A stretch of 64,000 bases of DNA. Source: Candidatus Omnitrophota bacterium (GTDB taxonomy: Bacteria > Omnitrophota > Gorgyraeia > B26-G9). The notes under the pieces are model-generated. The model was not told the DNA's origin. It worked only from the letters and a program-made list of their open reading frames with translations, and searched no databases. Shown one piece after another: positions 1 through 64,000 of this stretch (positions are counted from its first letter, which is position 1; every line of letters begins with the position of its first letter). The translations under genes were made by a program, and so were the position numbers. The stretch covers positions 21,305-85,304 of the forward strand of contig JBDRJV010000022.1 in assembly GCA_043814605.1 (NCBI GenBank). Direction: 5' to 3'.

Positions 1-776
1 ATATAAGAATTTTTTAAAAGTTCATTCGAAATAAAAATACGTTCAAAATTATCAAATTTATAAGATTGAAGAACTTCGTTCGCTTTTTTTAAAATTATCG
101 GCACCTGAACATTTTTAAAGTTGTCATTTCTCGCCACGATCACCGAAAAATTAAACTGTCTCTGCAGATCATCATACTTTGCCGCAACTTTGGTTTTATA
201 CACTAAGGACGAAGCAAAAATAACATCTAGCCGGCGGCTGATTTGCTGGGCCAAAAAATCAGCTAAAAAAACTTCCTCCCCGGAAAAATCATAATCCTGA
301 TTATTCAATAGAACAGGATTAAAATTTATTTGCCATAAAATCCTTTGGCTGTAATCTTCACGCTTTATCCAGCCATACATAAATTTATAAACATCATCCA
401 TGAACCGGACTAAAATTACTTCCGCCGCTGTAGTTTTAGTATCTGCAGCAATAATTTTATAGAAATCAATTTTTGTGTCCGTACTTAAAATCACACGTGA
501 AGTTGACAAAATCACACGTTCAATTTTTTCGATTGCATTTGGCAAAATATCCAGTTGCCTGTCGAATAATTCATCCAAGGGGACAAAAACAATAATTGTT
601 TTTCCTACTAATTCTGCCTGTACATCAATATTATATTCTTTTTTACATATTTCCTTTAACGCAGAAATTAATTTATCCCGGGGATAACTCGGGGCACAGC
701 CCAGACAAAAAGCTCCCAAAACAACAAAAATAATTAGGATTTTAAGAATTCTCTTTAGGATAAGGAGTCGTACCAT
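1..776 (-). CDS. Partial CDS, not in the supplied ORF track, that runs off the window edge. Predicted lipoprotein (signal peptide plus lipobox LGC), function unknown.
   Basis: I translated the minus strand from the ATG at 776 down to position 1 and got more than 258 codons with no stop, which is very unlikely by chance in AT-rich DNA. The N-terminus reads MVRLLILKRILKILIIFVVLGAFCLGCAPSY. It overlaps the 3' end of ftsH by about 35 nt in another frame. The track probably missed it because there is no stop codon inside the window. Confidence 0.5.
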   Translation of the reverse strand, partial: MVRLLILKRILKILIIFVVLGAFCLGCAPSYPRDKLISALKEICKKEYNIDVQAELVGKTIIVFVPLDELFDRQLDILPNAIEKIERVILSTSRVILSTDTKIDFYKIIAADTKTTAAEVILVRFMDDVYKFMYGWIKREDYSQRILWQINFNPVLLNNQDYDFSGEEVFLADFLAQQISRRLDVIFASSLVYKTKVAAKYDDLQRQFNFSVIVARNDNFKNVQVPIILKKANEVLQSYKFDNFERIFISNELLKNSY

Positions 777-2361
777 GTTCCGCAAAAATTTCCTCTATTT
801 CATCATATTCCAGTTCTTCTTTTTCTAAAAGTTCCTGAGCAAACCGGTCCAATAATTTTTTTTCTTTTTTAAGCAGTTCGGTTACCTCTTTAAGGCATTT
901 TTGTAAAATTTGATTTGTTTCCTCATTCAAACGATGTTTCATCGATTCGGAAAGCTGTTCTGCTGGAATTGCGGTAAAATCACCAATTTGTCCGGATACA
1001 CCCATGCCATATTTCCAAACCATTGTATGGGCAATTGCCATAGCCAGATGAAAATCAGATGATACCCCGTCGGAAGTAACGTTAAAATGTAATTTTTCTG
1101 CTACATATCCGGCTAAAGACACTTTAATATTTGCGAGCAAATGATTCGCACTGTGGGTAAATAATTCTTCCCGCGGCTGATGGTGCACTACACCTAAGGC
1201 GCTGCGCCGAGAAATAATTGAAGCTTTAAATACATCATCCGTCGGATGCAAAATATAAAGCACCAGTAAATGTCCTGATTCGTGATAAGCAACCATCTCT
1301 TTTTCTCTTTTAGTCATTTTACGGCGGTGCTTTACTCCTAATTCTATTCTTTCCATTGCTTCGCTGAGTTCCTTATGACTAACAATTTCTTTTTTATTCC
1401 GTGTGGCAATTAAAGCCGCTTCTTTGATAATATTTTCGATCTCCGCCGGAGTCTTCCCTACGGCTTTACGCGCCAACTTACCCACATCAATTTTCGGATC
1501 AAATTTAACTTTACTTAAATAAAACTCAAAAAGCTTTTCCCGGCCCCAAAGATTCGGACGGTCAATATAAATTTTTCGGTCAAATCTTCCCGGACGCATC
1601 AAAGCTGGATCTAAATGTTCTTCGGCGGCATTAGTCGCACCAATTACTACAATATTCGCACCCCCTTTAAGGCCGTCCAATTCAACAAGCAGCTGATTTA
1701 AAGTATTATTTGTTTCCTGCCCTCCGCCGAAACTAAACGCCCGCACCCGTCCCACGGCATCGATTTCGTCAATAAATACAATACATCCTCCGTGAGAATA
1801 AGCAAAACGCCTGGCTTTCTGAAATATTTTACGGATTCTACTTGCTCCCACTCCCACAAACATTTCCACAAATTCACTTCCCGACATACTTAAAAATGGC
1901 ACACCGGTTTCTGTAGCAATGGCTTTCGCTAAATAGGTTTTACCGCAACCTGGGGCTCCAACCATTAAAATCCCTTTTATTATTTTTCCGCCGATATTTT
2001 TTAACCGCGTTCTATCCAGTAATAACTGACAAACTTCAATTGCTTCTTCTTTTGATTCATCAATTCCGATAACATCATCGAATTTCACATCTACATCTGA
2101 TTTATTAACTTTACTTTGTTTCATTCGTCCCATATAACCAAACATAACGGAAACATAAATAAATGCGGTAATTGCACCGCTAACCAGCATCACTAATATC
2201 CACAAAGGCATATTTGCTAATGCTGTAATTCTGGCATAAGATTCAAGTTTAGACATTCCGATTGCTGAAAGAACAATCAATATCCCCGCAACTAAAACAA
2301 TAGCAATAATAACCCAATGGTCTTCAAAAAAAATTCTTAATTTTCTCGTTAACAATTTCAT
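742..2361 (-). CDS. ftsH: ATP-dependent zinc metalloprotease FtsH, with an unusually short periplasmic loop
   Basis: Two N-terminal TM helices, a AAA+ Walker A (GAPGCGKT), Walker B and second region of homology, and the HESGH zinc motif. I moved the start to the internal Met (MKLLTRK) at 2361, which is preceded by AGGAGG 5 nt upstream. The ORF track extends to 2385. Confidence 0.9.
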   Translation of the reverse strand: MKLLTRKLRIFFEDHWVIIAIVLVAGILIVLSAIGMSKLESYARITALANMPLWILVMLVSGAITAFIYVSVMFGYMGRMKQSKVNKSDVDVKFDDVIGIDESKEEAIEVCQLLLDRTRLKNIGGKIIKGILMVGAPGCGKTYLAKAIATETGVPFLSMSGSEFVEMFVGVGASRIRKIFQKARRFAYSHGGCIVFIDEIDAVGRVRAFSFGGGQETNNTLNQLLVELDGLKGGANIVVIGATNAAEEHLDPALMRPGRFDRKIYIDRPNLWGREKLFEFYLSKVKFDPKIDVGKLARKAVGKTPAEIENIIKEAALIATRNKKEIVSHKELSEAMERIELGVKHRRKMTKREKEMVAYHESGHLLVLYILHPTDDVFKASIISRRSALGVVHHQPREELFTHSANHLLANIKVSLAGYVAEKLHFNVTSDGVSSDFHLAMAIAHTMVWKYGMGVSGQIGDFTAIPAEQLSESMKHRLNEETNQILQKCLKEVTELLKKEKKLLDRFAQELLEKEELEYDEIEEIFAEHGTTPYPKENS

Positions 2362-2483
2362 TATTCCTCCTTTGTCACAAACCAAAAACCTACGATAACA
2401 GAAAATAAACCTTTTGGTTTATTTTAGTTTTCTGTTACCGGCTCAGTTTTTAGGGATTTATATTATTTTTAAAACAATTCTGT

Positions 2484-4016
2484 TCATTTTAATTGTTCTA
2501 ATTTTTTATTTATTTCCTCTTGATCGGGATCAATTTGTAAAGATTTTAACCACGCTTCTTTTGCCTCATTAATTAATCCTTTTTTTAAATATGCATCACC
2601 TAAGTGATCATAAATTACCGGATCCGCAGCCAAAAGTTCTGCTGCATTTTTAAGACATTTTAAAGCTTCATCAATCTTGCCCTGTTTAAAATATGCCCAC
2701 CCCAAAGAATCAATATACGCCCCGTTTTCCGGTTCGATTGCTAACGCTCTGTTTATCAGCGCAATTGCTTCTTCCATATTTTCGCCTGCTTCAACCATCA
2801 TATACCCTAAGTAATTACAGGCATCGGAATTCTGGGAATTAATTTCCAGTGTTTTTAAAAACTGTTTTTTCGCTGATTCTCTTTTTCCCTGTTTCTCGTA
2901 AAGAGCTCCTAAGTAAAAATATACTAATTCATCGTTCGGGTTCAAAGCCAAAGTTTTGTAATAATAGTCTTCTGCTCTTGCGTAATCGTCTTTAATACTA
3001 TGTGCTAGTCCCAGTAAAAGAAATAATCTGGACTTATTTTTTAAGAGCGGCTCAGCTTGTCGCAAGACTTCAATCGCCTGGTCTGTTTTTTCCTGTTTTA
3101 AATAAATATGCGCCGTTTCAAAGTAAACATCAACAATTCGAGAATTTAATTCTTTTACTTTTTGAAATTGTTCCAGCGCCGCATCGAGCATCTCACGTTC
3201 AGCATACATTTGCCCCAAACGAAAATAAGCTAAAGGATTTTCCGGATTAAGACTTATTGCTTTTTCGTATGCTTGTTCAGACTTAAGATTTTCTTTTTTT
3301 AATTCATAGACTAATCCTAACCCTAAATAGGCTTCCAAATAATCCGGAGCAAGTTCAATCGTTTTTTCTAAATTCGAAATTGCCAGATCATATTTATTGA
3401 GCTGGCTATAAATCATCCCTAAATTAAAATACAGATAAGGCAGCTGTATTCCCTCTGCGGCCATCTGTTCATAAATAATAATTGCTTTTTCTAATTGCCT
3501 CTCTAAAATATGCAGGTCGGCTAAACTAAGCCGGGCTTGTTTATTTTTAGGGTCTAATGCTATAATTTGACGGTATAACTCACTGGCTTTTTGAAAATCA
3601 CCTAAAGCTGTATGGATTACCCCGAGGATTAACCTGACGTTTATATTATCCGGTTCAATTTTTAAAACTTTTTCCAGCTGGTCAATTGCTGCATCAAATT
3701 TTCCCTGCCTAAAATAAGCCGTACCCAATTTTATATTTAACGATGATGAGCTTTGATCATAACGGACCGCCTGCGTATATTCATCTACAGCTGCGTTTAA
3801 ATCATGGTTATATTCATACAAAAGCCCACGCAAATAATGTGCGTAGGCTTTGGAAATTAAATTCTTCGCCGGATAGTCTCTTTTCAGTTTATCCGGCTGA
3901 TTATCTTTAAGAATTTTTTTTACATACGGTTTTTTTGCTGCACACCCATTGATTGGCACAAAAAATATTACGGCTAAAAGCAAAAGCCAGCAAAAATCTT
4001 TCTCAATATATTTCAT
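2484..4016 (-). CDS. TPR-repeat lipoprotein
   Basis: N-terminal signal with Cys (PINGCAAKK). The whole body is tandem 34-residue TPR-like repeats: many A..Y...G...A repeats and short Y/F-x-LG motifs throughout. Confidence 0.8.
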   Translation of the reverse strand: MKYIEKDFCWLLLLAVIFFVPINGCAAKKPYVKKILKDNQPDKLKRDYPAKNLISKAYAHYLRGLLYEYNHDLNAAVDEYTQAVRYDQSSSSLNIKLGTAYFRQGKFDAAIDQLEKVLKIEPDNINVRLILGVIHTALGDFQKASELYRQIIALDPKNKQARLSLADLHILERQLEKAIIIYEQMAAEGIQLPYLYFNLGMIYSQLNKYDLAISNLEKTIELAPDYLEAYLGLGLVYELKKENLKSEQAYEKAISLNPENPLAYFRLGQMYAEREMLDAALEQFQKVKELNSRIVDVYFETAHIYLKQEKTDQAIEVLRQAEPLLKNKSRLFLLLGLAHSIKDDYARAEDYYYKTLALNPNDELVYFYLGALYEKQGKRESAKKQFLKTLEINSQNSDACNYLGYMMVEAGENMEEAIALINRALAIEPENGAYIDSLGWAYFKQGKIDEALKCLKNAAELLAADPVIYDHLGDAYLKKGLINEAKEAWLKSLQIDPDQEEINKKLEQLK

Positions 4017-4031
4017 TTTAAATGTTGCCTT

Positions 4032-4124
4032 TTATGATTTTTTCTTATGTCTATCTCTTCTCAACCTTTTTTTTCTTTTATGGGTAGATATTTTTTTGCG
4101 TTTTCTTTTTTTTCCACACGGCAT
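4032..4124 (-). CDS. Candidate small ORF (30 aa, extremely K/R-rich: MPCGKKRKRKKISTHKRKKRLRRDRHKKKS), function unknown
   Basis: AGGAGG lies 10 nt upstream of the ATG and a TAA stop follows. It sits between hisG and the TPR gene on the same strand. It is below the ORF-track length cutoff. Confidence 0.3.
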   Translation of the reverse strand: MPCGKKRKRKKISTHKRKKRLRRDRHKKKS

Positions 4125-4270
4125 GATCTTTTATCCTCCTTTAAATGATCCCGCTAAGGCGGGAGAATTTAATCTCGCCACTGTCCACTTCCATAAGTTT
4201 ACCTGGCGGATGAATTTAATTTAAATTTAAATTATATGCGATAAAAAAAGTTTTCTTATGAATATGATTT

Positions 4271-5152
4271 TTAAGGAATAACTTTCGTTAAATTATACTC
4301 AATTATTGCCTCGGCCCCGGCTTTTTTAAGTTTTTGTATTAAATCCCGCACAACTTTTTCTTCGGCAATAATTTCAATCGCATACCAATCCTGGCGGCTC
4401 AAATGAGAAATTGTCGGATTACGCATCGCCGGAAGCAAAGCCAGCACTCTGTCTAAATTATTTTTATGCACGTTTAATTTTAATCCTACCTTATCTTCTG
4501 CATTAATCGCGCCTTTAAGCAGCAAACAAACATGTTCGATTTTCTCTTTTTTCCAAATATCTTTCCAGGAATTTTTATTCGCAATAAATTGAGTTGTAGA
4601 CCAGCACAGCGTATCAATAATTTGTAAGTTATTTGCTTTTAAACTTGATCCGGTTTCCGTTAATTCAACGATGGCATCAACAAGTTGAGGAACTTTAGCC
4701 TCGGTTGCACCCCAGCTAAATTCTACGTCTGCTTTTACCTTATTCTTTTTTAAATACTGCCGCGTAACATTAACTAATTCTGTAGCAATTATTTTACCTT
4801 TTAAATCTTTGACCTGTTTAATTTTTGAATTAACCGGAACCGCTAATACCCAACGTACAGTGCTCATGCTTTGCTTCGCATACATAAGATCGCTGACTCT
4901 AACAACTTTAGCGTTATTCTCCAAAATCCAATCTTCTCCGGTAATCCCACAATCCAAAACTCCGTTTTCCACATAACGCGGTAATTCCTGAGCGCGGAGT
5001 AATACAGCTTCGATCTCCGGATCATCTACGTTAGGAAAATAAGAGCGGTCGGAAACAGATACGGAAAAACCTGCTTTTTTTAACATCCGAACAGTAGACT
5101 CTTGTAAACTTCCCTTGGGCAAACCTAATCTGATCACTTGTTTTTTCATCAC
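4271..5152 (-). CDS. hisG: ATP phosphoribosyltransferase, long form (HisG with a C-terminal regulatory domain)
   Basis: 293 aa. The N-terminus (RLGLPKGSLQE) and overall length fit long-form HisG. Confidence 0.8.
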   Translation of the reverse strand: MMKKQVIRLGLPKGSLQESTVRMLKKAGFSVSVSDRSYFPNVDDPEIEAVLLRAQELPRYVENGVLDCGITGEDWILENNAKVVRVSDLMYAKQSMSTVRWVLAVPVNSKIKQVKDLKGKIIATELVNVTRQYLKKNKVKADVEFSWGATEAKVPQLVDAIVELTETGSSLKANNLQIIDTLCWSTTQFIANKNSWKDIWKKEKIEHVCLLLKGAINAEDKVGLKLNVHKNNLDRVLALLPAMRNPTISHLSRQDWYAIEIIAEEKVVRDLIQKLKKAGAEAIIEYNLTKVIP

Positions 5153-5331
5153 AAACCTCTTTATTATTCAGGTTGTTTAAATCTTATAAATATTTATTTT
5201 TTAACGACTTATCAAAATATTTTATAACATACTCAAAAAAAGTCAATACCATAATAGACTACAGACCTTACCAAAAACAATTTTTTCTCATTGTTTGATT
5301 CTTTCTTATTTTAACCCTCCCCCTAGATTTA

Positions 5332-6249
5332 TTATCTGACTTCCCAGCGTTTATGAATCCAATTAACCCATTGCCCCGGATAATTACGTATGTATTTTTC
5401 AACAATATTAATAATTTTCTGTAAATTATCTTTTATATCTTTATTTTGATCTTGAGTATTTTGTAAAATAATTTCTGGCTCAATCCTAATTGTTCGCGTT
5501 TGGTTTTTATTATGGATGATAAATATCGGTACAATTGCCGCTTGTGTGCTCATTGCTAATTTAATCGGCCCTGTGGCAACCATAGCAGGATGATTAAAAA
5601 AACTAACTGCTTGCCCTTCTGTACCAAAATTCTGGTCCATTTCAATGACTAAGAGCTCATTGCGTGAGAGTAATTTCATACAGCGGCGCATACAAGTTAC
5701 TACCGGTTGGTTAAAAACAATTTTTTGGCCCACTTGACGGCAAAAACTCATGATGAGTTTTTCTATCCCTTTATTTCGTGCATGTCGCGCCACAAATGCT
5801 GCTTTATAACCGTCTATTGCTAACCGTGCGCCAATCAATGTAAAACTGCCTAAATGTGCACTCGCCGCAATTACTCCCTTACCCTTTTGAAAAGCCTGCT
5901 CTAAATTTTCAACTCCTTCAATTTTAATCAAAGATCTTACTCTATCTTTAGTTAAATCCTTGAAACGAATTGTATCCAGAATAATCAAACCCATTGTATT
6001 AAAACTTTGCTTGGCAATTTTTATAATTTGAGCTTTTGTTAATTGTTTGCCTAAGGCAATTCTTAAATTTCTTAAAGCTAGTTTTCTGTTTTTATGAGCC
6101 AGTTTATAATATAACCGGCTTAAACTTCGACCCAAGGCATAAATCAATTTTTCCGGTAAAATTCGAACAATCACTAAAAGAAATCTTAACCCAAAAACAC
6201 TAAACCAGGACACAAAGATTTTTGCAATGCTATTTTTACTCTTCTTCAT
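5332..6249 (-). CDS. LpxL/HtrB-family lipid A late (lauroyl/myristoyl) acyltransferase
   Basis: 305 aa with an N-terminal membrane anchor. The layout fits lysophospholipid / Kdo2-lipid IVA acyltransferases, and it is adjacent to lpxB. Confidence 0.7.
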   Translation of the reverse strand: MKKSKNSIAKIFVSWFSVFGLRFLLVIVRILPEKLIYALGRSLSRLYYKLAHKNRKLALRNLRIALGKQLTKAQIIKIAKQSFNTMGLIILDTIRFKDLTKDRVRSLIKIEGVENLEQAFQKGKGVIAASAHLGSFTLIGARLAIDGYKAAFVARHARNKGIEKLIMSFCRQVGQKIVFNQPVVTCMRRCMKLLSRNELLVIEMDQNFGTEGQAVSFFNHPAMVATGPIKLAMSTQAAIVPIFIIHNKNQTRTIRIEPEIILQNTQDQNKDIKDNLQKIINIVEKYIRNYPGQWVNWIHKRWEVR

Positions 6250-6343
6250 GGGTTTATAGCTTACTATAAATTAAGCTTTTGGTCAATATTTATGATTGAT
6301 ATTTTAAGTATATAAGTAACTATAATTATTAAATTAGAACACT

Positions 6344-6390
6344 TGACATCCTGTTAACATTTTGTTAAATTTATTGATATTATAATCTTT
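6344..6390 (+). promoter_or_regulatory. Putative sigma70-like promoter region for the Gfo/Idh/MocA-lpxB transcript. The same gap also serves lpxL on the opposite strand.
   Basis: TTGACA at 6345-6350 and a perfect TATAAT at about 6384-6389, 17 nt before the ATG at 6407. The ribosome-binding site is AAAGGA. Confidence 0.3.
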
Positions 6391-6406
6391 CAAAAGGAAT
6401 CCCGCT

Positions 6407-7345
6407 ATGAAAAAAAATCTTTGCAGGGGAAAAGTTAAGGTTGCTGTTATTGGGGCCGGGCACTTGGGTAAAATTCATTGCCGCATATATTCCCAATCAA
6501 AAGATGCGCAGCTTATCGGTATTTGCGATATTGATGCACAACGAGCAAAAATTCATGCACAAACTTTCCGGACGCAAAGTTTTACAAATTACCAGGATTT
6601 ATTAGATAAAGTTGATGCCGTAAGTATTGCTACCCCAACAACTAACCATTTTAAAACTGCCTGCGCTTTTCTTAAGAATAATATCCACGTTATGATTGAA
6701 AAACCCATAACCACAACCACTCAACAGGCACAAAAGTTGATTAACTTAGCACAAAAGAAAAAATGCATTCTTCAGGTTGGACACGTTGAACGCTTTAACC
6801 CGGCGATTAAAACAATCCAGAAATTTTGTAAGTATCCTAAGTTTATTGAAGTACACCGGTTAAGCCCTTATCCTAAACGCGGTACAGATGTAGGAGTTGT
6901 GCTTGATTTAATGATCCATGATATTGACATAATTCAAGTTTTAGTAAAATCACGGATTAAAAGTTTTCAAGCTATCGGGGTTAAAGTTCTGTCTAAATTT
7001 GAAGATATTGCCAATGCTCGGATTATCTTTGCTAATGGTACAGTATGCAATTTAACTGCCAGCCGTATCAGCGCAGATACTTTGAGAAAGATCAGGATTT
7101 TTCAAAACAATTCATACTTGAGTATTGACTATGCTCAACAAAAAATTGATTTTTACGAAAAAAAAGGTTTAAAGATTATCCATCGGGAAATAACTGTATT
7201 AAAAAAAGAACCCTTAGTCGAAGAACTTAATTCTTTTCTGCACTGCATAAAACAAGGTAAAAAACCTGTTGTTTGCGGCATTAACGCCAAAAAAGCTTTA
7301 AAAATCGCTTTAGCCATCACCAAACAAATTCACAAAAATAACTGA
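6407..7345 (+). CDS. Gfo/Idh/MocA-family NAD(P)-dependent oxidoreductase, possibly GnnA-like (UDP-GlcNAc 3-dehydrogenase) given its lipid A neighbours
   Basis: N-terminal Rossmann motif VAVIGAGHLG and the overall Gfo/Idh/MocA architecture. It sits between lpxL and lpxB. Confidence 0.7.
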   Translation: MKKNLCRGKVKVAVIGAGHLGKIHCRIYSQSKDAQLIGICDIDAQRAKIHAQTFRTQSFTNYQDLLDKVDAVSIATPTTNHFKTACAFLKNNIHVMIEKPITTTTQQAQKLINLAQKKKCILQVGHVERFNPAIKTIQKFCKYPKFIEVHRLSPYPKRGTDVGVVLDLMIHDIDIIQVLVKSRIKSFQAIGVKVLSKFEDIANARIIFANGTVCNLTASRISADTLRKIRIFQNNSYLSIDYAQQKIDFYEKKGLKIIHREITVLKKEPLVEELNSFLHCIKQGKKPVVCGINAKKALKIALAITKQIHKNN

Positions 7346-7361
7346 TAAACTTGCAAAAAAA

Positions 7362-8516
7362 ATGGACCATAAAAAAATTTTTATTATTGCCGGTGAGCCT
7401 TCGGCAGATATACACGCCGCTGCTTTAGTTATGGAACTAAAAAAATCTCAGCCGAATTTAAAAATAATTGGGATCGGCAGTAAAAAAATGCAGGAAGCCG
7501 GGGTAGAAATTTTTGCTGATTTAAGTCAATATGCGGTAATTGGATTTATTGAAGTTTTAAAGCACTATCCTATTTTTAAAAAAATATTTAACCTTACCCT
7601 CGATAAAATCAGGCAGGAAAACCCCCGGGCAATTGTGCTGATTGATTATCCAGGATTTAATTTAAGATTAGCAAAAAAAATCAGACAAAAATTTCCGCAA
7701 GTAAAAATTATTTATTATATCAGCCCGCAAGTCTGGGCTTGGGGCCAAAAACGCATCGAGCTTATTAAAAAAATTGTGGATAAGATGATTGTTGTTTTTG
7801 ATTTTGAAAAAACATTATATCTTAAACATGGTGTTAATGCTGAATTCGTCGGCCATCCGCTGCTGGAAATAATCAATCCTCAAGCTGATAAAACTGAAAT
7901 CATGAAAAAACACAATTTAGTTTCGGAATATGAATATTTGGGAATTTTACCTGGTTCACGCATTATGGAAGTAAAACGCATTTTACCTGTAATGCTCAAA
8001 GCTGCAAAAAAACTCTCTTTTAATAATCCTCATCTAATATTTTTATTGTTTAAAGCTGCAAACATACCCGATGATTTAGTTGAAAAATTATTAAGTAATT
8101 ATCAGCATTTAAATTTAAAGATTATTAAAAAAAATCGACACGAGATACTCAGCATTTGCTCTTTTGCCTGGGTTTGCTCAGGCACAGCAACATTGGAAAC
8201 CGCAATTTTAAACACTCCCATGTTAATTGTGTATAAAACCAGCTTTTTGACTTGGGCAATTTCTAAATGTTTAATTAAGCTGCCTTATATTGGATTGGTT
8301 AATATTGTTGTGGGGGAGAAAATTGTACCGGAATTTGTACAATATCAAGCAACTGCTGAAAATATTTGTAATTTTACACAAAATTGGTTTCGGCAGGACC
8401 AAAAAGATAAACAAATACTTAAACAAAAATTATCTACTGTTAAACAAAAACTTGGCTCCTTAAACGCAAATAAAAACACCGCGCAAATCATTACGAACTT
8501 AATAATTACGGAGTAA
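7362..8516 (+). CDS. lpxB: Lipid-A-disaccharide synthase
   Basis: 384 aa. The N-terminus IFIIAGEPSADIHAA and the C-terminal GT-B region (PGSRIMEV) match LpxB. Confidence 0.85.
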   Translation: MDHKKIFIIAGEPSADIHAAALVMELKKSQPNLKIIGIGSKKMQEAGVEIFADLSQYAVIGFIEVLKHYPIFKKIFNLTLDKIRQENPRAIVLIDYPGFNLRLAKKIRQKFPQVKIIYYISPQVWAWGQKRIELIKKIVDKMIVVFDFEKTLYLKHGVNAEFVGHPLLEIINPQADKTEIMKKHNLVSEYEYLGILPGSRIMEVKRILPVMLKAAKKLSFNNPHLIFLLFKAANIPDDLVEKLLSNYQHLNLKIIKKNRHEILSICSFAWVCSGTATLETAILNTPMLIVYKTSFLTWAISKCLIKLPYIGLVNIVVGEKIVPEFVQYQATAENICNFTQNWFRQDQKDKQILKQKLSTVKQKLGSLNANKNTAQIITNLIITE

Positions 8517-8880
8517 AATTGTCTGTTTCTGTTCCGTTCATATCTAAAATAATGTCTAAAGTAGCGCGAGGGCCTCTGGCGCGCACAGCTGTTGCCTGAG
8601 GATTAGTAAAAGTATAAGTCCAATCTAGATTACTGGGATTTTCCATTCCCACAGCGATCCATTCTGCATCTGTACCGGCATTATCTAAAGTAATTGTTGT
8701 TCTGCGTTCGGAAGAGTAAGTTCTTTCTGCCGCAATTATAGCCTGTAAGGTTGCTCTGGCTTCACGGCCGCGCACACGTTCGACTGTATTAACATAAGTC
8801 GGGATAGCCACACTGGCTAATATTGCGACAATTATTACTGTAACTAATAATTCAATTAAGGTAAATCCATGAATTTTCAT
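8506..8880 (-). CDS. Type IV pilin / pseudopilin with an N-terminal methylation motif
   Basis: MKIHGFTLIELLVTVIIVAILASVAIP is a class III signal peptide (G/F cleavage site, Glu at +5) followed by a hydrophobic helix. It is the first gene of the pilus cluster. Confidence 0.75.
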   Translation of the reverse strand: MKIHGFTLIELLVTVIIVAILASVAIPTYVNTVERVRGREARATLQAIIAAERTYSSERRTTITLDNAGTDAEWIAVGMENPSNLDWTYTFTNPQATAVRARGPRATLDIILDMNGTETDNFTP

Positions 8881-8904
8881 GTTTAACCTCCTTTGGTTAA
8901 TTTT

Positions 8905-10140
8905 TTACATTTTAATAGTGGTTGCCATTTTAAATATGGGCATAAACATCGCAATAACTAAATAACCGATTATCCCCCCCATAAACACAAGCATAAACGG
9001 CTCAATCAAAGCGGAAAGCCTTTCCACCATTACTCCCACTCTTTCTTCGTAAAACTCAGATATATGTCTTAACATATCGGATAATTCTCCGGTTTCTTCT
9101 CCAACGTTTACCATCAAAACAACCATTGGCGGAAAAATACCGCTTTGTTCAAGCGGTTCTGCAATTGATTTTCCATCACGCACACTATCTTTTACCACAT
9201 CCAAGGCATCCTCTATTATTTTATTGCCTACAGTTTTAGTAACAATTTCTAATGCATAAAGAATGGGGACTCCGCTCGAAATCATGGTGCCTAATCCTTT
9301 TGCAAAATTTGAAATTGCAATCTGGCGGAATAGATTACCAAACACCGGCATTTGTAAACGAATTTTATCAATAATAAATCTTCCTTTATCAGTTTTTAAA
9401 ATCTGTTTTAACAGAAAAAATAGTCCGGGCGCAGTAAATATCAATAAAAACCAGTAATTTTTTAAAATCGCACTTAAATTCACTAACATTTGAGTTGCCG
9501 GAGGTAATGTTGCCCCAAAACCTTCAAACATTTCGGCAAAAATTGGTACAATTTTAATCATAAAAACTAAAATTGCTCCAGCACAAACAAGCAGTAATAT
9601 TGCCGGATAAGTTAAGGCGGAAACAATTTTTCTCTGTAACTCCCCACTACTTTCAAAATACTCCGCAATTTGTTCTAAAACAGAAGGCAGCTGACCCGAA
9701 GCTTCACCTGTTCCCACTAAATTTACCCAAAAACTGGTAAAAACTTTAGGATGTTTAGCTAATGCATCACGTAAAGTACTTCCTCCCTGGATATCATCTT
9801 TAATTTTTTCTACTGCTTCTTGCAACGGAAAACAAGTAATCTGCTTGCTTAATACAGATAAACTTCTTAAAAGCGGCACACCCGCGTTTAGCAAGGTTCC
9901 TAGTTGTCTGGCAAAAATACACAAATCATCATTTTTCACCCGCCCGGAGAATCCTAATCTCTTAGGTATTTTAAAGCTTAATTTTACTGCCTTTTTTTTG
10001 ACGATAATTTCTTCAATTGAAGTAATTAATAAATTTCTGCGCTGCAGAATTTCAATAACTTCATTTTTCCCTTCCGCAATCATCGTTCCTTGAACTAGGT
10101 TTCCCTCTGAATCTCGCGCTTTATAAAGAAAATCTGCCAT
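8905..10140 (-). CDS. pilC: Type IV pilus inner-membrane platform protein PilC (GspF family)
   Basis: 411 aa, two GspF repeats, three TM segments. GGAGAGAG ribosome-binding site before the ATG. Confidence 0.85.
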   Translation of the reverse strand: MADFLYKARDSEGNLVQGTMIAEGKNEVIEILQRRNLLITSIEEIIVKKKAVKLSFKIPKRLGFSGRVKNDDLCIFARQLGTLLNAGVPLLRSLSVLSKQITCFPLQEAVEKIKDDIQGGSTLRDALAKHPKVFTSFWVNLVGTGEASGQLPSVLEQIAEYFESSGELQRKIVSALTYPAILLLVCAGAILVFMIKIVPIFAEMFEGFGATLPPATQMLVNLSAILKNYWFLLIFTAPGLFFLLKQILKTDKGRFIIDKIRLQMPVFGNLFRQIAISNFAKGLGTMISSGVPILYALEIVTKTVGNKIIEDALDVVKDSVRDGKSIAEPLEQSGIFPPMVVLMVNVGEETGELSDMLRHISEFYEERVGVMVERLSALIEPFMLVFMGGIIGYLVIAMFMPIFKMATTIKM

Positions 10141-10466
10141 GTTCTATCTCTCTCCGTAAAATGCCCACAAATGTAATTACTATTTTAATATACCTTAATC
10201 TTAGTTAGCAAGGAAGATTTTTAAATATTAGTTTATGTTCTTTTCTTAATTAAGTTAAAAAAAAGAACCTGATTTCAGCGATTTAAATAACAGATTACAT
10301 AGATTCACCTGGCTCATCGTCATACAGGCCGGCTAAAGCGAATAAAATTAATCAGTGTAATCTTTTTTAATCTGTGTAATCAGGAGCAATCTCAATCCTA
10401 ATCTCTATTATTACTTTTTATTTAATGCAAAATATTTATGAACACAAATAAAAATAATCCATTATT

Positions 10467-12164
10467 TTAATCGGAGACAGTTACGGCAATTACTTCTTCT
10501 AGCGTAGTTAAGCCTAGTTTTACTTTCTCTATTCCACATTTATACAGACTGCGCATACCAATTTCTTCTGCTCTTTTCCTGATTTCATCGCTAGATTTTC
10601 GATAATAAATCATATTACGAATTTCTTCATTTATGGGTAATAATTCATAAATACCAATTCGCCCTTTATATCCTGTAAACCGGCATTTATCACAGCCTTT
10701 AGCCGTATAAACTGGTCCTTCAATACCTAATTCTTTATGACGAATATCTATCTTTGCAACTTCTTTACAATCCGGACAAAGTCTGCGGGTTAATCTTTGG
10801 GCAATAACTAATCTTAAAGCTGATACCAGTAAAAACGGCTCAATCCCAATATCCATAAGCCGGGTTACTGCTGTCGGTGCATCATTAGTGTGCAAAGTGC
10901 TTAATACTAAATGCCCGGTCAGGGCAGCACGAATACACATTTGTGCTGTTTCTAAATCTCTCACTTCTCCGACCATCATAATATCCGGGTCTTGACGCAA
11001 AAAGGAGCGCAATGTATTGGCAAAGGTCAAACCGATTAAAGGTTTAATTTGGACTTGATTAATTCCGTCAAGTTTATACTCAACCGGATCTTCTACGGTA
11101 ATAATATTTTTATGAGGACTTCGGATAGAATTCAAAATAGTATAAAGTGTTGTTGATTTTCCAGCCCCCGTAGGCCCGGTGACATAAATCATTCCGTAAG
11201 GCTTAAAAATTTCACTTTTAATAATTTTTAAATCACATTCATCAAATCCCAGTTTATCAAATTCTAAAGGTAACTTAGTTTGATCTAATAGTCTCAGAAC
11301 CATTTTCTCCCCAAACACAGTAGGCAGGCTGGAAACTCTTACATCAATAATTTTATCCTTAAATGCTACAGAAAACCCCCCGTCTTGCGGTAATCTGCGT
11401 TCGGCAATATCCAGTTTTGACAATATTTTCATGCGGGAGACAACCGCAAAATACATTTTCGGCTGCGGAGCATTAGCCTCATAAAGCACTCCATCTATCC
11501 GATAGCGCAAGCTTACTCTTTTTTCAAAATGCTCAAGATGAATATCCGAAGCCCCTTGTTCAATTGCATCCATTAAGATCAAATCCACAAATTTTACAAC
11601 CGGGGCTGCTTCTGATTCTGAGAAGACATCACGCACATCAACTTTTCCCTCAGTTTTTTCTCCGTCACTCTCTTCCATTAAAGTAAACTGGGCTTGAATA
11701 TCTTTTTTCTTCATATCTTTACTCAGATAAAACGCATCAATCGCTTTTTCTAAATCACTGTTAGTTGTAACCACAACATTAACATCACAGCCCGACATTT
11801 TCATAATATCATCCGTTGTCATTAAATCCAACGGATCAACCATAGCCACAGTAATCGTATTAATGTGTTTGGATAAGGGGAGTACACGATGGTATCGCGC
11901 ATAATCCATGGGGATCATTTTTTCTAGCTCTTGATGCAGGTTAGGACGCAGTAAACCTTTTTTACTCGAAGCATGCATAATTCCTAATTGCCGTGATAAT
12001 GCTTCGGCAATATCAGATTCTTTAACAAAATTTTTAACAATTAAAATTTCTCCCAGTTTGCCGCCCACTTCTTTTTGCTCATTAAGAACACTATCCAGTT
12101 GTTCTTTTTTTAATAATCCTTCTTTAACCAAGATATCCCCTAACTTTAAATTTGATTTAATCAT
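10467..12164 (-). CDS. pilB: Type IV pilus assembly ATPase PilB (GspE family) with an N-terminal MshEN-type c-di-GMP-binding motif pair
   Basis: Walker A GPTGAGKST, Asp/His boxes, and a C-terminal tetracysteine (CPDC...CDKC). The N-terminus has two 24-residue motifs, KLGDILVKEGLLKKEQLDSVLNEQ and KLGEILIVKNFVKESDIAEALSRQ, separated by 5 residues. Confidence 0.9.
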   Translation of the reverse strand: MIKSNLKLGDILVKEGLLKKEQLDSVLNEQKEVGGKLGEILIVKNFVKESDIAEALSRQLGIMHASSKKGLLRPNLHQELEKMIPMDYARYHRVLPLSKHINTITVAMVDPLDLMTTDDIMKMSGCDVNVVVTTNSDLEKAIDAFYLSKDMKKKDIQAQFTLMEESDGEKTEGKVDVRDVFSESEAAPVVKFVDLILMDAIEQGASDIHLEHFEKRVSLRYRIDGVLYEANAPQPKMYFAVVSRMKILSKLDIAERRLPQDGGFSVAFKDKIIDVRVSSLPTVFGEKMVLRLLDQTKLPLEFDKLGFDECDLKIIKSEIFKPYGMIYVTGPTGAGKSTTLYTILNSIRSPHKNIITVEDPVEYKLDGINQVQIKPLIGLTFANTLRSFLRQDPDIMMVGEVRDLETAQMCIRAALTGHLVLSTLHTNDAPTAVTRLMDIGIEPFLLVSALRLVIAQRLTRRLCPDCKEVAKIDIRHKELGIEGPVYTAKGCDKCRFTGYKGRIGIYELLPINEEIRNMIYYRKSSDEIRKRAEEIGMRSLYKCGIEKVKLGLTTLEEVIAVTVSD

Positions 12165-12188
12165 TTTTTTAAGTCTTTCGTCATAATT

Positions 12189-13838
12189 TTATTTTACTAA
12201 ATCAACAACATTTAAATTTGGATTATTTAGGGTTAGATTTAATTCTAAATCTTCTTGTTCACGAAACGATAATTCTTTCGGTACAGCTGCGTTTTTCGGG
12301 GCAGAATCATTGCCTGCCGAAACTGCCGGTGATTGATCGCCTTCTTTTAATGCATCAATAATAACTGTTTTCTGATCTTTTATTACTGCATCTTTTTGCG
12401 TTTCTATCTGCTGATGCCAATAGTCCATTGTTTGCACTGGATTTACAATTTTTGGGGTAATAAAAATTAATAATTCTTTATCCACTCTGTCCGATGTAGT
12501 ATGACGGAATAATGCGCCAAAAAAAGGGATATCGCCTAACCAAGGAATTTTAGTTTTCACTTCTTCATCCTCTGTTGTAATAAAACCTCCCACAACAATT
12601 GTTGTCCCGCTTTTAGCCATAACAACTGTACGCATACTCCGTTCTTGGGGATCAATAAAATGTGTCCCCTCACTGGAAGTGAACGTTGATTCTTTTGGCC
12701 TAGAAATTTTTGGCTCAATTAATAAAGATACAAACCCCTCTTCCTCATTAATCATCGGAACAAGTTTTAAGATAGTTCCGACTTCCATTCTGTTTACACT
12801 TATATCTACAGAACCATCATCATTTCTTCTTGTTGTCAAAGAAACTATCTGATCTGCAGTCACTTTTAATTGTGCCCATTCCCGGTCTTGACATAATATT
12901 CTTGGTTTTGCCAGAAATTTTGTGTTTGTATCAGTTTGCAGCATTTCCAATATCCATGATAATCCGGTTGCATCCATAAGCCCGTAGCTAAAATATGATC
13001 CATAATCAGTATCTGCACCCAAAGGTTTGCCTAATATTGGAGATACTTCTGCATATTCCCTATTCTTCCAGGGGGTAAATGGTATCGAAGTAATTCTTTT
13101 TGGACCGTAATATCTTGCCATTTCTTTACCCCATTTTACGCCTAAATCTTTAAGAAAATCTGCTGTTGTTTCAATCAGTTCAACCTCAATCATAACTTCC
13201 GCTACTGGTTTATCAATTTCACTAATAACTTCATCAATCAATTTAAACCGTTCCGGAACATCAGTAATAATAAGCAAATTCATATAGGGAACACACTTTC
13301 CATATTCACTTAATAACGGATTAATAATCGGTCTCCAGCCAAAACTCTGTTCTCTCCCTTGAGATTGTTCTCCCCCGGTACTAGCTGCAGTCAGTGTCGC
13401 CCCTGGTGTAATATTGCCAAAATAATACCTTATCTTATAAACCCGGGTGATTGTTTCAATCGGCTGTGTGGGCTTGGGCCGAACAATTAAGATATTACTT
13501 CCCGGGCTTTGGTAAATTCCCAAATTATTTGAATCAAGTAATGCATTTAAAGCATCTTCAACTAAAACATCATTCATGTATAATGTTATTTGCCGATCCT
13601 CAATACTTTTTGCCGCAACAAAATTTAAACCAGACTGCTGTGAAAATACTTTTAAAACATCTTTTAAATTAGCATCTTTAAAATCCAAAGAAACTAATCC
13701 CTCTTGGATTTCTTCATTTGCTTCGACATCGTCTTCTATTTCGTATGTATTCTGAGTATACCCTAATTCCGCACTGGCACTAAAAAACCCGGCCAGGCAT
13801 AAACAAACAATTAATACACATAAAAAGATCCGTCTCAT
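12189..13838 (-). CDS. pilQ: Type IV pilus secretin PilQ (GspD family)
   Basis: Signal peptide. C-terminal secretin domain (VVGGFITTEDEEVKTKIPWLGDIPFFGALF...LLIFITPKIV). Confidence 0.8.
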   Translation of the reverse strand: MRRIFLCVLIVCLCLAGFFSASAELGYTQNTYEIEDDVEANEEIQEGLVSLDFKDANLKDVLKVFSQQSGLNFVAAKSIEDRQITLYMNDVLVEDALNALLDSNNLGIYQSPGSNILIVRPKPTQPIETITRVYKIRYYFGNITPGATLTAASTGGEQSQGREQSFGWRPIINPLLSEYGKCVPYMNLLIITDVPERFKLIDEVISEIDKPVAEVMIEVELIETTADFLKDLGVKWGKEMARYYGPKRITSIPFTPWKNREYAEVSPILGKPLGADTDYGSYFSYGLMDATGLSWILEMLQTDTNTKFLAKPRILCQDREWAQLKVTADQIVSLTTRRNDDGSVDISVNRMEVGTILKLVPMINEEEGFVSLLIEPKISRPKESTFTSSEGTHFIDPQERSMRTVVMAKSGTTIVVGGFITTEDEEVKTKIPWLGDIPFFGALFRHTTSDRVDKELLIFITPKIVNPVQTMDYWHQQIETQKDAVIKDQKTVIIDALKEGDQSPAVSAGNDSAPKNAAVPKELSFREQEDLELNLTLNNPNLNVVDLVK

Positions 13839-13867
13839 TTTTTTACTCCTTATTTAGTTTTTAAATT

Positions 13868-14293
13868 CTAATAGCCTTGCATTTTTATTTCAAATTCTTT
13901 ACCTTTATAAAACAAGACAATACCGTTTCTAGTAATTTCTCTTACCTCAAATTCCTCAATATACTCGCCTACGTTGATCACGCAGCCATTGAGGATTGCC
14001 TGAGGCCGGCCTTTTTTATAAACAATTCCCTGCAACTCAATCTTTGGCAAAATAATTTGCACATCTTTAGGGATAAGTTGTTTAGGGGGTAACTTAATTA
14101 ATCTTTCTAATTCTTGCGATAACATAAACGGATCTCTTTTTGCTTCGGCTCCTGTATATTTCACGATTCTTCCCTTAAGTAAACTAGAGGCCGGTTCTTT
14201 CTCGCTGGCATTTTCTGCAAAACACACCTTTCCGAAAAAAATCAAAACCGCCAGAAAAAAAATCGCTAAAAAATTTAATATTTTTTTAAACAT
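13868..14293 (-). CDS. PilP-like pilus assembly lipoprotein or periplasmic protein
   Basis: 141 aa, N-terminal signal or TM. Its position between pilO-like and pilQ fits PilP. I recognised no diagnostic motif. Confidence 0.4.
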   Translation of the reverse strand: MFKKILNFLAIFFLAVLIFFGKVCFAENASEKEPASSLLKGRIVKYTGAEAKRDPFMLSQELERLIKLPPKQLIPKDVQIILPKIELQGIVYKKGRPQAILNGCVINVGEYIEEFEVREITRNGIVLFYKGKEFEIKMQGY

Positions 14294-14832
14294 TATTGCT
14301 CCAAAATTGTGTCATTATAATCTAAAGTGCTCAAATTCAGATCCGCAATAACTTTAATTTCTTTCAACTCTTGTTTTTCAAAAACTATTGACTGTTTTAA
14401 ACTCATTTTATCTATCTGGATAAAAAGGTCAGAATTCTCCAAATCACTGATAAAAATACCCAATTGATGATAAGTAGTATTGATCGATAAAGTTACGCCT
14501 AATTTTGAATACTGATTTCTCTTTTCGGCCGGAAGCGCTGAAATTGAAATAATTTTCAGATTTAGTTTTCCCGCCATTTTTGCAATATGAGCTAAGAACC
14601 GTGAACTTCCCTCTACTTTTTGCATCTCTTCCCGCATTTCTTTTAAGTTCGCCAGTTTATCACCCACTTTATTTTCCAGCTTGATACGGTCAATCTCTTT
14701 TCTGTACCCTTTTAGCAGTTTTTGGCTTCTTTGAAAGAAAATTCTCCCGCCAAAAAAAAGCAGCAGACAAAAAATAAATATTCCCAACATTAAAACTTGC
14801 TGCATTTCTTTCGTTAATATTTTCTTTAACAT
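14293..14832 (-). CDS. PilO-like bitopic inner-membrane protein
   Basis: 179 aa, a single N-terminal TM followed by a coiled-coil region. It sits immediately after pilMN. Confidence 0.45.
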   Translation of the reverse strand: MLKKILTKEMQQVLMLGIFIFCLLLFFGGRIFFQRSQKLLKGYRKEIDRIKLENKVGDKLANLKEMREEMQKVEGSSRFLAHIAKMAGKLNLKIISISALPAEKRNQYSKLGVTLSINTTYHQLGIFISDLENSDLFIQIDKMSLKQSIVFEKQELKEIKVIADLNLSTLDYNDTILEQ

Positions 14833-14850
14833 TATAAAATTCCTCTAAAA

Positions 14851-16516
14851 CTATCGCGCTGAATCAATTTCGGAAGAAGCAATTAGATTAAAAGTCATTA
14901 CCGGAATCCCGTTAAAATCACCCTTATTGATTGACCCTGTTTTAATCATTTTAAATCCGTCAAAAAAATCTGTGCTGGCTTTTAATTTTTCAGAAAAATT
15001 ATTAACAACTTCAATCTCTAATCCTCTTTGTTCAGAATAAACAGTTCCATCGAGCTTTAATGTTGTTTCTTTTTTGACTAAACTTTTTTCTAATTTTAAA
15101 ATTTCTTCATAAGTTAAACTTGTTAACCAGGCATTCTCCGGAATTAAGTTGGGGACAGCACTTAATTTGATCGTTAAAAGATTACGGTCTTTTATTGTTT
15201 TTTTGATCATATTTGAAAGCGTAATAATTTCTTTCTCCCCTTGGATCAGCTGATTATCCGTAAAATGACTCAGATCCATAAATTTTGGGCTTTTCCTTTT
15301 TTCCAGTTCTAAAAGCTTCTTTTCGCGAGAAACAAAAAATGAAAAAATTAAATAAATCACAATATAACAAATTATTAATCCGATAGATCCAAAAATCACC
15401 ATTTTCGAAATAAAAACCTTAGTTTTTAAGCTTGTTTTTTTTCTCGCGCTAAATAAATCTATTTCCACAGTTGATTTGCTTTGGTTTCTTAATGCCGCAC
15501 CAATCGTCACGGCAAGCATAGGGAAAGTATAGGGCAGGGGCTTAACCGATTTAGGAATGGTAATATTCTTCAGCGGATCTATCGTATTTACCGGAATATC
15601 AAAACTTTTCTGAAGGTAAGCAGCCAGCGGACAGTTACAATCTGGAATTCCTTTAGCCACTTCCGCCACAATCTCCAAATCATCAAAATCTTCTAATTCT
15701 CCGCAAAGAATAATCTTATTTATTTCTTCTTTTCCCAATTCTTTCTTGTAATATTCCATGGAAATACGGCATTCGCTGAGCATATTTTCCAAGGTTATTT
15801 GACGCGAATCTGATGAACTGATACTTCCTTCCATTAAAAATTCAGCTGCTTCATCGTCGATCCATTCTTCTTTTTCTGCTAAAGAAAGATCACGCACAAA
15901 ATAAGGCACTCCGTTTTTAAGAATAATCAGGTTCATTCTCTGTGCATATATATAAATAACTGCATTTGATTTAAGTTTTTCAATTTCACCGGAATATTCT
16001 AAAAGCCGGAGCAAAGCAAAGGAAGCTGTTTCAACCGCAACAGGATATATCTTTGATTTATGTAAGGTAGTTAAATGATTTTTAATTGATTCTTCTTTGG
16101 TAACTAAAGAAAGGATTCCTAGCTTACGATTAACCTGGTCTTCTTTAAGAATATAAAACCCGGTTACTGCTTGTTCTAAGGGAAAGGGTATATATATATT
16201 TTCTGGCTTCAAAACGTACTGCTTCTTCGAGTTCTTCGGCACTAATCGGCGGCATTTGAAAATAGCGCAGTAATACCATCCCGGGCATCAGGATACTATT
16301 AACATTTTTTAAATCAGCTTTTGATTTTTTTACAGCTTTATCCAGCGCCGCTAAAATAAGCTCATCTTTATTTGCCCCTGCAGCTTGATTATCTTCAAAA
16401 ATGTCTACATGAATAAAATTAATCAGCTGTATTTTGCCGGCTACATTTTGTAATTGGGCAAGTTGTACAGTTTTAGGGCCAATATACAAGCCTATTGTAC
16501 TTTTAAATAAGAACAT
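14851..16516 (-). CDS. pilM: PilM-PilN fusion (actin-like ATPase plus bitopic PilN) interrupted by a frameshift in a (TA)5 tract
   Basis: ORF 16145..16516 encodes a PilM N-terminus. ORF 14851..16242 (GTG start) continues with the PilM consensus YIPFPLEQAV and a later PilN-like TM helix. The two frames overlap at the TATATATATA tract at 16189-16198. Removing two TA units or adding one restores ...ARKYIPFPLEQ... in a single frame. Confidence 0.6.
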
Positions 16517-16635
16517 AATTTAAATCCATTTACTTTCTTAGTTCTGTATCTACATATCCTTAATATATTTAAATTATCATATTAGGAAGTGTCTGTCAAG
16601 GGGTTTTAAAGAGGTTAGACTACTTTGTCAAAATT

Positions 16636-18357
16636 TTAAACTAGTTTTTCTAAAATATCCTTTACTTTAGAAATTACATCTTTAACCAAAACTTGAGTTT
16701 TTTGGTTATTTTTACGAATTTTAATTTCAACTAAATCTTGTTTAAGCCCTTTTTCTCCAATCACAACCTGAACCGGGATTCCTACTAAATCCGCATCTTT
16801 AAATTTTGTCCCTGCTCTTAGATCACGATCATCCAAAAGCACATCCAGGTCATTATTTTTAAGTTCGTTATATATTTTGTGTGCAATTCCTGCTAATTCC
16901 GGATTATCTGTATTTAAAGGCATTACCAGAACCTCAAAAGGGCATATTTCTTTTGACCAGATAATCCCGTATTCATCATTATTTTGTTCAATACAAGCAG
17001 CAATTATCCGCGTTACTCCAATTCCATAGCAACCCATAATAATTTTCTGAGGTTTCCCTGATTCATCCAGGAAATCCGCGCCAAAACTATCTGTATACTT
17101 TGTCCCTAATTTAAAAACATGCCCAACTTCAATTGCCTGTGATAGTTGGATTGCATTTTTGCAGCGCGGGCAAAAATCGTTTTCTGTGATATTACGCACA
17201 TCCGCCCAAATATCAACCTTAAAATCCCGGGATTCATTTACATTGATTAAATGCCTGTCTATTTTATTTGCCCCGGTTATGGCATTTTTTAATCCCTGGA
17301 TTGAATAATCCGCGATAATTTTAATATTTTCTAATTCTACCGGGCCGCTAAACCCTCGCGGGCCATTAGTAATTTTCTTGATTGCCCCTTCATCTGCCAT
17401 GATTAAATGTTGTGCTTTTAAAACACGGTTTAGTTTTGTTTCATTTATCTCATAATCACCTCGGATCAATATAGCCACCGGCTGATTATCCGCTAAATAA
17501 ATGATTGTTTTAATCAACTGTGCCGGCTTGACTTTTAAAAGATGGGCTACCTCTTTAACCGAGCTTACTCCCGGCGTACTCACCTCTTCCATACTTTTAG
17601 CTTTTGAGCTGTGTTCTGTGGTCTGTGGTCTGTAGTCGGCTAAGCATTCTGCTTTATCCAAGCTCACTGCATAATCACATTTTTTACATCTGATGATTTT
17701 ATCTTCACCGTTATCCGCAATCACCATAAATTCATGAGAGATATCGCCTCCCATAATTCCGGTATCTGCCTCAACCGCAATATAATTTAATCCGCAGCGT
17801 CTGAATATATTACAATACGCTTCATACATTTTTTTATAACTATGATCTAAGCCTTGCTCATCCCGGTCAAAACTGTAAGCATCTTTCATAATAAATTCAC
17901 GGGATCTCATCACACCAAAACGCGGCCGTGCTTCATCCCGGAATTTAGTTTGAATCTGATAAACAATAATCGGAAGCTGGCGGTATGATCTGATTTCATT
18001 CTTGATTAAATTAGTAATAACCTCTTCATGAGTCGGACCCAGTACATTTAACTTCTTATGGCGGTCCGTAAAGGTAATCATATCCTCTCCTAAAGTCTCC
18101 AGCCTGCCGCTCTGCTGCCAAAGATCTACAGGTTGTATTGCCGGCAAAAGCATTTCCTGCGCCCCTTGGTTATTCATTTCCTCTTGAATAATTTTTGTCA
18201 CTTTCTTTAACACACGCATTCCCAATGGTAAATATGAATAGACCCCGGAAGTAAGTTTACGGATTAAGCCGGCCCGAATCATTAGAATATGACTTATTGC
18301 TTCTGCATCCTGAGGAACTTCTTTAAGTGTCGGTAACAAAACTTTAGACCACTTCAT
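16636..18357 (-). CDS. proS: Proline--tRNA ligase, bacterial type with editing domain
   Basis: 573 aa with class II aaRS motifs. The N-terminus MKWSKVLLPTLKEVP is typical of ProRS. Confidence 0.9.
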   Translation of the reverse strand: MKWSKVLLPTLKEVPQDAEAISHILMIRAGLIRKLTSGVYSYLPLGMRVLKKVTKIIQEEMNNQGAQEMLLPAIQPVDLWQQSGRLETLGEDMITFTDRHKKLNVLGPTHEEVITNLIKNEIRSYRQLPIIVYQIQTKFRDEARPRFGVMRSREFIMKDAYSFDRDEQGLDHSYKKMYEAYCNIFRRCGLNYIAVEADTGIMGGDISHEFMVIADNGEDKIIRCKKCDYAVSLDKAECLADYRPQTTEHSSKAKSMEEVSTPGVSSVKEVAHLLKVKPAQLIKTIIYLADNQPVAILIRGDYEINETKLNRVLKAQHLIMADEGAIKKITNGPRGFSGPVELENIKIIADYSIQGLKNAITGANKIDRHLINVNESRDFKVDIWADVRNITENDFCPRCKNAIQLSQAIEVGHVFKLGTKYTDSFGADFLDESGKPQKIIMGCYGIGVTRIIAACIEQNNDEYGIIWSKEICPFEVLVMPLNTDNPELAGIAHKIYNELKNNDLDVLLDDRDLRAGTKFKDADLVGIPVQVVIGEKGLKQDLVEIKIRKNNQKTQVLVKDVISKVKDILEKLV

Positions 18358-19411
18358 TTTTTACCTCCGAAACTAAAACTTCTAATATTTCTTTTTCCTT
18401 AACCAATTTTATTTTTTTCCCTTTTTTAAATAATATACCCGAACTGCCGCCCCAAGCAATACCCAAATCCGCATCCTTAGCTTCTCCGGGCCCATTCACA
18501 ATACAGCCCATAATTGCCACTTTTAATCTGGGCTGAAAACAATTATCCTGAAAAATAGATAATGCTTGTTTTACTTTCTTAACCAAAGAAATTAAATCAA
18601 TTTTACAGCGTCCGCATGTAGGACAGGCGATTATTTCAATCCCCTTATTATAAATTCCGAGCATTCCCAATATTTTCTTTCCCACTACCACTTCTTCCAC
18701 TGGATCCGCAGTTAAAGAAACCCTTAATGTATCGCCAATCCCCTCAAGTAAGAGAACTCCTATGCCTAAGGTTGATTTTATAATTCCATCCGGTATTAAT
18801 CCCGCTGCAGTAACGCCTAAATGCATGGGCGCATCAGTTATTTTTGACATTTGACGGTAAGCATCAATTGTCGTTAATATATCATGAGTTTTTAACGAAA
18901 ATACAATTTGATTAAATTTATACTTTTCAAAAATTTTTAAATATCGTTTCCCTGCGCTTACCATATCCTTAACTAAATTATTACCTAGAGTTCTTTTAAC
19001 TGAACCGGAATTTAACCCGACACGTATCGGCACGTTATATTCTTTTGCTTTTTCAATCACCGCTTTGATTTGTGATTCCTTTTTGATATTCCCGGGATTA
19101 AGCCGGATTTTATCTGCTCCCTGTTCAATAGCTGCAAGCGCTAAACGATAATCAAAATGAATATCCGCAACCAGCGGAATCCTGATTTGTTTTTTAATTT
19201 TTGCGATAGCGGCGGCTGCTTGTTGATTTAAAACCGCAATACGCACAATTTCACAGCCGGCTTTTTCCAATCGTTTAATCTGCCCTACACAAGCACGCAC
19301 ATCCGCTGTATCCGCGGTAATCATGGATTGAATTGATATTGCACTGCCGCTCCCAATCACCGTACCGTTTTTTAATATGACTTTTCTGGTTTTTTTACGA
19401 TCAATTTTCAT
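18344..19411 (-). CDS. ispG: 4-hydroxy-3-methylbut-2-en-1-yl diphosphate synthase (flavodoxin)
   Basis: 355 aa with the C-terminal 4Fe-4S Cys triad (CPTCGRC...). The TIM-barrel N-domain matches IspG/GcpE. Confidence 0.9.
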   Translation of the reverse strand: MKIDRKKTRKVILKNGTVIGSGSAISIQSMITADTADVRACVGQIKRLEKAGCEIVRIAVLNQQAAAAIAKIKKQIRIPLVADIHFDYRLALAAIEQGADKIRLNPGNIKKESQIKAVIEKAKEYNVPIRVGLNSGSVKRTLGNNLVKDMVSAGKRYLKIFEKYKFNQIVFSLKTHDILTTIDAYRQMSKITDAPMHLGVTAAGLIPDGIIKSTLGIGVLLLEGIGDTLRVSLTADPVEEVVVGKKILGMLGIYNKGIEIIACPTCGRCKIDLISLVKKVKQALSIFQDNCFQPRLKVAIMGCIVNGPGEAKDADLGIAWGGSSGILFKKGKKIKLVKEKEILEVLVSEVKNEVV

Positions 19412-20532
19412 TTTCTATTTACCGATAAAAAATTGCCTACTTTTTCAAAAAACCCAACTCTGACTAAATCATTATAAAATACAAATACCATTAAAAGAAT
19501 TAAAATCGAAAACCCCACGCGGCTAGCCATCTCCTGAAATTTCAAACTAATTGGCTTACCTTTAATTTTTTCAAAAAATAAAAATAACAAATGGCCGCCG
19601 TCAAGTACCGGCACAGGAAATAAATTAATAATCGCCAGGCTCACACTTAAAGCTCCCATAATCTGCATTAAGTAAACAAACCCTAACTTTGCGGCATCTC
19701 CGGTTATTTTAAAAATTGTCACTGGTCCGGCCAAAGAATCTTTTACAGACATTTTCCCCATAAGCATCCGGGATAACGCAAAATAAGTCATTTGGGTTAA
19801 TCCGACAACTTGTTTTGCTCCTAAACCAATTGCTTTGAAAAAACCGTATTTAACAATTTCTGTTTCATCTCCGGGGCTAATCCCGATTAAGCCGACTTTT
19901 ATCTGCTCCCCAAAAATATTATTAACTGCATCAACTTGGGGAACAACCTTTACCTGCAGGATTTCTTGCTTTCTTTCTACGGCTAAAACAATTTCTTCAC
20001 CGCTAATTTTTTCATGAATAACTGATGAAAGTTCATCCCAAAATTTTATTTTTTTTCCATCAATCGAAATAATTTTATCATCCATCTGCAAACCTGCTAA
20101 TTGCGCCGGATACCCTGCTTTAACTTCCCCTACAGTAGCCTTTAAACTAGGCGCTCCGATAAAAAACACAAGGCTGAATAATAAAAACGCAACGAGATAA
20201 TTAAACAATGGCCCGGCAATTACAATTGCCGCGCGTTCTCCCACTGATTTAGACAAAAATTCCCAAGCCTTGCCCGCTCTCTCTTCTTCCGGATTCTCTC
20301 CGGCAAGTTTCACATACCCGCCTAAAGGAATCAAAGAAATTTTATATTCCGTATCCCCATATTTCAGGCCTGCAAGTTTTTTGCCAAACCCTAAGGAAAA
20401 AGCTTCAACTTTTACCTTTAAAAATTTTGCTACAATAAAATGACCAAACTCATGCGCTAAGACTAAAACGCCTAAAACAAAAATAAATGCTATTGTGGAT
20501 AACAAAGTAACCGCGCCTCCCTTCTTGCCCAA
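19408..20532 (-). CDS. rseP: Site-2 protease RseP (M50 zinc metalloprotease with PDZ domain)
   Basis: HEFGHF zinc motif in the first TM, a central PDZ domain, and a C-terminal LDGG motif. Confidence 0.85.
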   Translation of the reverse strand: MGKKGGAVTLLSTIAFIFVLGVLVLAHEFGHFIVAKFLKVKVEAFSLGFGKKLAGLKYGDTEYKISLIPLGGYVKLAGENPEEERAGKAWEFLSKSVGERAAIVIAGPLFNYLVAFLLFSLVFFIGAPSLKATVGEVKAGYPAQLAGLQMDDKIISIDGKKIKFWDELSSVIHEKISGEEIVLAVERKQEILQVKVVPQVDAVNNIFGEQIKVGLIGISPGDETEIVKYGFFKAIGLGAKQVVGLTQMTYFALSRMLMGKMSVKDSLAGPVTIFKITGDAAKLGFVYLMQIMGALSVSLAIINLFPVPVLDGGHLLFLFFEKIKGKPISLKFQEMASRVGFSILILLMVFVFYNDLVRVGFFEKVGNFLSVNRK

Positions 20533-21647
20533 TCATCAAATGAGAAAATTTCATTAAGGCTGGGATGCTTCACTGCCTTATGTTTTTTTAGTACCTGCTT
20601 AATTGTGTTATGAATATCCCTAAATTCTATTTTCTTATCCAAAAAAGCATTTACCGCAACTTCATTTGCTGCGTTCATAACTGCACCCAAACTCCCCATC
20701 TGACTTGCTGCAACCTCCCGGGCTATTCCCAAACAAGGGAATTTTTTCACATCCGGTCGGTAAAAAGTAAAACTTTTTAGTTTAAAAAAATCAAGCAGTT
20801 TTAATTTATTGCTGATGCGTTTTGGATAATCCAAAGCATACTGAATTGGTAAACGCATATCGGTTATGCCCAATTGTGCTAAAACTGCTCCGTCACAATA
20901 TTCAACCATAGAATGAATCACCGCCTCCGGATGGATCAGAATTTCAATTTTATCTGCCGGAATATTAAAAAGCCAGCGTGCTTCAATCAACTCTAAACCT
21001 TTATTCATTAAAGTTGCGGAATCTATGGTGATTTTCTTTCCCATTTTCCACTTAGGATGTTTTAAAGCCATATTTAAGTTGACAGATTTTAGTTGTTTTT
21101 TTGTAAATTTTCGAAACGGGCCACCGGAACCAGTAAGATAAATTTTATTCACCGACTTAATTTCTTCGTTTTTTAAACACTGAAAAATCGCATTATGCTC
21201 AGAATCAACCGGAATAATTTCCGCTTTGCTATTCTCGATTCTTTGCCTGAAAAATTCACCGGCCATAACTAATGGTTCTTTATTGGCTAAAGCAATCCGC
21301 TTGCCTTGTTCAATCGCTGCCAGCGCCGGCCTTAAACTGACTGTGCCTGAGGTTGCCACAACCAAGGTTTGAACCTGATTAGCAGTGGCAATTTTTATCA
21401 GGCCAGTATCTTGCGTGTAAACTTTTATGCCTTTTAAATCTGTAATATTAGCGAGTTCTTTAATTGCAGCTGTATCTTTAACGCTAACTATTTCAGGACA
21501 AAACTTTTTAATTTGAGCTGAGAGTAATTTCATATTGCGATATGCACTCAAGCCAATGACTTTATACTCTTTCGGCCTGTTTTGGATTACCCGCAAAGTA
21601 TTTGTTCCGATTGAACCGGTTGAACCCAGGATTGCAATTTTTTTCAT
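20490..21647 (-). CDS. dxr: 1-deoxy-D-xylulose 5-phosphate reductoisomerase
   Basis: N-terminal ILGSTGSIG NADPH motif. 385 aa. It sits in the canonical dxr-rseP context. Confidence 0.9.
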   Translation of the reverse strand: MKKIAILGSTGSIGTNTLRVIQNRPKEYKVIGLSAYRNMKLLSAQIKKFCPEIVSVKDTAAIKELANITDLKGIKVYTQDTGLIKIATANQVQTLVVATSGTVSLRPALAAIEQGKRIALANKEPLVMAGEFFRQRIENSKAEIIPVDSEHNAIFQCLKNEEIKSVNKIYLTGSGGPFRKFTKKQLKSVNLNMALKHPKWKMGKKITIDSATLMNKGLELIEARWLFNIPADKIEILIHPEAVIHSMVEYCDGAVLAQLGITDMRLPIQYALDYPKRISNKLKLLDFFKLKSFTFYRPDVKKFPCLGIAREVAASQMGSLGAVMNAANEVAVNAFLDKKIEFRDIHNTIKQVLKKHKAVKHPSLNEIFSFDDWARREARLLCYPQ

Positions 21648-21663
21648 ATTTTTTTTAATTACG

Positions 21664-22494
21664 CTATATTAGAAACGGCACCAAATTAAAATAAATCACA
21701 TAAAAATAAAATATGGGGCTAACAAAAATTATACTATCAATAATATCTAAAACTCCTCCTAATCCGGGTAAATAATCACCGCTGTCTTTAACCCCGCAAT
21801 CCCGTTTTATCAATGATTCACAAAGATCTCCTATCTGGGCTAAAAACCCGATCAGCACTCCCATTGCCAACAAATGAACCAAGGGAATAAACGGTAAATA
21901 TAACTTACTCACCGCGGCTGCTGCCAAACTAAATAATAGCCCGCCCAAAGCCCCTTCTAATGTTTTTTTTGGGCTAATGCGGGTTATTAATAATTTTTTG
22001 CCAAAACCTGTACCAATAATATATGCCCCGATATCTCCCATTTTTGTCACAAAAAGCAAAAATGCCGCCAAAAGCGTTCCGTAGGGCATGAATCTGATTT
22101 TTATTAAAAAAGAAAAAAACCAGCTCACATAAAATATTCCAAAAAAAGTTGTAGAAATTCCCACAATTGCCTGCGAACTATCTTTACGGATAAACTGCAG
22201 CATAAAAAATATCAGGGTTGTTGTGACAATAAAAAATAATTCCCAGCCTTTTGTCGGCTCAAATTTAAAATAAATACTCAAAGGGATTAAAATACCCAAA
22301 AAAATCCCAAAATACTTATAAATAAAAATTCCTTTTTTTTCAATTAATCCGTAAAACTCAAACAACCCGATACCAATTAAAAAAACCACAACTGCCGTAA
22401 AAAACCATTGCGGCATAAAAAATATACCTAAGAAAACTGACAAGATCACTAAACTTGTGGTAATAACTCGAACTTTTATTGTTGTATCCGCCAT
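21664..22494 (-). CDS. cdsA: Phosphatidate cytidylyltransferase
   Basis: Polytopic membrane protein. The C-terminus carries the CDS signature region (SLIKRDCGVKDSGDYLPGLGGVLD). I moved the start to the internal Met MADTTIKV to avoid overlapping uppS. The ORF track extends to 22590. Confidence 0.75.
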   Translation of the reverse strand: MADTTIKVRVITTSLVILSVFLGIFFMPQWFFTAVVVFLIGIGLFEFYGLIEKKGIFIYKYFGIFLGILIPLSIYFKFEPTKGWELFFIVTTTLIFFMLQFIRKDSSQAIVGISTTFFGIFYVSWFFSFLIKIRFMPYGTLLAAFLLFVTKMGDIGAYIIGTGFGKKLLITRISPKKTLEGALGGLLFSLAAAAVSKLYLPFIPLVHLLAMGVLIGFLAQIGDLCESLIKRDCGVKDSGDYLPGLGGVLDIIDSIIFVSPIFYFYVIYFNLVPFLI

Positions 22495-22525
22495 TTTCCT
22501 TTTCTTATCCTTTTTCCTGGGTGTA

Positions 22526-23260
22526 TTATTTTTTGTTTTTAGCCAGTGATTCGATTGCGCCAAACCGGCGATTTCTTTTTTGATAAACACTAATTGCTTT
22601 TTTTAATTCTTCTTTATCAAATTCCGGCCATAATTTATCGGTGATATAAAATTCACTGTAGGAAAGCTGCCAAAGCAGGAAATTGCTTAATCTCATTTCT
22701 CCGCTGGTTCTAATCAAAAGATCCGGGTCAGGGATTTGAGCTGTATATAAATACTGGGCAAAAATATTTTCCGTCACTTTTTCACTCAGAATTTTTCCTT
22801 GCTTAATATCCTGAGCCAAAGCCACTGCGGCATCTTTTATTTCTGTACGCGCTCCATAATTTAAAGCCAGGACTAAACTTAAACCTGTATTATTTTTTGT
22901 TTCATTTTTAGCCTGCGCAATAACAACCTGGGCTTTTTTCGGCAGTTTACTAATATCCCCGATTGTTAATAATCTTGCGTTATTTTCTTTCAGTTCTTTA
23001 ATTTCCTTATTTAAAATGAAACTCAAAAGATGCATAAGAAAATTTATTTCTTTTGTCGGCCTTTTCCAGTTTTCTGTAGAAAAAGTGTAAAGAGTTAGAA
23101 ACTTCACTCCCAGTTTATCACAAGTTCGCACAATTTCTTTAACCACTTCTGCTCCGCGTTTATGCCCGGCGATACGCGGCAATCTGCGTTTTTTTGCCCA
23201 ACGCCCGTTACCATCCATGATAATAGCAATATGCTCAGGAACTTGTAGTGACTTGCTCAT
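22526..23260 (-). CDS. uppS: Di-trans,poly-cis-undecaprenyl-diphosphate synthase
   Basis: HIAIIMDGNGRWA and the other cis-prenyltransferase motifs. I placed the start at MSKSL. The upstream 15 codons in the track read through an intergenic repeat element. Confidence 0.85.
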   Translation of the reverse strand: MSKSLQVPEHIAIIMDGNGRWAKKRRLPRIAGHKRGAEVVKEIVRTCDKLGVKFLTLYTFSTENWKRPTKEINFLMHLLSFILNKEIKELKENNARLLTIGDISKLPKKAQVVIAQAKNETKNNTGLSLVLALNYGARTEIKDAAVALAQDIKQGKILSEKVTENIFAQYLYTAQIPDPDLLIRTSGEMRLSNFLLWQLSYSEFYITDKLWPEFDKEELKKAISVYQKRNRRFGAIESLAKNKK

Positions 23261-23293
23261 CTCAATCCATCCAAAAAGTAACGAGTAGAGAGA

Positions 23294-23452
23294 AGCAAGT
23301 AGCAAGAGAAACTACGAGCTAGATTACAAATATTAAAGTTTAGATAAAAACATAGAATTTTAAAATTCTTCATTTTTATTTTTAATTTCCACTTGTACTC
23401 GCCACTTTATTTAAGTATCTATTTTTTCTTGCTACTCGCTACTTTATTTAGC
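23294..23452. repeat. Intergenic element with imperfect roughly 17-bp terminal inverted repeats (AGCAAGTAGCAAGAGAAA ... TTTCTTGCTACTCGCT) and an internal 20-bp direct repeat (TACTCGCCACTTTATTTAAG / TACTCGCTACTTTATTTAGC)
   Basis: Read directly from the sequence between uppS and the GH57 gene. The interior is AT-rich. Confidence 0.35.
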
Positions 23453-25028
23453 TATGGAACCTGTAATCAATGTCCGGAAATATATTATTTTTAAATTCAA
23501 TTTTACCCAGCCAAGCTTGATTTATATTGTTCCCCTTAATTTGATGGTATAATTTCGTAAAATTCAAGATATGCTCTTTGGTTCTTTCCACTGCATAAGA
23601 AACATGCGTACCCGTTTTTATAATAAACGCCCAGTCTGAACTTTGCGCGAGTAATAATTCTCGCAATGACTGATTTAGAGCATTTTTCCTTAATCCATCC
23701 GCTTCCGGATAAAGTTTGACCAATTCACACATCCGATCCGAAGCTTTATGCAAATGGCGGTAAATCCAATCATTCGAGCCTTCCAGCCAAAACTCAGAAT
23801 ACCCTTTCCATCCCCAGCTTGACATTGACGGAGTAATCACTTGATTTTTAGGATATTTTTCTAAATACTGTGAAGGCGTAATCATTTTAATTATGTTTTG
23901 GTCATAAGCAATTTTACGCATTAAAAAATTTATCCAATCCGGCCCTTCATACCACCAATGTCCGAATAATTCTGCATCGTAAGGAGAAATAATTATCGGA
24001 TTTCTTTTCGTAATACTTTGAATATATTCGACTTGCTTTTGCCGATTAAACATAAAATTTCCCGCATGAGAAGCTGCTGTATCCATAGCTGCCTCCGGAT
24101 TATAAGGCTGTTTATCGTCTGTTCTGCCGGTTATCCGATAATACTTTATCCCGGTATTTGTTCTAATCCCATCCGGATGGATATACGGTTTAATATAATC
24201 AAAATCCAAATCAAAACCAATATCCCGGTAAAATTCACGATAATTATAATCTCCGGGATAACCCTGTACTGCACTCCAAACCTGCTTTGAAGATTCCAGG
24301 TCACGGCCAAAACAAGCCACACCGCTTTTACAATAAACCGGGGCAAAAACCCCGTACTTAGGCCTGGGCGTACCGTGTAAAATCCCGTGTGTATCTGTAA
24401 AAAAATAACGCAGCCCATTTTCTTTTAAAATCTGATCATCGCCCGGATTATACCCGCATTCTGGCAGCCAGATTCCCTTCGGCTGCCGGCCAAAAACACG
24501 TTTATATTGATCCACTGCAGTTTTTACTTGCGCCCGGACCGAAGCCTTGCACACATCCATCAGCGGAAAAAATCCGTGTGTTGCCCCGCAAGTCATAATT
24601 TCTAACTTACCTGTATCCTGAATTCTTTTAAATGCTTGGACAATATTTTTTTTATTTTGCTCAACAAAACAATACCGTGCTAAATTAAAGTTACTTAAAT
24701 ACATTAAAGCCAGCCGATTAAATTCTGGCTGCCAACGTGTTCTTTCTACTTCTCTTGAGGCTAATTCTATTAATTTTTCAATATGACGCGTATAGCGGTC
24801 CTGCAACAATGGATCCATAAGCATTGAAATTAAAGTCGGTGAAAGTCCGATTGTAATCCGGAAATCAACATTATCTTTAATTAGCCGCTCAAAAATAGTC
24901 AATAACGGAATATATGTTTCTGTAATTGCTTCATATAACCAATCTTCTTCTAAAAAATTCTCATGCTCTGGGTGCCGCACAAAGGGTAAATGACCGTGTA
25001 AAACAAAACAAAGATATCCTTTTTCCAT
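23448..25028 (-). CDS. Glycoside hydrolase family 57 protein, 1,4-alpha-glucan branching-enzyme-like
   Basis: The N-terminus GYLCFVLHGHLPFVRHPE is the GH57 signature. 526 aa. Confidence 0.8.
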   Translation of the reverse strand: MEKGYLCFVLHGHLPFVRHPEHENFLEEDWLYEAITETYIPLLTIFERLIKDNVDFRITIGLSPTLISMLMDPLLQDRYTRHIEKLIELASREVERTRWQPEFNRLALMYLSNFNLARYCFVEQNKKNIVQAFKRIQDTGKLEIMTCGATHGFFPLMDVCKASVRAQVKTAVDQYKRVFGRQPKGIWLPECGYNPGDDQILKENGLRYFFTDTHGILHGTPRPKYGVFAPVYCKSGVACFGRDLESSKQVWSAVQGYPGDYNYREFYRDIGFDLDFDYIKPYIHPDGIRTNTGIKYYRITGRTDDKQPYNPEAAMDTAASHAGNFMFNRQKQVEYIQSITKRNPIIISPYDAELFGHWWYEGPDWINFLMRKIAYDQNIIKMITPSQYLEKYPKNQVITPSMSSWGWKGYSEFWLEGSNDWIYRHLHKASDRMCELVKLYPEADGLRKNALNQSLRELLLAQSSDWAFIIKTGTHVSYAVERTKEHILNFTKLYHQIKGNNINQAWLGKIEFKNNIFPDIDYRFHS

Positions 25029-25174
25029 ATTTAGAAATTCTCCATTACGTAAATACCAATAAAAACATTAGTTAGGAACAATAAAAGATAATTTCATTAT
25101 AAAAATAATGTAGATATTTTAACACGCCCTTATTTATAATTCAAGTTATTTCCTGCTGTTCTTTTTTGAAATTC

Positions 25175-25207
25175 ACAAAAAAACCGGAATATAATTTTAT
25201 ATATTCC
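25175..25207 (-). terminator. Rho-independent terminator ending the parA-CBM48 operon
   Basis: Perfect 10-bp stem CCGGAATATA / TATATTCCGG with a 4-nt loop. On the transcribed (minus) strand it is immediately followed by a U7-8 tract. It lies about 65 nt 3' of the 25274 stop codon. Confidence 0.65.
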
Positions 25208-25273
25208 GGCACAGAATCATTTTTTTAAATCCCGCTAAATTTAGATTATCCCCAACCTAAATTTAGTTTTAAA

Positions 25274-26704
25274 TTAATTCGTTTTTTTCTTAACAACTGG
25301 GGTAATTTCTCTTGTATCTACACCATCTTCAGAAACTGCTTTAACCGGAATTACTTGCTGGCCATCCGGCAAAGCAAACCTTAAACTAAAAGTTCCATCT
25401 TTATTTAAAGCAATCGGGTTTCCTTGTACAGTTACTTTTGCGTCTGGTTCTGTTGCTCCATAAACAATCAATTCTGTATTAACTTTAAGCCAAAATTTAC
25501 GTTTTTGCGCTTTTTTCCCGGCTCCGGGCGAAGATAATATTCCGGAAGAAATATCGCTCATTCTTTGAATAATCTGTCTTCTGATATCCGCAGAACTAAG
25601 CCCAATTCCCAGGCCTGCGGATAATCCGTAAAGCTTATTAAAATCCTCCTCTACAATCATCCATTCCTCATCCGTAACCCAGCTAGAGCCATCAATCGGA
25701 GTTGAGACACAATTAGAACGGGCTAATAAAACAAACCTGCCGTCTTTTAAACAAAACCCAATATCTACACAAAAACTGCGTCCGGGATTTGCGGTATTTA
25801 TATACCAGTTATTGGCAAAATTATTAATATCAATATCCCAAAAATTGTTTGCATTCGAACCGCTAAAATTCACACTGGTAATATCATAAACTCTTAATAT
25901 GCGCCGGGCATCTTCCAAAGCCCCGTTAAATTCCTGATAAACAGTATTCAGTTTTGCCTGTGTAATTTCCCAATAAGCGTGCAGCCAATAAGGATCTCTG
26001 ACCTGAATAATAATGCGGTTATCCCCGTAGCCTAAGGGTAATTCTGCAAACTCTTTTTCCCCCACTACATTTTCTACCGGCACAGGGCTGACAAAAAATT
26101 TGCTTTCTTCAATAATCTGCTCTTGTGCTAAATTCTGCATTAAAGCTGGTTCTTTTTTATTTTTGCTAGTAAACAAATATTTTAGTTCACTGATCGGCCC
26201 TAAACGGGTTGATTTATCTTTTTCTTTTGTTTGCCTGTTCTGATTTTTTTTAACCAGCTTAATTTTGGAATTTTCTGCTGTTTGGATGTTTTTTGTTTTT
26301 TTTGCTTCTGTTTTTTTTGAATTTGCCATCTTCATCACCTCTGTTTTCCGGGCAGCTTGACGGGAAATAATTTTTTGCCAGGTACTCGCTTTATCCGTAT
26401 TTTTTCTTACTGTTTTTTTAGGCTGAGAAACAGTTTTTTTTCTCTCAATTTTTTTTATCTTAACCCTAGGCTCTGATTTTATCTTTTGTATCGTTACTTT
26501 TTTTAGCTTAGGTTTTTCCCGTTTTCTTTCTGTTTTAACTGCTTTTTTCGCTGCTTTACCTTTAACCGCGCTTTGAGTTTGAAAAGATGGCTTTACTGTA
26601 TTTTTAACTTTTAAATTTTTCTCTTTGAATTTGGATTTAATTATCTTTTTCTGATCAGCTATTTTTTTCGTCTTACTATTTATAACTGCTTTTTTTTTAA
26701 TCAT
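25274..26704 (-). CDS. Lysine-rich protein with a conserved C-terminal domain that resembles DUF4912
   Basis: The first roughly 190 aa are low-complexity K-rich (KKxxK repeats). The C-terminus contains LPLGYGDNRIIIQVRDPYWLHAYWEI, which I recall as the core of DUF4912. That is recall, not a search result. Confidence 0.45.
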   Translation of the reverse strand: MIKKKAVINSKTKKIADQKKIIKSKFKEKNLKVKNTVKPSFQTQSAVKGKAAKKAVKTERKREKPKLKKVTIQKIKSEPRVKIKKIERKKTVSQPKKTVRKNTDKASTWQKIISRQAARKTEVMKMANSKKTEAKKTKNIQTAENSKIKLVKKNQNRQTKEKDKSTRLGPISELKYLFTSKNKKEPALMQNLAQEQIIEESKFFVSPVPVENVVGEKEFAELPLGYGDNRIIIQVRDPYWLHAYWEITQAKLNTVYQEFNGALEDARRILRVYDITSVNFSGSNANNFWDIDINNFANNWYINTANPGRSFCVDIGFCLKDGRFVLLARSNCVSTPIDGSSWVTDEEWMIVEEDFNKLYGLSAGLGIGLSSADIRRQIIQRMSDISSGILSSPGAGKKAQKRKFWLKVNTELIVYGATEPDAKVTVQGNPIALNKDGTFSLRFALPDGQQVIPVKAVSEDGVDTREITPVVKKKTN

Positions 26705-26815
26705 TTTAATTCTTTTTTTTCCTAAAAATTAGATAAATTTTGCATTATAAATACTCTGTTGTAGAATTTAAAAGTACTACATAAATACATAAATGTCAAG
26801 AAGATAATTAGTTGA

Positions 26816-27667
26816 TCATGCCTCGGCCTGGTCCGGGGGCCGGCAAATCAAACTCAGCATCCTTTTATCCGTATTTTCCCGTCGGTAAGAGTAAAAAATG
26901 CCGGAATTGCATTTAGTGCACAACTTTAAATCGAAAATATTTTTTTCTCTGACGCCAAATGTTTTCATTTGTACTGTATTCGCCTGAATTAAATCAAGAT
27001 ATATTCTCCGGGTTTTTTTATTTTCTCTAATAAAATCCGGGAATATTTTTTTAAATTCAAAACCGACCTCATAACAGCAATCCCTGATTCCCGGGCCAAA
27101 ACATGTCTTGATCTGAGCCGGATCAGACTGGAATTGTTTCTGCATTTTTTCCAACAAGTTACGTACAATTGCCTGTTTTGTCCCCCGCCATCCGGCATGA
27201 GCAATGCCAATAGCTTTTTTCCCGGGATCCCAGAAGATTATCGGTAGGCAATCTGCTGTTAATAAACACAATGCCCTGCCTTTATTTTGCGTAATCGCCC
27301 CATCTGCTCCGGATATACTTTCGGCAAAACTTACAATTCCTGCATTCTGTTTAGAGCTGTTAATTTTAGCCACTTTATTTTTATGCACTTGCTCTAAGAA
27401 AACTGCTTTTTTAAAATCAATCCCTAAATCTGTAAACATTCTTTGCCGTGCACTGATTATTCTTGTGCGCGCGGTTTTATTTTCACCCGCCCTCAAATCA
27501 TAATTAAAATTCTTTAAACTAAACGCGATAATAATTCTTTCTGATTGCTTTTGCTCAAATTGGGGGGAAAATATTAGATAATTCTTTGTAAATTTTATAT
27601 TTTTAAAAACTGGCAATAATATTTTTTTGCGCATGATTTTCTTAAATTTGAATAAAAATAAAGGCAA
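26816..27667 (-). CDS. pgeF: YfiH/PgeF family protein (laccase-domain / purine nucleoside phosphorylase, DUF152)
   Basis: Contains the conserved HAGWRG motif (IAHAGWRGT) and the Cys/His residues of the Cu-oxidase_4 fold. Confidence 0.8.
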   Translation of the reverse strand: MPLFLFKFKKIMRKKILLPVFKNIKFTKNYLIFSPQFEQKQSERIIIAFSLKNFNYDLRAGENKTARTRIISARQRMFTDLGIDFKKAVFLEQVHKNKVAKINSSKQNAGIVSFAESISGADGAITQNKGRALCLLTADCLPIIFWDPGKKAIGIAHAGWRGTKQAIVRNLLEKMQKQFQSDPAQIKTCFGPGIRDCCYEVGFEFKKIFPDFIRENKKTRRIYLDLIQANTVQMKTFGVREKNIFDLKLCTKCNSGIFYSYRRENTDKRMLSLICRPPDQAEA

Positions 27668-27680
27668 GGGCTTACCGATA

Positions 27681-28415
27681 TCAATCTGCTATTTTTTCTA
27701 ATTTATGAGTTTTATTAAAATCCATAAACTCCGCTATTTCCTCAGGTGTTAGATTTATATCATCTAAACTCAGTGCTTCTTTTTTCTGTATATTTTCGCT
27801 GCTGGTTCTTTTTTGCAAAACCGGAGAGACTATGGCTGGTTTAAATTTTTTTGTTATTTTTTTCTCAGCCGGAATCTCGCCCGGGCTGGATAAGGTTTCG
27901 TCTTGTTCTATTTCTATTGTTTTGTGCAATGTTACTGCGGATAATTGTCCCTGCTGTTTATTATCAAATATTTTCTCAAAAATTACTCCTTCAATATCCT
28001 GGTTAACTACATATTTTACTTCAATAAGTTTAATATCATTCAGCTCTAACTGTTTTGCTGCCGATTGAATTTTTTTTGAAAAACAATCACATACCAAAAT
28101 AATTTCTGCGGCACGGTTAAAATCAATATTTTCATTAAAAAACAATCTTTTAATCAAAGTTTCATTGTCTTTTAACCATTGCAACTGGCTTAAAGTGCCC
28201 TCTAAAATTCCCTCATTTGCACTCTCAATATCAAAGTTAACCACCACCAGCCGGCCGGTATCATCAATGCCTAAAAAATCCATGAATCCGTTTTCCTGCG
28301 TACCCAATTCCAAATCAATAAAACTTAAGCCCGGGCTTAAAGCCTCCGGATTTTTTAGAATAATTTCTTTTAATTTTTTTCTCGGGATTTTTTGTTTTTG
28401 AAATACTCTCTCCAT
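27681..28415 (-). CDS. Hypothetical protein. The N-terminal segment has a weak resemblance to the DUF91/NucS-type PD-(D/E)XK fold, and the C-terminus is acidic or charged.
   Basis: GFMDFLGIDDTGRLVVVNFDIE resembles the G.iDll..D.dG.lvviE.K core but lacks the E.K. The similarity is weak. This is the third gene of the operon. Confidence 0.3.
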   Translation of the reverse strand: MERVFQKQKIPRKKLKEIILKNPEALSPGLSFIDLELGTQENGFMDFLGIDDTGRLVVVNFDIESANEGILEGTLSQLQWLKDNETLIKRLFFNENIDFNRAAEIILVCDCFSKKIQSAAKQLELNDIKLIEVKYVVNQDIEGVIFEKIFDNKQQGQLSAVTLHKTIEIEQDETLSSPGEIPAEKKITKKFKPAIVSPVLQKRTSSENIQKKEALSLDDINLTPEEIAEFMDFNKTHKLEKIAD

Positions 28416-28448
28416 TTTTTTATTTCCTCAAATTACTTTTTTCTTAAA

Positions 28449-29375
28449 TCACCTTAACCCGCTAAACTCATCAACAATACGCTTAAAAAACATTTTTCCG
28501 GCAGCCGGATTTGTTTCTTCCAGATTTAAGCGCAGCACAATTATTTGGGCAATATTCGATATACAGGCAGTAAGATCCGCATCATAAAAAGAAGCGATAT
28601 TTGTATTCGAATCAATTTCCTGTTTAATCTTAAACATAAACCCGTATTTATACAATTCTTTGTCTAAAAATTTCCTTACCGCACCGGCAAGTTTATTATA
28701 AATTTTATCAATTTCATACATATGGTCAATATCGGCAATAATTGCCCCGACTTTAGCCAGCGGATTATGGGCAAAAATAATTTTCATTACTTTATAGGCA
28801 TTAATCATATTATTGCTTTCGGGGTTTACTAATACCAAAAACTCGCGGATTAAATCCTTAAATACCGGGGATATTTTTAATAAATTTTGCTGCATCACGC
28901 TGATTAAAATCAGGTCTGAATTTTCTTCAATATCCTTTAATTTTAGCATTAGTTCCTGTTCTTTTTCTTCGCTGGCTAAAAAGCTTAAACTTTTTTGGTT
29001 TAACCCGATTATTTTTACGCCTAACGGACCGTCTTTAATTAACATCTGGGGGTTACTGATTTCTGTATTTTGCACATCCCGGCCTAAGAAAAATTTCAGG
29101 CAAGGCAAATCTTCATCCATATCCACAACGGTAATCCGCATTCCTAAGCGGGCCAGAGCTAAGGAAAGATTAATCACGAGAAAAGCATCTCTAAAATCAG
29201 TGCTGTTTCCGATTAAACCCACACTTTTTGTCGGAACTTTTACTGGATAAGCCGCGGTTTCTTTTTGAGCATCACTTTTGGTAGGATCTAAAACTTGATT
29301 TTCATCCTGTGAAAGGAATAAATAAGAAATATCTTCTAATCCTTTTCCCAATTTTTTTAACTTATTCATCTGCAT
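28449..29375 (-). CDS. ParA/MinD/FlhG-fold protein with a degenerate Walker A, a likely non-catalytic partner ATPase
   Basis: ...VGLIGNSTDFRDAFLVINLSLALARLGMRITVVDMD aligns to the MinD/ParA P-loop region, but KGG(V/C)GKT(T/S) is replaced by NSTDFRDA. A Walker-B-like DLILISV follows. The N-terminal roughly 50 aa are an extension. Confidence 0.5.
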   Translation of the reverse strand: MQMNKLKKLGKGLEDISYLFLSQDENQVLDPTKSDAQKETAAYPVKVPTKSVGLIGNSTDFRDAFLVINLSLALARLGMRITVVDMDEDLPCLKFFLGRDVQNTEISNPQMLIKDGPLGVKIIGLNQKSLSFLASEEKEQELMLKLKDIEENSDLILISVMQQNLLKISPVFKDLIREFLVLVNPESNNMINAYKVMKIIFAHNPLAKVGAIIADIDHMYEIDKIYNKLAGAVRKFLDKELYKYGFMFKIKQEIDSNTNIASFYDADLTACISNIAQIIVLRLNLEETNPAAGKMFFKRIVDEFSGLR

Positions 29376-29401
29376 ATGCGTCTAGCACAATCTTTTCTCC
29401 C

Positions 29402-30553
29402 CTATTCGATTTCAACTAAAGAATTCTCATTTCCCACCGGATCAGAAACTCTTTTTGGATTATTAGGATCAACAATCCATTTCCCATCTACAATAAACTT
29501 ATACTGATATTTCCCCGGGTTTAATTTATAGACCCGAGACCATACCCCTTTTTCCTCATTCTCTAATTTACTCTGGTTCTGCGCTACCCAATTATTAAAA
29601 TCACCGGCAATTTCTACGCTTTTTGCCTCAGGCGCATAAACAAAAAATTTTGTTTCTTTTTCTAATTTTTTCTCAGGTATTATTTTATCTATATCCTGCT
29701 TTTGTTGTATTTGCGGTTCTTGTGCTCTGGCTTTATCCAGAACGCGTTTAATGAAAATATCGTCTTGTTTATTTTTCGCTGTATTTTTTATTGAAGAAAC
29801 TTCCCGGGCTAGCTGTATATAATCTTCGGCGCCATTACTGCGCTGATCATAACTGGTTATGGGAACGCCGTGGCTGGAAGCTTCTCTGAGGCGGATATTA
29901 TTACGAATGATTGTGTTAAATACATTACCTGAAAAATATTTAAATATTTGTTCTTTAATCTCCTGCGCAAATCGGGTGCGGCGGTTAAACATTGTCAATA
30001 AGGCTTTAACTTTTATTTTACAATCTAATCGGGAATTAATCAGATTGATTGTTTCCATAAGTTTACTGATCCCATGTAAAGAAAAGAATCCTGTTTCCAC
30101 CGGGGCAATAACTTCATTTGACGCACGCAGCGCATTAAAGGTCAGCAGTCCCAAGCTCGGTGAGCAGTCAATTATCACAAAATCATATGTCTTTGTTCCG
30201 ACCATTAATGATATTGCCTGATGCAATTTTGCTTCTCTTGCGGGTTTGCCGGAAAGCTCCTGTTCTATTGCGCAAAGCCTGATATTTGCCGGAGCTAAAT
30301 CTAGTTTTTCGGTAATACGCGTTATTACTTGATCTAAGCGCATCCGGCTTTGCTCATTATCTGTCAAAACATTATACATTGATTTTTCCAAATTTTCTGG
30401 ATTAACATTCAGGCCTAAAGTTGCATGCGCCTGCGCATCCATATCAATAAGCAAGACATTCTGGTTTAGATCCGCTAAACTTGCTGCGAGATTAATTGCT
30501 GTTGTAGTTTTACCGCATCCGCCTTTTTGATTCGCAATAGCAATTATCTGCAT
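29402..30553 (-). CDS. ParA/MinD-family ATPase fused to a C-terminal CBM48 / AMPK-beta-type glycogen-binding domain
   Basis: Deviant Walker A at residues 9-17 (QKGGCGKTT), A' and B motifs, and a ParA fold through about aa 260. The C-terminus FFVYAPEAKSVEIAGDFNNWV...GKYQYKFIVDGKWIVDPNNP...NSLVEIE matches the AMPK beta GBD (GSFNNW...HQYKFFVDGQWTHDP). Confidence 0.8.
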   Translation of the reverse strand: MQIIAIANQKGGCGKTTTAINLAASLADLNQNVLLIDMDAQAHATLGLNVNPENLEKSMYNVLTDNEQSRMRLDQVITRITEKLDLAPANIRLCAIEQELSGKPAREAKLHQAISLMVGTKTYDFVIIDCSPSLGLLTFNALRASNEVIAPVETGFFSLHGISKLMETINLINSRLDCKIKVKALLTMFNRRTRFAQEIKEQIFKYFSGNVFNTIIRNNIRLREASSHGVPITSYDQRSNGAEDYIQLAREVSSIKNTAKNKQDDIFIKRVLDKARAQEPQIQQKQDIDKIIPEKKLEKETKFFVYAPEAKSVEIAGDFNNWVAQNQSKLENEEKGVWSRVYKLNPGKYQYKFIVDGKWIVDPNNPKRVSDPVGNENSLVEIE

Positions 30554-30617
30554 TTTTTTAGCCTCCTTAAATTAATAAGTTAAACCAAGCACAAAATTAA
30601 ACACTTTTCCTAAGTTT

Positions 30618-30673
30618 AAAAAAAACCACTGGTTTATTCATTACCCTATACTTTTTAACGAATAAACCAGTGG
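30618..30673 (-). terminator. Rho-independent terminator downstream of the major pilin gene
   Basis: Perfect 14-bp inverted repeat CCACTGGTTTATTC / GAATAAACCAGTGG. On the minus-strand RNA it is followed by a U8-9 run. It lies 55 nt 3' of the pilin stop. Confidence 0.65.
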
Positions 30674-30728
30674 AATCATTTTTAAATAACTTTCTCTTTT
30701 TTAATCCAAACAAAATTAAAAACCTATT

Positions 30729-31130
30729 TTAGTTCCATTCTTGAGGGCCTGCACCAGCTGCATTATCATACGTACCATCCTGATCCATTGTTACCATTTG
30801 ACCGCTATAAGGACCAGCGATTCGTGATGCTGTAGTAACAACTGTTGAAGGAGTTGCAACACTTGCATATGTCCAATCCCCATCATCACCGTCTAGATAA
30901 TCATCAGGCAAATCAACATCAGTTAAATCAGCATAAGCAGCAGTAAACTGATCTTGAAGCGCTCTATACTGTATTTGCGCATTTGTAATCGCGCGTAACC
31001 CTGCTTTTGCTTTCCCGCCTTTTGTTCTTTCAATTGATCTAAAATAACTTGGTACAGCTATTGTTACCAATATACCGATAATGATAACAACCATTAAAAG
31101 TTCCACAAGTGTAAAACCTTTTCTCTTCAT
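30729..31130 (-). CDS. pilA: Type IV pilin, candidate major pilin
   Basis: MKRKGFTLVELLMVVIIIGILVTIAVPSY is a class III signal with G/F cleavage and Glu+5. It has its own strong promoter and terminator. Confidence 0.8.
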   Translation of the reverse strand: MKRKGFTLVELLMVVIIIGILVTIAVPSYFRSIERTKGGKAKAGLRAITNAQIQYRALQDQFTAAYADLTDVDLPDDYLDGDDGDWTYASVATPSTVVTTASRIAGPYSGQMVTMDQDGTYDNAAGAGPQEWN

Positions 31131-31152
31131 CTTAAAACCCCCTTATAGTATA

Positions 31153-31181
31153 TATATATCAAAATTACTTTTTTCTGTCAA
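31153..31181 (-). promoter_or_regulatory. Sigma70-type promoter of the pilin gene
   Basis: On the minus strand: TTGACA, a 17-nt spacer, TATATA, then about 20 nt later AAGGGGG and the ATG. Confidence 0.5.
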
Positions 31182-31873
31182 GTCAAAATTCCCCGTTTTG
31201 ACTTCAATTTTATCCCCTTCTTTTTTACCTTAATTTCAAATTTAAGGCATATAGATAACTCATTAGTTGTAAAACTTGTCTCTTCCCTTTTTCACCCCCT
31301 TTCAATCTTGGGTTAAAGCGTTATCTACTTTCACCCCCTTTCAAATTTAGACATAAAAAATCCGACCTATCCTGATGAACAGATAGCTCGGTTTATTTTT
31401 GAAGAAAACTTCCCTTTTGTGATTAGGTAGCCCGGCTGTCTAAAAAATCCTTTTTTAGATCCGTAACTTTGCCCCGAAAAAATTATAAATAATAACATTT
31501 TTCCTTTAATTTTCGGGGTCCCAATTTATCTCCAGATACAATCCGAACTTTGGGACGCCCCCTGTTTTCACAGGGTTTGCCTTTTTCTGTACAAGGGTAG
31601 TACTAAATTTTTGTTTTAACCGGATGTGATGGTTAAAAAATTCTAAACTTAAAAATTATATAAAAGAGCTTGTATCATAATTATACCTGATTATAGCCTA
31701 TTTTGCCAGTTTTTTATAAAAAAAATTCTGTATCTTACTAAAAATAAATAAGTTACATAATTATAAAATTTATTGATTTAAATCTTCTATTTTTTTCTGA
31801 AATCTAACAATCGCAATAATGCTTTATTTATAATAATTAAAATATTCTGCTAGCATTCACCCCATCCTGATTT

Positions 31874-31908
31874 AACCCAATTCTGACCGCGGGGGTCAGA
31901 GTTGGGTT
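31874..31908. repeat. REP-like palindromic element, copy 1 (AACCCAATTCTGACC-GCGGG-GGTCAGAGTTGGGTT)
   Basis: 15-bp arms with a 5-nt loop. It abuts the stop codon of the 1303-aa gene. A near-identical copy lies at 36049-36083. Confidence 0.6.
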
Positions 31909-34900
31909 AAATTGACATTTCTGGATTTATATTGTGCATGTAAAAAATATCTTTTATTTGCTCTAAGGCAATCATGGCAACCTTGGAATCTTCAACAACT
32001 TTTTTTTGCCTTGCCTTGTTTTTAATAATTCGCTCAAGTGAATCAATAAAACTACATGCACTTTCCTGCTCATAATCCTTTAGCTTGCTAAGATCAATTA
32101 TTTTAATGCATTTTAATAACTGCCTTAAGTATTTATTCTTTAAAAATTTTAACTTATAAAGAAGCTTATCAGAATCATAGTAACCAGAGCTGATTGATAT
32201 CCGAATTAGCTCAGCCGCATCAAATCTCTTTTTATTGCTGGGTGATTGTAAAGCCTCTACCACCTGACCTTCAATTTGCGGCATAATTTTCGGTACCATT
32301 GCCGGCATAACTAATTTTGAAAACATTTTTACCGCTAAAGAACTGGTAAAATTAAAATCTTTCACTCTATCTTCACCTGTATATACTGTTACAATCCCAG
32401 AATATTTATCTTCTATGCCAAATAAAAATACAGCAATCCGGTTTTTTTTATTATCTCCAGTGCCGGTTTTCCCAAATATATTAATATGTTCGGCTAAAAC
32501 AGAATTTTTAATTTTTGCCCTTTGCGCTGATCCTTGCAAAACAACTTGTTTCAAAACTTTTATACCAACCTCTGCTATTTCTTTAGATAACACTTGCTCT
32601 GATTTTAAGAGCATTTTATTTAGAAAACTGGCAAAAGGGGTTTCTCTGGCTAACTGGATTTCTCCAACTTCCTGAGTATCTTTTTTAACCCCTTTATTTA
32701 TCAAAATACTAATTAAATCCACCAGTGCTCCGGGCGTATCCCCCGAAGGCCCCAGCGCCACGCTCAAGGTAGGGATAACTTTAAACGGATATCCTAGTTT
32801 TTGCCAAAAAGGCGTGATCTTCTGGTAAAAAATACTTTTTTCTAAATCTGTATAAATCCTCCGATACATTTCATGTGAAGCCGCAGGACTTAATAACCAT
32901 TCCGCTGTACTATTAATAATCATTTTTGTCTGTTTTGAATCAGGTTGATACCCTGATTTTATTTGCTGTTTTAGCCATTTACTTTGTTTTTTAGCTAATC
33001 TTTTAAAAAAATCCTGATATGTTTTATTTTTCATTTGCGCAATAGTCTTTTTAATATTTCCTTTATTTTGTTTTGCTTGTCTAATAAACTTTATAATCTC
33101 CTCAGCTATGTGCTTCTTTTCTGTCTGAAGTACCTCCGTAGCATACTCCTGCCAAACCGGATTATTATGATTCTTACATATCTCATCCGCTGCATACCCA
33201 AATGTTTGCTCAACATAATACTCAAATATTTGTTCTGCTAAACGCACAAAAACTAAATTAATGGATAGAATTAATGCTTTGTCCACGCTCACAGCCTCTA
33301 AGTTATGTGCCGGATGATAGTTATTTATTTGCTGCCAGCCGCCGGCTGTAAAAAATTTACCCGGCATTGCAGAAACTTTATATTTTAAAGCTTTTTCTAA
33401 TATATCCTTTAAACTCAGATCAGGATTCACATATAACTGTGCAATCACCCACTGGCTTATCGGATTACTTTTTTGTGCAAGTGCCATTTCTAATTCCACT
33501 GAGCTTTGGGCAAAAGATTTATGAAAATTATAGACATCTGCAACAATAGTTAAAAATTGTAAAAAAATACGCAGTTTAGCAGTTGAACCCAATTCCGTCT
33601 TACTATCTAAAACATAGTCAAACTGCTGATCATCAAATGTATCAATATGTGCGACTACTTTATTTGCAGATGAAGCATCTCCACCTTTTTCTACTACATA
33701 ACAGCTATAGCGCAACTGAGAAATGTCATTATTCCTTAAATTAATCAGTTTCCTGCCGGCAAAGGAATACTTTTGCAAAAAATACGGATCATACATTTGT
33801 ACAAAATTTTCATACAGCTTCTGTTGCAATAAATGATCATTAGAAGCTCGCAACCTTATATCCATCCTATTTAATGTATTAAGATTAATTAAATCCTCTG
33901 GAGTTGATTCTCTTAAAAGCTTTACCATCCAATTACGCATGGACAAAGCCGCCCGATTTTTACCGTAAGGCACTCCGTTAAATAAAACTTTTTTCTGCGG
34001 ATTCCAATAATCATAAGTTTCTTGTGCAGTTTTTGATTCTTGTTCGCTAATAAATTCCATCCTCTGGATTTTTTTTAAAAGCAGGTTTGCTTCCTCATTA
34101 CCCCCATTATTTCTTAATATGCTTGGATTTCTAATTGCACCCATCAAGGCCGCAATTCGTTTTAGAGCCTTAGTCCGTAACTGCGGATCTTTTAACTGCG
34201 TATTTAGTTCCGTCAGACTGATTCCGTAAAAAGCGTACAAAGCCTCACCAAAACCAATAACTTCCCCCAGATAACCGTTTGGCCCACCGGCAAATGGTAC
34301 CCAGTTTAAATAATTCAATAATATATTTTGCGCAGCGAGTTGCGGATTATCATTGCTAAAAAGTAATGAGGCATGTATAAGCTGCTTAATTTTTTCTTCA
34401 AAATCTTTTGTTTTACCATTTTCTGAATGTAGTATTTTAGCTAACTGAATCGCAATTGTACTTGCTCCGTGCACTCTCCCATAATAATCATGTGAAATAT
34501 TACTATAGATAATTGAGTATATCGCGTTTACTAAACGCCGCTCCTCAATTATATAATTTCCTTTTCCTAGAAATACTCTCAATTCCGGAAAAAGCAGTTG
34601 TAATAACTTTGTATTTTCCCAAGCTAGGAGCATTTTTATGATCAAAGGGTCAACATCTGAAAATTTTTCAATTCGATAAGGATCATTATATTCATAAATA
34701 ATTCTTTCTTGAGGATCAATAATTAAAAAATTATTTCCCTGATCCCAAACTGGCGGCATAATTGAGCGTTTTTTTATTAGATCAATTAATAACCGGGATT
34801 GAGCTGTTTTCGCTTTAAAGTCAAATCCCTGTTTATTAATCAAAAAAGAAATTAAATCAGGCAACAAAATATAACCTTTTGTTTTAGAGTACAAACCTGT

Positions 34901-35818
34901 TTTGGGATAAACCATTTTAATGCCTGATAAATTTTTACCTTCATCTTTAAACACTGTTTGCCAATAAATACATGCACGCATAAGGTTAAAATATTGTTTA
35001 TACAAAACCGCATAATAAAGTTCAAAAAACAATATTGCTTTAAATGACAGAAAAAGCCCGGCAATAAGTAACCATTTTTTTCTTCTATCCGTGGGAAATT
35101 GTATTTTTTTAATTAAAAGTAAATGCGGGGTTAAAATCGCAGCAACTAATAAGCTATTAAAAATTAAGGAACCAAAGCAGTAACAATAACTTATGGTAAA
35201 AACAGCCGGAATTAATATCACCCCGGATAAAAAACTAACTAAAATTTTATCTAAACCAAACGCATCTTCTAATACAGTTTCGCGGAAAATCTTATTCTTA
35301 CCAACTCCCCAAACATGAGACATATGCCAGAAAACCTGAAAAGTGATAAATGATTGAGCAAACCATCTGAAACTATCTTGAGTAATATCAAAAGGCAGAC
35401 CGGTTTTTTGATACATAACAAAGGCCATACCACAGATCATTAAAAACGGGTAATAATAAATTTCAAAAAACTTTTTAATAAAATCTCTGTGATTTTTCCA
35501 AAACAGCTTGAAATATTTTTTTAAACCATCTGTAAAATTAAAGGGGAAATTTTTTTCTTTACCTTTAATCTTTTCTTGTTGTTCTTTAAAATTCAATAAT
35601 GTTCTTTTTATCTTGCCTTGCTGCCGCATTGTTTGGTTAAACGATCCGGCAAATAAGTCTATAAAGTTATTCTGGGAAATTTGCACTTGCGGGGATAAAC
35701 AATCATGACGATTCTTGCTAAAACCAGACAAATCTCCTGCGGCAAAAACAAGGTTTGTCCATAATAATAGCTCTATTAATATGAAAACAATAATATTTAA
35801 TTTTAACTTATTTTTCAT
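31907..35818 (-). CDS. Highly divergent class A penicillin-binding-protein-like protein (GT51 transglycosylase-like plus transpeptidase-like motifs) with extra N-terminal TM segments and large insertions
   Basis: Signal or TM plus about 5 additional TM helices. HGASTIAIQLAK matches GT51 motif 2. KIKQLIHASLLF...ILLNYLNWVPFAGG matches motifs 3/4. ELGSTAKL is an SxxK motif, LSIN is an SxN motif, and FGKTGTGDNKKNRIAVFLFG matches the KTG(T) motif plus the D..WFVG region. These are my motif-level calls, not a search. Confidence 0.5.
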   Translation of the reverse strand: MKNKLKLNIIVFILIELLLWTNLVFAAGDLSGFSKNRHDCLSPQVQISQNNFIDLFAGSFNQTMRQQGKIKRTLLNFKEQQEKIKGKEKNFPFNFTDGLKKYFKLFWKNHRDFIKKFFEIYYYPFLMICGMAFVMYQKTGLPFDITQDSFRWFAQSFITFQVFWHMSHVWGVGKNKIFRETVLEDAFGLDKILVSFLSGVILIPAVFTISYCYCFGSLIFNSLLVAAILTPHLLLIKKIQFPTDRRKKWLLIAGLFLSFKAILFFELYYAVLYKQYFNLMRACIYWQTVFKDEGKNLSGIKMVYPKTGLYSKTKGYILLPDLISFLINKQGFDFKAKTAQSRLLIDLIKKRSIMPPVWDQGNNFLIIDPQERIIYEYNDPYRIEKFSDVDPLIIKMLLAWENTKLLQLLFPELRVFLGKGNYIIEERRLVNAIYSIIYSNISHDYYGRVHGASTIAIQLAKILHSENGKTKDFEEKIKQLIHASLLFSNDNPQLAAQNILLNYLNWVPFAGGPNGYLGEVIGFGEALYAFYGISLTELNTQLKDPQLRTKALKRIAALMGAIRNPSILRNNGGNEEANLLLKKIQRMEFISEQESKTAQETYDYWNPQKKVLFNGVPYGKNRAALSMRNWMVKLLRESTPEDLINLNTLNRMDIRLRASNDHLLQQKLYENFVQMYDPYFLQKYSFAGRKLINLRNNDISQLRYSCYVVEKGGDASSANKVVAHIDTFDDQQFDYVLDSKTELGSTAKLRIFLQFLTIVADVYNFHKSFAQSSVELEMALAQKSNPISQWVIAQLYVNPDLSLKDILEKALKYKVSAMPGKFFTAGGWQQINNYHPAHNLEAVSVDKALILSINLVFVRLAEQIFEYYVEQTFGYAADEICKNHNNPVWQEYATEVLQTEKKHIAEEIIKFIRQAKQNKGNIKKTIAQMKNKTYQDFFKRLAKKQSKWLKQQIKSGYQPDSKQTKMIINSTAEWLLSPAASHEMYRRIYTDLEKSIFYQKITPFWQKLGYPFKVIPTLSVALGPSGDTPGALVDLISILINKGVKKDTQEVGEIQLARETPFASFLNKMLLKSEQVLSKEIAEVGIKVLKQVVLQGSAQRAKIKNSVLAEHINIFGKTGTGDNKKNRIAVFLFGIEDKYSGIVTVYTGEDRVKDFNFTSSLAVKMFSKLVMPAMVPKIMPQIEGQVVEALQSPSNKKRFDAAELIRISISSGYYDSDKLLYKLKFLKNKYLRQLLKCIKIIDLSKLKDYEQESACSFIDSLERIIKNKARQKKVVEDSKVAMIALEQIKDIFYMHNINPEMSI

Positions 35819-36048
35819 AACTTTATTAGTAGTAATATGTTATATTTATAATATAAAGATAATAATTTGAAAAAGTGTACCATATAATTTATTTATTTGC
35901 AACAAAGCAAAAATATAGTTTAGCGGTTTCTTTGGATTAAATTTCTGATAGGAAACGGATAGCGAAAAGCGGAAAAATAAATCCGGGAGATGTGGAATGT
36001 TTAAAGTGTAATGAAAGTTATTTCAGGGTTCAAGTATCCGGCAACAAG

Positions 36049-36083
36049 CTCAGGTAATAACCCAATTCTGACCGCGGGGGTCA
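36049..36083. repeat. REP-like palindromic element, copy 2 (AACCCAATTCTGACC-GCGGG-GGTCAGAATTGGGTT)
   Basis: It differs from copy 1 by one compensated position. It lies 15 nt 3' of the stop of the 36099 gene. Confidence 0.6.
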
Positions 36084-36098
36084 GAATTGGGTTACCCA

Positions 36099-36806
36099 TC
36101 ATAACTTGCCCTCTTCAAATCCGTATAGGGATTTTGCACATTCAGGACATAGCCCGTGCGTAAATTCTGTTTCAGAATGATCAGTAATATATCTTTCAAT
36201 CTGATTCCAATAACCTTTATCATCACGGATTTTTTTGCAATTCGCGCAAATTGGTAAAATTGTTCTTAAAGTCATGACTTCTTTACGAATCTTATTAACA
36301 ATGATATTTAAAAGAAAACCTAACCAAACTGCATAAAACAAAAATCCAAAGTTAGTAAAAATAGTTCTCCAGGTTGCCGCAGGGCCTGAAAATAATAATA
36401 TATTGTGAAAAATAATTATTAGCGATCCAGGCACGAGAAACTCAATGAATGGTTTACTGGATAATATTGCCGCAACTAAAATAATTACCATATTGCCGGC
36501 AAAATAAATACTGTTAAATCCTTCACCAACAATAAGTGTTATATATGAAATGCTAATCCCGCATACAACATAAGCCGAAGCAATTATCACAGATACTAAT
36601 TTTTCCGGTATTTTTTCAATTACAAAATAAAAAATAAAACAATAGGCCATGGCAAATAAACGCACAATAAGCAGGGGCAACCAAAAGTTAAGATAGTAAA
36701 TGTGATCTAATAAATGATAACTTAACATGCCAAAAAAACCGATTAAAAGATGTATGGCCAAACGGGTTTTTAATTCATTAAGGTTTGTTTTAATCATTTT
36801 TTGCAT
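36099..36806 (-). CDS. Polytopic membrane sensor-like protein with a C-terminal 4-Cys (CxxC...CxxC) domain, paralog B
   Basis: About 5 TM helices, then LRTILPICANCKKIRDDKGYWNQIERYITDHSETEFTHGLCPECAKSLYG. I moved the start to MQKMIKTNL, matching the paralog. It is about 70% identical to the upstream gene. Confidence 0.5.
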   Translation of the reverse strand: MQKMIKTNLNELKTRLAIHLLIGFFGMLSYHLLDHIYYLNFWLPLLIVRLFAMAYCFIFYFVIEKIPEKLVSVIIASAYVVCGISISYITLIVGEGFNSIYFAGNMVIILVAAILSSKPFIEFLVPGSLIIIFHNILLFSGPAATWRTIFTNFGFLFYAVWLGFLLNIIVNKIRKEVMTLRTILPICANCKKIRDDKGYWNQIERYITDHSETEFTHGLCPECAKSLYGFEEGKL

Positions 36807-36817
36807 TATATTAAAAC

Positions 36818-37531
36818 TCACGGCCATTCCTTATCTTCTTCAAATCCGTACAAAGCTTTTGCGCAATCCGGACATATACCGTGTGTAAATTCTGTTTCAG
36901 AATGATCAGTAATATATCTTTCAATCTGATTCCAATAACCTTTATCATCACGGATTTTTTTGCACTTTGAACAAATCGGCAGAATTGTTCTTAAAGTCAT
37001 GACTTCTTTACGAACCTTATTAACAAGGATATTTAAAATAAAACCCAAAGCTACTGCATAACATAAAAACCCGGAAGTAGTTAAAATGGTTCTCAAAGTC
37101 GCCTTCGGACCAAAAGATAATAATATGTTGTGCAAAATAATTATTAGGGAGCCAGGCACGAGAAACTCTACAAATGGTTTACTGGTTAATACCGCCATAA
37201 CTACTATAATCACTATATTACCGGCAAAATAAATACTGTTAAACCCTTCATTTACAACCATAGTCATTGATGAAATACCGAATGCAGCCACAATATAAGC
37301 CGAACCCATTACCGCAGATACTAGTTTTTCCGGTATCTTCTCAATAATAATATAGAAAATAAAACAATAAACCATTGTAAATAAACGCACAATAAGTAAG
37401 GGCGAGCGATAATCAGGATAATAGACACAATCCCATAAATGATAACTTAACATGCCAAAAAAACCGATTAAAAGCTGTATGGCCAGGCGGGTTTTTGATT
37501 CATCAAGATTTACTTTAATTATTTTTTTCAT
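36818..37531 (-). CDS. Polytopic membrane sensor-like protein with a C-terminal 4-Cys domain, paralog A
   Basis: Same architecture: ...ICSKCKKIRDDKGYWNQIERYITDHSETEFTHGICPDCAKALYG. It is a tandem duplicate of the downstream gene. Confidence 0.5.
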   Translation of the reverse strand: MKKIIKVNLDESKTRLAIQLLIGFFGMLSYHLWDCVYYPDYRSPLLIVRLFTMVYCFIFYIIIEKIPEKLVSAVMGSAYIVAAFGISSMTMVVNEGFNSIYFAGNIVIIVVMAVLTSKPFVEFLVPGSLIIILHNILLSFGPKATLRTILTTSGFLCYAVALGFILNILVNKVRKEVMTLRTILPICSKCKKIRDDKGYWNQIERYITDHSETEFTHGICPDCAKALYGFEEDKEWP

Positions 37532-37662
37532 AATAAACTTTTCAAAAATAAAATTTTAGTCTTTAATCTGAAGTCTCTGGGCTTTGGTCCCGCCAAGATT
37601 TTTCTTGAAGTATCATACAGAAGGCTTGCCATTGCATATTTATTCGTATACACCGCGGGCAG

Positions 37663-38058
37663 CTATTTCTTAAGATTTTCTTTAATACATTTAAGCAACT
37701 CTTCTGTAGAAACTGGTTTGGATAATAAAGGATATCCAAAATAAGTATCGGCTAGGGATTTCGGATGGCCACTGTCAACAATACCACTGACAAAAATAAT
37801 CGGAATATTTTTAAGTTTAGAATCTTTTTTTACTTGGGCCGCTACCTGGGTTCCGTCCATATCGCCTAAAATAATATCCAGTAAAATTAAATCCGGCTTG
37901 TATTCCTTTAGTACTGCTAAAGCTGAAGCCCCATGCAATTCAACTCTTACTTCATACTTACCTGTATTTTCAAGGTTAAGCTTAACAAAGTCTGCAAAAT
38001 CCTGCTCATCATCAACTAATAATAACTGGATCTTCTTGGGGGGTTTTTTAGTAACCAT
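37663..38058 (-). CDS. Stand-alone response-regulator receiver domain protein (CheY-like)
   Basis: 131 aa. DD acidic pocket (LLVDDEQD), phospho-acceptor Asp in LILLDIILGDMDG, conserved Ser/Thr and Lys (LSKP). Confidence 0.85.
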   Translation of the reverse strand: MVTKKPPKKIQLLLVDDEQDFADFVKLNLENTGKYEVRVELHGASALAVLKEYKPDLILLDIILGDMDGTQVAAQVKKDSKLKNIPIIFVSGIVDSGHPKSLADTYFGYPLLSKPVSTEELLKCIKENLKK

Positions 38059-38206
38059 ACGTCACCTCCTTGTTTACTTATAACATAATATACGATTTTA
38101 TTCAACTTAGTAGTAAGTAGTAAAGATTAGGATTAATTGTTTAGCAAAAAAATGAAAATTTTCCGCTATTAAAAAATTTTTCTTCAAGCTTAATACCTAC
38201 TACTAC

Positions 38207-38590
38207 TTATCCCTTATTTGTGTTTTCCTCAATACAATTTATCAAATCAGCTATAGCTATGGGCTTCGAAAGCAATGGAAATCCGCCAAGATAATTATGC
38301 AACGAATGCTCCTGTCCTAACTTTATTATCCCGGAAATATAAACAATCGGGATGTCTTTGCCATAATCACTATTTTTTATTTCATAAGCCACTTGCGAAC
38401 CGTCCATATCTCCAATCGCAATGTCCAAGAGAATTAAATCCGGCTTAAAAACTAAAACTGCAGAAAGGGTTGATGACCCATGAATTTCACTTCTCACGGT
38501 ATACTTCCCAGTAGCTTCGAGATTAATTTTAATCATCTCACAAAAGTCCTTTTCATCATCAACAATGAGAATTTTTTTCTTTTCCGGCAT
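38207..38590 (-). CDS. Stand-alone response-regulator receiver domain protein, paralog
   Basis: 127 aa, with the same motifs (ILIVDDEKD, LILLDIAIGDMDG, LSKP). Confidence 0.85.
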   Translation of the reverse strand: MPEKKKILIVDDEKDFCEMIKINLEATGKYTVRSEIHGSSTLSAVLVFKPDLILLDIAIGDMDGSQVAYEIKNSDYGKDIPIVYISGIIKLGQEHSLHNYLGGFPLLSKPIAIADLINCIEENTNKG

Positions 38591-38622
38591 TGATTTCTCT
38601 CCTCTCCATACTTTTTTTAAAA

Positions 38623-40059
38623 TTATTTTCGTTCATAGATATCTTCAAATCGGACAATATCATCTTCCTCAATATAATCCCCGGTCTGCACTTCAATAAT
38701 TACTACTTCTTTATCAAAGGGATTAGTTATACGGTGTTTTTGTCCTTTAGCAATAAACACGCTTTCATTGGAATTTAGCGTCACGGAATCTTTTCCCGAA
38801 ACTATCTTTGCTCTGCCGGAAACAACCACCCAATGCTCACTGCGATGGTTATGCTTTTGCAAAGATAATTCCTGTTTCGGATTTACGATCACGCGTTTAA
38901 TTTTATAACCCGGGCCTATTTCAAAAACCGTATAATTCCCCCATGGCCTGTAAACAGTAGTGTGAAATTTTGTTAACGCAGATTTAGCCTGCTTTAATTT
39001 ATCCACAACAGTCTTTACATCTTGCGAACGTTCTTTATCAGAAATTAATAATGCATCCGGCGTATCAATAACAATCATATTTTCTAAGCCTACAGCCGCG
39101 ACAAAACGCTTTTCACTTTTAATGAATGAATTTTTAGTATCTACTCCATAAATATCACCGGAAAATACATTGCCGTTTTTATCTTTAGCGCAAACCTCAT
39201 GCACCATATGCCAGCAACCCACATCACACCAGCCGAAATCAGCCTTGATTACTGTACGACGCGGTGCCTTTTCCATTACCGCATAATCAATCGATGTCGC
39301 CGGGAATTTAGCAAAATCATTTTCATTAAACTCCACGCTATCTGTTTTTTGTTTTCTTTTTTTCCAAACATTTTGCGCTGTTTTCCAAACCCCGGGTGAA
39401 AAATTAGCTAAATTATCCGCAATAACTCCTGTATCAAATACAAATATCCCGCTATTCCATAAATATTTTTTGCTTTTTAAATATTTCTTGGCAACTGTTT
39501 GATTAGGTTTTTCTTTGAATTGGTCCACTTTAAAAACATTAGCTGAAATTTTTTTACCTAATTTTATATAACCGTACCCGGTTTCCGGATAAGTCGGGAT
39601 AATGCCAAAAGTCACAATATTGCCTATTGCTGCTGACATTATTCCGGTTTTAAGTAATTGCGCAAACCGCTTCTGGTTTTTAATCATATGGTCCGCAGCC
39701 AAACTAATCATAATTACATCTTCGCCAAAACGCTCCCGGGCCGCTAACACCGCTAAGGCAATCGCCGGAGCTGTATTACGGCTTAAAGGCTCAAGAATCA
39801 GCCAAGGTGAATTTTTAATCTTTAAATTGTGCCATTGTTCTTTTATGGAGAAATAAAGGTCTTTACGGGTACCAATAAGAATATTTGCCGCATTACCTTG
39901 CTGAGAACGGGAAATTTTTAAAACTCTGGCTATGGATTGCTGCAAAAGAGATTTACTGCCGAGTAAAGAATGTAATTGTTTGGGAAAATGTGACCGGCTC
40001 ATGGGCCAAAGCCGCATGCCTTCTCCACCAGCCATAATAAAATAAACGATTTTTTTCAT
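38623..40059 (-). CDS. manC: Bifunctional mannose-1-phosphate guanylyltransferase / mannose-6-phosphate isomerase (type II PMI, ManC/CpsB-like)
   Basis: N-terminal nucleotidyltransferase G-rich loop (FIMAGGEGMRLWPMSR) and a C-terminal cupin PMI domain. I placed the start at the internal Met MKKIVYF to avoid overlapping nadE. Confidence 0.85.
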   Translation of the reverse strand: MKKIVYFIMAGGEGMRLWPMSRSHFPKQLHSLLGSKSLLQQSIARVLKISRSQQGNAANILIGTRKDLYFSIKEQWHNLKIKNSPWLILEPLSRNTAPAIALAVLAARERFGEDVIMISLAADHMIKNQKRFAQLLKTGIMSAAIGNIVTFGIIPTYPETGYGYIKLGKKISANVFKVDQFKEKPNQTVAKKYLKSKKYLWNSGIFVFDTGVIADNLANFSPGVWKTAQNVWKKRKQKTDSVEFNENDFAKFPATSIDYAVMEKAPRRTVIKADFGWCDVGCWHMVHEVCAKDKNGNVFSGDIYGVDTKNSFIKSEKRFVAAVGLENMIVIDTPDALLISDKERSQDVKTVVDKLKQAKSALTKFHTTVYRPWGNYTVFEIGPGYKIKRVIVNPKQELSLQKHNHRSEHWVVVSGRAKIVSGKDSVTLNSNESVFIAKGQKHRITNPFDKEVVIIEVQTGDYIEEDDIVRFEDIYERK

Positions 40060-40087
40060 AGGCTGCCTTTCTAATATGATTGCTTTT

Positions 40088-41752
40088 TTAAAAATTTCGT
40101 TTGCAAGCAATCGGCATTCTCCATCCTGTGCCAAAAGCCTGGTCTGTAATTTTTACACCCGGGGCTAACTGCCTGCGTTTAAACTCAGCATTTTTAACTA
40201 AACGTAAAACCTTTAAAACCTTTTCTGGCTCAAAACCCGCATCAATGATTTCCTGGGCAGATTTATGCTCCTGAATACAATGAAACAGAATTTTATCCAA
40301 AACATCATAATCCGGCAAAGAATCCTGGTCTTTTTGATCCGGCCGCAATTCAGCTGAAGGAGCTTTTTTAATAATTTCCTGCGGAATGATATCTTTCCCT
40401 TTTTCTTGATTAATGTAATTCGCAATTTTATAAACTAAAGTTTTCGGGACATCCGCAATCACCGCAAACCCGCCGGACATATCTCCGTAAATAGTACAAT
40501 ACCCCACAGAAAGCTCGGATTTATTCCCGGTAGTTAATAATAAGGACTTATATTTATTCGATAAGGCCATGAGCAAATTACCGCGGATACGCGCTTGGAT
40601 ATTCTCTTCAGTTAAATCCGGCTTAACCCCCTGAAAAGATTTTTTCAAAGCCGCATCAAAAGCTTTCATTACCGGTTCTATTTTTATTACACTGGTTTTA
40701 ATGCCTAAATTATCCGCAAGCTTAAGCGAATCATCAATACTGCCCTGGCTTGAATATGGAGATGGCATTAATACTCCTAAGACATTATCCGCACCTAAAG
40801 CATCCACAGCAATCGCTGCAGTTAAAGCCGAATCAATCCCTCCGGATAAACCCAGGACAACTCTTGTAAAACCGCATTTACGCACATAATCGCGTGTCCC
40901 CAAAACCAATGCTTTATACGCTTCCGCTTCTTCTTTACACTCATGAGTAGTCTGTGTAGTATGCACGGTTACAGGAGCCGTAATCTTAGTAAAATCATAA
41001 ATCACAGTTTCCTCAACAAATCGTTTAGCCCGCGCAAGCAGATTACCTTGTTTATCAATAATACAACTGCCTCCATCAAAAACTAAATCATCATTACCAC
41101 CGATTTGATTAACATAAATAACATATGCTGCATACTGTTGCGCAATATTTTTTAACATTGATTCCCGCAGTTTCTGTTTGCTAATTGCAAACGGAGAAGA
41201 AGAAAGATTAATAATATATCCAATATTTGCTTCCTTAAATATAGCTAATGGATCCTCATGATAACCCCTGCGGTAATAACCCTGGACATGATTCCAGATA
41301 TCCTCACATATGGTTACGCCGATTTTTACTCCCTTAAGCTCAAAAAATCCCGGCTTTTTGGCTGGTTCAAAATATCTTTCCTCATCAAAAACATCATAGG
41401 CAGGCAAAAGACTTTTATGAAAAGCATTTTGGACTTTTCCTTGATTAATGAGTAAAGCAGAATTGTATAAAGGTTTCCCCTTAATTTCAGGCACAATACT
41501 TATTGTGCCCAATAAAAGGGCTGGCCCGGGGTTTATATCTTGGGAAATTTTATCTACAGCTTCCTGCGCAGACTGAATAAAACTATGGTTAAGCAGTAAA
41601 TCCCGCGGCGGATAGCCTAAAAGCGCCAGCTCGGCACTGATACACAAATCAACATTATTCGTTTGGGCATTTTTTACAGCGGCAATTATCTTTGCGCTAT
41701 TGCCTTCGATATCGCCGACAGTCATATTAAGCTGTAATAATGCAACCTTCAA
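40088..41752 (-). CDS. nadE: Glutamine-dependent NAD+ synthetase (N-terminal nitrilase/CN-hydrolase domain plus a NAD synthetase domain)
   Basis: The C-terminal domain has the PP-loop LGLSGGIDSAL. I predict a TTG start at 41752, preceded by GGAGAAAAA. The ORF track starts at 41830. Confidence 0.85.
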   Translation of the reverse strand: MKVALLQLNMTVGDIEGNSAKIIAAVKNAQTNNVDLCISAELALLGYPPRDLLLNHSFIQSAQEAVDKISQDINPGPALLLGTISIVPEIKGKPLYNSALLINQGKVQNAFHKSLLPAYDVFDEERYFEPAKKPGFFELKGVKIGVTICEDIWNHVQGYYRRGYHEDPLAIFKEANIGYIINLSSSPFAISKQKLRESMLKNIAQQYAAYVIYVNQIGGNDDLVFDGGSCIIDKQGNLLARAKRFVEETVIYDFTKITAPVTVHTTQTTHECKEEAEAYKALVLGTRDYVRKCGFTRVVLGLSGGIDSALTAAIAVDALGADNVLGVLMPSPYSSQGSIDDSLKLADNLGIKTSVIKIEPVMKAFDAALKKSFQGVKPDLTEENIQARIRGNLLMALSNKYKSLLLTTGNKSELSVGYCTIYGDMSGGFAVIADVPKTLVYKIANYINQEKGKDIIPQEIIKKAPSAELRPDQKDQDSLPDYDVLDKILFHCIQEHKSAQEIIDAGFEPEKVLKVLRLVKNAEFKRRQLAPGVKITDQAFGTGWRMPIACKRNF

Positions 41753-41941
41753 GATTTTTCTCCAATTATTGTGTAATGTGTTATGTGTCCCGCATGAAGT
41801 TAACTTTTTAAAACTTCTTCGGGATCCCAATCATTCGGGATAAAATGTAATGAAAAAACTTAACTTAAAAAATTTTATAATTAAATTTTTAATTTTACCT
41901 GTTACTTGCCGCTTGCAGCTTGTAGCTTTTTATCTATTCTA

Positions 41942-42991
41942 TCAGAAATGGCCCATTTGGCAAATTTCATCAATGATTTTATCAATATTGTAACTAAAAT
42001 CCCAATCCGGATAATGATTTTTAAATTTACGCACATCAGTTATATACCAGATATGATCACTGATACGGTTTTCATCCACATATTTATATACAGCTTTTTT
42101 TCTTAAAACTTTTTCTATTTTAGCTATCGCTTCTCGGATAGATATATTGGACTGCCTGGCTCCGCCGGTATTATAAACTTCCCCCTTACGGGGATTTTGA
42201 TGAAAATGCCAAAACATATTAACCAAATCATAACTATGAATATTATCCCGCACTTGCTTTCCTTTATAGCCAAAAATCGTATATTTAGTTCCTGTGGCAA
42301 TGCATTTAATCAAATAAGCTAAAAATCCGTGCAATTGCGTACTGCTATGCGCCGGACCGGTTAAGCACCCGCCGCGAAAAATTCCAGTATTAAGCTGAAA
42401 ATATTTTCCGTATTCCTGCACTAAAATATCTGCCGCTAGTTTTGATGCTCCGAATAAACTATGGCGGGAATTATCCACACTCATAGACTCATCAATCCCT
42501 TGATAGTATTTATGATCAGCCGGTAATTCATAACGCGTACCGGTTTCTATTAAAGGTAAGGTATTCGGATGGTCTCCATAAACTTTATTTGTCGAGGTAA
42601 AAATAAAACTCGCATTTGGGGAATAATTTCTAAAGGCCTCTAATAAAATCAAGGTTCCTTGCGCATTAATTAAAAAATCTGTTTCCGGCTCACGCACTGC
42701 CCAATCATGGCTGGGCTGGGCCGCAGCATGAATAATTGATTCAAATTCATGAATTTTAAAAATCTCTGCAATTTTTTCTTTATCACGAATATCCACATTA
42801 TAATGAATATATTTATCTTTAAAACTTTTTGCCAATTCCTGTCTTTGCCAATCCGTAGAGGCCTCAATGCCAAAGAAATACTTGCGCATATCATTATCAA
42901 CTCCGATTGCTTGATATCCACGCTCAATAAAAAATTTCACTGTCTCAGATCCAATTAATCCCGCTGAACCAGTAACAAGAATTTTTTTCAT
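41942..42991 (-). CDS. NAD-dependent epimerase/dehydratase (extended SDR, CDP-paratose-2-epimerase-like clade)
   Basis: N-terminal TGSAGLIGS, catalytic YxxxK (ASKLAADIL), and [10 protein letters not shown] near the C-terminus. Confidence 0.75.
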
Positions 42992-43069
42992 ATTCCCTTT
43001 ATAAACATTAATTGTGAAATAATTATTATTTTTATATCTCCAATAATTCTAGTTAGTAATGTGATTTTA

Positions 43070-44536
43070 TCACAAAATCTTTTTTATACCAAACATTAGA
43101 TAATTTTTGAGTTCTCTGAAAGATTTAATATTTTTAAGCAACTGACAGATATATTTTAAGCGACAGTGGAAACGAATATTAGCATAATTGCGAAATTTTA
43201 TTAATTCATTTCGGCTCATATAGTTAGTATTGATCATCGGATTCGTAAAATAATCGTGTTCTAAACTTGTTTCATTAATCAAACCTTGATTTTCACATAA
43301 ATTATACAGTTCTGTTCCCTCGTAAGGAACAGCCAGATGGAATTCATTAAAATCACAACTTAAATCAATAGCTAATTTCAATGTTTTTTCCATAGCTTCT
43401 TTCTTTTCCCAGGGAAAACCAAACATATAAAAACCGTAAGTTTTAAGACCTGCCTGCTTTGCTAAATTTACCGCATTAACTGCATCCTCAACGTTTGTTC
43501 CTTTTTTAATTTTATCCAGTGTTTCTTGCGTCCCAACTTCAATTCCTAAAGCAATCAACCAGCACCCGGCTGCTTTCATTGCCTGAAACATTTCTAAACT
43601 AACCGGCTTCGTTCTAGAATTCGCCACCCAGGATATATCAAGTTTTCTTTTCTTTATCTGCGCACAAAGATCCAAAACAAACTGTTCGTTAATTGTAAAG
43701 GTATCGGCCCTAAAGAAAAAATTCCGGATATGGTATCTTTCCATACATTCATAGAGTTCATCCAACACATTATTCACAGAACGCATACGTAGTTTTTTAC
43801 CGGAAATTATAGGAGTTAAACAAAAAATACAGGATGATGGACACCCGCGTGAAACTTGAATCGTAGCTTGAATTTCCCTTGTGTCCGGCCGAATATATAA
43901 ACTATTATCCATCAAATCCCGTGCCGGAAACGGCAGGGTATCTAAATTTTCCCGAAAATCTGTGGGTTTGTTTTTAATTAACTTTTCTTTCTGCCAATAA
44001 AGAATCCCCCTTACCGAGTGTGGGGGATAATTTTCATCAACAGCTTGAATAAGTTTATCAATTATTGTCTCGGCTTCGCCAAAAATAGCATAATCCATAA
44101 ATTTAAAATTTTCATGTTTAAACACCTCAGGTTTTAAGTTAAAAAATACTGCGCCTTTGGCAATGGTAATGATATCCGGATTAAATTCTTTGGCTTTCTT
44201 AAAAGCAATTATATCCTCAAGTAAAGTTGCGTTAGTAACACTGATCACTAAAACATCCGGTGAAAATTCTTTTAACTCTTGAAAATAATCATCCCAACCT
44301 AATTTTGCCCCCATATAATCACGGATTTTACATGCTTTGCCCTGTTGTCTTAAAACAGCAGCCATATAGCCTAAATCATTACAGGCACGCAGAGTTGTTG
44401 CACTGGAATCTGAGATATTAGACTGACAACGGTCTTCTCCCCGTTGATAAACTTTCCCTGGAGGATAAACTAAAAATACTTTTTTAATATTTTTTCTCTT
44501 CATCAGTAGATAATAATAATCACCGCAATTATCCAA
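43070..44536 (-). CDS. B12-binding radical SAM protein (class B rSAM, likely a methyltransferase)
   Basis: N-terminal cobalamin-binding Rossmann region, followed by CPSSCIFC (CxxxCxxC) and the rest of the radical SAM core. Confidence 0.8.
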   Translation of the reverse strand: MDNCGDYYYLLMKRKNIKKVFLVYPPGKVYQRGEDRCQSNISDSSATTLRACNDLGYMAAVLRQQGKACKIRDYMGAKLGWDDYFQELKEFSPDVLVISVTNATLLEDIIAFKKAKEFNPDIITIAKGAVFFNLKPEVFKHENFKFMDYAIFGEAETIIDKLIQAVDENYPPHSVRGILYWQKEKLIKNKPTDFRENLDTLPFPARDLMDNSLYIRPDTREIQATIQVSRGCPSSCIFCLTPIISGKKLRMRSVNNVLDELYECMERYHIRNFFFRADTFTINEQFVLDLCAQIKKRKLDISWVANSRTKPVSLEMFQAMKAAGCWLIALGIEVGTQETLDKIKKGTNVEDAVNAVNLAKQAGLKTYGFYMFGFPWEKKEAMEKTLKLAIDLSCDFNEFHLAVPYEGTELYNLCENQGLINETSLEHDYFTNPMINTNYMSRNELIKFRNYANIRFHCRLKYICQLLKNIKSFRELKNYLMFGIKKIL

Positions 44537-45369
44537 AGCAGAACATTTAGCTGTAGTTTTTTATCATTAAAAAAAATACTGGTAGGATCTAATTGAACTT
44601 TATTTTTTAATAAATCATATAAATAACGAAAAATCCCGTAATAAACCAACGGAATAGTATATAATAGATTTTTCGTACCAAAATTTGCATACGTTCTTGC
44701 ATCTATTGTATAAAGCGTGTAACAAATTACTAAAGCAGAGGCAATAATCAAAACCATCTGGCTCAGAAATTTTAAATCATATGAATCTAATACTGGCCGA
44801 TAATCCGCGGCTTTTTTATCCAGTAAGTATGTTTCTGCATAACGTTTTGAAAACCCCAGGAATAAAGCTAATAATCCTCCGCAAATAATGATCCAATGGG
44901 ATAAGTTTTGATTGATCACTATTGATCCTGCAACAAGGCGCAGAATAAAAAAAACACCAATACACATAACATCAATAATCACAACATATTTTAGCCAAAC
45001 TGAATAAAAGATATTCAAAATAAAATAAGCCAGGATTACTATTGCGAATTTATGGTTTAAGTAAAAAGCCCCGCTTAAAGAAACTCCTAAAAGGATTAAA
45101 GCCGCTAATTTTGCAGCAGATAAAGAAATTTTATTTGATGCAATCGGACGCCGGGCTTTTTTTGGATGATGGCGATCTTTCTCGCAATCGAAAATATCAT
45201 TAATTATATAAGCACTTGATGCAGCTAAGCAAAACAAAAAAAATGCCGCAATTACCTTATAGATTGAGGGCCAATCAAATAATTTTTGCCCAAATATTAA
45301 TGGGGCCAAAATAAATAAATTTTTTACCCAATGCCTTGGCCGCATAGATTCTAGAATATATTTATTCAT
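44503..45369 (-). CDS. UbiA-family prenyltransferase, decaprenyl/polyprenyl-phosphate phosphoribosyltransferase-like
   Basis: 8-9 TM helices. The first Asp-rich motif is in YIINDIFDCEKDRHHPKKARRPIAS, and a second conserved loop lies later. Confidence 0.7.
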   Translation of the reverse strand: MNKYILESMRPRHWVKNLFILAPLIFGQKLFDWPSIYKVIAAFFLFCLAASSAYIINDIFDCEKDRHHPKKARRPIASNKISLSAAKLAALILLGVSLSGAFYLNHKFAIVILAYFILNIFYSVWLKYVVIIDVMCIGVFFILRLVAGSIVINQNLSHWIIICGGLLALFLGFSKRYAETYLLDKKAADYRPVLDSYDLKFLSQMVLIIASALVICYTLYTIDARTYANFGTKNLLYTIPLVYYGIFRYLYDLLKNKVQLDPTSIFFNDKKLQLNVLLWIIAVIIIIY

Positions 45370-45435
45370 AAAAAAAACAGAAGATTAAAACCTTATCTTT
45401 CAAAGACTGATCGTATTATGACAAAAGTGATTAGG

Positions 45436-45846
45436 CTAGCCTGACCTTGATATTAAAAATACACCGATACAAATAACCACAATTCCCAGCCAGCGCATAA
45501 ATGTAATTACTTCATTAAAAAAAACTTTTGATAAAATGGTTACAATAATATACCCCAAAGCAACGCAAGGATACGCTAAGCTTAACGGTAATTTAGAAAG
45601 TACCAGCAGCCAAACTAATGTACTCGCCGCAAAAGACAAAAAACCAATAATTATGTAAATGTTCGTGAATGCTTTAAGAAAGTAAGTTATCATACTCTCA
45701 TCTGAGACATTAAAAACTCCGACAACAACCATTCCTTTTTTCAATAAAACCTGGCCCACTGAAGCTAAAGTAATTGCGGATATTAATAAAATCAATGACG
45801 ACATCTTCTTATTCCTTTCTTTAATCGCTGTTTTTAAGATTTTCAT
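45436..45846 (-). CDS. Small 4-TM membrane protein, SMR/EamA-like (ArnE/ArnF-type lipid-linked sugar flippase subunit candidate)
   Basis: 136 aa, four hydrophobic helices. Its position directly after the UbiA-family gene fits an ArnE/ArnF role. Confidence 0.45.
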   Translation of the reverse strand: MKILKTAIKERNKKMSSLILLISAITLASVGQVLLKKGMVVVGVFNVSDESMITYFLKAFTNIYIIIGFLSFAASTLVWLLVLSKLPLSLAYPCVALGYIIVTILSKVFFNEVITFMRWLGIVVICIGVFLISRSG

Positions 45847-45900
45847 TATTTCCTTTTCTTTACATTAAAATGATGAGGAATATTATTGAGAGTAAGTTAC

Positions 45901-46935
45901 TTAAAAAAGCTTGATGTTATCTTTAAGCCAAGCATGTACATTTTTAAGCCCCACATTAACACTAGTTTCCGGAAACCAGTTTAATTCTTGTTTTATTCGC
46001 TTTATGTCTGTAATATAAACTTTTTGATCACAAATCCGGTCTTGGCCAAAACTAATGTACGGCTTGCGGCCTGTTTCTTGTTCTAATAATTTTATAAATT
46101 CAAGTAAAGATACAGAATTTTTTACTCCCCCTCCAATATTATATAATCTATATTCATATTTACTTTGAATAAATTTATCAAAAGCCAAAATTAAATTATC
46201 CACGTATAATAAATCTCGGACTTGTTTGCCATCCCCAAATATAGTGATTTTTTTTCCTAACAAATTAGCTAGCATAAACCAACTTACCCATCCCTGCTGG
46301 ACAAAACCAAATTGCCGGGGGCCATAAACACAACCTATTCTAAATATTGCTGCTTTCATCCCATAAAGTCTTGCATATCCCTGTACATACATTTCTCCGC
46401 TTAATTTACTGATGCCGTAAGGCGTATGCCCGCTTAAATCAACTGGTAATTTTTCATTTATTCCTTTAATGTTTTTAAAATCATAACGTGTTTTTAGCTT
46501 TTTTATAGGTTGAGCGCTGATATTTTTACCATACACATTATTGCTTGAACAATAAATAAATAACGGTTTGTTTTTTTTAATTTTTAAGCATTCCAGTACA
46601 TTTAAAGTGCCAAAAGCATTAATTGCAAAATCTTTTTGAGGATTATTTATCGAAGGAGAAATCCCGGGCTGTCCGGCAGCATGAATAACAACATCAACGC
46701 CGTTACCGATTGCCTTTAAAACATCTTTACTATTGCGTACATCACCTTTAACTCTGGTAATATTTTTAAATTTTCCTAAATAGTTCCAGGTATGTTCTAC
46801 TGTTTTTTTCTTTGAGCCAAATATTTTTGATCTGATTAAGCTATCTAAGATTATTACTTTTGCTTTTTTTTCAGCATAATATTGCGCACAATGTGAGCCG
46901 ATTAATCCGGCACCGCCGGTTATTAAAATTCTCAT
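45901..46935 (-). CDS. NAD-dependent epimerase/dehydratase (extended SDR), paralogous in type to the 41942 gene
   Basis: ITGGAGLIGSH, YGISKLSGEMY (YxxxK), and FGDGKQVRD. Confidence 0.8.
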   Translation of the reverse strand: MRILITGGAGLIGSHCAQYYAEKKAKVIILDSLIRSKIFGSKKKTVEHTWNYLGKFKNITRVKGDVRNSKDVLKAIGNGVDVVIHAAGQPGISPSINNPQKDFAINAFGTLNVLECLKIKKNKPLFIYCSSNNVYGKNISAQPIKKLKTRYDFKNIKGINEKLPVDLSGHTPYGISKLSGEMYVQGYARLYGMKAAIFRIGCVYGPRQFGFVQQGWVSWFMLANLLGKKITIFGDGKQVRDLLYVDNLILAFDKFIQSKYEYRLYNIGGGVKNSVSLLEFIKLLEQETGRKPYISFGQDRICDQKVYITDIKRIKQELNWFPETSVNVGLKNVHAWLKDNIKLF

Positions 46936-49553
46936 TGATCTCTCTGTCTGTATAACCTGTCTTGTTTTTCTAAACTAATTAGCCCGGCTTTTGTAAAAGC
47001 TTCTATTTTTACCAATTCTTGTTTATCAGTTTTATTAAACCACAAAATAATATCTGCTATTTTTTTATTCATATCCTTACCTTTAACAATCCCCTCTTTC
47101 CGTCTCAAACATTTATAAACTTGTTCATTAATCATAATTTCATTTTGTCTATCCACAACTAATTCTAATTGATCGTCTGTAATTTTTTTATTCATATCTT
47201 TACCTTTAACAATTCCTCCTTTTAATCTCCAGCATTTATAAACTTGTTCATTAATCATAATTTCATCTTCTCTATCCACAACTAATTCTAATTGATAGTT
47301 TGTTTTCCCTGGATTTAAATCTACGGATATTCTTTTATCAAGCCACAGTTTCTGACTGGAAAGGAAAAATACCGCGGAAATAGGGTCTTGGGTATAAGGC
47401 GTAATCTTCACTTGCCTGTCCTTTGTACTCATAAGGCCATTTTCTCTATCAAAAACCGCTGTTTTCTCTTTAATTTTATTTTTTACTTGTATTGATTCTT
47501 CATATTTGTAATTATAAAAATTGTTTATGTCGAACAAGGATTGCACTTGAGCTTTTCCATCAAAAAAACGCGAGAAGAAACTAGACGGGTAAACATTGGC
47601 CTCTATCCGCATTGTTCTAGTGCCATCCATTGGTTGGCCTTCTCCCAATTTAATATTAAGATGCAATGCCGGGATAAGCCCCATATATTTTATAATATAT
47701 TCAAAACTATCTCCTTCTTTAAAGTTAAAATTCATATTTAAAGCCGGCAATAAATCCGTTTTCTGATCCGGAGAGGAAATAACCGGGTCTTTATCAATAG
47801 TGACAGCGTCCGGATTAACAGGTTTTGACATCACTTTATAAACAGCTGTATTTCCAAAATCTCTTACGAATTTAAATCCAGGATTATTCTCTATATCCGG
47901 TACCTGACCTAAAACCCTTCCCCCTTCATAATTTAAATATTTATCTTTGTGCACCAGCACATAATCCGTGCCTAAAAACGACAATATGCCCGCTGTAGAA
48001 GAATCTTTTAAACCAATGATCTTCTGCATTACTTCATAGGCATATGTCTCCGGGATAGCCCCGTTAATTAATTTTTTTTGGTGTACCCGTTGATAAAATA
48101 ATATCGGACGGAAATCTGCCTCTATAGGATATTCCGCAACAACTGTATCTTCTGGTTGTAGTCTCAACCAATTATAGACTTCTGGTATACTCTGGGTATC
48201 TGTTATCGGTGACACATTTAAAAATTCAAAAAGCACTCCGCAACATAATAAGGTTACAACAACAAATTTCATTTTTTTACTGCTAAGCTTTTTTATAATA
48301 TTATTTAGTCCAAATCCGGCAAGTACACAAACAGCAATCATTACTACCCCACCCATACGTGCGTAATTACGAATCATCGGGAATATTTTAAATAAAAAAA
48401 ATGAAGGAAACGGGATAAAAAAAACATTTTTAATCCCCCAATAAGGGCTAAACGAACAAACCATAAAAGTAAATAAAGCAAAAACCCAAAAACAGATTAA
48501 AAAATCCGTTGCCGGATTTGATCGCCTGCTAATTCTTCTCTTTTTCCAGCTTTTATACCCCGCAAAAGCCAGAAAAATAGGGATAACTCCCAAATACAGA
48601 GACTGTTCCCCCCCGCTATTTTCACCATATAACGGCGTATCAACAAACACCTTGGTTATTTTTCCTAGTAATGGATGATACACTGTCGGAAGAAAATAGT
48701 TTAACGGCCGAGCAGCATCAGAAAAAAGCTGGCCAAAAGAACGGATAATCCCGGTTGTTTGGGCTTTACTTGAGCTGTAAATTACCATTTTTAGGTGACG
48801 CCAAATTTGAGGAAGCATTATCAAAGCAATAACCGTTAAACCCGCAATTGAAAGCTTCACGAACTGAAAAATTTCTTTTAACCTAACTTTTTGTTTTCTA
48901 AATACAGCATATCCAACATTAAAAACAAAAAATAATATAGTAAAGATACCCATGAAATAAACATAATAATAACTGCTAAACTGCCCGATTAATGCAAAAC
49001 AAACTCCGCAAATAAACGCGCTTCCATAAGTTCTTTTCTGATATAAGTTGAATAAGGAAATAATATAAAATAGCATCCAGTGCATATTGGATAAACAAAG
49101 ATGTTCCCAGGAACGAGCAAAATGGTAAGGGCTAAACATTAACACTAATCCCGAAAAAAAAGAAGCTAGACGATTTTTCGTGAAATAAAAAACAAGAGCA
49201 TACATCGCCAAGCCCGAAAGAAAAAAACTGCCTAATACCTGAATATTATACGCTGCTATCTCTCCCATTAAAATTGTTAAATACCTATTAAAAACTACCC
49301 AGACAGGATAAAGATGGGGATTATTCAAACCAAAAGGAGAAGATAAAATAGAAATAAAATCAGAAGGCAACCCTTTTAAGTAAGAATATTTCAACCACCA
49401 GAATTCCCAAATCCATGCTAACGAATCTGTGGCTGTGCCATAAATAGCCGAATTTAAACGAAAAATTACAGGAAAGGTAGCGCATATACTTAAAAATAGA
49501 TAAAGTAGTATAATAAAAATTTCTGCTTTAAAATTTTTTATCTTATTTTTCAT
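46932..49553 (-). CDS. Large polytopic membrane protein, GT-C-fold glycosyltransferase-like (ArnT/PMT/YfhO-type), with a C-terminal soluble region containing a 41-aa tandem repeat
   Basis: About 12+ TM helices with an acidic first loop (GTATDSLAWIWEFWW). The large C-terminal extracytoplasmic domain is followed by 2 x 41-aa repeats. Confidence 0.45.
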   Translation of the reverse strand: MKNKIKNFKAEIFIILLYLFLSICATFPVIFRLNSAIYGTATDSLAWIWEFWWLKYSYLKGLPSDFISILSSPFGLNNPHLYPVWVVFNRYLTILMGEIAAYNIQVLGSFFLSGLAMYALVFYFTKNRLASFFSGLVLMFSPYHFARSWEHLCLSNMHWMLFYIISLFNLYQKRTYGSAFICGVCFALIGQFSSYYYVYFMGIFTILFFVFNVGYAVFRKQKVRLKEIFQFVKLSIAGLTVIALIMLPQIWRHLKMVIYSSSKAQTTGIIRSFGQLFSDAARPLNYFLPTVYHPLLGKITKVFVDTPLYGENSGGEQSLYLGVIPIFLAFAGYKSWKKRRISRRSNPATDFLICFWVFALFTFMVCSFSPYWGIKNVFFIPFPSFFLFKIFPMIRNYARMGGVVMIAVCVLAGFGLNNIIKKLSSKKMKFVVVTLLCCGVLFEFLNVSPITDTQSIPEVYNWLRLQPEDTVVAEYPIEADFRPILFYQRVHQKKLINGAIPETYAYEVMQKIIGLKDSSTAGILSFLGTDYVLVHKDKYLNYEGGRVLGQVPDIENNPGFKFVRDFGNTAVYKVMSKPVNPDAVTIDKDPVISSPDQKTDLLPALNMNFNFKEGDSFEYIIKYMGLIPALHLNIKLGEGQPMDGTRTMRIEANVYPSSFFSRFFDGKAQVQSLFDINNFYNYKYEESIQVKNKIKEKTAVFDRENGLMSTKDRQVKITPYTQDPISAVFFLSSQKLWLDKRISVDLNPGKTNYQLELVVDREDEIMINEQVYKCWRLKGGIVKGKDMNKKITDDQLELVVDRQNEIMINEQVYKCLRRKEGIVKGKDMNKKIADIILWFNKTDKQELVKIEAFTKAGLISLEKQDRLYRQRDQ
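47052..47295. repeat. In-frame tandem duplication, 2 x 123 bp at about 90% identity, inside the 3' end of the GT-C-like gene
   Basis: Copy 1 is about 47052-47172 and copy 2 about 47175-47295. It encodes QLELVVDR(E/Q)xEIMINEQVYKCxRxKxGIVKGKDMNKKIxD twice. Confidence 0.8.
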
Positions 49554-49590
49554 TAGAGATTAAATTAAAAATTTTACACATTTTTATATA

Positions 49591-50646
49591 CTACTCTTTT
49601 TTAAAAATTGACTGAAAAAACTTTATTGAAATACCACTCACTAAAAAAAAATAAGCAACTGTTCCGGCAGTATCCAGCCATTTCTTTAACCCAATACTCC
49701 GCAAAATTGCGCATAAAATAAGCCCTGACATAAATGCTACAAGACATTTATCAGAAAATTTACAATCTAAAACCCAAATTATTTGCTCTTTAATCCAAAG
49801 AAATACCTTATTTATAATATAAAATATTTTATTGAAAATTAAACTGTTATCTCCAATATTTCTTCTTCCAATATCATCTTTTAATTTATTTAATAACACC
49901 CATGTCAATAAATTTACAATCATATTTGCAAATGCAACATTGATACAAACAAATAAAAAAGCATACTTTATCTGCACCACCAATGAATACGGCCCTTTCA
50001 GAGAAATATACCCCAAAACTAAGCAGAAAAAAGCACAAAATATAAACGAAAAAATATTATTTAAAATACTCTGCTTTATAGATAGATTCAATACTATTAA
50101 TTCAAATAAAAGCATAATCCACCATAAAATTACTATAAAAAAGAAAAAAATAATTCCTGGTAACAAAACTTTTTTTAAATCATTATTTCGAAGGACTGAA
50201 TCACGAAGAGTCAAAATAATATTTTCATTATGCACTTGACCCAGAAAATTCTTCGTGCGAACCATCAAGTTTTTAGGATTATTCGGATAGAAATGAACCT
50301 GCAACTTATTATTACCTTCGACCATTATTTCTTTAGGAACATAATAATAACGCGACAGAATACAATTTTCCGAACTATTACTAATTCTAAGTTCAAGTTT
50401 ATTATTATTTAGTTTAGCCAGTTCCGCATCTGTATTTTTAGCATCGAATTTAAGCTGTAACAAATAATCACTGACCTTTGGCAAACTTATTATAGTCTCG
50501 AACACTTCAGAATTTACTAAAAAGATATCTTCTTTTTTTACAATATTCTCATGGATCCCTGATGAGCAAAGTAAAAAAAATGCCACAGTAAAAACTGTTG
50601 CAAAAATTATGCTCAAAACTAAACTTATTTTTCTAGTTCTTTGCAT
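49591..50646 (-). CDS. Hypothetical membrane protein
   Basis: 351 aa, an N-terminal TM, an extracytoplasmic domain of about 140 aa, then about 6 TM helices. No motif recognised. Confidence 0.35.
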   Translation of the reverse strand: MQRTRKISLVLSIIFATVFTVAFFLLCSSGIHENIVKKEDIFLVNSEVFETIISLPKVSDYLLQLKFDAKNTDAELAKLNNNKLELRISNSSENCILSRYYYVPKEIMVEGNNKLQVHFYPNNPKNLMVRTKNFLGQVHNENIILTLRDSVLRNNDLKKVLLPGIIFFFFIVILWWIMLLFELIVLNLSIKQSILNNIFSFIFCAFFCLVLGYISLKGPYSLVVQIKYAFLFVCINVAFANMIVNLLTWVLLNKLKDDIGRRNIGDNSLIFNKIFYIINKVFLWIKEQIIWVLDCKFSDKCLVAFMSGLILCAILRSIGLKKWLDTAGTVAYFFLVSGISIKFFQSIFKKE

Positions 50647-52564
50647 CTATAGCTCCTTTTTTCTTAATATCTAGATATTTTAAATAAAATAAACAAGCAA
50701 TAACTGCCACAAAAAATATTATTAATCCCAAATAATAAAGCAGCTGTGGCCAAAAATATATTATTATTGTAAAATTTTCATTCAAACCCAATTTACTCGG
50801 TTCTACCCGCCAGCAATTTGCATAACCATTAGCAAAATAGTGCGGTAACTTTAACGGCTTTTTAAATAATAACTTTACATCTTCAAAACTAAATTTATAT
50901 TCACCTCTTGATTCTTTTACATGTAAATGCGGATAGTCTGCTACTATTTCATTAAACTCCTCTGGCTTGTGAATAGAAACTTGTGACTCATACAGCTTCC
51001 ACTGTTCATGAAAACTTTCACTAAATACAAGCCAAAAAGGATAATTTGCTCCTTTAATATTAACTAAATATTTTACCGGATTTATTTTTTTAAAGATTAT
51101 TTCCGGCTCTTGAGTTATGAATTGTAAATTAGGAGTTACAACTGGTTCTAATATTACCCACTCTATTTCAATAATACTATTTTTTACTTTTTCATAATGA
51201 TGTTTTCCCTTTCTCAGATCAATTATCTTTTGCAAAATAATTTCCTGATCATCTATGTGTTTTTCCCAATTTTTAAAACTATTCAGGGAAACTTCCTCTT
51301 CATCTATTTTTAAAAAAACAGGATTAAATTCAGAAAGCAAAGAAGTAAATTTTTCTTTTGTTTTAAGAGCCTTTAAAGGATAAGGGAGCCCTTCACTGCT
51401 TCTATTCAACTGGAAATTCCCTAATTTCAATTCAAAATATTCTTTTTCAAGTAAAAGTTTTTTTAGTTTTACTTCCAGTACTAAGGTCATATACTTAGAC
51501 TTATCATCCTGAAATATATTATTTATATCAATTACTATATTGTCATCGTTTTTTTTGTATTGCTCCGGGGAGAGGCTGAACATCTCTACTTTATCACTTA
51601 TATCCTCACTCTTATGAAAGATGGCATAAACTCTTACATCATAGGCTTCTTGTCCGGCTGCTTCACAATCAAAGGAAAGAGAATCTATTTTTCGCAATTG
51701 TTCTTCAGAAAACTGGATATAAACCGATAGCTGATTATTCTCATCCTTAGGAGCTGTTCTGGACTCGAGGTCATGTTTGCTTTCAGTATCGTGATAACAT
51801 AAAATTTTAAACTTTTCGTTCTGTTTTAATAGGGTATATCCCATATTATCGCTTTGGATCATTAATTCTGGATCTATTTTTTGCCTTTTAAGAAACTGAA
51901 TAGACTTTTCATTATAAAATTTTAGATTTTTTAACCTGAATATATATATTTCATTATCAATTTCACTCATATTTTTATTAAAAGAATGAATAAAAAATAT
52001 TTTTCTTAATATAAAACCTTTCGACACTTCATTAACCGATAATAACTCTTTTTTAATTTTATCAAGAATATAATATTGGCTGAACGTATCTATTCTAACA
52101 TAGCCATCAACATCGTTATCTCCCATATAATCAATACCCAAATTAGCATATATGCGTTGATCATTTTTATTCGGAATTTCCGCTTCTATCTCTGAGAAAG
52201 GGAATTCCTCCAGATTAATTTCCACGGATCGGCTTAAAGCAATGGTATTTCCTCCCGATAATAAAATATCCGCAAATTCTTTACGCGGTAAGCATTTAAC
52301 AAATTCTTTTGATTCATTTAAAGAGGTTTTCTGCCCTGCTTTAAAAAAAGAATTAATATCTTCTTTAGAAATAAACTCAATTTCCCAGTTTTTTATCTCA
52401 TCTCTCCAATCTGCCACTTTATCTTGATAATATATTCTAGAGTTTACAAATTTAGAATTTAGCTTAATTTTTAAATTATAAGGTTCAGTTTCCTGAGCAA
52501 ATACAACCACAGGGAATAATAATATAATCAGTACTATTTTTCTGCAAAAATTATTTTTTTTCAT
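50633..52564 (-). CDS. Hypothetical secreted or membrane-anchored protein
   Basis: 643 aa, N-terminal signal peptide and a C-terminal TM anchor. No motif recognised. Confidence 0.35.
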   Translation of the reverse strand: MKKNNFCRKIVLIILLFPVVVFAQETEPYNLKIKLNSKFVNSRIYYQDKVADWRDEIKNWEIEFISKEDINSFFKAGQKTSLNESKEFVKCLPRKEFADILLSGGNTIALSRSVEINLEEFPFSEIEAEIPNKNDQRIYANLGIDYMGDNDVDGYVRIDTFSQYYILDKIKKELLSVNEVSKGFILRKIFFIHSFNKNMSEIDNEIYIFRLKNLKFYNEKSIQFLKRQKIDPELMIQSDNMGYTLLKQNEKFKILCYHDTESKHDLESRTAPKDENNQLSVYIQFSEEQLRKIDSLSFDCEAAGQEAYDVRVYAIFHKSEDISDKVEMFSLSPEQYKKNDDNIVIDINNIFQDDKSKYMTLVLEVKLKKLLLEKEYFELKLGNFQLNRSSEGLPYPLKALKTKEKFTSLLSEFNPVFLKIDEEEVSLNSFKNWEKHIDDQEIILQKIIDLRKGKHHYEKVKNSIIEIEWVILEPVVTPNLQFITQEPEIIFKKINPVKYLVNIKGANYPFWLVFSESFHEQWKLYESQVSIHKPEEFNEIVADYPHLHVKESRGEYKFSFEDVKLLFKKPLKLPHYFANGYANCWRVEPSKLGLNENFTIIIYFWPQLLYYLGLIIFFVAVIACLFYLKYLDIKKKGAIDAKN

Positions 52565-52571
52565 CCTAAAA

Positions 52572-53234
52572 TCAGTTTATAAAAAACTCTCCTCTTTCCT
52601 TCTCCAAAATATAATATAAATCAGTTTTTTTGCTATTTACTTTCTGTTTTAAAATTTCTCTAGTACTTTCTCTTTCCTTTTCTTCCAAGATAAGCATTTT
52701 TAGTTGCAACGCGTTAAGATCCATTGAAACATTCTTAAGCACTACAGGATATATTCCTCTGTTTAATTCTGCTTCGCCAATATATGTATACATAGTTGTA
52801 TTTTGGGAGACTACCTTTTTTTGATTTTTTAATATTTGTTTGTTATCAATTTTAACGATCCAGTCTTCTTTCTTTTTCTGATTTTCGTCAAAATTTGAAC
52901 AATCCAACCAGAATTCAAAATTGCCTTCTTTTTCTATTTTTACCCTAAATTTTTGTGAATAACTAATCGATCTGGCTGCAATTTCTACGGCTAAATCCTG
53001 CCATGTCGTATCACAAAACACAAAATTAACAACCTCGGTCAAAATCTCTATTACATCAGCACTGCCGATAAACTGTTCTGAAAAAAATATCACTGGCTTG
53101 CTATCTAGGAATCTAGTATGGGTAAGTTCCGCTGAAATATCATCACTTCCTACAACAAAAACAGTTTCCGCAAAAACATTAAAACATAAAATATTTACTA
53201 TAATAAAAATTATAGCCAAAAATCTTATTTTCAT
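52572..53234 (-). CDS. Hypothetical secreted protein
   Basis: 220 aa, signal peptide. No motif recognised. Confidence 0.35.
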   Translation of the reverse strand: MKIRFLAIIFIIVNILCFNVFAETVFVVGSDDISAELTHTRFLDSKPVIFFSEQFIGSADVIEILTEVVNFVFCDTTWQDLAVEIAARSISYSQKFRVKIEKEGNFEFWLDCSNFDENQKKKEDWIVKIDNKQILKNQKKVVSQNTTMYTYIGEAELNRGIYPVVLKNVSMDLNALQLKMLILEEKERESTREILKQKVNSKKTDLYYILEKERGEFFIN

Positions 53235-53282
53235 CTTTTTCCTTGCCTTCTTATGCTTTTAAAAGCCTGCCCCACTTTAATT

Positions 53283-55019
53283 TTAATTACTAGAAACATA
53301 TATTCGCGGCAGAAAATCATCCTCGTTCTCATAAACCGTTATGCTGCCCAGGCTATAGGGCTGCATAAAACCGGTAAATATTATCTTCTTTTCCTCAATT
53401 GTTTCTTTCTCAAGGAATCCGTACCATGCGATCAAATCCTCATTCACAACAACCTGCCCTACATTATAAATACCTAAAACTTTTTTATAATTACTTAAGC
53501 CTATTCCTTTGTACAAAAGATTAAAATAATGATGCGTTCCAATAAACGGTTTATTAGTATTCTTTAGCACCGGATCCAATCCTGTATATTTTTTATTGTT
53601 ATAATTACTTAAGCACACCTGATAATTAGCTGTCCCCGGCAAGCTTAAAATCCGTTGTTCAAAATTTTTGCTATTTACAAATTCTCTAAACTGCTTATAT
53701 TCTGTCTTGTCTTTATATTTCCTTGAACCATAACCAAAATTCTTAATTTTATATTCAGGAATTATATTCCCCGTCAATAGCGGCACGGAACAAAATAGTA
53801 AATATAATGCAAAAATAAACGAAATAAATTTATAATGCCTGCGCTCTTTAATGTTATTCATTATAAATAATAATAAAATTGATAATATAAAAACATAAAG
53901 AATGCCGAATTTTTCTACCGGTGTTTTAAAAATTTTAAAATAAGGCACATGAATAAATAAAAAATTATAAATGCCCCCAAAAGGCGCAGCATTACCCTTT
54001 ACGAAAAATAATACAATCAACAAAATTCCTAATGTGCCCATGGGAAGCAAATTTCTTTTTTTTCGGTCATAAATAAACAAAAAATAGAATATTATTACAA
54101 ACATTGGCACTAAGGTAATTATCCCCGCAAATACCGTGTTATACCAATATGCAAAAAAATCATAAGATGAGTCATCGGAAATCAATAAAGTCAAGGAAAA
54201 CATTTTAGCAATAATAGGATAAAAATCAGTTACTACAGTATTTAACAGGTCTTTAGCTATAGATAAAGGATATATACTCTTCCCCACAGATTTAAGATTC
54301 AAATAAAGGGTCATTATCCACCAGGAATTAAATACGAAAAATGATACTAATAAAATAACAAGTTTCTTAACTATCTGGATTAAAATAATTTTTTTGTTGT
54401 GATAAAAAGAACCCAAAACCACTGAAAGCAAAACGGAAAAAAATATAATCGCAAAAAGCGGCGGGTTTGAAAAGGAAAAAGAAAAGCAAGCTGAAATAAA
54501 ACCGAAGAAAAAACATAGCCTAAAATTATCATTATAATATTTTAGAATGAGCCATAAAAATAAAGGCATTACTCCTATGGAAAAAACATTGTTTTGATTA
54601 ATACAAATCAAGTGATATAAAATAAAAGGATTAACCACATAAAAAAAAGATACCATAAATGCAACAAAAGGTCTTGCTTTTAATAGCCTTGATAGCATGA
54701 ACATTGCAATAAATGGCAGAAAATATATTGAAAATATCATTGTAAAATTAGCGGCAACAACACTACCCGTAAATTTTTCAATAAGCGAAAGAATAACAAT
54801 ATTTAAAGCAAAAGCATGAGGAGACATGTTTATAACCCCTGCACCGAAAGTAGAATACCAAGCAAAACAGGAATTTTTAAGGTGAGTTGTAAAATCCAAA
54901 ACAAAATCTGCTTCTCCCCCAAGGATAAGACAGCCATCAAAATAATATGGCAATAATGCCAGGAAAAAAATAGCTCCTCCTAGCATCAAAAAAACATTAT
55001 AGGCATTAATTCTTTTCAT
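53283..55019 (-). CDS. Polytopic membrane protein, possible GT-C-fold glycosyltransferase or polymerase
   Basis: 578 aa, about 12 TM helices, an acidic first loop (LILGGEADFVLDF), and a C-terminal extracytoplasmic domain. Confidence 0.4.
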   Translation of the reverse strand: MKRINAYNVFLMLGGAIFFLALLPYYFDGCLILGGEADFVLDFTTHLKNSCFAWYSTFGAGVINMSPHAFALNIVILSLIEKFTGSVVAANFTMIFSIYFLPFIAMFMLSRLLKARPFVAFMVSFFYVVNPFILYHLICINQNNVFSIGVMPLFLWLILKYYNDNFRLCFFFGFISACFSFSFSNPPLFAIIFFSVLLSVVLGSFYHNKKIILIQIVKKLVILLVSFFVFNSWWIMTLYLNLKSVGKSIYPLSIAKDLLNTVVTDFYPIIAKMFSLTLLISDDSSYDFFAYWYNTVFAGIITLVPMFVIIFYFLFIYDRKKRNLLPMGTLGILLIVLFFVKGNAAPFGGIYNFLFIHVPYFKIFKTPVEKFGILYVFILSILLLFIMNNIKERRHYKFISFIFALYLLFCSVPLLTGNIIPEYKIKNFGYGSRKYKDKTEYKQFREFVNSKNFEQRILSLPGTANYQVCLSNYNNKKYTGLDPVLKNTNKPFIGTHHYFNLLYKGIGLSNYKKVLGIYNVGQVVVNEDLIAWYGFLEKETIEEKKIIFTGFMQPYSLGSITVYENEDDFLPRIYVSSN

Positions 55020-55053
55020 TTTAATTTTGTATATAAAATTGCGATTGGTTATT

Positions 55054-55827
55054 TTACCTGCTAATGCTTTTATAGCATTGATAAATGATTACATAAGATT
55101 TTCTTATACATTCCACATTCTTACTTATTTGGTAAGGTGTCTCTATTTTTTTCCTTTTCCCAATAATCATATTTTTTAATGGTAGCGGCATGATTCTTGC
55201 AATTTTCCTTACAATTTCTATTTGAGATAAAGTGCTAATTAATTTAGCATGAAAATCAGTCTTTATTTCCTCCTCATTAAACTGTCCAAATAATAAAACA
55301 TTATCAAATTGTAACTTTAATATTCCAAATAAATCTTCTGGATAATATTCATACTTATGAAAAGGAAAAACTGGCTTATTTTTATTATGCGAAGTAATAT
55401 ATTTATTAACTGTTGCTAAAAAAAGAATCCCTTGCGGCTTTAGATAATTTAAAAATTTTTTAATCAAAACTATACCCTCATCTCGGCTTATATGCTCTAT
55501 CATTTGAGAACAAACTATTACGTCAAACTTACAGGAAAGATTTAAAGCAGTAGTAAATTCTAAATGACCAATATCCTTAAAAAACAAAGCTGCTTGATTA
55601 ATGACTTTCGCATTAATATCGTAGCCGACAACTTTATTTTGAGTAAACCGAGAAAGATATTCACTACCATAGCCTCCGGCACAACCATAATCCAACACTT
55701 GTGATTGCTTATTTATAAATTTTGCAGACATCTCGTAAACTATTTGATGCACTCTATCGGCTTGTTCGAACTTCCTATTAATAATTGGCCTTTCTCCGGT
55801 ATTCAACACCATTACTCCTCCCATCAC
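55054..55827 (-). CDS. Class I SAM-dependent methyltransferase
   Basis: Motif I VLDYGCAGGYGSEYL and a downstream acidic motif. Confidence 0.75.
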   Translation of the reverse strand: MMGGVMVLNTGERPIINRKFEQADRVHQIVYEMSAKFINKQSQVLDYGCAGGYGSEYLSRFTQNKVVGYDINAKVINQAALFFKDIGHLEFTTALNLSCKFDVIVCSQMIEHISRDEGIVLIKKFLNYLKPQGILFLATVNKYITSHNKNKPVFPFHKYEYYPEDLFGILKLQFDNVLLFGQFNEEEIKTDFHAKLISTLSQIEIVRKIARIMPLPLKNMIIGKRKKIETPYQISKNVECIRKSYVIIYQCYKSISR

Positions 55828-55861
55828 TAAAACATTTTCTTCCTACATTTTGTTATTTATT

Positions 55862-57301
55862 TTATGACAACTGCCCCTTGGTCCCACCCCTCATAAATAC
55901 ATAAAAAGCTATTTTAAACAGTTTTAAATCCTCTTTAAATCTTCGCGGGATTAAAAACCAGATTCTTATTCTGCGCAACAACCACATAGGGTTAATAAAA
56001 AATCTTCTGTACGCCATCTTTTTAATATTTACTAAATCCTCCAAAGTAGATCCCTTTGGAATAAATAAAGGCCAAATCCCGCGAAAACCTTTTCCTAATT
56101 CACCGCTAGCATATTTATCGATAATATCCTCGGGTATCATCTTGTGTTTTATCGCGTAATTAAAAACTTCTGTACCGGGAAAAGGCATGGTGATATGAAT
56201 CCCGATTACATCAGCTTTAACCTTACTGCCGATTTTAACCGTATCTAGCATTTCCTTTCTGGTCTCTGTAGGAAAACCAACCATTAAAAATAAATTGCTC
56301 ATAATCCTATATTTTCTGCATAATTCAACCGCTTTGGTAATTTGCTGATCATCAACTTTTTTCTTAATAATTTCGTTTCTGATCCTTTCATTCCCAGACT
56401 CAACTCCAAAATAAAGTTCATAACAGCCTGCTCTTCTTAATGCTTTTGCCACTTCATCATCAACTACACTTGCCCTAGTTGATGCAATAAACTTTATTTT
56501 AAGCTTCCGGTCAATAACTTCCTGGCAAAAATCCATGATATATTTTTTATTTAAAGTAAAACAATCATCATTAAACCCGTAACTACCCTGGCATTGGTCA
56601 TAAACCTGCTCCATCTCATCAACAATATTCTTTGCAGAGCGCAAGCGTAACTTAAATCCTATTACTGGGATACAGCAAAAAATACATTTAAAAGGGCAAC
56701 CTCTTGAGCCTAATATCCCTGCTGAAGGAACCTCGTACTTCATCTGTTCTTCACGTAGATATATTTCCGGCTTGATCAGATGCCTTGCCGGAAAAGGCAA
56801 GCTATCTAAGTCTTCTGTGATTTTCCCGATTATCGGTCCCCTTACCTTCTCTCCCTTTTTAATTTTACTTACAATCTCCTCAAAAGTATGCTCTCCCTCT
56901 CCGATAATCCCGAAATCAAAAACAGGAAATCTTTCCAGAAATGTTTTATCGCAACATAAATGCACCCCGCCAAGGCCTAAGTGAAAACTATCGCCGAATT
57001 TTTCCTTTATTGCTTTAGCCAAACTAACAGCTGAAGCAATACTCGTTGTCATTGAAGAAATCCCAACTACCATTGGTTTTTCATTTTTAATTGTTTGCAA
57101 TATATCCGGCAAGGTTATTCCTTCCGGAGCCACATCAATGATTTTTACCGAATGCCCAAATCTCTCCAAGAATGCGGCCATGTAAAGAATACCTGTGGGG
57201 TAAAAAGATTTTTCATCTCCCCCATGGCCTCTAAACTTTTCTTTTTCTTTTTCATCTTTATAAAGAATAATTGGACTGTGTATTAGAATAACATCAACCA
57301 T
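55862..57301 (-). CDS. B12-binding radical SAM protein (class B rSAM)
   Basis: N-terminal cobalamin-binding domain, then GSRGCPFKCIFC (CxxxCxxC). Confidence 0.8.
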   Translation of the reverse strand: MVDVILIHSPIILYKDEKEKEKFRGHGGDEKSFYPTGILYMAAFLERFGHSVKIIDVAPEGITLPDILQTIKNEKPMVVGISSMTTSIASAVSLAKAIKEKFGDSFHLGLGGVHLCCDKTFLERFPVFDFGIIGEGEHTFEEIVSKIKKGEKVRGPIIGKITEDLDSLPFPARHLIKPEIYLREEQMKYEVPSAGILGSRGCPFKCIFCCIPVIGFKLRLRSAKNIVDEMEQVYDQCQGSYGFNDDCFTLNKKYIMDFCQEVIDRKLKIKFIASTRASVVDDEVAKALRRAGCYELYFGVESGNERIRNEIIKKKVDDQQITKAVELCRKYRIMSNLFLMVGFPTETRKEMLDTVKIGSKVKADVIGIHITMPFPGTEVFNYAIKHKMIPEDIIDKYASGELGKGFRGIWPLFIPKGSTLEDLVNIKKMAYRRFFINPMWLLRRIRIWFLIPRRFKEDLKLFKIAFYVFMRGGTKGQLS

Positions 57302-57489
57302 CTTCCACCTAAATATATTTTTTAAACTTCAATCAAACCAATACGTTACTGATTTTAACAGATAATAGAGTTAAGTCAAGCTTACTCCTAGCAGTTTTAG
57401 CTTTTACATTTTTTCCTCCCATAATCTTCAACCCAAAAAAATTTATTTATAATTAAGCAATATTATAAAAATCCTTATTAAATTCTTAC

Positions 57490-58188
57490 TTATACAAAAA
57501 AATTGTGTTCTGGAGTTAGCAGAGAGACCTTTTTAATACCATTTATATTATTCAAAACACTAAGCATTTGCTCAAAACTGTCCTTCTGCACTTTTGCGTG
57601 TAATGAATATGTTATTTCTTTGATTTTTGATTCACTGTCTGTAAAACTTGACCTAAGTTCATATTTAATATTTTTCTGGCTAAATAAATCTCTAATCATG
57701 TTTTCTGCTTTTAAACTTAGTTGTAAATCAATATATAAAACCATGATGTAATCAGAATTAATTGTTTTGTCAAAATTTATTTTGGTTAAAATTATCACGA
57801 AACATCCTATAAAAAACGCGCTCACAGCAGCGGTTAAATAATTACCCGAACCAACAGCTAAACCTTCGGCAATCACCCAGAACAAATAAGCCATATCTTT
57901 TGTATCCTTGATAACTGTCCTAAATCTTATAATCGAAAGAGACCCAATCAACCCTAAAGATAAAGCAATATTCGAACCGATTACCATCATAATAACAGAA
58001 ACAATAACATTAATCATTATCAGCGTAAAAGTAAACGAGGATGCGGAAGAAAAGCCTCTATGCGTACGCTTATAGATAAAACAAATAAAAAGCCCTAAAA
58101 AAAACGAGATTGCTAATGTAAAAATAATTGTCAATACCGAAAGATCTTTTGAAACTGCTAAACTTAATTTTTCCAAAAATACATTCAT
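57490..58188 (-). CDS. DUF4956-like membrane protein
   Basis: 232 aa, N-terminal TM helices, and the conserved SLGLIGSLSIIRFRTVIKD segment. The family assignment is from memory. Confidence 0.5.
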   Translation of the reverse strand: MNVFLEKLSLAVSKDLSVLTIIFTLAISFFLGLFICFIYKRTHRGFSSASSFTFTLIMINVIVSVIMMVIGSNIALSLGLIGSLSIIRFRTVIKDTKDMAYLFWVIAEGLAVGSGNYLTAAVSAFFIGCFVIILTKINFDKTINSDYIMVLYIDLQLSLKAENMIRDLFSQKNIKYELRSSFTDSESKIKEITYSLHAKVQKDSFEQMLSVLNNINGIKKVSLLTPEHNFFV

Positions 58189-58201
58189 TTTTCTACCCTT
58201 T

Positions 58202-58957
58202 CTATTTTAAAAAAAGCGAACTATTGCAAGCTTGTTTTTGCGCGCTTAATAAATATTTGCTGATTGAACTTTGTTGTAATGAATACTTTTTAATCAAATA
58301 CACAAACCAAAAAGGAATATAATCCTGACATTTAAGTTCTAAAATCTGAACTTCTTCAGATAAAACCGGAATATGCGGTTTTATCTGTATGTCTCCAAAA
58401 AATCTACTGCAATATGTTTTAGCATCAATAGTAACACGAATACCGTCATCATTTTTAGCAAAAAAAGCATTCCGGGAATAATCAATTCGGATAAAAGGAT
58501 AATAATGTTCTGCTTTTCTTAACTTTATAAAATAAGATATAAGGGGATCAGTATCATCTAGTTGACTGCTGTTAAAATCTGATTTTAAAAGATTTTGCAC
58601 ACATTCATAGGACATCAGAATTGTCTTTTTAATAACCTTATCTAATCTTCTATATTTTAATTCAACTTTAATTGGACCAGTCACATTTAACGGCCGATAA
58701 AACCGCACCCGCAGTTTCAGCCTGTCACTTTCGCCTTTTAGTTTATCAAAATATGACTTTAACCCTAAAGTTTCAAAATAAACAGAAGAAATTTGATAAA
58801 CAGAATCTTCGCCTTGTCCATATTTATCTTTTTTTGTAAATTTTTTCAAATCGTTTATAAAATTAGCTCTTTCATGCTGCGGCAAATAATACTTATATTC
58901 AATTCTCGAACGCGTTTTCATCATAAACTCACCTTTATTACTCAATATCCATGCCAA
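58202..58957 (-). CDS. VTC-domain protein (polyphosphate-polymerase-like, CYTH/triphosphate-tunnel superfamily)
   Basis: RIEYKYYL...VYQISSVYFET...YFDKLKGESDRLKLRVRFY matches the bacterial VTC/CYTH-like core. Recall-based. Confidence 0.55.
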   Translation of the reverse strand: MAWILSNKGEFMMKTRSRIEYKYYLPQHERANFINDLKKFTKKDKYGQGEDSVYQISSVYFETLGLKSYFDKLKGESDRLKLRVRFYRPLNVTGPIKVELKYRRLDKVIKKTILMSYECVQNLLKSDFNSSQLDDTDPLISYFIKLRKAEHYYPFIRIDYSRNAFFAKNDDGIRVTIDAKTYCSRFFGDIQIKPHIPVLSEEVQILELKCQDYIPFWFVYLIKKYSLQQSSISKYLLSAQKQACNSSLFLK

Positions 58958-61900
58958 ACTGAGTCTGCGGCTTTTCCATGGTTAAAAGATATTCTGAATT
59001 AGAATTCAATATCATCATCCCTATGGGTATAGATTTTATCGCTATTGGCATTTTTAATTTATATTTTTCCATCAGAACAGTTACTATTTCCTTATTTCCC
59101 AGTGCACCTAGTATATTATCAATGTGATAATTACCCCTAGCATTTTTCTTAAGCAAAAAACCTTTCGAAATATTTCCTTCTTTACTTGTAATATTATTAC
59201 CCAGAAGCTTCGCATATTCATATCCGTTACTGCTTAGACTTTCTGCCTTTCCTTCAATTATTTCTTTATATTTTTTCCTTTTTCCCTTTTTTTTATTTTT
59301 ATTGTTTTTTAACTTAGGTTCTTTAATTAAAATTTTAGCTTTTTTATTTTTAAGCTCAAAAGCGGAATTTGAGACAATACAAACTGAAGTTTCTTTTTTT
59401 ACACCTTTATCCTCTCTATTTTCTATACCAAAATCCAACTTATTCCCTACCACTAAACTATTATAAACAATCAGGTTGCCTCCACCAAAAAATCTTTTCT
59501 TACAATACGCAGTTACCCCAACATTATTTTCCACAATCGTATTATTAATTAACCGTATTTGCGATAAGTCTTTCACGGCTACTCCCAGGTTACAGCCGAT
59601 AATTATATTATTAAATACTTCATCCTGTGACTGCTCTCCAAAACTAATCCCTTTGTCGCCTGATTTTTCAATCCTGTTATTAAAAATAAATGTTTCTGAA
59701 CCAGAAATATCAATACCATCATTCCCATTATCATAAAAATAACACCCCTCAATCCTACTGCCTGCTTTCATGCAATCAAAATCTACAGCATCACAGTTAT
59801 TTTTATAAAAATAACTGTTTTTTATGACTGATGTTCCATATTTAAAATTTAAAGCATCATCCCCCTTTTTTTTACTTGCATATCTGAAAATACAATTTTC
59901 AACTTTTACATCGCAATAATAGCCAGAAAGCATCCCTGAAAAATAAGTGCCATTAATATTTGCTTCACTGCCATTCTCAAATATACAATTCTCAAAATTT
60001 CCCGAAGCCTTGCTCTGAATAAGCCCAACCACACCCCATGATTTTTTACTTTCACTATTCGTAAACACAATTGGCTCAGATTGGCTACCGATAACTTGTA
60101 AGCAACCATATGAAACTAAAGAAATTCCTTTTTTAAATTTAAATGTAGTTCCTGGCTTAATTTCAAAAATATATCCTTTAGGCACAATAAGATTTTCTTC
60201 GATTGTATATACGCCCTTTTTGATCACAACTAAATACTCTGCCTTGATATCATCAATATTAAATGTACTTTTTAACTGTTGCCTGAAACGTTCAATAACC
60301 ACTGGTTGGCTTCCAATATCCTGCCATTTTCCATAATCCATATCCAACAATTCACAACCTATATTTTCCAAAAAAACATTGGTAGTACTAACCTGAGCAT
60401 TATCCTGCACAATTAAAAAATATGGGGCGTTTTTAACTGTAATATTAGTTAAAGCCATTTTTGTATCTACTCCTTTAAACCAAAAAATTCTGCTGGCAAT
60501 ATCATTTGCTTTTATCCCTGATATTTCACCCACACAATTCCCGGCTTTGATTGAATAAAGATTAGAGCTAAAAGTAAGCTCAGATAATTTCACCCTATTT
60601 TCATTCATTACTATGGCTTTTTTTGATCCGGAAAAATTAGAATTATTAATAACTAAAACAGAATCTGGATCACTTTTTATATCAATATTATTTAAATCAA
60701 AAGTAGAGTTATTTATAAACGAAACAGTCTCTTTTCTTAACTCCAGTCCTGTTCCAGAGCCAACCCCATTAACAATAACTTCATCAAAAATCACGTTTTT
60801 AAAAACTGCTATCCCTGCCCAAATTTGGTTATACGCAATAAACTGGGATTTTTTTGCTAAGATATATCCTGCCTCAAGTTTCTTCACTGGCAAAAATTGC
60901 AACTTTACCCCTTCGCCTAAAATCAGTAAGTCATTTTTGCCAAGTATAATATCTTCCATCACAATCAATTGCGAATTCCCGGGGATGAAGTATATTTTAG
61001 TATCGGTATTAAAATACTCTTTTAACTCAACGGTGTCATCCATTTTTTTGACCATGCTTTGCAGTTGTGTATATGTTGCCAGCTCTTTTAATTTTTTTTC
61101 CGATATTTTATATTTTTGAATTTCTTTCATTGTCAGCTGCGGCTTTTCAATTTGCGGTTGATATTCTATAAAAACTTCCCCCTTAACATTATCCATACGC
61201 ATCCCCTTATAATAAAGCACAACTTCGTAAGTTAAGGGTATAGGAGACTGCTTAATTGTTTCAGAAAAATCAATTACATATTCTCCGGGTTTATTTTCCC
61301 GGCTTAAACCATTACTAAAAACCTTTACATCCCAATCACTGTCTTCAGGATTCAAAATGCTAGCTTGCGGATATTTCTGTGAATCACTTTTTACAAAAGA
61401 AACCGTCAATTTTTTTGAAAAAATATTATCCTCTGAAGCAGCGATATTCACAATCAATTTAGGCTTTGGATCATATACAGGAATAATTGGCTCTCCGGTT
61501 ACCGCATTCCTGAGAGTTAATTTAAGATTATCTTTACTGTTAATATCCTTTCCCTGGTATTCATAAAAATATAAATACCGGGTCGGTTCTATAATATTCT
61601 GAGTCACTGCTGGTCTCCTAATCCTTATCCATTCTGGTAATAATAAGTTTTTTTCTTTATGCCACCAAGGGGGATTACTCAGCTGCCAGTCTGAAGTAAC
61701 ATTTTTATCTTTATATTCTACCTTATCAAGATAAACACCAACTGGAGAAGGTACATTTAAAACTAAATATATCTTCTGCGATATTTCATTATTTAAAATC
61801 TGCCACTTTAAAGTACAGCTGGATAATGCTCCTTTAATATAACTTTGTCTTATTGTTTCAAAACTTTTAATCTGTTCCACAGATTGGATAAAATTATTAA

Positions 61901-63020
61901 TATCCTGCGGCACACTCACCACTGAACCAATATCCAGTAATTCTTCTTGCAATACTTGAGAATATGCCAAAATTTCATCATAGATATAACTGATTTTTCT
62001 TTTCCCCAAAATCTCATTACATAAAAATTGAACATCTTGAAAATAATTATGCATCCAATAAGGATTACGCATAAAATATTCTGAAATATAATTCAAGTTA
62101 TAAGTAATCGGATTTTGAGTGATAAAATTCATACCCATTAAATCATTAAGAGCTAAATTAAAAGTTGTTTCGTTTTTCTCCTCTTCTTGGGCAACAAATA
62201 TTAAATTATGCGTAGTCATATGACAAGAATTAAATATCGTATTAAGAGCTAAATATCTTGTATAATCTACGTCATCTATAGCTATTGATTGCTGCAAACT
62301 CCTGGGAATAGAAGAAAGCGTTACTACTTCTCTTAATAAATCCATAAATTCCGATTTTATTTTGCCCTTTTTCCCTTTTAATAAATTACTTTTCCAATAA
62401 TATTTAAGTAGCCTTTCTGAATCTGGATAGGCAAAAAATCCCCATATAACATCCAGATTATCTGTAAAAGAATTTCTAAAATTATCATCCCATAAAATGC
62501 GATGCCCCAGGCTTTTACCTGAACTATCTGTAACATTCAACAATCTTGTTCTCGGAACTAGTTCATAATATTGTGAAGCCAGAGTGTAAACTACAAATTC
62601 ACTAAACACCTGTTCGTATGGGACAAAAGGATCGGTAATATTCCAAAATCCAAATACTTCTGAACCTAAAGCTTTCAATTTAAAATTATCTTCGTTTTCT
62701 ATATTGAATTTTACAGATCTATTTTTCCAGGAATGGAAATGCGGCGATGACCAACCGTTAAATTTAGCCTTACATTCTTTATTTAAATAAGGATCATAAA
62801 AATAGAACCAGTTAAAAACCGGTCGAAAATATGTTCCTGCCTTAGGAATTTCATATTCCATCATTTCTTCTATTTGCATAGGAATGGTTGGAACTATAAA
62901 TTTTTTGACGGCAAAGTCTATGTTATTAGTAATATTTTCATCATTCGCATTTCCATCACTCAAGAAAATGAACAGATTAATCGCAAATATTACAAAACAT
63001 ATTCCTCTTTTTATATTCAT
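58938..63020 (-). CDS. Giant secreted protein: CotH-kinase-like N-terminal domain, right-handed parallel beta-helix repeats, a K-rich linker, and a C-terminal domain
   Basis: Signal peptide MNIKRGICFVIFAINLFIFLSDGNA. The N-terminal 400 aa contain HNLIFVAQEEEKNETTFNLALNDLMGMNF, which resembles the CotH catalytic region. The central NxxIxxNxxxG-type repeats (e.g. NNRIEKSGDKGISFGEQSQDEVFNNIIIGCNLGVAVKD) are typical of pectate-lyase-fold beta-helices. Confidence 0.45.
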   Translation of the reverse strand: MNIKRGICFVIFAINLFIFLSDGNANDENITNNIDFAVKKFIVPTIPMQIEEMMEYEIPKAGTYFRPVFNWFYFYDPYLNKECKAKFNGWSSPHFHSWKNRSVKFNIENEDNFKLKALGSEVFGFWNITDPFVPYEQVFSEFVVYTLASQYYELVPRTRLLNVTDSSGKSLGHRILWDDNFRNSFTDNLDVIWGFFAYPDSERLLKYYWKSNLLKGKKGKIKSEFMDLLREVVTLSSIPRSLQQSIAIDDVDYTRYLALNTIFNSCHMTTHNLIFVAQEEEKNETTFNLALNDLMGMNFITQNPITYNLNYISEYFMRNPYWMHNYFQDVQFLCNEILGKRKISYIYDEILAYSQVLQEELLDIGSVVSVPQDINNFIQSVEQIKSFETIRQSYIKGALSSCTLKWQILNNEISQKIYLVLNVPSPVGVYLDKVEYKDKNVTSDWQLSNPPWWHKEKNLLLPEWIRIRRPAVTQNIIEPTRYLYFYEYQGKDINSKDNLKLTLRNAVTGEPIIPVYDPKPKLIVNIAASEDNIFSKKLTVSFVKSDSQKYPQASILNPEDSDWDVKVFSNGLSRENKPGEYVIDFSETIKQSPIPLTYEVVLYYKGMRMDNVKGEVFIEYQPQIEKPQLTMKEIQKYKISEKKLKELATYTQLQSMVKKMDDTVELKEYFNTDTKIYFIPGNSQLIVMEDIILGKNDLLILGEGVKLQFLPVKKLEAGYILAKKSQFIAYNQIWAGIAVFKNVIFDEVIVNGVGSGTGLELRKETVSFINNSTFDLNNIDIKSDPDSVLVINNSNFSGSKKAIVMNENRVKLSELTFSSNLYSIKAGNCVGEISGIKANDIASRIFWFKGVDTKMALTNITVKNAPYFLIVQDNAQVSTTNVFLENIGCELLDMDYGKWQDIGSQPVVIERFRQQLKSTFNIDDIKAEYLVVIKKGVYTIEENLIVPKGYIFEIKPGTTFKFKKGISLVSYGCLQVIGSQSEPIVFTNSESKKSWGVVGLIQSKASGNFENCIFENGSEANINGTYFSGMLSGYYCDVKVENCIFRYASKKKGDDALNFKYGTSVIKNSYFYKNNCDAVDFDCMKAGSRIEGCYFYDNGNDGIDISGSETFIFNNRIEKSGDKGISFGEQSQDEVFNNIIIGCNLGVAVKDLSQIRLINNTIVENNVGVTAYCKKRFFGGGNLIVYNSLVVGNKLDFGIENREDKGVKKETSVCIVSNSAFELKNKKAKILIKEPKLKNNKNKKKGKRKKYKEIIEGKAESLSSNGYEYAKLLGNNITSKEGNISKGFLLKKNARGNYHIDNILGALGNKEIVTVLMEKYKLKMPIAIKSIPIGMMILNSNSEYLLTMEKPQTQFGMDIE

Positions 63021-63042
63021 GACCCAATCCTATAAAACATTA

Positions 63043-63972
63043 TTATTGATTAAAAGCTATTTTTTTTATAACATAAGTATTAATCTCAGCTTTGCCCAGG
63101 ACAAATAATGCCATTAACAACCGGATAATTAAGCCAAATGGTATTAACAAAACTGCCAAAATACCATTCACCACAGGATTTTTACCCGCAAAGCACATAT
63201 AAAAACTAAACGCTAGATCCTGAAAATAATCAATCGCATTACTCTTGTATTCGACTATTTTTAAGTTATACTTAGCTAATAAAATTTTCATGCCCTCATA
63301 GCCATAAAAAAATAAATGCCGAGGAGTATCCAAATGGAACCAGAATTTTCTCGTTAGATTAAAACCGAGACTATTTCTATTAGGTATTTCTAAAATCAAG
63401 ACACCGTTTTTAGCCAATAAGCAAGAAAGTCCTTTCATGAAACTATCCACATTATCAATATGTTCAAATACATGCCACATAACAATAATATCAAACTCAC
63501 CAAATTCATTTTTGCTACAAATACTATTGTCTATTTTAGTATTATAAATTTCTATATCTTGATAATTATCTTTTATATATTGATAGGCCTGCTTGTTTAT
63601 TTCAATGCCGGATTTTTGGAAAGTTTTAGGTAAAGAGTGCAAAAAGCCTCCCCAGCCACAACCAACTTCCAAAATTTTCATACCTTTAGGATGATATTGT
63701 TTTATTAATTGCAATCTTCTGTGAAAACTAATATTCGAAAGCCACGCTAAGATAGACTTGATCAGAAAATTATAGGCTGGCGTATTATAATAACCATCTA
63801 AATAATACTTTTCATAATATCCGTTATTTATTTCAACAGCCGTAAATGTAACCTTGCAGTTTAAACATTCAAGAATTTCAAAACCCTCTTGGCTCAAAAG
63901 CTCTCGGCCATGTCTGTTTTCTGCTACAAACAATAATTTAGTTTTTTCACTTAAACAATACTTACACTTCAT
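63043..63972 (-). CDS. Class I SAM-dependent methyltransferase with an N-terminal 4-Cys zinc ribbon
   Basis: CKYC...CLNC ribbon, then motif I ILEVGCGWGGFLH and a Type 11/12 methyltransferase fold. Confidence 0.7.
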   Translation of the reverse strand: MKCKYCLSEKTKLLFVAENRHGRELLSQEGFEILECLNCKVTFTAVEINNGYYEKYYLDGYYNTPAYNFLIKSILAWLSNISFHRRLQLIKQYHPKGMKILEVGCGWGGFLHSLPKTFQKSGIEINKQAYQYIKDNYQDIEIYNTKIDNSICSKNEFGEFDIIVMWHVFEHIDNVDSFMKGLSCLLAKNGVLILEIPNRNSLGFNLTRKFWFHLDTPRHLFFYGYEGMKILLAKYNLKIVEYKSNAIDYFQDLAFSFYMCFAGKNPVVNGILAVLLIPFGLIIRLLMALFVLGKAEINTYVIKKIAFNQ

Positions 63973-64000
63973 TTTCCCCTAAAACTTTCGATAACTAATA

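Follow-up and report, generated by a model that had tools for sequence, protein, structure and literature searches.

A conserved gene module combining a ParA-CBM48 fusion ATPase with a proposed activator protein in mostly uncultured bacteria

Organization of the locus

The window, the whole 64-kb stretch of Omnitrophota DNA analysed here, contains a gene for a ParA-type ATPase with a C-terminal CBM48 domain, hereafter ParA-CBM48 (30553..29402; 383 aa). All features described below lie on the minus strand. ParA-CBM48 is followed by ORF2 (29375..28449), ORF3 (28415..27681), a PgeF/YfiH (Cu-oxidase_4) gene (27667..26816) and a gene for a DUF4912 protein (26704..25274). Beyond an intrinsic-terminator-like hairpin with an 11-bp stem and T-run (25210..25183) and a promoter-like site (25144..25116) lies a GH57 1,4-alpha-glucan branching-enzyme-type gene (25028..23448). 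On the other side, a pilin-like gene with an N_methyl motif (31130..30729) is separated from ParA-CBM48 by a hairpin with 18-nt arms (94% complementary), a 12-nt loop and a trailing T-run (30626..30673; inverted repeats I3 and I11). This hairpin is a probable terminator of the pilin-like gene, and since it would end that transcript, ParA-CBM48 would start its own transcription unit.

PgeF scores 165.7 bits against TIGR00726 (cut-off 141), and its translation probably begins further downstream than the TTG at 27667. The DUF4912 protein comprises a lysine-rich N-terminal tail (residues 1-225; 25% Lys, pI 10.5), a DUF4912 domain (residues 226-345; E 3e-36) and a Glucodextran_B-like beta-sandwich (residues 414-470; E 1.4e-7), and the GH57 protein matches Glyco_hydro_57 (E 1.3e-42) and BE_C (E 1.4e-40). 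The initial annotation of this DNA had placed the six genes at these coordinates, named PgeF, the lysine-rich DUF4912-like protein and the branching enzyme, and noted a terminator closing the ParA-to-DUF4912 gene string; all of this is borne out. It had also read those five genes as one operon, which is right as to position but not as a conserved unit. The conserved core is three genes, namely ParA-CBM48, the peptide-bearing partner ORF2 and the NucS-fold ORF3. PgeF is a lineage-specific passenger, found beside the module only in the window and in locus L001, both of one Omnitrophota clade. The DUF4912 protein, also a lineage-specific neighbour, accompanies GH57, not ParA. Neighbouring isoprenoid and lipid genes are conserved in L001.

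ParA-CBM48 joins a Soj-like ATPase to a CBM48 domain

The ATPase domain (residues 1-255; 29789..30553), delimited by profile matches, structure matches and conservation, matches AAA_31 (E 7e-53, residues 1-181), CbiA (E 6e-19) and, more weakly, CBP_BcsQ (1.3e-11) in profile searches. It is ~38-47% identical to Soj/ParA; the nearest structures are M. xanthus ParA (8ray, E 8e-54), HpSoj and TtSoj, with McdA a distant match (6non/6noo, E ~7e-7). Conservation was assessed in the best 120 database clusters (43-62% identity), all 120 of which share the ParA-CBM48 architecture. KGGCGKT of the deviant Walker A motif (NQKGGCGKT), D37/D39 and the Walker B D129 are invariant in 119-120 of these homologues, and ParA-CBM48 is predicted to be an active Soj-like ATPase.

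Residues associated with DNA and partner binding are likewise retained. R192 corresponds to Soj R189 (kept in 120/120 homologues) and R221 to Soj R218 and Mx R238 (K/R in 113/120), with R194 and R223 as two further basic residues in the patch. In M. xanthus ParA, R238E abolishes DNA binding (PMC12462528), and ParA-CBM48 may bind DNA through these Soj-type arginines. A putative ParB-peptide pocket, L134/G135/L136/L176, matches Mx L150/G151/L152/L192 (PMC12462528 for the first three); L134 and L136 are hydrophobic in 119-120 of the 120 homologues, and G135 is Gly in 119.

A variable, gappy linker rich in E, K, A and P (residues 256-297; 29663..29788) leads to the CBM48, or AMPK-beta-type, domain (residues 298-383; 29405..29662), which is defined by profile matches and conservation. 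Across the 120 homologues, the linker spans 7-104 aa with a family median of 21 aa, and it is still longer in Planctomycetota. AMPK1_CBM covers residues 304-383 at 61.5 bits against a cut-off of 26.8 (E 9e-17), and CBM_48 matches with E 4e-11, so the scores place the domain well within the family that the initial annotation had assigned to the C-terminus of this deviant-Walker-A ParA. W322, K352, W359 and N377 align with the AMPK beta1 sugar contacts W100, K126, W133 and N150, and G374 is also conserved; W322, K/R352, W359 and N/D377 are each kept in 119 of the 120 homologues. Judged by profile score and conservation, the CBM48 domain is genuine and constrained, and it probably confers glycogen binding. 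Both halves are strongly constrained, with catalytic, DNA-binding, pocket and sugar-contact residues kept in about 95–100% of the 120 homologues.

Alpha-glucan enzymes of families GH57 and GH13 carry the nearest relatives of this CBM subtype, and the subtype also occurs as a stand-alone protein adjoining DUF4912-GH57. In an SMC protein of a Planctomycetia MAG it is inserted after the hinge, an independent parallel that points to a DNA-glycogen link, and Ser/Thr-kinase-CBM48 proteins exist as well. In AMPK beta and in plant PTST-type scaffolds, a non-catalytic CBM48 recruits another protein to glycogen or starch. Unlike in those proteins, the domain is carried here by a P-loop partition ATPase, an architecture that we did not find described.

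A peptide-bearing pseudo-ATPase and a NucS-fold protein complete the core

By sequence, ORF2 gives only sub-threshold CbiA/MinD matches. Its AF2 model (pLDDT 85-95 over the body, residues 47-308; 28452..29237) adopts a MinD/FlhG/FleN fold, with 4rz2 as the best Foldseek match (E 1.3e-14, TM 0.72). NSTDFRDA, within the degenerate P-loop GNSTDFRDA (nt 29184-29210), aligns exactly at the position of ParA KGGCGKTT, and INLSLALARLG..VVDMD aligns with ParA INLAASLADLN..LIDMD, in agreement with the initial view of ORF2 as a ParA-fold paralog with a dead P-loop. Among 44 peptide-bearing ORF2-type representatives, the P-loop is destroyed in 35.

The N-terminal peptide of ORF2, KLKKLGKGLEDISYLFLS (residues 5-22; 29310..29363), had gone unnoticed. 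It has a ParB-like LG(K/R)GL core with K11 at its centre; an amphipathic helix comes next and is modelled at residues 14-20 within an otherwise disordered segment (residues 1-46). The near-invariant pattern (K/R)LG(K/R)GL..ISHLFLS is encoded by the gene next after the fusion in ~24 distinct loci from different phyla; a regex scan of ~7,000 ORFs gave only 2 off-target matches. The partner bodies differ while the peptide stays: some are MinD-like, some NucS-like, one type is an unrelated 186 aa, and others reach 477-666 aa. ParA partners devote an N-terminal peptide to the ATPase and the remainder to cargo (bioRxiv 10.1101/2022.06.09.495121), a pattern that a variable body with a kept peptide fits. 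All four annotated ParB/Spo0J proteins (4/4) start with a basic run and LG(K/R)G(L/I), and HpParB 1-10 (MAKNKVLGRG) binds HpParA via L7/R9 (PMC11229316). The ParB likeness is at motif level only, as the peptide profile scores ~0 bits on real ParBs and retrieves no ParB from PDB sequences. We propose that the ORF2 peptide is an activator of the ParA ATPase. Of the two candidate partners put forward initially, the pseudo-ATPase is retained and the lysine-rich protein is not. No recognisable partner is present in about half of the loci, chiefly those of Planctomycetota.

FlhG shares the overall plan of ORF2: a short N-terminal activator peptide, a flexible linker and a MinD-fold body. ORF2 differs from FlhG/FleN in its destroyed P-loop, the lack of a flagellar context and a ParB-like peptide presumably aimed at ParA, not FlhF.

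ORF3 shows a weak NucS_C match in a single-sequence profile search, and the resemblance seen initially is upheld by the family profile (NucS 2vld, E 2e-5) and by a fold match to EndoMS/NucS (E 1.3e-5, probability 1.0). Its N-terminal domain (residues 8-154; 27954..28394) shares the fold and local sequence of the C-terminal PD-(D/E)XK domain of NucS/EndoMS. Unlike NucS, ORF3 has neither an N-terminal NucS domain nor the catalytic E-x-K, which is replaced (N61/D63) and not conserved as a pair in the family, and it is predicted to be a catalytically degenerate NucS-fold protein. It has its own family-conserved C-terminal motif, EEIxEF (LTPEEIAEFMDF, residues 222-233; 27717..27752), which follows a variable linker of low model confidence. 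Many fusion loci lack ORF3; L019 and L021 have it as a direct fusion to the ParB-like peptide.

The combination of ATPase, pseudo-ATPase and PD-(D/E)XK nuclease fold, together with weak matches of ORF3 to the PADLOC candidate families PDC-S11 and PDC-S18 (E 1e-6 to 1e-5), might suggest an anti-phage defence or mobile-element module. This reading is already disfavoured and highly improbable: the E-x-K pair is absent and unconserved, the module matches no PHROG and no known defence family, its setting is a housekeeping chromosome with the conserved L001 neighbours described above, it broadly follows phylum-level taxonomy in the tree, and the fusion is absent from the 5,000 best-matching plasmid records.

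Distribution, clade and genomic context

Besides the window, 48 further distinct fusion loci were recovered (49 in total, about 705 kb), all from MAGs. Because the 120 clusters share one architecture and these 48 loci repeat it, neither chance nor misassembly explains the fusion. The fusion and its own putative activator protein form an apparently undescribed conserved gene module in at least 11 mostly uncultured bacterial phyla. Searchable literature yielded no description of a ParA-CBM48 fusion or system, nor, as the initial annotation had supposed, of any ParA system for glycogen granules.

In the tree, the fusion ATPases group in a clade separate from canonical Soj/ParA (100/100 bootstraps), marked by KGGCGKT in place of KGGVGKT, with the Cys signature in 34/34. 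Neither parB nor parS was found within the 64-kb window, nor parS or a repeat array near the operon. The separate clade, the diagnostic motif and the absence of parB and parS in the window rule out a housekeeping Soj with an adjacent parB, a case that the initial annotation had raised. The fusion family occurs in lineages known to have canonical ParAB, such as Myxococcota.

A function in nucleoid or chromosome organisation is nonetheless suggested by the Soj-like ATPase and by a partner with a ParB-like peptide, encoded directly downstream where parB would lie. ParA-CBM48 and its partner would then segregate or position DNA, the peptide and the DNA-enzyme fold of ORF3 (fused to it in L019 and L021) would substitute for ParB, and glycogen would be an anchor or signal, not cargo; the ATPase would be tied to (polar) glycogen by its CBM48, or this domain would signal carbon-storage status to the segregation or division machinery, in the manner of the AMPK beta CBM. 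The nuclease-fold ORF3 would suit a function centred on DNA more than one centred on granules, and the SMC-CBM48 and Ser/Thr-kinase-CBM48 proteins and the absence of glycogen genes near most loci agree with it. We consider it unlikely, given the lack of parS or a repeat array, the separate clade in lineages known for canonical ParAB, and linkage to GH57 instead of ori-proximal genes. Compared with ParB, the partner lacks both the ParB/Srx CTPase and HTH domains, as well as the GERR box, and its highly variable body, here a MinD-like pseudo-ATPase with or without the often missing ORF3, is unlike a centromere-binding protein.

GH57 lies within 8 kb of the fusion in 8 of 49 loci (7 of 48 others plus the window; 16%), in five different arrangements and with two GH57 subfamilies, where the estimated chance expectation over ~705 kb is well under one. 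The glycogen link, whose absence from scattered fusions would have spoken against the initial reading, is thus recurrent but not universal. About half of the loci, the partner-less ones, mainly Planctomycetota, have no glycogen gene nearby, and no Planctomycetota locus has one. Envelope-polysaccharide genes, namely epimerases, sugar transferases and pilus genes, occur near many loci.

Such neighbours at loci without glycogen genes, and the protein contacts that the CBM also makes in AMPK, raise a further alternative, in which the CBM48-like domain is a protein-interaction or dimerisation beta-sandwich, or binds another glycan such as an envelope or capsule polymer, and a different cargo is positioned. 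This seems very unlikely for a domain with the exact AMPK sugar contacts in at least 119 of 120 homologues, of a subtype borne by GH57/GH13 amylolytic enzymes and standing alone next to DUF4912-GH57.

A proposed glycogen-nucleoid tether

Domain identities, residue conservation, three-gene synteny, the separate clade and partial GH57 linkage were computed, and they lead us to favour, at a probability of roughly one half, an ATP-driven tether or positioning system that would couple glycogen particles to the nucleoid and be reset by the partner peptide. With ATP, ParA-CBM48 would form a sandwich dimer that binds chromosomal DNA non-specifically through R192 and R221, plus R194 and R223. The dimer would pair two flexibly tethered CBM48 domains, holding glycogen by avidity on the nucleoid or distributing it over the nucleoid. 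On reset by the ORF2 peptide, the dimer would dissociate, DNA binding and bivalent glycogen binding would both be lost, and the cycle would begin again. Repeated binding and release could disperse granules along the nucleoid and ensure that they are inherited, comparable to the diffusion-ratchet of ParABS and McdAB; alternatively, the cycle may yield a regulated tether. The ORF2 body and ORF3 would form the remainder of the partner module and probably set the activator's place, on granule or DNA.

In classical ParA systems, the activator is on the cargo, not on the ATPase. As the presumed cargo is bound here by the ATPase itself, the cycle need not produce a ratchet and could just as well produce a tether, whether static or regulated. 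McdAB, PomXYZ and ParC/ParP likewise combine a ParA-family ATPase, the nucleoid as presumed matrix, a non-DNA cytoplasmic body, an N-terminal activating peptide on the partner and genes beside cargo genes (bioRxiv 10.1101/2022.06.09.495121). Their cargo is a protein assembly and their cargo module lies on the partner, whereas ParA-CBM48 would carry a polysaccharide granule through a module in cis; ORF2 is also unrelated to McdB.

The same architecture could follow MinD logic and work as an ATP switch on the glycogen surface with no nucleoid role. The C-terminal CBM48 on its flexible linker occupies the place of the amphipathic membrane-targeting helix of MinD, and there is no MinC or MinE. As in MinD, this appendage would set the surface and dimerisation would double a weak targeting valency, so that the dimer binds the particle bivalently, with high avidity, until the peptide releases it, as MinE does MinD. 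Such a dimer might recruit or regulate GH57 or the DUF4912 protein, or set granule size or number. GH57 and DUF4912 adjacency, the MinD/FlhG fold of the partner body and the CBP_BcsQ match (BcsQ is a ParA/MinD ATPase of a glucan-synthesis machine) are in its favour, but it appears unlikely: the conserved Soj arginines and the added R194 and R223 would be needless without DNA binding, the ATPase is nearest chromosomal ParA, not MinD, and the SMC-CBM48 protein speaks for a link between DNA and glycogen.

The CBM48 score, GH57 linkage and non-Soj clade sustain the original idea of a dedicated glycogen-linked ParA with a built-in alpha-glucan module; granule positioning itself would be its putative role. 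If true, the module would be the first plausible machine for bacterial glycogen-granule positioning or inheritance.

A widespread family of ParA-CBM48 fusions

The 383-residue ParA-CBM48 (30553..29402, minus strand) joins a Soj-like ATPase, through a linker, to a C-terminal CBM48. Both parts are combined in all of the best 120 clusters that match it in a database of 5.8 billion proteins (43-62% identity; the 120 homologues below). A scan of species-representative genomes with the C-terminal 200 residues only, together with contig look-ups, adds 48 further distinct fusion loci. Record titles place the fusions in Omnitrophota, Auribacter, many Planctomycetota orders, Thermodesulfobacteriota, Deltaproteobacteria/Myxococcota, Gemmatimonadales, Rokuibacteriota, Eisenbacteria, Acidobacteriota and Spirochaetaceae, and Schekmanbacteria is named on one fusion protein cluster. 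The fusion-bearing genomes are MAGs throughout, and the genes at these loci are simple ORF calls. Judged from its sequences, the ParA-CBM48 fusion makes up a genuine family that is widespread and under constraint.

A Soj-like ATPase separate from housekeeping Soj

The ATPase half matches AAA_31 (E 7e-53), and its deviant Walker A motif with the signature lysine (NQKGGCGKT), D37/D39 and the Walker B residue D129 are invariant in 119-120 of the 120 homologues. Among solved structures, M. xanthus ParA (8ray, 8e-54) and the Soj proteins of H. pylori and T. thermophilus come closest. Residues were mapped on real Soj sequences taken from annotated records: R192 aligns with Soj R189 (conserved in 120/120 homologues) and R/K221 with Soj R218 (113/120), R221 also corresponding to M. 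xanthus R238. The Soj-type DNA-binding basic residues thus aligned appear to be retained; their roles in Soj we presume in part from primary literature beyond PMC12462528 and PMC11229316. The residues L134/G135/L136/L176 align with the pocket that receives the ParB peptide in M. xanthus ParA (L150/G151/L152/L192; PMC12462528) and are kept across the fusion family.

Several features set this family apart from the chromosomal Soj. In a neighbour-joining tree of 34 fusion ATPase domains and only six canonical Soj/ParA outgroups, the fusions separate from Soj/ParA in 100/100 bootstraps. Myxococcota fusions group with other fusions (44-46% median identity) and not with M. xanthus ParA (38%), and all fusions have a Walker A cysteine where Soj has valine. 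The 64-kb window holds no GERR-box/ParB-like protein and no second ParA, its parS matches do not exceed what chance would give, and the gene downstream of ParA-CBM48 is predicted to have a MinD fold, not a ParB fold. The concern in the initial annotation, that this might be an ordinary Soj with an adjacent parB, is therefore not borne out, and a ParABS identity is rejected on the separate clade and on the lack of ParB and of above-chance parS in the window. A plasmid partition ParA is likewise rejected, since none of the best 5,000 plasmid matches covers the CBM part. Centromere-like repeat arrays were not detected in the surroundings of the operon.

MinD offers another comparison. A rival reading has ParA-CBM48 act as a MinD-like switch on the glycogen surface, DNA playing no part, and CBM48 indeed occupies the C-terminus, where MinD instead carries an amphipathic membrane-targeting helix. 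The NCBIfam minD scores of ParA-CBM48 nevertheless fall far under the cut-offs, neither MinC nor MinE is among the annotated window genes, and the conserved basic patch supports nucleoid DNA binding by an ATP dimer.

A carbohydrate-binding module with an intact sugar-contact signature

The C-terminal module matches AMPK1_CBM at 61.5 bits (cut-off 26.8; E 9e-17) and CBM_48 at 43.5 bits (cut-off 22.4; E 4e-11). W322, K/R352, W359 and N/D377 are each conserved in 119/120 homologues and align with AMPK beta1 W100, K126, W133 and N150, which we take to be the sugar-contact residues of Polekhina et al. (2005). By this alignment the CBM48 appears to keep the signature of a glycogen-binding module. 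Outside ParA, this CBM subtype has its closest relatives on GH57 and GH13 enzymes, which supports alpha-glucan specificity. The linker between ATPase and CBM is variable and gappy, with a median of 21 aa and lengths of up to ~200 aa in Planctomycetota.

The module also occurs on other proteins at the loci gathered for comparison (L-numbers). A Planctomycetia MAG (CAYTGV010000026; L045:7176-11066, plus strand) encodes a full-length SMC protein, a second DNA-organising ATPase bearing a glycogen-binding module: SMC_N spans residues 3-1272 and the hinge 526-629, and right behind the hinge lies a CBM48 of the same subtype (642-728) with a complete sugar-binding signature and a 'QSKLE' segment like that of the ParA CBM. 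A Verrucomicrobiae MAG (L048:8744-10630, plus strand) carries a Ser/Thr protein kinase, a PKD domain and two CBM48 in one chain, which is an AMPK-like logic within a single polypeptide. A thioredoxin-like protein with two CBM48 modules is found in a Sumerlaeota MAG (L073:9497-10531, plus strand).

ORF2, a putative partner with a ParB-like peptide

ORF2 (29375..28449, minus strand) follows ParA-CBM48, and in every lineage first inspected the gene directly after the fusion is an ORF2 homologue. The most conserved part of the protein is its N-terminal peptide, (K/R)(K/R)LG(K/R)GL(E/D)(D/E)(I/V)SHLFLS, followed by an acidic disordered linker. In ~24 distinct loci, a regular expression for the peptide core matches the gene that comes right after the fusion, with two off-target matches among ~7,000 ORFs; more divergent variants occur as well (MPRDLSEVLHYF in Myxococcota, for example). 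Behind the peptide, the body changes: most lineages have a MinD-like domain of ~300 aa, L006 has an unrelated 186-aa protein, and the Phycisphaerae proteins are long (477-666 aa). ParA/MinD partner proteins are marked by an N-terminal peptide that stays constant while the body varies (bioRxiv 10.1101/2022.06.09.495121), and ORF2 follows that published pattern.

The peptide resembles the N-termini of ParB. A basic run followed by LG(K/R)G(L/I) is present in 4/4 annotated Spo0J/ParB N-termini (MAKGLGRGINVFF, MAKGLGKGINALF, ..RSALGRGLDALI and ..NRGLGKGIGALF). In H. pylori, the ParB 1-10 peptide MAKNKVLGRG touches ParA via L7 and R9 (PMC11229316), and in M. xanthus a 20-residue ParB peptide with a central R/K is enough to activate ParA (PMC12462528). 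A profile of the ORF2 peptide gives ~0 bits on four real ParBs, so the resemblance stays at the level of a motif; the same profile retrieves no ParB from PDB sequences, and 'LGRGL' was not found in the literature searched. At that motif level, ORF2 looks like a ParB-type activator peptide grafted onto another body.

An AF2 model of ORF2 is confident for the body (residues 47-308) and disordered over residues 1-46, save for a short helix over the peptide. Foldseek matches the body best to FlhG (4rz2; E 1.3e-14, TM 0.72), then to MinD and FleN, and the predicted body has a SIMIBI MinD-like fold. Since hhalign aligns only 28 columns of ORF2 with ParA, the fold is settled by structure prediction. 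The P-loop is destroyed, KGGxGKT being replaced by GNSTDFRDA. Of the 150 best representatives found with the ORF2 profile, 44 have the peptide, and 35 of these 44 lack Walker A GxxxxGK[ST]; a minority of homologues retain it (e.g., GKGVRGKT in L002). Word-index searches with ORF2 and ORF3 returned close Omnitrophota relatives only, and distant members were taken from genes beside fusion loci.

The initial annotation had considered two candidate partners. The pseudo-ATPase ORF2 stands as one, adjoining the fusion and sharing the ParB-like peptide at motif level. The Lys-rich DUF4912 protein does not stand as a core partner: it goes with GH57 and not with ParA, is absent at most fusion loci, and accompanies GH57 even without ParA (L066) or at 8 kb distance (L002).

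ORF3, a NucS-fold protein with a C-terminal motif

ORF3 (28415..27681, minus strand) has homologues that come after ORF2 in many lineages. The weak PD-(D/E)XK/NucS resemblance noted at the outset is upheld for the fold: the family profile matches the NucS C-terminal nuclease domain (2vld, E 2e-5), and the AF2 model over residues 8-154 (pLDDT 70-88) matches EndoMS/NucS 5gke/2vld in Foldseek (E 1.3e-5, probability 1.0). ORF3 is a single folded domain, and the NucS N-terminal domain is absent. At the position of NucS 'vlElK', the window protein reads N-F-D (N61/D63) and the family is variable; the catalytic E-x-K being unconserved, ORF3 is unlikely to be an active nuclease. A nuclease fold beside an ATPase could also be read as a defence module, and PADLOC does return matches to this fold. 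These are weak candidate-family matches only and PHROGs returns none, which disfavours a defence system.

In Gemmatimonadales and Rokuibacteriota (L019:9844-10371 and L021:10542-11243), the ORF2 peptide is fused straight to the ORF3 domain, which is a Rosetta-stone-type link between the two. At residues 222-233 (27717-27752, minus strand), ORF3 carries a short C-terminal motif, L(T/S)xEEIxEF(MDF). The motif is kept across phyla, comes after a linker of variable sequence and has the look of a docking peptide.

Gene order and its variation

In the window, six minus-strand genes are closely packed from ParA-CBM48 to GH57. A hairpin with a T-run (30673..30626, minus strand) lies 3' of a pilin-like gene and 5' of ParA-CBM48, so the ParA gene probably heads its own transcription unit. 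Pfam and NCBIfam profiles reproduce all domain calls of the initial annotation (ParA, CBM48, PgeF, DUF4912 and GH57). Its five-gene operon does not survive as a unit, and PgeF and the DUF4912 protein are dropped because most fusion loci lack them. PgeF (27667..26816, minus strand; NCBIfam equivalog TIGR00726 at 165.7 bits against a cut-off of 141.15; Cu-oxidase_4 E 5e-59) is rejected as a system component, being found in the window and L001 only. Its ORF as listed starts at TTG (27634-27667, minus strand) and is ~34 aa longer than the L001 homologue; the Pfam match starts at residue 54, and the true start is probably an ATG at residue 12 or later.

The neighbourhood is ordinary chromosome, with FtsH, a type IV pilus/T2SS cluster, ProRS, RseP-Dxr-CdsA-UppS, ManC and NadE; IspG in the surroundings is assigned by synteny with L001. 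The pilus/T2SS cluster (8905-16242, minus strand) comprises T2SSF, T2SSE with an MshEN domain, a secretin and a PilM-like protein. The separate pilin-like gene (30729-31130, minus strand) is directly upstream of the ParA operon, and in L001 a pilin-like gene occupies the same position. Elsewhere in the window are a 1303-aa protein whose sole match is a weak transglycosylase (31907-35818, minus strand), a 1360-aa protein with a beta-helix/NosD match (58938-63020, minus strand) and, near large proteins, ORFs of 350-640 aa without Pfam match (49591-50646, 50633-52564 and 53283-55019).

A second Omnitrophota clade is arranged differently (L027:7221-11316 and L033:7121-10967; L028, L034 and L039 similar). 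The order is a GH57 without BE_C, a 186-193-aa protein, ParA-CBM48, a DUF4870-like membrane protein of ~108 aa and a ~135-aa protein that has a small beta-barrel and a Lys-rich tail like that of histone H1. ORF2 and ORF3 are both absent, and the ~135-aa protein might be the partner of ParA-CBM48 in this clade. At Pirellulales and related loci (L040:11893-13179; L042, L043, L063 and L068), a conserved 400-447-aa protein without Pfam match lies 0.5-1.2 kb downstream of an orphan ParA-CBM48 on the same strand; in the two inspected by eye (L042 and L043), the N-termini look like signal peptides. A P-II-like gene is divergent and just upstream of the fusion at two related loci, L008 (9275-9613, minus strand) and L012 (8737-9075, minus strand), and at L013 (8441-8812, plus strand) the fusion is preceded by genes for a PilZ and a BFN-domain protein; these associations are not conserved elsewhere. 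PilZ accounts for 5/142 neighbouring ORFs and is rejected as a conserved partner, as a scan of ten candidate ORFs finds it in L013 and L014 only.

The link to glycogen enzymes

The initial annotation tied the fusion to glycogen genes, and this holds in part. The window and 7 of the 48 further loci (705 kb taken together) have a GH57 gene no more than 8 kb from the fusion. Five arrangements occur. In the window and L001 the gene comes after PgeF and DUF4912, and in L003 it directly follows ORF3. In L002 it is 8 kb upstream and accompanied by a Rho_N-DUF4912 protein, and in L015 it is convergent and has DUF4912 and a stand-alone CBM48 beside it. In L027, L033 and L039, a GH57 of another subfamily, lacking BE_C, is immediately upstream. 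Genomes have only a few GH57 genes, so by our own estimate chance would place well under one near the fusion loci. The enrichment, though real, is partial. In a Pfam census of 400 neighbouring ORFs, GH57/BE_C, DUF4912 and phosphoglucomutase recur, and GlgA, GlgC and GlgP are absent.

No glycogen genes lie near the Planctomycetota fusion loci. Two rival readings are less likely than a glycogen tether or positioning system. The CBM may bind something other than glycogen, against which stand the alpha-glucan enzymes that carry its closest relatives; or the function may be DNA-centred, glycogen serving as an anchor or signal.

The GH57 gene of the window (25028..23448, minus strand) matches Glyco_hydro_57 (E 1.3e-42) and BE_C (E 1.4e-40); as it misses the NCBIfam equivalog cut-offs (343 against 1000 bits), branching activity is inferred from architecture. 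A terminator-like hairpin (25210..25183, minus strand) separates it from the DUF4912 gene (26704..25274, minus strand), whose product combines DUF4912 (E 3e-36) with a Glucodextran_B-like beta-sandwich.

DUF4912 proteins beside GH57 carry a Lys-rich N-terminal tail (20-28% Lys, pI 9.6-11.1) in all but L002, where a Rho_N domain takes its place (26030-26704, minus strand, in the window; L001:13601-14647; L015:8249-9343, minus strand; L066:11449-12774; L002:1-503). This composition suggests that the tail binds nucleic acid or a polyanion, on a protein associated with glycogen enzymes. By title and abstract, the DUF4912 papers found do not seem to deal with its function, which appears to be undescribed. 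Stand-alone CBM48 proteins of ~100 aa lie beside pairs of DUF4912 and GH57 branching enzyme at L015 (6340-6642, minus strand) and L066 (9947-10240, plus strand). The L066 trio occurs without ParA, which makes CBM48, DUF4912 and GH57 a recurrent trio of their own.

A possible chromosome-tethered glycogen store

ParA/MinD ATPases are the general bacterial means of placing large cell objects, with chromosomes, plasmids, the divisome, microcompartments, flagella, chemoreceptor arrays and conjugation machines as known cargos; 'glycogen' never occurs in the cross-species survey of such cargos (bioRxiv 10.1101/2022.06.09.495121). An E. coli study links the way glycogen is shared out between daughter cells to replicative lifespan (PMC4836754). 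Full-text searches of the literature on ParA/McdA, glycogen, CBM48, the nucleoid and Omnitrophota found no description of a ParA-CBM48-type fusion or system, in line with the initial statement that no ParA-based glycogen system is described. We know of essentially nothing on how bacterial storage polysaccharide is positioned and inherited.

An ATP-driven tether or positioning cycle is the reading best supported by sequence, predicted structure and synteny. An ATP dimer of ParA-CBM48 would bind nucleoid DNA and, via its two CBMs, grip glycogen bivalently; the ORF2 peptide would then enter the conserved pocket, trigger hydrolysis and reset the system. In ParABS and McdAB the cargo receptor is on the partner, whereas here it is on the ATPase, so that the system may work as a ratchet or as a regulated tether. 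McdA structures are only distant matches to ParA-CBM48 (E ~7e-7, N-terminal 174 residues), and McdB sits on the cargo, while the proposed partner here is a MinD-fold protein. The family would presumably be a ParA/MinD positioning system in which the presumed cargo, the cis architecture and the type of partner are all new.

We give roughly a one-in-three chance to the broader proposal that bacteria of at least 11 phyla use a dedicated ParA with an in-cis cargo receptor to tether their glycogen granules to the nucleoid and to partition them along it, so that the granules are no passive inclusions, and that SMC-CBM48 and the Lys-rich/Rho_N tails on DUF4912/GH57 companions extend this to a general coupling of chromosome and carbon store. 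If true, this physical coupling is previously unrecognised, and with glycogen ParA would for the first time have a cargo other than DNA or protein assemblies. The family would add a carbohydrate granule to the ParA/MinD cargos. Its design would be new in that the ATPase itself does the cargo binding, and so would its kind of partner, a ParB-like peptide on a dead MinD fold. Testable reagents are at hand in the 85-residue CBM, the 20-residue peptide and point mutants drawn from the conserved residues. The family would also offer a first clue to the function of hundreds of proteins that carry the annotation 'AAA family ATPase' or 'hypothetical protein' in Omnitrophota, Planctomycetota, Myxococcota and further little-studied phyla.

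Follow-up and report, generated by a model that had tools for sequence, protein, structure and literature searches.

The window analysed here is the whole stretch of 64,000 nucleotides from a Candidatus Omnitrophota genome, and the gene under study is encoded in it between a ParA ATPase with a CBM48 module (ParA-CBM48) and a third gene of nuclease fold. The features of the locus, in the direction of transcription, were the following:

29402..30553, minus strand: ParA-CBM48, 383 aa, a Soj-type ATPase with a C-terminal AMPK-beta-type CBM48.
28449..29375, minus strand: pseudo-ATPase gene, 308 aa, starting with ATG; another in-frame ATG follows at codon 3.
29310..29363, minus strand: N-terminal motif of the pseudo-ATPase, residues 5-22, KLKKLGKGLEDISYLFLS, a ParB-type LG[RK]GL peptide.
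29232..29309, minus strand: variable, low-complexity linker, residues 23-48, without conserved columns in two family alignments.
29181..29213, minus strand: degenerate P-loop, residues 55-65, IGNSTDFRDAF replacing xSGKGGVGK[ST]x in the alignment with FleN/FlhG.
28881..28913, minus strand: degenerate Walker B/Switch II strand, residues 155-165, LILISVMQQNL replacing IILVDTGAGxS.
28452..28493, minus strand: C-terminal residues 295-308, MFFKRIVDEFSGLR, a predicted amphipathic helix that aligns with the membrane-targeting sequence of FlhG.
27681..28415, minus strand: third gene, 244 aa, a NucS/EndoMS-C-like PD-(D/E)xK-fold domain and a disordered linker.
27717..27752, minus strand: conserved C-terminal peptide of the third gene, LTPEEIAEFMDF, of the LTxEEIxEF type.
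25274..26704, minus strand: DUF4912/Glucodextran_B protein (Pfam), recurring near the module in several phyla.
23448..25028, minus strand: GH57 alpha-glucan branching enzyme (Pfam), recurring near the module in several phyla.

The product of 28449..29375 was identical to the NCBI protein ABIG64_05650 of a Candidatus Omnitrophota MAG. From the N- to the C-terminus it has a peptide, a disordered linker, an FlhG/MinD-like core devoid of nucleotide-binding motifs and an amphipathic helix. A total of 45 close homologs were obtained, and the family comprised at least 40 clusters at 50% identity. Against the PDB, the family profile matched FlhG (4rz2, E=3e-14), FleN (2e-13) and MinD (1hyq, 3e-7). The AF2 model (pLDDT 77.9, pTM 0.76) was compared with Foldseek, and its best match was again FlhG 4rz2 (E=2e-14, TM 0.61/0.72), with MinD at 3e-12. 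Profile-profile comparison with hhalign gave a probability of 100% with FlhG (E=5.9e-50, over 271 columns including the C-terminal FFxRL) and of 97% with ParA-CBM48 (E=1.7e-11). These values, together with the MinD profile match, bear out the ParA/MinD-superfamily fold proposed in the preliminary description of this DNA; judged by the alignments, the core is of the FlhG/MinD type rather than of the Soj type. Assignment to the TadZ/CpaE atypical ATPases was considered and rejected, the N-terminus being a 48-aa disordered peptide with no receiver-like domain and Pfam giving no other domain. No tad locus was found around the gene among the window ORFs and Pfam matches.

Intact ORFs of the pseudo-ATPase were found in MAGs of Omnitrophota, Zixibacteria, Nitrospirota, delta-proteobacteria and Pseudomonadota; their integrity and the confident AF2 fold indicate that the gene is still under selection. 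Within the core, positions Y194, K198 and G245 were invariant in the family alignments. Across phyla the N-terminal peptide (50-80% identity) is no less conserved than the ATPase domain of ParA (47-54%), whereas identity in the MinD-like core falls to 20-30%.

The nucleotide-binding motifs of the core have been lost. Column for column against TSGKGGVGKTN, the segment IGNSTDFRDAF carries S58 in place of the signature Lys, D63 in place of the Walker A Lys and A64 in place of the Thr. The P-loop had been described as unable to bind ATP, and both lysines and the threonine are indeed substituted; the deviant Walker A was missing in all 45 close homologs and across the wider family, and GxxxxGK[ST] was absent in 40 of the 48 motif-bearing representatives. 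Entropy in the pseudo-ATPase family compared with that in active relatives was 2.98 vs 0.47 bits for Walker A, 2.48 vs 0.91 bits for Switch I, where the window protein keeps VVD85MD87, and 2.70 vs 1.20 bits for the Walker B segment. The helix behind the P-loop (LVINLSLALARLG) was present, as previously reported, and helix 1 was equally conserved in the family and in active relatives. Regarding the Walker-B-like segment also reported, the hydrophobic strand is kept but the Asp is gone (S160), and therefore Walker B is dead too. Going by these alignments, Walker A, Switch I and Walker B are decayed in the family. A frameshift masking an intact P-loop was rejected, since the alignment with FlhG is gap-free through the region and all orthologs share the ablated state. 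On the other hand, nucleotide binding has not been lost throughout the family, because one subclade (L007, L038 and P0289) retains a Walker-A-like G[KE]xxRGK[TS]; in addition, a sister group of eight representatives combines an intact GKGGTGKS with a similar N-terminal peptide. This series suggests that a scaffold evolved from an active FlhG-like protein, with P-loops of the intact GKGGTGKS and the partial GxxxRGK[TS] kinds as intermediate stages.

At the C-terminus, MFFKRIVDEF was aligned by hhalign with the FFxRL of FlhG, and AF2 predicted a helix at residues 296-306. The hydrophobic moment of this helix was 0.70, compared with 0.51 for shuffled sequences. An FFxxL-like motif was present in 29 of the 45 family members, mostly from Omnitrophota, Zixibacteria and part of the Nitrospirota.

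The N-terminal extension, previously estimated at roughly 50 aa, comprises about 48 aa and is more than a spacer: it holds the best-conserved motif of the family, the peptide [KR][KR]LG[RK]GLE[DE][IV]SHLFLS, which is better conserved than the fold. Over 81 distinct N-termini, conservation along this motif was L 85%, G 88%, [RK] 100%, G 87%, L 87%, E 79%, [DE] 96%, [IVF] 92%, S 92%, H 69%, L 61%, F 95%, L 74% and S 91%. Genuine ParB N-termini taken from the ordinary parAB loci of this data set (n=30) showed L 100%, G 100%, [RK] 100%, G 100%, L 83%, any residue, A 93%, L 90% and L 80%, and basic residues precede the LG[RK]GL core as they do in the pseudo-ATPase. AF2 gave residues 1-46 a pLDDT of less than 50 and placed a short helix at residues 14-19. 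In Myxococcus xanthus ParB, the residues contacting ParA in the experimental contact map are L11, R13, L15, L18 and I19 (PMC12462528), and partners of ParA/MinD ATPases generally act via a charged, disordered N-terminus (PMC10241942, PMC11407121). The N-terminal motif may thus be a ParA-binding and ParA-activating element. Counting against a ParB-type reading, the core is followed by E[DE][IV]SHLFLS in the family and by xALL in ParB. Besides, in a few members (L006, L061, L063 and L073) only [RK]xL..[DE]ISHLFLS is left of the motif, so the critical element may be ISHLFLS and not LGRGL. A phmmer search of the PDB with the 25-residue N-terminal peptide, a query too short for phmmer, gave no match, and Pfam and NCBIfam gave no match to a ParBc or HTH domain in the pseudo-ATPase.

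The pseudo-ATPase gene starts 26 nt past the stop codon of ParA-CBM48, whose deviant Walker A (NQKGGCGKTT) is intact, in agreement with the earlier statement that it is encoded directly after an active ParA-CBM48. Pfam assigned ParA-CBM48 to AAA_31 (7e-53) and AMPK1_CBM (9e-17), and its match to the ParA of PDB 8ray had an E-value of 8e-54. In the alignment with that protein the loop of the ParB-peptide pocket, PSLGLLT, is identical, Y60 corresponds to the invariant Y81 and E99 to the invariant E117. Two other residues of the M. xanthus contact set are not kept, V116 being replaced by Q98 and D110 by R92; V116 is one of the hydrophobic pocket residues that were mutated in that species (PMC12462528). 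The alignment thus shows that part of the contact set for a ParB peptide is kept in ParA-CBM48. The Soj-type DNA-binding Arg motif NIRLREASSHG is present as well. The CBM matched AMPK beta CBMs (2e-9) with conserved NNW, YKF, DGxW and NS, and the ligand-binding W/K/W/N positions were kept.

For the third gene, Pfam gave NucS_C at 0.005, NucS/EndoMS was the only family found by profile search against the PDB, and the best Foldseek matches of its model were EndoMS 5gke (1.3e-5) and 2vld, with E-values of about 1e-5. The AF2 model had a pLDDT of 61 overall and of 68-88 in the N-domain, this moderate quality being due to a homolog search that gave just four proteins. The ExK catalytic residues were absent in the alignment. 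The parts of the system proved to be modular. In three loci (L052, L056 and L058) the MinD-like core is missing and the N-terminal peptide is joined directly to the NucS-like domain; in two others (L061 and L073) peptide, MinD core and NucS-like domain form a single chain; and in L029, L065, L066 and L071 the pseudo-ATPase/NucS-like pair accompanies a ParA without CBM48.

To define the genomic context, loci were collected by a genome search seeded with the narrow pseudo-ATPase family alignment; among the 38 species-representative GTDB loci so obtained, a Soj-type ParA was directly upstream of the pseudo-ATPase gene in 36, in 35 of them with CBM48, and the NucS-like gene was directly downstream in 32. 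The pairing with ParA spans at least five phyla. A ParA/MinD-superfamily pseudo-ATPase is therefore a conserved genomic partner of ParA-CBM48, as had been suggested; as to whether homologs always travel with ParA-CBM48, an adjoining ParA was found in 36 of the 38 loci but CBM48 in only 35. Approximately one third of the sampled ParA-CBM48 loci (L051, L053, L054, L057, L060 and L062) have another neighbourhood, without the partner. GH57 is often close to the module: it lies nearby in Omnitrophota loci and in the Zixibacteria loci L008, L025 and L027, and L053 and L062, which have the alternative ParA-CBM48 neighbourhood, carry it as well. GH57 neighbours were seen in three lineages. In almost every Omnitrophota locus, the gene directly upstream of ParA-CBM48 is of the prepilin type. 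Within the window, pilus and T2SS genes are located at 8.9-16.2 kb, and no flhF or flagellar genes were detected among the ORFs scanned. No ParB was found in the 64-kb window. A mobile-element or plasmid partition context was rejected, the window neighbours being chromosomal housekeeping genes and ParB being absent; these neighbours include ftsH, hisG, lpxB, proS, ispG, rseP, dxr, cdsA and uppS. The promoter/terminator scan gave counts at the level of shuffled sequences.

On these data, the pseudo-ATPase is probably a dead descendant of an FlhG/MinD-type protein, recruited as the partner of the ParA-CBM48 encoded upstream, in the role that ParB, McdB or PomX play elsewhere. The best reading of its mode of action is that it engages ParA-CBM48 via the ParB-type peptide, a sandwich heterodimer being less likely; regulation via the peptide is the better supported because the ParB-like peptide co-varies with ParA-CBM48. 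The disordered peptide would dock on the ATP-bound ParA-CBM48 dimer, making it hydrolyse ATP faster and leave the nucleoid. Being unable to cycle nucleotide, the dead MinD-like core would serve as a scaffold. It may pair with the nuclease-dead NucS-like protein of the third gene, a pairing proposed because both are fused in some genomes, and in Omnitrophota the predicted FlhG-type C-terminal amphipathic helix would add association with a membrane or surface.

As regards the cargo, ParA-CBM48 would most likely bridge alpha-glucan (glycogen) and the nucleoid by means of its CBM48 and its DNA-binding face, and the module would therefore position or partition glycogen granules; this is the weakest step of the explanation. 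That at least five phyla have the gene next to a glycogen-binding ParA suggests a cargo-positioning system not described before, with glycogen granules as a possible cargo. That the triad constitutes a dedicated, previously undescribed ParA-type system for positioning or partitioning these granules is put forward tentatively and is open to considerable doubt. In such a system the ATPase itself would grip the cargo, and a pseudo-enzyme of the same superfamily would act as ParB does elsewhere, perhaps while bound to the membrane or to DNA. A cargo-binding module on the ParA itself is atypical for ratchet systems and counts against the explanation preferred here; with it, the partner might be located at the membrane, on DNA or on the granule. 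Nothing relevant was found in the literature on ParA with CBM48, glycogen or a pseudo-ATPase.

The preliminary description had proposed that the pseudo-ATPase could heterodimerise with ParA-CBM48 and regulate it. In this model, a dead subunit in a face-to-face dimer of the MinD/ParA kind would cap the active ATPase or modulate it. The two proteins share a superfamily (hhalign 97%, E=1.7e-11), their genes adjoin and are probably co-transcribed, and helix 1 behind the P-loop as well as D85 and D87 of the window protein are kept. However, the P-loop (signature lysine included) and the switch regions make up the sandwich interface together with the nucleotide, and these motifs are hypervariable, the least conserved segments of the family. 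The FlhG-type core is just remotely similar to its Soj-type partner, it evolves much faster than ParA (20-30% vs about 50% identity), and it is missing altogether from L052, L056 and L058, where the peptide persists. Moreover, specificity of the dimer interface normally limits ParA/MinD ATPases to homodimers (PMC10241942). Such a heterodimer is accordingly considered unlikely. The analogy drawn earlier with FlhF/FlhG as a pair of active and dead ATPases is inexact. FlhF is an SRP-type GTPase and FlhG is an active ATPase; by coincidence, FlhG is also the closest relative of the pseudo-ATPase.

It is also quite unlikely that non-canonical binding of a nucleotide, or of some other ligand, makes the pseudo-ATPase a switch, like the atypical ATPases of the TadZ/CpaE type, and not a passive scaffold. 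The G[KE]xxRGK[TS] of the subclade, the sister group with GKGGTGKS and a similar peptide (eight representatives), and the D85xD87 of the window protein speak for it; nevertheless, the window protein, like 40 of the 48 motif-bearing representatives, has neither of the P-loop lysines, no Thr/Ser there and no Walker B Asp, and the sequence of the P-loop segment varies freely.

A further reading, in which the protein regulates a surface appendage (type IV pilus, T2SS or flagellum) in the manner of FlhG and adjoins ParA-CBM48 only incidentally, would agree with FlhG/FleN as the closest relatives, with the prepilin-type gene that immediately precedes ParA-CBM48 in almost every Omnitrophota locus and with the pilus/T2SS genes at 8.9-16.2 kb of the window. 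This reading is regarded as very improbable: the DQAxxLR N-terminus that is the hallmark of FlhG is replaced, flhF and flagellar genes are absent among the window ORFs scanned, and the pilin neighbour is limited to Omnitrophota, whereas the ParA pairing occurs in all sampled phyla. Finally, a decaying, functionless relic of a duplicated ATPase gene would account for the loss of the catalytic motifs and the fast divergence of the core, but it is effectively refuted by conservation: the ORFs are intact and keep their length and architecture in five or more phyla, the N-terminal motif hardly varies, AF2 predicts the fold with confidence, and Y194, K198 and G245 are invariant.

ParA/MinD ATPases organise chromosomes, plasmids, carboxysomes, chemoreceptor arrays, flagella and the divisome, and many of them are called orphans because the partner proteins that define their cargo are hard to find. 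In the module favoured here, the proposed partner of ParA-CBM48 is unusual in being recognisable from its ParB-like peptide and in having as its body a dead member of the ATPase's own superfamily; a glycogen-binding module on the ATPase, together with a recurring GH57 branching enzyme neighbour in several phyla, is likewise unusual. The N-terminal motif provides a simple search handle for more partners of the ParA-CBM48 clade. If the triad does position or partition glycogen granules, it would be the first ParA-type system to do so for a polysaccharide storage body. Were glycogen the cargo, the unstudied question of how bacterial storage polysaccharide is distributed at division would be opened, with a compact three-gene module that is testable in vitro.

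Among known systems, FlhG/FleN (YlxH), the MinD-type ATPase that sets flagellar number and placement, is the best match of the pseudo-ATPase in sequence, profile and fold. The core topology is alike, the DAYxxIK helix with Y194 and K198 is kept, the putative C-terminal FFxRL amphipathic helix aligns with the membrane-targeting sequence of FlhG, and each protein has a disordered N-terminal extension with a peptide that regulates in FlhG and would do so in the pseudo-ATPase. Differently from FlhG, the pseudo-ATPase lacks the deviant Walker A and the Walker B Asp, Switch I is unconserved in its family, and its gene has no flhF or flagellar context and is paired with a Soj-type ParA. Of the top 150 representatives, 53, all with Walker A, have the FlhF-activating DQAxxLR; it was found in none of the pseudo-ATPase family, where LG[RK]GLE[DE]ISHLFLS takes its place. 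With NucS/EndoMS the third gene shares the strand motif G-x-I-D-x-L-A-x-D; it differs in the absence of ExK and of the NucS N-terminal domain and in its own C-terminal LTxEEIxEF peptide. MinD resembles the pseudo-ATPase in fold (1hyq) and in the C-terminal amphipathic helix, but the pseudo-ATPase has no ATP-binding motifs and no minC/minE neighbours, and carries an N-terminal extension.

The resemblance to ParB (Spo0J) lies in a peptide at about residues 5-20 of a disordered N-terminus with a basic pair ahead, in the identical LG[RK]GL core with its central R/K and a hydrophobic residue three positions past the core (PMC12462528), and in a position directly downstream of the cognate ParA gene. 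In contrast to ParB, Pfam found no ParB/Srx CTPase domain, HTH or parS-binding part in the pseudo-ATPase, whose body is a dead MinD-like domain. McdB of carboxysomes, PomX/PomY, ParP and MinE present the same two-gene arrangement of an ATPase and a fast-evolving partner, in which a charged N-terminal peptide acts and the partner defines the cargo (PMC11407121, PMC10241942). The module described here differs from them in that a cargo-type module, CBM48, is carried by the ATPase and not by the partner alone, and in the third, nuclease-fold protein that belongs to it. Taken together, the three genes would represent a new variant of the ParA/MinD positioning systems, with glycogen as its putative cargo.

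The partner gene (28449..29375, minus strand) encodes a MinD/FlhG-like pseudo-ATPase of 308 aa, 100% identical to ABIG64_05650, which is annotated as a hypothetical protein on a 221-kb contig of an NCBI Candidatus Omnitrophota MAG. Members of its family are labelled 'hypothetical protein' or 'MinD/ParA family protein' in public annotation. The gene is located in a compact row of genes, all with the same orientation:

30729..31130, minus strand: prepilin-type (N_methyl) gene, 133 aa, directly upstream of ParA-CBM48
29402..30553, minus strand: ParA-CBM48, 383 aa, 26-nt gap before the partner gene
28449..29375, minus strand: partner gene, 33-nt gap before gene 3
27681..28415, minus strand: gene 3, NucS-like, 244 aa, 13-nt gap before the YfiH/Cu-oxidase_4 gene
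Downstream of gene 3: YfiH/Cu-oxidase_4 gene, followed by the next entry
25274..26704, minus strand: DUF4912/Glucodextran_B protein, followed by the GH57 branching enzyme

The remaining genes of the window are chromosomal housekeeping genes (ftsH, hisG, lpxB, pilus/T2SS genes, proS, ispG, rseP, dxr, cdsA, uppS), and ParB was not detected in the 64 kb. The prepilin-type neighbour is kept in nearly all Omnitrophota loci and not in other phyla. In Omnitrophota the DUF4912 protein always has YfiH on one side and the GH57 branching enzyme on the other; it has a Glucodextran_B-like C-terminal domain and a Lys-rich, low-complexity N-terminal half of ~220 aa, highly variable in length (proteins of 338-627 aa). 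Elsewhere in the window, a 1303-aa protein (31907-35818, minus strand) has a single Pfam match, to a transglycosylase domain at residues 434-574 (E=1.2e-12). Six consecutive or paired ORFs, at 49591-55019 (minus strand; 351, 643, 220 and 578 aa) and 36099-37531 (minus strand; 242 and 237 aa), gave no Pfam match at E<=1e-5. The G+C content falls to ~0.29-0.30 around 50-56 kb.

Single-sequence family searches of the partner remained below threshold (Pfam CbiA, E=1.4e-3; NCBIfam minD_arch, E=1.9e-4), and phmmer against the PDB matched FleN at 9e-7. A profile of 28 orthologs retrieved FlhG 4rz2 (3e-14), FleN (2e-13) and MinD (3e-7) from the PDB, with plasmid ParF/ParA reaching only ~2e-3. In the AF2 model (pLDDT 77.9, pTM 0.76) residues 49-285 form an ordered core and 296-306 a terminal helix; the N-terminal residues 1-46 are disordered and include a short helix at 14-19. 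Foldseek ranked FlhG 4rz2 first (E=2e-14, TM 0.61/0.72), then MinD and FleN. In profile-profile comparison the family matched the canonical FlhG alignment at E=5.9e-50 over 271 columns, versus only E=1.7e-11 over 144 columns for ParA-CBM48. The partner is therefore a member of the FlhG/MinD clade and not a Soj-type ParA, and the ParA/MinD fold proposed in the preliminary description was confirmed.

The same description had reported an ablated Walker A followed by a retained helix, and both features held. The segment IGNSTDFRDAF (residues 55-65) fills precisely the xSGKGGVGK[ST]x columns of FleN/FlhG, with no gap or frame problem that could conceal an intact P-loop; the signature lysine is replaced by S58, the Walker A lysine by D63 and the Thr/Ser by A64. 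The Walker B strand reads LILISVMQQNL, versus IILVDTGAGxS in active relatives. Mean column entropy over 30 diverse family members, compared with active relatives, was 2.98 vs 0.47 bits at Walker A, 2.48 vs 0.91 at Switch I and 2.70 vs 1.20 at Walker B, while the helix behind the P-loop was conserved alike (1.86 vs 1.66). When 1.84 billion representatives were searched exhaustively with a profile, 2014 matched; among the best 150 of these, 40 clusters had the N-terminal motif without Walker A, 8 had the motif with an intact Walker A, and 53 were canonical FlhG (DQAxxLR plus GKGGVGK[ST]). A small subclade (loci L007 and L038, protein P0289) retains G[KE]xxRGK[TS]. From these sequences, the P-loop looks to have been lost gradually from an active FlhG-like ancestor. 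A MinD-like protein that is active (GKGGTGKS) and carries a related LGRSLEDIS peptide at its N-terminus stands behind a 121-aa ParA remnant devoid of Walker A and Walker B at two loci (L048:2986-4819 and L049:2502-4335). ParA is the degenerate member of the pair there; this pair adjoins sigma-factor, anti-sigma kinase and STAS genes.

The N-terminal extension was also verified; the disordered residues 1-46 carry the best-conserved element of the family, a peptide at residues 5-22. Its logo over 81 distinct N-termini was [KR][KR]-L85-G88-[RK]100-G87-L87-E79-[DE]96-[IVF]92-S92-H69-L61-F95-L74-S91. For comparison, genuine ParB N-termini (30 distinct ones, recognised by the GERRxRA box) were collected from ordinary parA-parB loci of the same metagenome scan and gave [KR][KR]xG-L100-G100-[RK]100-G100-L83-x-A93-L90-L80. 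Both peptides lie near residue 10 and have basic residues before the LG[RK]GL core and, three positions past it, a hydrophobic residue; beyond the core the motifs part ways. In M. xanthus, ParB L11, R13, L15, L18 and I19 bind the ParA-dimer pocket and activate ParA, the R13 position being Lys in about half of ParBs (PMC12462528). Partners of ParA/MinD ATPases generally act via an N-terminus that is both charged and disordered (PMC10241942, PMC11407121).

In its ATPase domain, ParA-CBM48 matched the chromosomal-type ParA structure 8ray (E=8e-54), and NQKGGCGKT was present in 40/40 orthologs examined. The Soj-type NIRLREASSHG motif was found, including its DNA-binding Arg. The C-terminal module matched the AMPK beta1/beta2 carbohydrate-binding modules (E ~2e-9); its NNW, YKF, DGxW and NS positions, which correspond to the glycogen-contacting W100, K126, W133 and N150 of AMPK beta1, are kept throughout the family. 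The PSLGLLT loop is identical to that holding the ParB-contacting L150-G151-L152 in M. xanthus ParA, and Y60 and E99 match the invariant Y81 and E117. Conservation of the ParB pocket is partial, as D110 aligns with R92, and V116, a hydrophobic pocket residue mutated in the M. xanthus study (PMC12462528), with Q98.

A scan for the N-terminal pattern, with one genome per GTDB species, yielded 38 loci from Omnitrophota, Zixibacteria, Nitrospirota, Syntrophaceae and other delta-proteobacterial MAGs, Pseudomonadota MAGs and one Bacteriovoracaceae MAG. ParA was directly upstream of the partner in 36/38, with CBM48 on 35 of these 36; of the two exceptions, L047 begins at a contig edge and L045 lacks a neighbouring ParA. 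Directly downstream of the partner, the NucS-like gene was present in 32/38 loci; it is missing from one Nitrospirota subgroup. Within ParA-CBM48, cross-phylum identity to the window proteins was 47-54% in the ATPase domain and 40-48% in CBM48; for the partner it was 50-80% in the N-terminal peptide and only 20-30% in the core, and gene 3 likewise reached only 20-30%. From the ParA side, a metagenome scan seeded on ParA-CBM48 yielded a mixed set of loci. Among 15 with a full-length ParA-CBM48 and sufficient downstream sequence, the next gene downstream was a partner carrying the motif or resembling MinD in 10; the other 5 had different neighbours (a Lys-rich protein and a small membrane protein, with GH57 near). 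Pairing is therefore frequent, not obligatory, for ParA-CBM48.

The alternative neighbourhood, also seen in L062 with a shorter flank, is without the pseudo-ATPase (L051, L053, L054, L057, L060, L062). Downstream it has a ~105-aa membrane protein (..EGKVFAILGYLWILCIIPL..) and the Lys-rich protein, and upstream a ~190-aa protein starting M..EIYEHLAKVYLGKK; GH57 is close by at L053:1732-3288 and L062:3-587.

Other loci differed in their modules. The peptide (..PLGRGLEDVSHLFLS..; LGRGLEDVSHLFLS) was fused straight to a NucS-like domain, without MinD core, at L052:5088-5789, L056:3496-4149 and L058:5178-5807; peptide, MinD-like core and NucS-like domain formed a single protein of ~515 aa at L061:5443-6996 and L073:1357-2889; and a ParA without CBM48 preceded the same partner in L029, L065, L066 and L071. 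Across these variants the peptide is thus what regularly accompanies this ParA clade, and the NucS-like domain and the inactive MinD core act as interchangeable or fusable bodies, which argues for a peptide-mediated contact with ParA and for a physical complex of the products of genes 2 (the partner) and 3.

The N-terminal 150 residues of gene 3 gave weak matches exclusively to NucS/EndoMS (Pfam 5e-3; profile vs PDB, E 0.02). Structure matches of its AF2 model (N-domain pLDDT 68-88) were EndoMS and NucS first (E ~1e-5), then other PD-(D/E)xK nucleases. The GxIDxLAxD strand is present but the ExK catalytic pair is absent, and the product is a pseudo-enzyme too. A conserved C-terminal peptide, LTxEEIxEF (LTPEEIAEFMDF; 27717-27752, minus strand), stands behind a disordered linker. 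The C-terminus of the partner, MFFKRIVDEFSGLR, predicted to be helical (AF2) and amphipathic, aligns with the FFxRL membrane-targeting helix of FlhG. A comparable motif, present in 29/45 family members, follows a linker rich in Gly and Ser in Omnitrophota, Zixibacteria and part of the Nitrospirota, and is absent from delta-proteobacterial forms. Since the FlhG-like helix is predicted here but only 29/45 members have the motif, membrane or surface anchoring is plausible for the window partner and would not be universal within the family.

The partner probably regulates ParA-CBM48, as the preliminary description had proposed; the likely mechanism is an N-terminal peptide of ParB type, borne by a scaffold derived from FlhG, and not a sandwich heterodimer. 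The peptide would bind the ATP dimer of ParA-CBM48 and trigger hydrolysis, and the dead core would serve as a scaffold joining the gene 3 product and, in the organism of the window, also a helix of membrane type. Under the reading preferred here, ParA-CBM48 would bridge DNA and alpha-glucan, and the CBM48 residues together with GH57 neighbours in three lineages suggest glycogen granules as the cargo. Alternatively, the cargo could be DNA, to which the NucS-like protein would be bound as an adaptor resembling ParB. Full-text literature searches turned up no account of a ParA-CBM48 fusion, of a ParA system for glycogen or of a MinD/FlhG-like pseudo-ATPase as ParA partner, and neither glycogen nor carbohydrate appears in a recent review of ParA/MinD cargos. 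The partner and ParA-CBM48 represent a variation on the ParA/MinD positioning theme.

What the first reader, a model, noticed from the sequence alone, without database searches (positions are those of the whole stretch)
36099..38590. Tandemly duplicated 5-TM 4-Cys sensor-like proteins beside two stand-alone receiver proteins, with no histidine kinase in the module
Two adjacent paralogs at about 70% identity have the same layout: about 5 TM helices followed by a conserved CxxCKKIRDDKGYW...HGxCPxC domain. They sit next to two paralogous CheY-like single-domain response regulators with intact phospho-acceptor sites. I recognise no kinase, phosphotransfer or output domain. Either the Cys-rich C-terminal domain mediates signalling in an unconventional way, or the receivers are served by kinases encoded elsewhere. 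The paired duplication (2 sensors plus 2 receivers) looks like a recent duplication of a whole module.
Basis: seen in the sequence. Interest (0 to 1): 0.55.

Follow-up and report, generated by a model that had tools for sequence, protein, structure and literature searches.

The report
Membrane sensors with uncharacterised four-cysteine domain
Two neighbouring membrane proteins of a Candidatus Omnitrophota bacterium end in a small four-cysteine domain that closes thousands of bacterial sensor proteins yet is missing from Pfam, NCBIfam and the PDB, and the two receiver genes beside them look like ordinary, unrelated neighbours.

Summary
The four genes are real. S1 and S2 are tandem paralogs, 76% identical. 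Each has about six membrane helices and a C-terminal C-x2-C-x29-C-x2-C domain. RR1 and RR2 are stand-alone receivers, 52% identical, with intact phospho-acceptor residues. No histidine kinase was found in the 47 of 54 window ORFs scanned.

The "kinase-less module" reading does not hold:
- Six contexts of S1/S2 homologs carry no receiver.
- Three contexts of receiver homologs place them directly after a histidine kinase, with no four-Cys gene nearby.
- The S pair is young (dS 0.6). The receiver pair is saturated at synonymous sites. These were two separate duplications.

The four-Cys domain is the interesting part. It matches 21,482 cluster representatives across many phyla and always ends a sensor unit (PAS, GAF, REC, Cache-HAMP, MASE). 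It was never seen with a kinase, cyclase or DNA-binding output. It has no Pfam, NCBIfam or PDB match, and I found no paper on it.

Most likely it is a metal-binding output domain that works in pairs on an unlinked target. That target is unknown.

The parts
38207..38590 (-). RR1, a stand-alone receiver (REC) protein of 127 aa.
   Evidence: Pfam Response_reg, E = 4.4e-14, and no other domain. D11/D12, D56, S86 and K109 are present. It starts 32 nt after the stop of the upstream ManC-like gene.
37663..38058 (-). RR2, a stand-alone receiver (REC) protein of 131 aa and an old paralog of RR1.
   Evidence: Pfam Response_reg, E = 6.2e-17. It is 52% identical to RR1, with synonymous sites saturated. 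Homologs at 45-52% identity are stand-alone receivers of about 125 aa that lie directly after histidine kinases.
36818..37531 (-). S1, a 237-aa membrane sensor-like protein. It has a polytopic MASE8-like domain of about six helices (about residues 1-175), a linker helix, and the C-terminal four-Cys domain.
   Evidence: ORF and translation. Hydropathy peaks. Homologs at 30-55% identity have the same layout. No Pfam or NCBIfam match.
36863..36973 (-). Four-Cys core of S1: CSKCKKIRDDKGYWNQIERYITDHSETEFTHGICPDC.
   Evidence: Motif scan of all six frames. The four Cys and the Trp are invariant, and P, R, D, G and E are nearly invariant, in 64 diverse domain copies.
36099..36827 (-). S2, a tandem paralog of S1. 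It is 242 aa from the first ATG. The likelier start is M8 at 36806, which gives 235 aa.
   Evidence: 76% identical to S1 with no gaps. dS 0.60 and dN/dS 0.22. Its first ATG overlaps the end of S1 by 10 nt.
36138..36248 (-). Four-Cys core of S2: CANCKKIRDDKGYWNQIERYITDHSETEFTHGLCPEC.
   Evidence: Motif scan. It contains an 80-nt run identical to S1.
36052..36097 (-). Strong hairpin immediately after the S2 stop codon. It probably marks the end of the transcription unit.
   Evidence: Minimum free energy -29.5 kcal/mol, z = -5.4, and none of 200 shuffles folds as well. The consensus terminator scan did not call it, because no T-run follows.

Best explanation
S1 and S2 are a lineage-specific tandem pair of small membrane-embedded signalling proteins.

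The input is a polytopic domain of about six helices with short loops. It has conserved polar residues inside the helices and is distantly MASE8-like. The last membrane helix continues as a cytoplasmic linker helix into a roughly 50-residue four-Cys domain.

That domain belongs to a very large family that is absent from Pfam, NCBIfam and the PDB. In that family it occupies the position of the transmitter or output domain behind PAS, GAF, REC, Cache-HAMP and MASE sensors.

Inferred, not shown:
- The four Cys bind one metal ion, most likely zinc, between two knuckles.
- The domain acts in pairs, here probably as an S1-S2 heterodimer.
- A signal-dependent change in the linker helices alters how the paired domains bind a conserved target encoded elsewhere. 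A protein target is more likely than DNA.

RR1 and RR2 are ordinary single-domain response regulators of a subfamily normally phosphorylated by an adjacent histidine kinase. Here they are orphaned from their kinase. They lie next to S1/S2 with no conserved linkage to them.
For: Family size and position:
- The 65-residue C-terminal query matched 21,482 representatives of 50%-identity clusters at E <= 1e-3, and 15,145 at E <= 1e-10.
- In the best 146, the core lies 1-48 residues from the end of a unit.

Partner domains in those 146: PAS 49, MASE6 15, GAF 10, REC 6, HAMP 4, plus PocR, dCache, SBP_bac_3, FIST and Reg_prop. Precomputed Pfam labels on the hits add MASE3, MASE8 and VUPS. No kinase, cyclase, phosphodiesterase or helix-turn-helix output appears among the 25 families listed (of 34 matched).

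In 79 species-representative loci from at least 12 phyla:
- 14 hosts are REC plus the four-Cys domain.
- 12 have a REC-bearing ORF within 500 nt.
- All nine such neighbours that I scanned are histidine kinases, eight of them hybrid with a C-terminal REC.
- Cache-HAMP-, SBP-PAS-, PAS- and MASE6-linked versions sit beside such kinases.

Pairing: 38 hits carry two sensor-plus-four-Cys units in one chain. In the eight checked, the halves are 38-75% identical.

Both S copies are under purifying selection: dN/dS is 0.27 in the membrane part and 0.10 in the Cys part.

No curated or solved relative was found.

The receivers are unlinked to the sensors.
Against: - No experiment or solved structure exists for the domain.
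- The AlphaFold model is only of medium confidence (pLDDT 67.5). I could not inspect its coordinates, so metal-site geometry is unverified.
- Metal identity, dimerisation and the target are all inferred.
- The list of best hits favours two-copy proteins because their scores add up, so their true frequency is unknown.
- Only 1 of 79 species-representative loci had a second copy nearby. Tandem pairing is therefore not general.
- The MASE8 assignment rests on sub-threshold or precomputed matches in relatives. The window proteins themselves give no hit.
- The rest of the genome was not available, so the kinases that serve RR1 and RR2 were not found.
Confidence: 0.6

Rival explanations
1. Kinase-less module. 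The four-Cys domains of S1/S2 talk directly to RR1/RR2, or more generally to receiver domains. Membrane signals would then reach receivers without a histidine kinase.
For: - The genes are adjacent and on the same strand in this window.
- Among 79 unrelated loci, 12 four-Cys genes lie within 500 nt of a REC-bearing gene, mostly hybrid kinases.
- RR1 and RR2 are up to 38-40% identical to the REC domains of REC-plus-four-Cys proteins.
Against: - Six contexts of S homologs have no receiver, and three contexts of RR homologs have a kinase and no four-Cys gene.
- The two duplications differ greatly in age.
- Intergenic gaps of 131 and 148 nt separate the genes.
- REC fused in cis to the domain suggests that REC controls it, not the reverse.
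- Genes for signalling proteins cluster in these genomes anyway.
Confidence: 0.12
2. Nucleic-acid-binding output. The four-Cys domain is a zinc-ribbon-type DNA- or RNA-binding module, which would make S1/S2 membrane-tethered one-component regulators in the manner of ToxR or CadC.
For: - Many zinc ribbons bind nucleic acids (general knowledge).
- The conserved basic patch CKKIR follows the first knuckle.
- There are sub-threshold similarities to zinc-ribbon Pfam families and to ribosomal protein bL36.
- The domain is the only candidate output in REC-containing response regulators.
Against: - The domain is net acidic: 7 K+R against 9 D+E in S2, and 6 against 8 in the consensus.
- It has about 50 residues and no helix-turn-helix.
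- No conserved target genes lie nearby.
- Sequence identity of 60-75% across phyla fits one universal partner better than diverse operator sites.
Confidence: 0.15
3. Redox or metal input. The four Cys form an iron site, an iron-sulfur site or a thiol switch that senses redox state, oxygen or metals. The domain would then be a second sensor rather than an output.
For: - There are four invariant Cys with the same C-x2-C-x29-C-x2-C spacing as rubredoxin (from memory).
- The hits are rich in lineages I know as anaerobic or microaerophilic.
Against:
- No rubredoxin appears in the PDB profile search.
- Proteins made only of REC, PAS or GAF plus this domain would then have no output at all.
Confidence: 0.1

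Closest known systems
Modular bacterial sensor proteins with MASE-type membrane inputs (MASE1-MASE11), such as MASE-GGDEF, MASE-HD-GYP and MASE-histidine kinase
   Same: - A polytopic membrane domain with short loops and conserved polar residues in the helices, followed by a linker helix and a cytoplasmic module.
- Relatives of S1/S2 carry precomputed MASE8 (PF20968) labels.
- Other members of the four-Cys family have MASE3 or MASE6 inputs.
   Different: - The cytoplasmic module is not a cyclase, phosphodiesterase or kinase. It is a roughly 50-residue four-Cys domain with no curated family.
- S1 and S2 themselves do not reach any Pfam MASE threshold.
Response regulators with small non-enzymatic output domains (REC plus output)
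   Same: REC-plus-four-Cys proteins exist and often lie directly after hybrid histidine kinases, as a cognate regulator would.
   Different: - The output has no known activity or partner.
- In the window the domain hangs on a membrane sensor, not on REC.
- The neighbouring REC proteins have no output domain at all.
Single-domain (CheY- or DivK-like) response regulators
   Same: - RR1 and RR2 consist of REC only, with all phospho-acceptor residues present.
- The best NCBIfam similarities include the DVU0259/DivK-type single-domain model, well below its cut-off.
   Different: - No chemotaxis genes occur in the window.
- The closest homologs are paired with sensor histidine kinases, not with CheA.
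C4 zinc-binding domains with CxxC-x29-CxxC spacing (rubredoxin; papillomavirus E6/E7 zinc domains; the metal site of the type II secretion ATPase EpsE, PMC5061722)
   Same: - Identical Cys spacing.
- The second knuckle reads CPxC.
- The predicted order is strand, knuckle, strand, helix, strand, knuckle, helix. From memory, this is the order in the dimeric E7 zinc domain.
   Different: - No significant sequence or fold match. Rubredoxin probability is 1.2%.
- E6 and E7 appear only at Foldseek E > 1.
- This is a resemblance of spacing and topology, not evidence of homology.

Membership tests
Classical two-component module (histidine kinase plus cognate response regulator) | A HisKA/HATPase_c kinase encoded with the receiver | tested here: not met
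   No kinase, Hpt or CheA domain in the 47 of 54 ORFs of at least 110 aa that were scanned in the 64-kb window.
Classical two-component module (histidine kinase plus cognate response regulator) | A receiver domain with an intact acidic pocket, acceptor Asp, Ser/Thr and Lys | tested here: met
   Response_reg matches at E = 4e-14 and 6e-17. The residues are located.
MASE8 membrane sensor domain (Pfam PF20968) | A score above the Pfam gathering threshold of 26.2 bits | tested here: not met
   S1 and S2 give no hit even at E <= 10. Relatives P0013 and P0014 score 17-18 bits. Some relatives at 33-35% identity carry precomputed PF20968.4 labels. The domain is MASE8-like at best.
Four-Cys C-terminal domain family (unnamed; defined here by sequence) | C-x2-C-x29-C-x2-C with the LPIC..CK.[IV]RD..G.W...E.Y signature | tested here: met
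   Both S1 and S2 carry it. The four Cys and the Trp are invariant in 64 diverse copies. S2 matches family members at about 92-100 bits.
Four-Cys C-terminal domain family (unnamed; defined here by sequence) | The domain ends a sensor unit, follows a helical linker, and has no other output domain alongside it | tested here: met
   The core ends 12-14 residues before the C-terminus in S1 and S2. The same holds in the hits.
Four-Cys C-terminal domain family (unnamed; defined here by sequence) | Binding of a metal ion by the four Cys | not testable with these tools
This needs metal analysis of purified protein.
Rubredoxin | Sequence-profile similarity beyond the Cys spacing | tested here: not met
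No rubredoxin appears in the PDB profile search.
Curated zinc-ribbon or zinc-finger families in Pfam (Zn_ribbon_8, zf-C4pol, DUF3039, Zn_ribbon_LapB and others) | A score above the family gathering threshold | tested here: not met
   Across 64 domain copies the best E-values are about 1e-3. For the window copy, the five families listed score 12-15 bits against cut-offs of 22.7-35.
Chemotaxis CheY | Genomic or phylogenetic association with CheA, CheW or MCP genes | tested here: not met
   No che genes in the window. Homologs at 45-52% identity follow sensor histidine kinases.

The most novel reading that the evidence does not exclude
The four-Cys domain is an undescribed, widespread transmitter domain of bacterial signalling that works without phosphoryl or nucleotide chemistry. 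Paired copies, such as an S1-S2 heterodimer, would dock directly onto receiver domains or hybrid kinases, here RR1 and RR2. Membrane, PAS, GAF and Cache sensors would thereby feed into phosphorelays with no kinase domain of their own.
Probability: 0.1. Interest if true: 0.85.

Novelty: new variant of a known kind. Interest (0 to 1): 0.5.

Why it matters
Bacterial signalling is usually described through a short list of output chemistries: histidine kinases, cyclic-nucleotide enzymes, methyl-accepting proteins and DNA-binding domains.

This is a roughly 50-residue domain that sits exactly where those outputs sit. It lies behind PAS, GAF, REC, Cache-HAMP and MASE sensors in more than 21,000 sequence clusters from many phyla, and it is 60-75% identical between phyla. 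Yet I found no curated family, no solved structure and no paper for it.

If the gap is real, a sizeable share of sensor proteins in Desulfobacterota, Spirochaetota, Nitrospirota, Acidobacteriota and the PVC group currently has no assignable output. Finding the partner of this one small domain would explain all of them at once.

The specific cluster in the window is an ordinary member of that family with a recent tandem duplication. The proposed sensor-receiver module is probably accidental.

Tried and rejected
Structure:
- A single-sequence AlphaFold model of full-length S2 was unusable (pLDDT 53.6).
- Foldseek against the PDB and against viral models gave nothing below E = 0.9.

Sequence searches against the PDB:
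- phmmer found nothing below E = 0.18.
- The profile search found nothing below E = 0.05.

Other checks:
- Homology to rubredoxin was rejected.
- Pfam and NCBIfam gave no family for the domain.
- tblastn against plasmids gave a single unannotated hit in Dongshaea marina.
- Source names for ten family members gave nothing beyond "hypothetical protein".
- Clustering about 700 neighbouring ORFs from 79 loci found no recurrent partner other than signalling proteins.
- The promoter and terminator scan was at background: 15 promoter-like sites against 13.8 expected, and 0 terminators.
- The two RR-flanking intergenic regions are not unusually structured.

Literature: eight full-text searches by motif fragments, by Cys spacing and by descriptions of output domains found no paper on this domain. 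The archaeal HalOD2 and TackOD1 Cys-rich outputs (PMC5847659) differ in spacing and distribution.

A look-up of the window protein's own contig returned nothing, so the rest of the genome could not be searched for kinases.
Full report
**What is there**

The region holds four minus-strand genes:
- RR1: 38207-38590, 127 aa.
- RR2: 37663-38058, 131 aa.
- S1: 36818-37531, 237 aa.
- S2: 36099-36827, 242 aa from the first ATG.

The S2 N-terminus aligns with that of S1 from its eighth residue (MQKMIKTNL against MKKIIKVNL). The real start is therefore probably 36806.

S1 and S2 are 76% identical over 234 residues with no gap. RR1 and RR2 are 52% identical. The exact proteins occur in a Candidatus Omnitrophota metagenome-assembled genome on a 221-kb contig. 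There S1 and S2 are annotated as hypothetical proteins and RR2 as a response regulator.

Both receivers match only Pfam Response_reg and keep all phospho-acceptor residues.

S1 and S2 have no Pfam or NCBIfam match at all. Hydropathy and predicted helices indicate about six membrane helices with short loops. An alignment of 26 full-length homologs shows invariant or nearly invariant polar residues inside that part: D34, Y38, R49, S99, Y101, G104 and H134.

A 16-bp hairpin (-29.5 kcal/mol, z = -5.4) follows the S2 stop codon directly.

**Surroundings**

I scanned 47 of the 54 ORFs of at least 110 aa in the window against Pfam. They encode housekeeping enzymes, a pilus or type II secretion-like cluster, sugar-nucleotide and glycogen enzymes, and radical SAM proteins. 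None has a HisKA, HATPase_c, Hpt or CheA domain.

The immediate neighbours are a ManC-like and a NadE-like gene upstream and a 1303-aa transglycosylase-domain protein downstream.

**The Cys-rich domain is the real subject**

The last 65 residues of S2 matched 21,482 representatives of 50%-identity clusters at E <= 1e-3, and 15,145 at E <= 1e-10, out of 1.84 billion. The word-indexed search of the full protein gave 5,628 hits.

The core is always C-x2-C-x29-C-x2-C, 37 residues long. It ends a sensor unit 1-48 residues before the chain end.

In 64 diverse copies the four Cys and one Trp are invariant, and P, R, D, G and E are nearly so. The consensus is LPICAxCKKIRDDxGYWxxxExYxxxHSxAxFSHGxCPxC.

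Its best 80 loci come from these groups:
- Spirochaetota
- Desulfobacterota / Thermodesulfobacteriota
- Nitrospirota
- Nitrospinota
- Acidobacteriota
- Gemmatimonadota
- Chloroflexota
- Bacteroidota
- Verrucomicrobiota / Kiritimatiellia
- Bdellovibrionota
- Zetaproteobacteria
- Clostridia

Identity to the window copy is still 56-75% in these loci.

**What it is attached to**

A Pfam census of the 146 newly fetched best representatives found only input-type partners:
- PAS: 49
- MASE6: 15
- GAF: 10
- REC: 6
- HAMP: 4
- PocR, dCache, SBP_bac_3, FIST, Reg_prop and DUF4118 in smaller numbers

The precomputed Pfam labels on the hits add MASE3, MASE8 and the vitamin-uptake-like sensor. No kinase, cyclase, phosphodiesterase or helix-turn-helix domain appears among the 25 families listed (of 34 matched).

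In 79 species-representative loci:
- 14 hosts are REC plus the domain.
- 12 have a REC-bearing ORF within 500 nt.
- All nine such neighbours that I scanned are histidine kinases. Eight are hybrid kinases with a C-terminal REC, and one has REC at its N-terminus.
- The hosts beside them include PAS-, SBP-PAS-, Cache-HAMP- and MASE6-linked versions.

The domain therefore sits exactly where a transmitter or output domain sits, and it is embedded in two-component neighbourhoods. Clustering about 700 neighbouring ORFs found no other recurrent partner family. This is what would be expected of an output that acts on an unlinked target.

**What the domain looks like**

An AlphaFold model built with a 67-row alignment has medium confidence (pLDDT 67.5). 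It shows a short strand, the first knuckle, a strand, a 13-residue helix, a strand, and the second knuckle at the start of a final helix.

Searches for relatives found nothing significant:
- Foldseek against the PDB found nothing below E = 4.9.
- Foldseek against viral models found nothing below E = 0.9.
- Sequence and profile searches of all PDB chains found nothing below E = 0.05.
- The 64 domain copies reach only sub-threshold scores for assorted zinc-ribbon families.

The Cys spacing equals that of rubredoxin, but a profile-profile comparison gives 1.2% probability.

The same spacing is reported for papillomavirus E6/E7 zinc domains and for the EpsE metal site. E6 and E7 appear among the non-significant fold hits. 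I treat this as a lead only.

The domain is net acidic, which argues against simple DNA binding.

**Are sensors and receivers a module?**

The evidence says no.

- Full-length S homologs at 33-55% identity were seen in six independent contexts. Each has a single four-Cys gene among unrelated housekeeping genes and no receiver.
- RR2 belongs to a populous subfamily of stand-alone receivers of about 125 aa. In three independent contexts the homolog lies 2-16 nt downstream of a histidine kinase: REC-HisKA-HATPase, dCache-HAMP-HisKA-HATPase, or HisKA-HATPase. No four-Cys gene is present.
- The gene order is RR-RR-S-S.
- The S pair has dS 0.60 and dN 0.13. The receiver pair is saturated at synonymous sites with dN 0.41.

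These were therefore two separate tandem duplications, the receiver one far older. Both S copies are under purifying selection (dN/dS 0.27 in the membrane part and 0.10 in the Cys part). An 80-nt identical run lies in the Cys core.

Two points keep a small probability on a functional link. First, four-Cys genes recur next to REC-bearing kinases elsewhere. Second, RR1 and RR2 are 38-40% identical to the REC domains of REC-fused family members.

**Mechanism proposed**

Shown:
- The architecture.
- The family membership.
- The output-like position of the domain.
- Purifying selection on both S copies.
- The lack of conserved linkage to the receivers.

Inferred:
- One metal ion, probably zinc, is held by the two knuckles.
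- The domain functions in pairs. The support is that 38 hits carry two sensor-plus-domain units fused in one chain, and the halves were 38-75% identical in the eight checked. By Rosetta-stone logic this suggests that the adjacent S1 and S2 form a heterodimer.
- The signal travels through the continuous helix from the last membrane segment.
- Many paralogous sensors converge on a single conserved target encoded elsewhere, most likely a protein.

I put about 0.6 on this overall picture. I put about 0.8 on its descriptive core and about 0.35 on the protein-binding, paired-domain mechanism.

**Novelty and caveats**

I found no Pfam, NCBIfam or PDB entry for the domain. I also found no paper in eight full-text searches of the held library.

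That library lacks most subscription journals, and I could not query InterPro or CDD. The domain may therefore already have a name that I could not see.

The window's genes are an ordinary member of this family with a lineage-specific duplication. The interest lies in the family, not in the supposed module.

My ORF calling in the fetched loci was crude. Lists of best hits over-represent two-copy proteins. The rest of the genome was not available.

Noticed in passing
window 29402-30553 (-): A ParA/MinD-type ATPase (AAA_31, CbiA) is fused to a C-terminal glycogen-binding module (AMPK1_CBM / CBM_48). It lies close to a GH57 branching enzyme (23448-25028) and a DUF4912 plus Glucodextran_B protein (25274-26704). 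It may be an ATPase that positions glycogen granules.
   Followed up: no
window 31907-35818 (-): A 1303-aa protein directly downstream of S2. Its only Pfam match is a transglycosylase domain at residues 434-574. The rest is unassigned.
   Followed up: no
window 36052-36097 (-): A hairpin with a 16-bp perfect core lies immediately after the S2 stop codon (-29.5 kcal/mol, z = -5.4). It lacks the T-run of a classical intrinsic terminator.
   Followed up: partly
window 36138-36248 and 36863-36973 (-): An 80-nt run of perfect identity between S1 and S2 lies inside the four-Cys core, although dS is 0.6 overall. This suggests gene conversion or constraint at the nucleotide level.
   Followed up: partly
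proteins P0005-P0008, P0016, P0121-P0148 and others: 38 hits carry two complete sensor-plus-four-Cys units in one chain, either membrane-domain units or REC units. In the eight checked, the halves are 38-75% identical. Whether these are true fusions or gene-calling read-through was not checked at the DNA level.
   Followed up: partly
L097-L100: The closest homologs of the stand-alone receivers follow a histidine kinase. In two lineages they lie next to phosphotransferase-system genes (enzyme I, HPr, EIIA).
   Followed up: no
PDB chain 7yjw_A, residues 17-41: A chain deposited as "Membrane protein" contains IPICLVCKIREEKGTYKNLEEAL. It matches the first half of the domain profile at E = 0.053. 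This is not significant, but it is the best PDB match.
   Followed up: no
window 8905-16242 and 30729-31130 (-): A pilus or type II secretion-like cluster (T2SSF, T2SSE, secretin, PilO-like, PilM-like) and a separate pilin gene with an N-terminal methylation motif.
   Followed up: no
whole window: GC skew is strongly negative in every 2-kb bin except the near-neutral 6001-8000 bin, where the two large plus-strand genes lie. Nearly all genes are on the minus strand. G+C falls from about 36% to about 30% beyond 50 kb.
   Followed up: no
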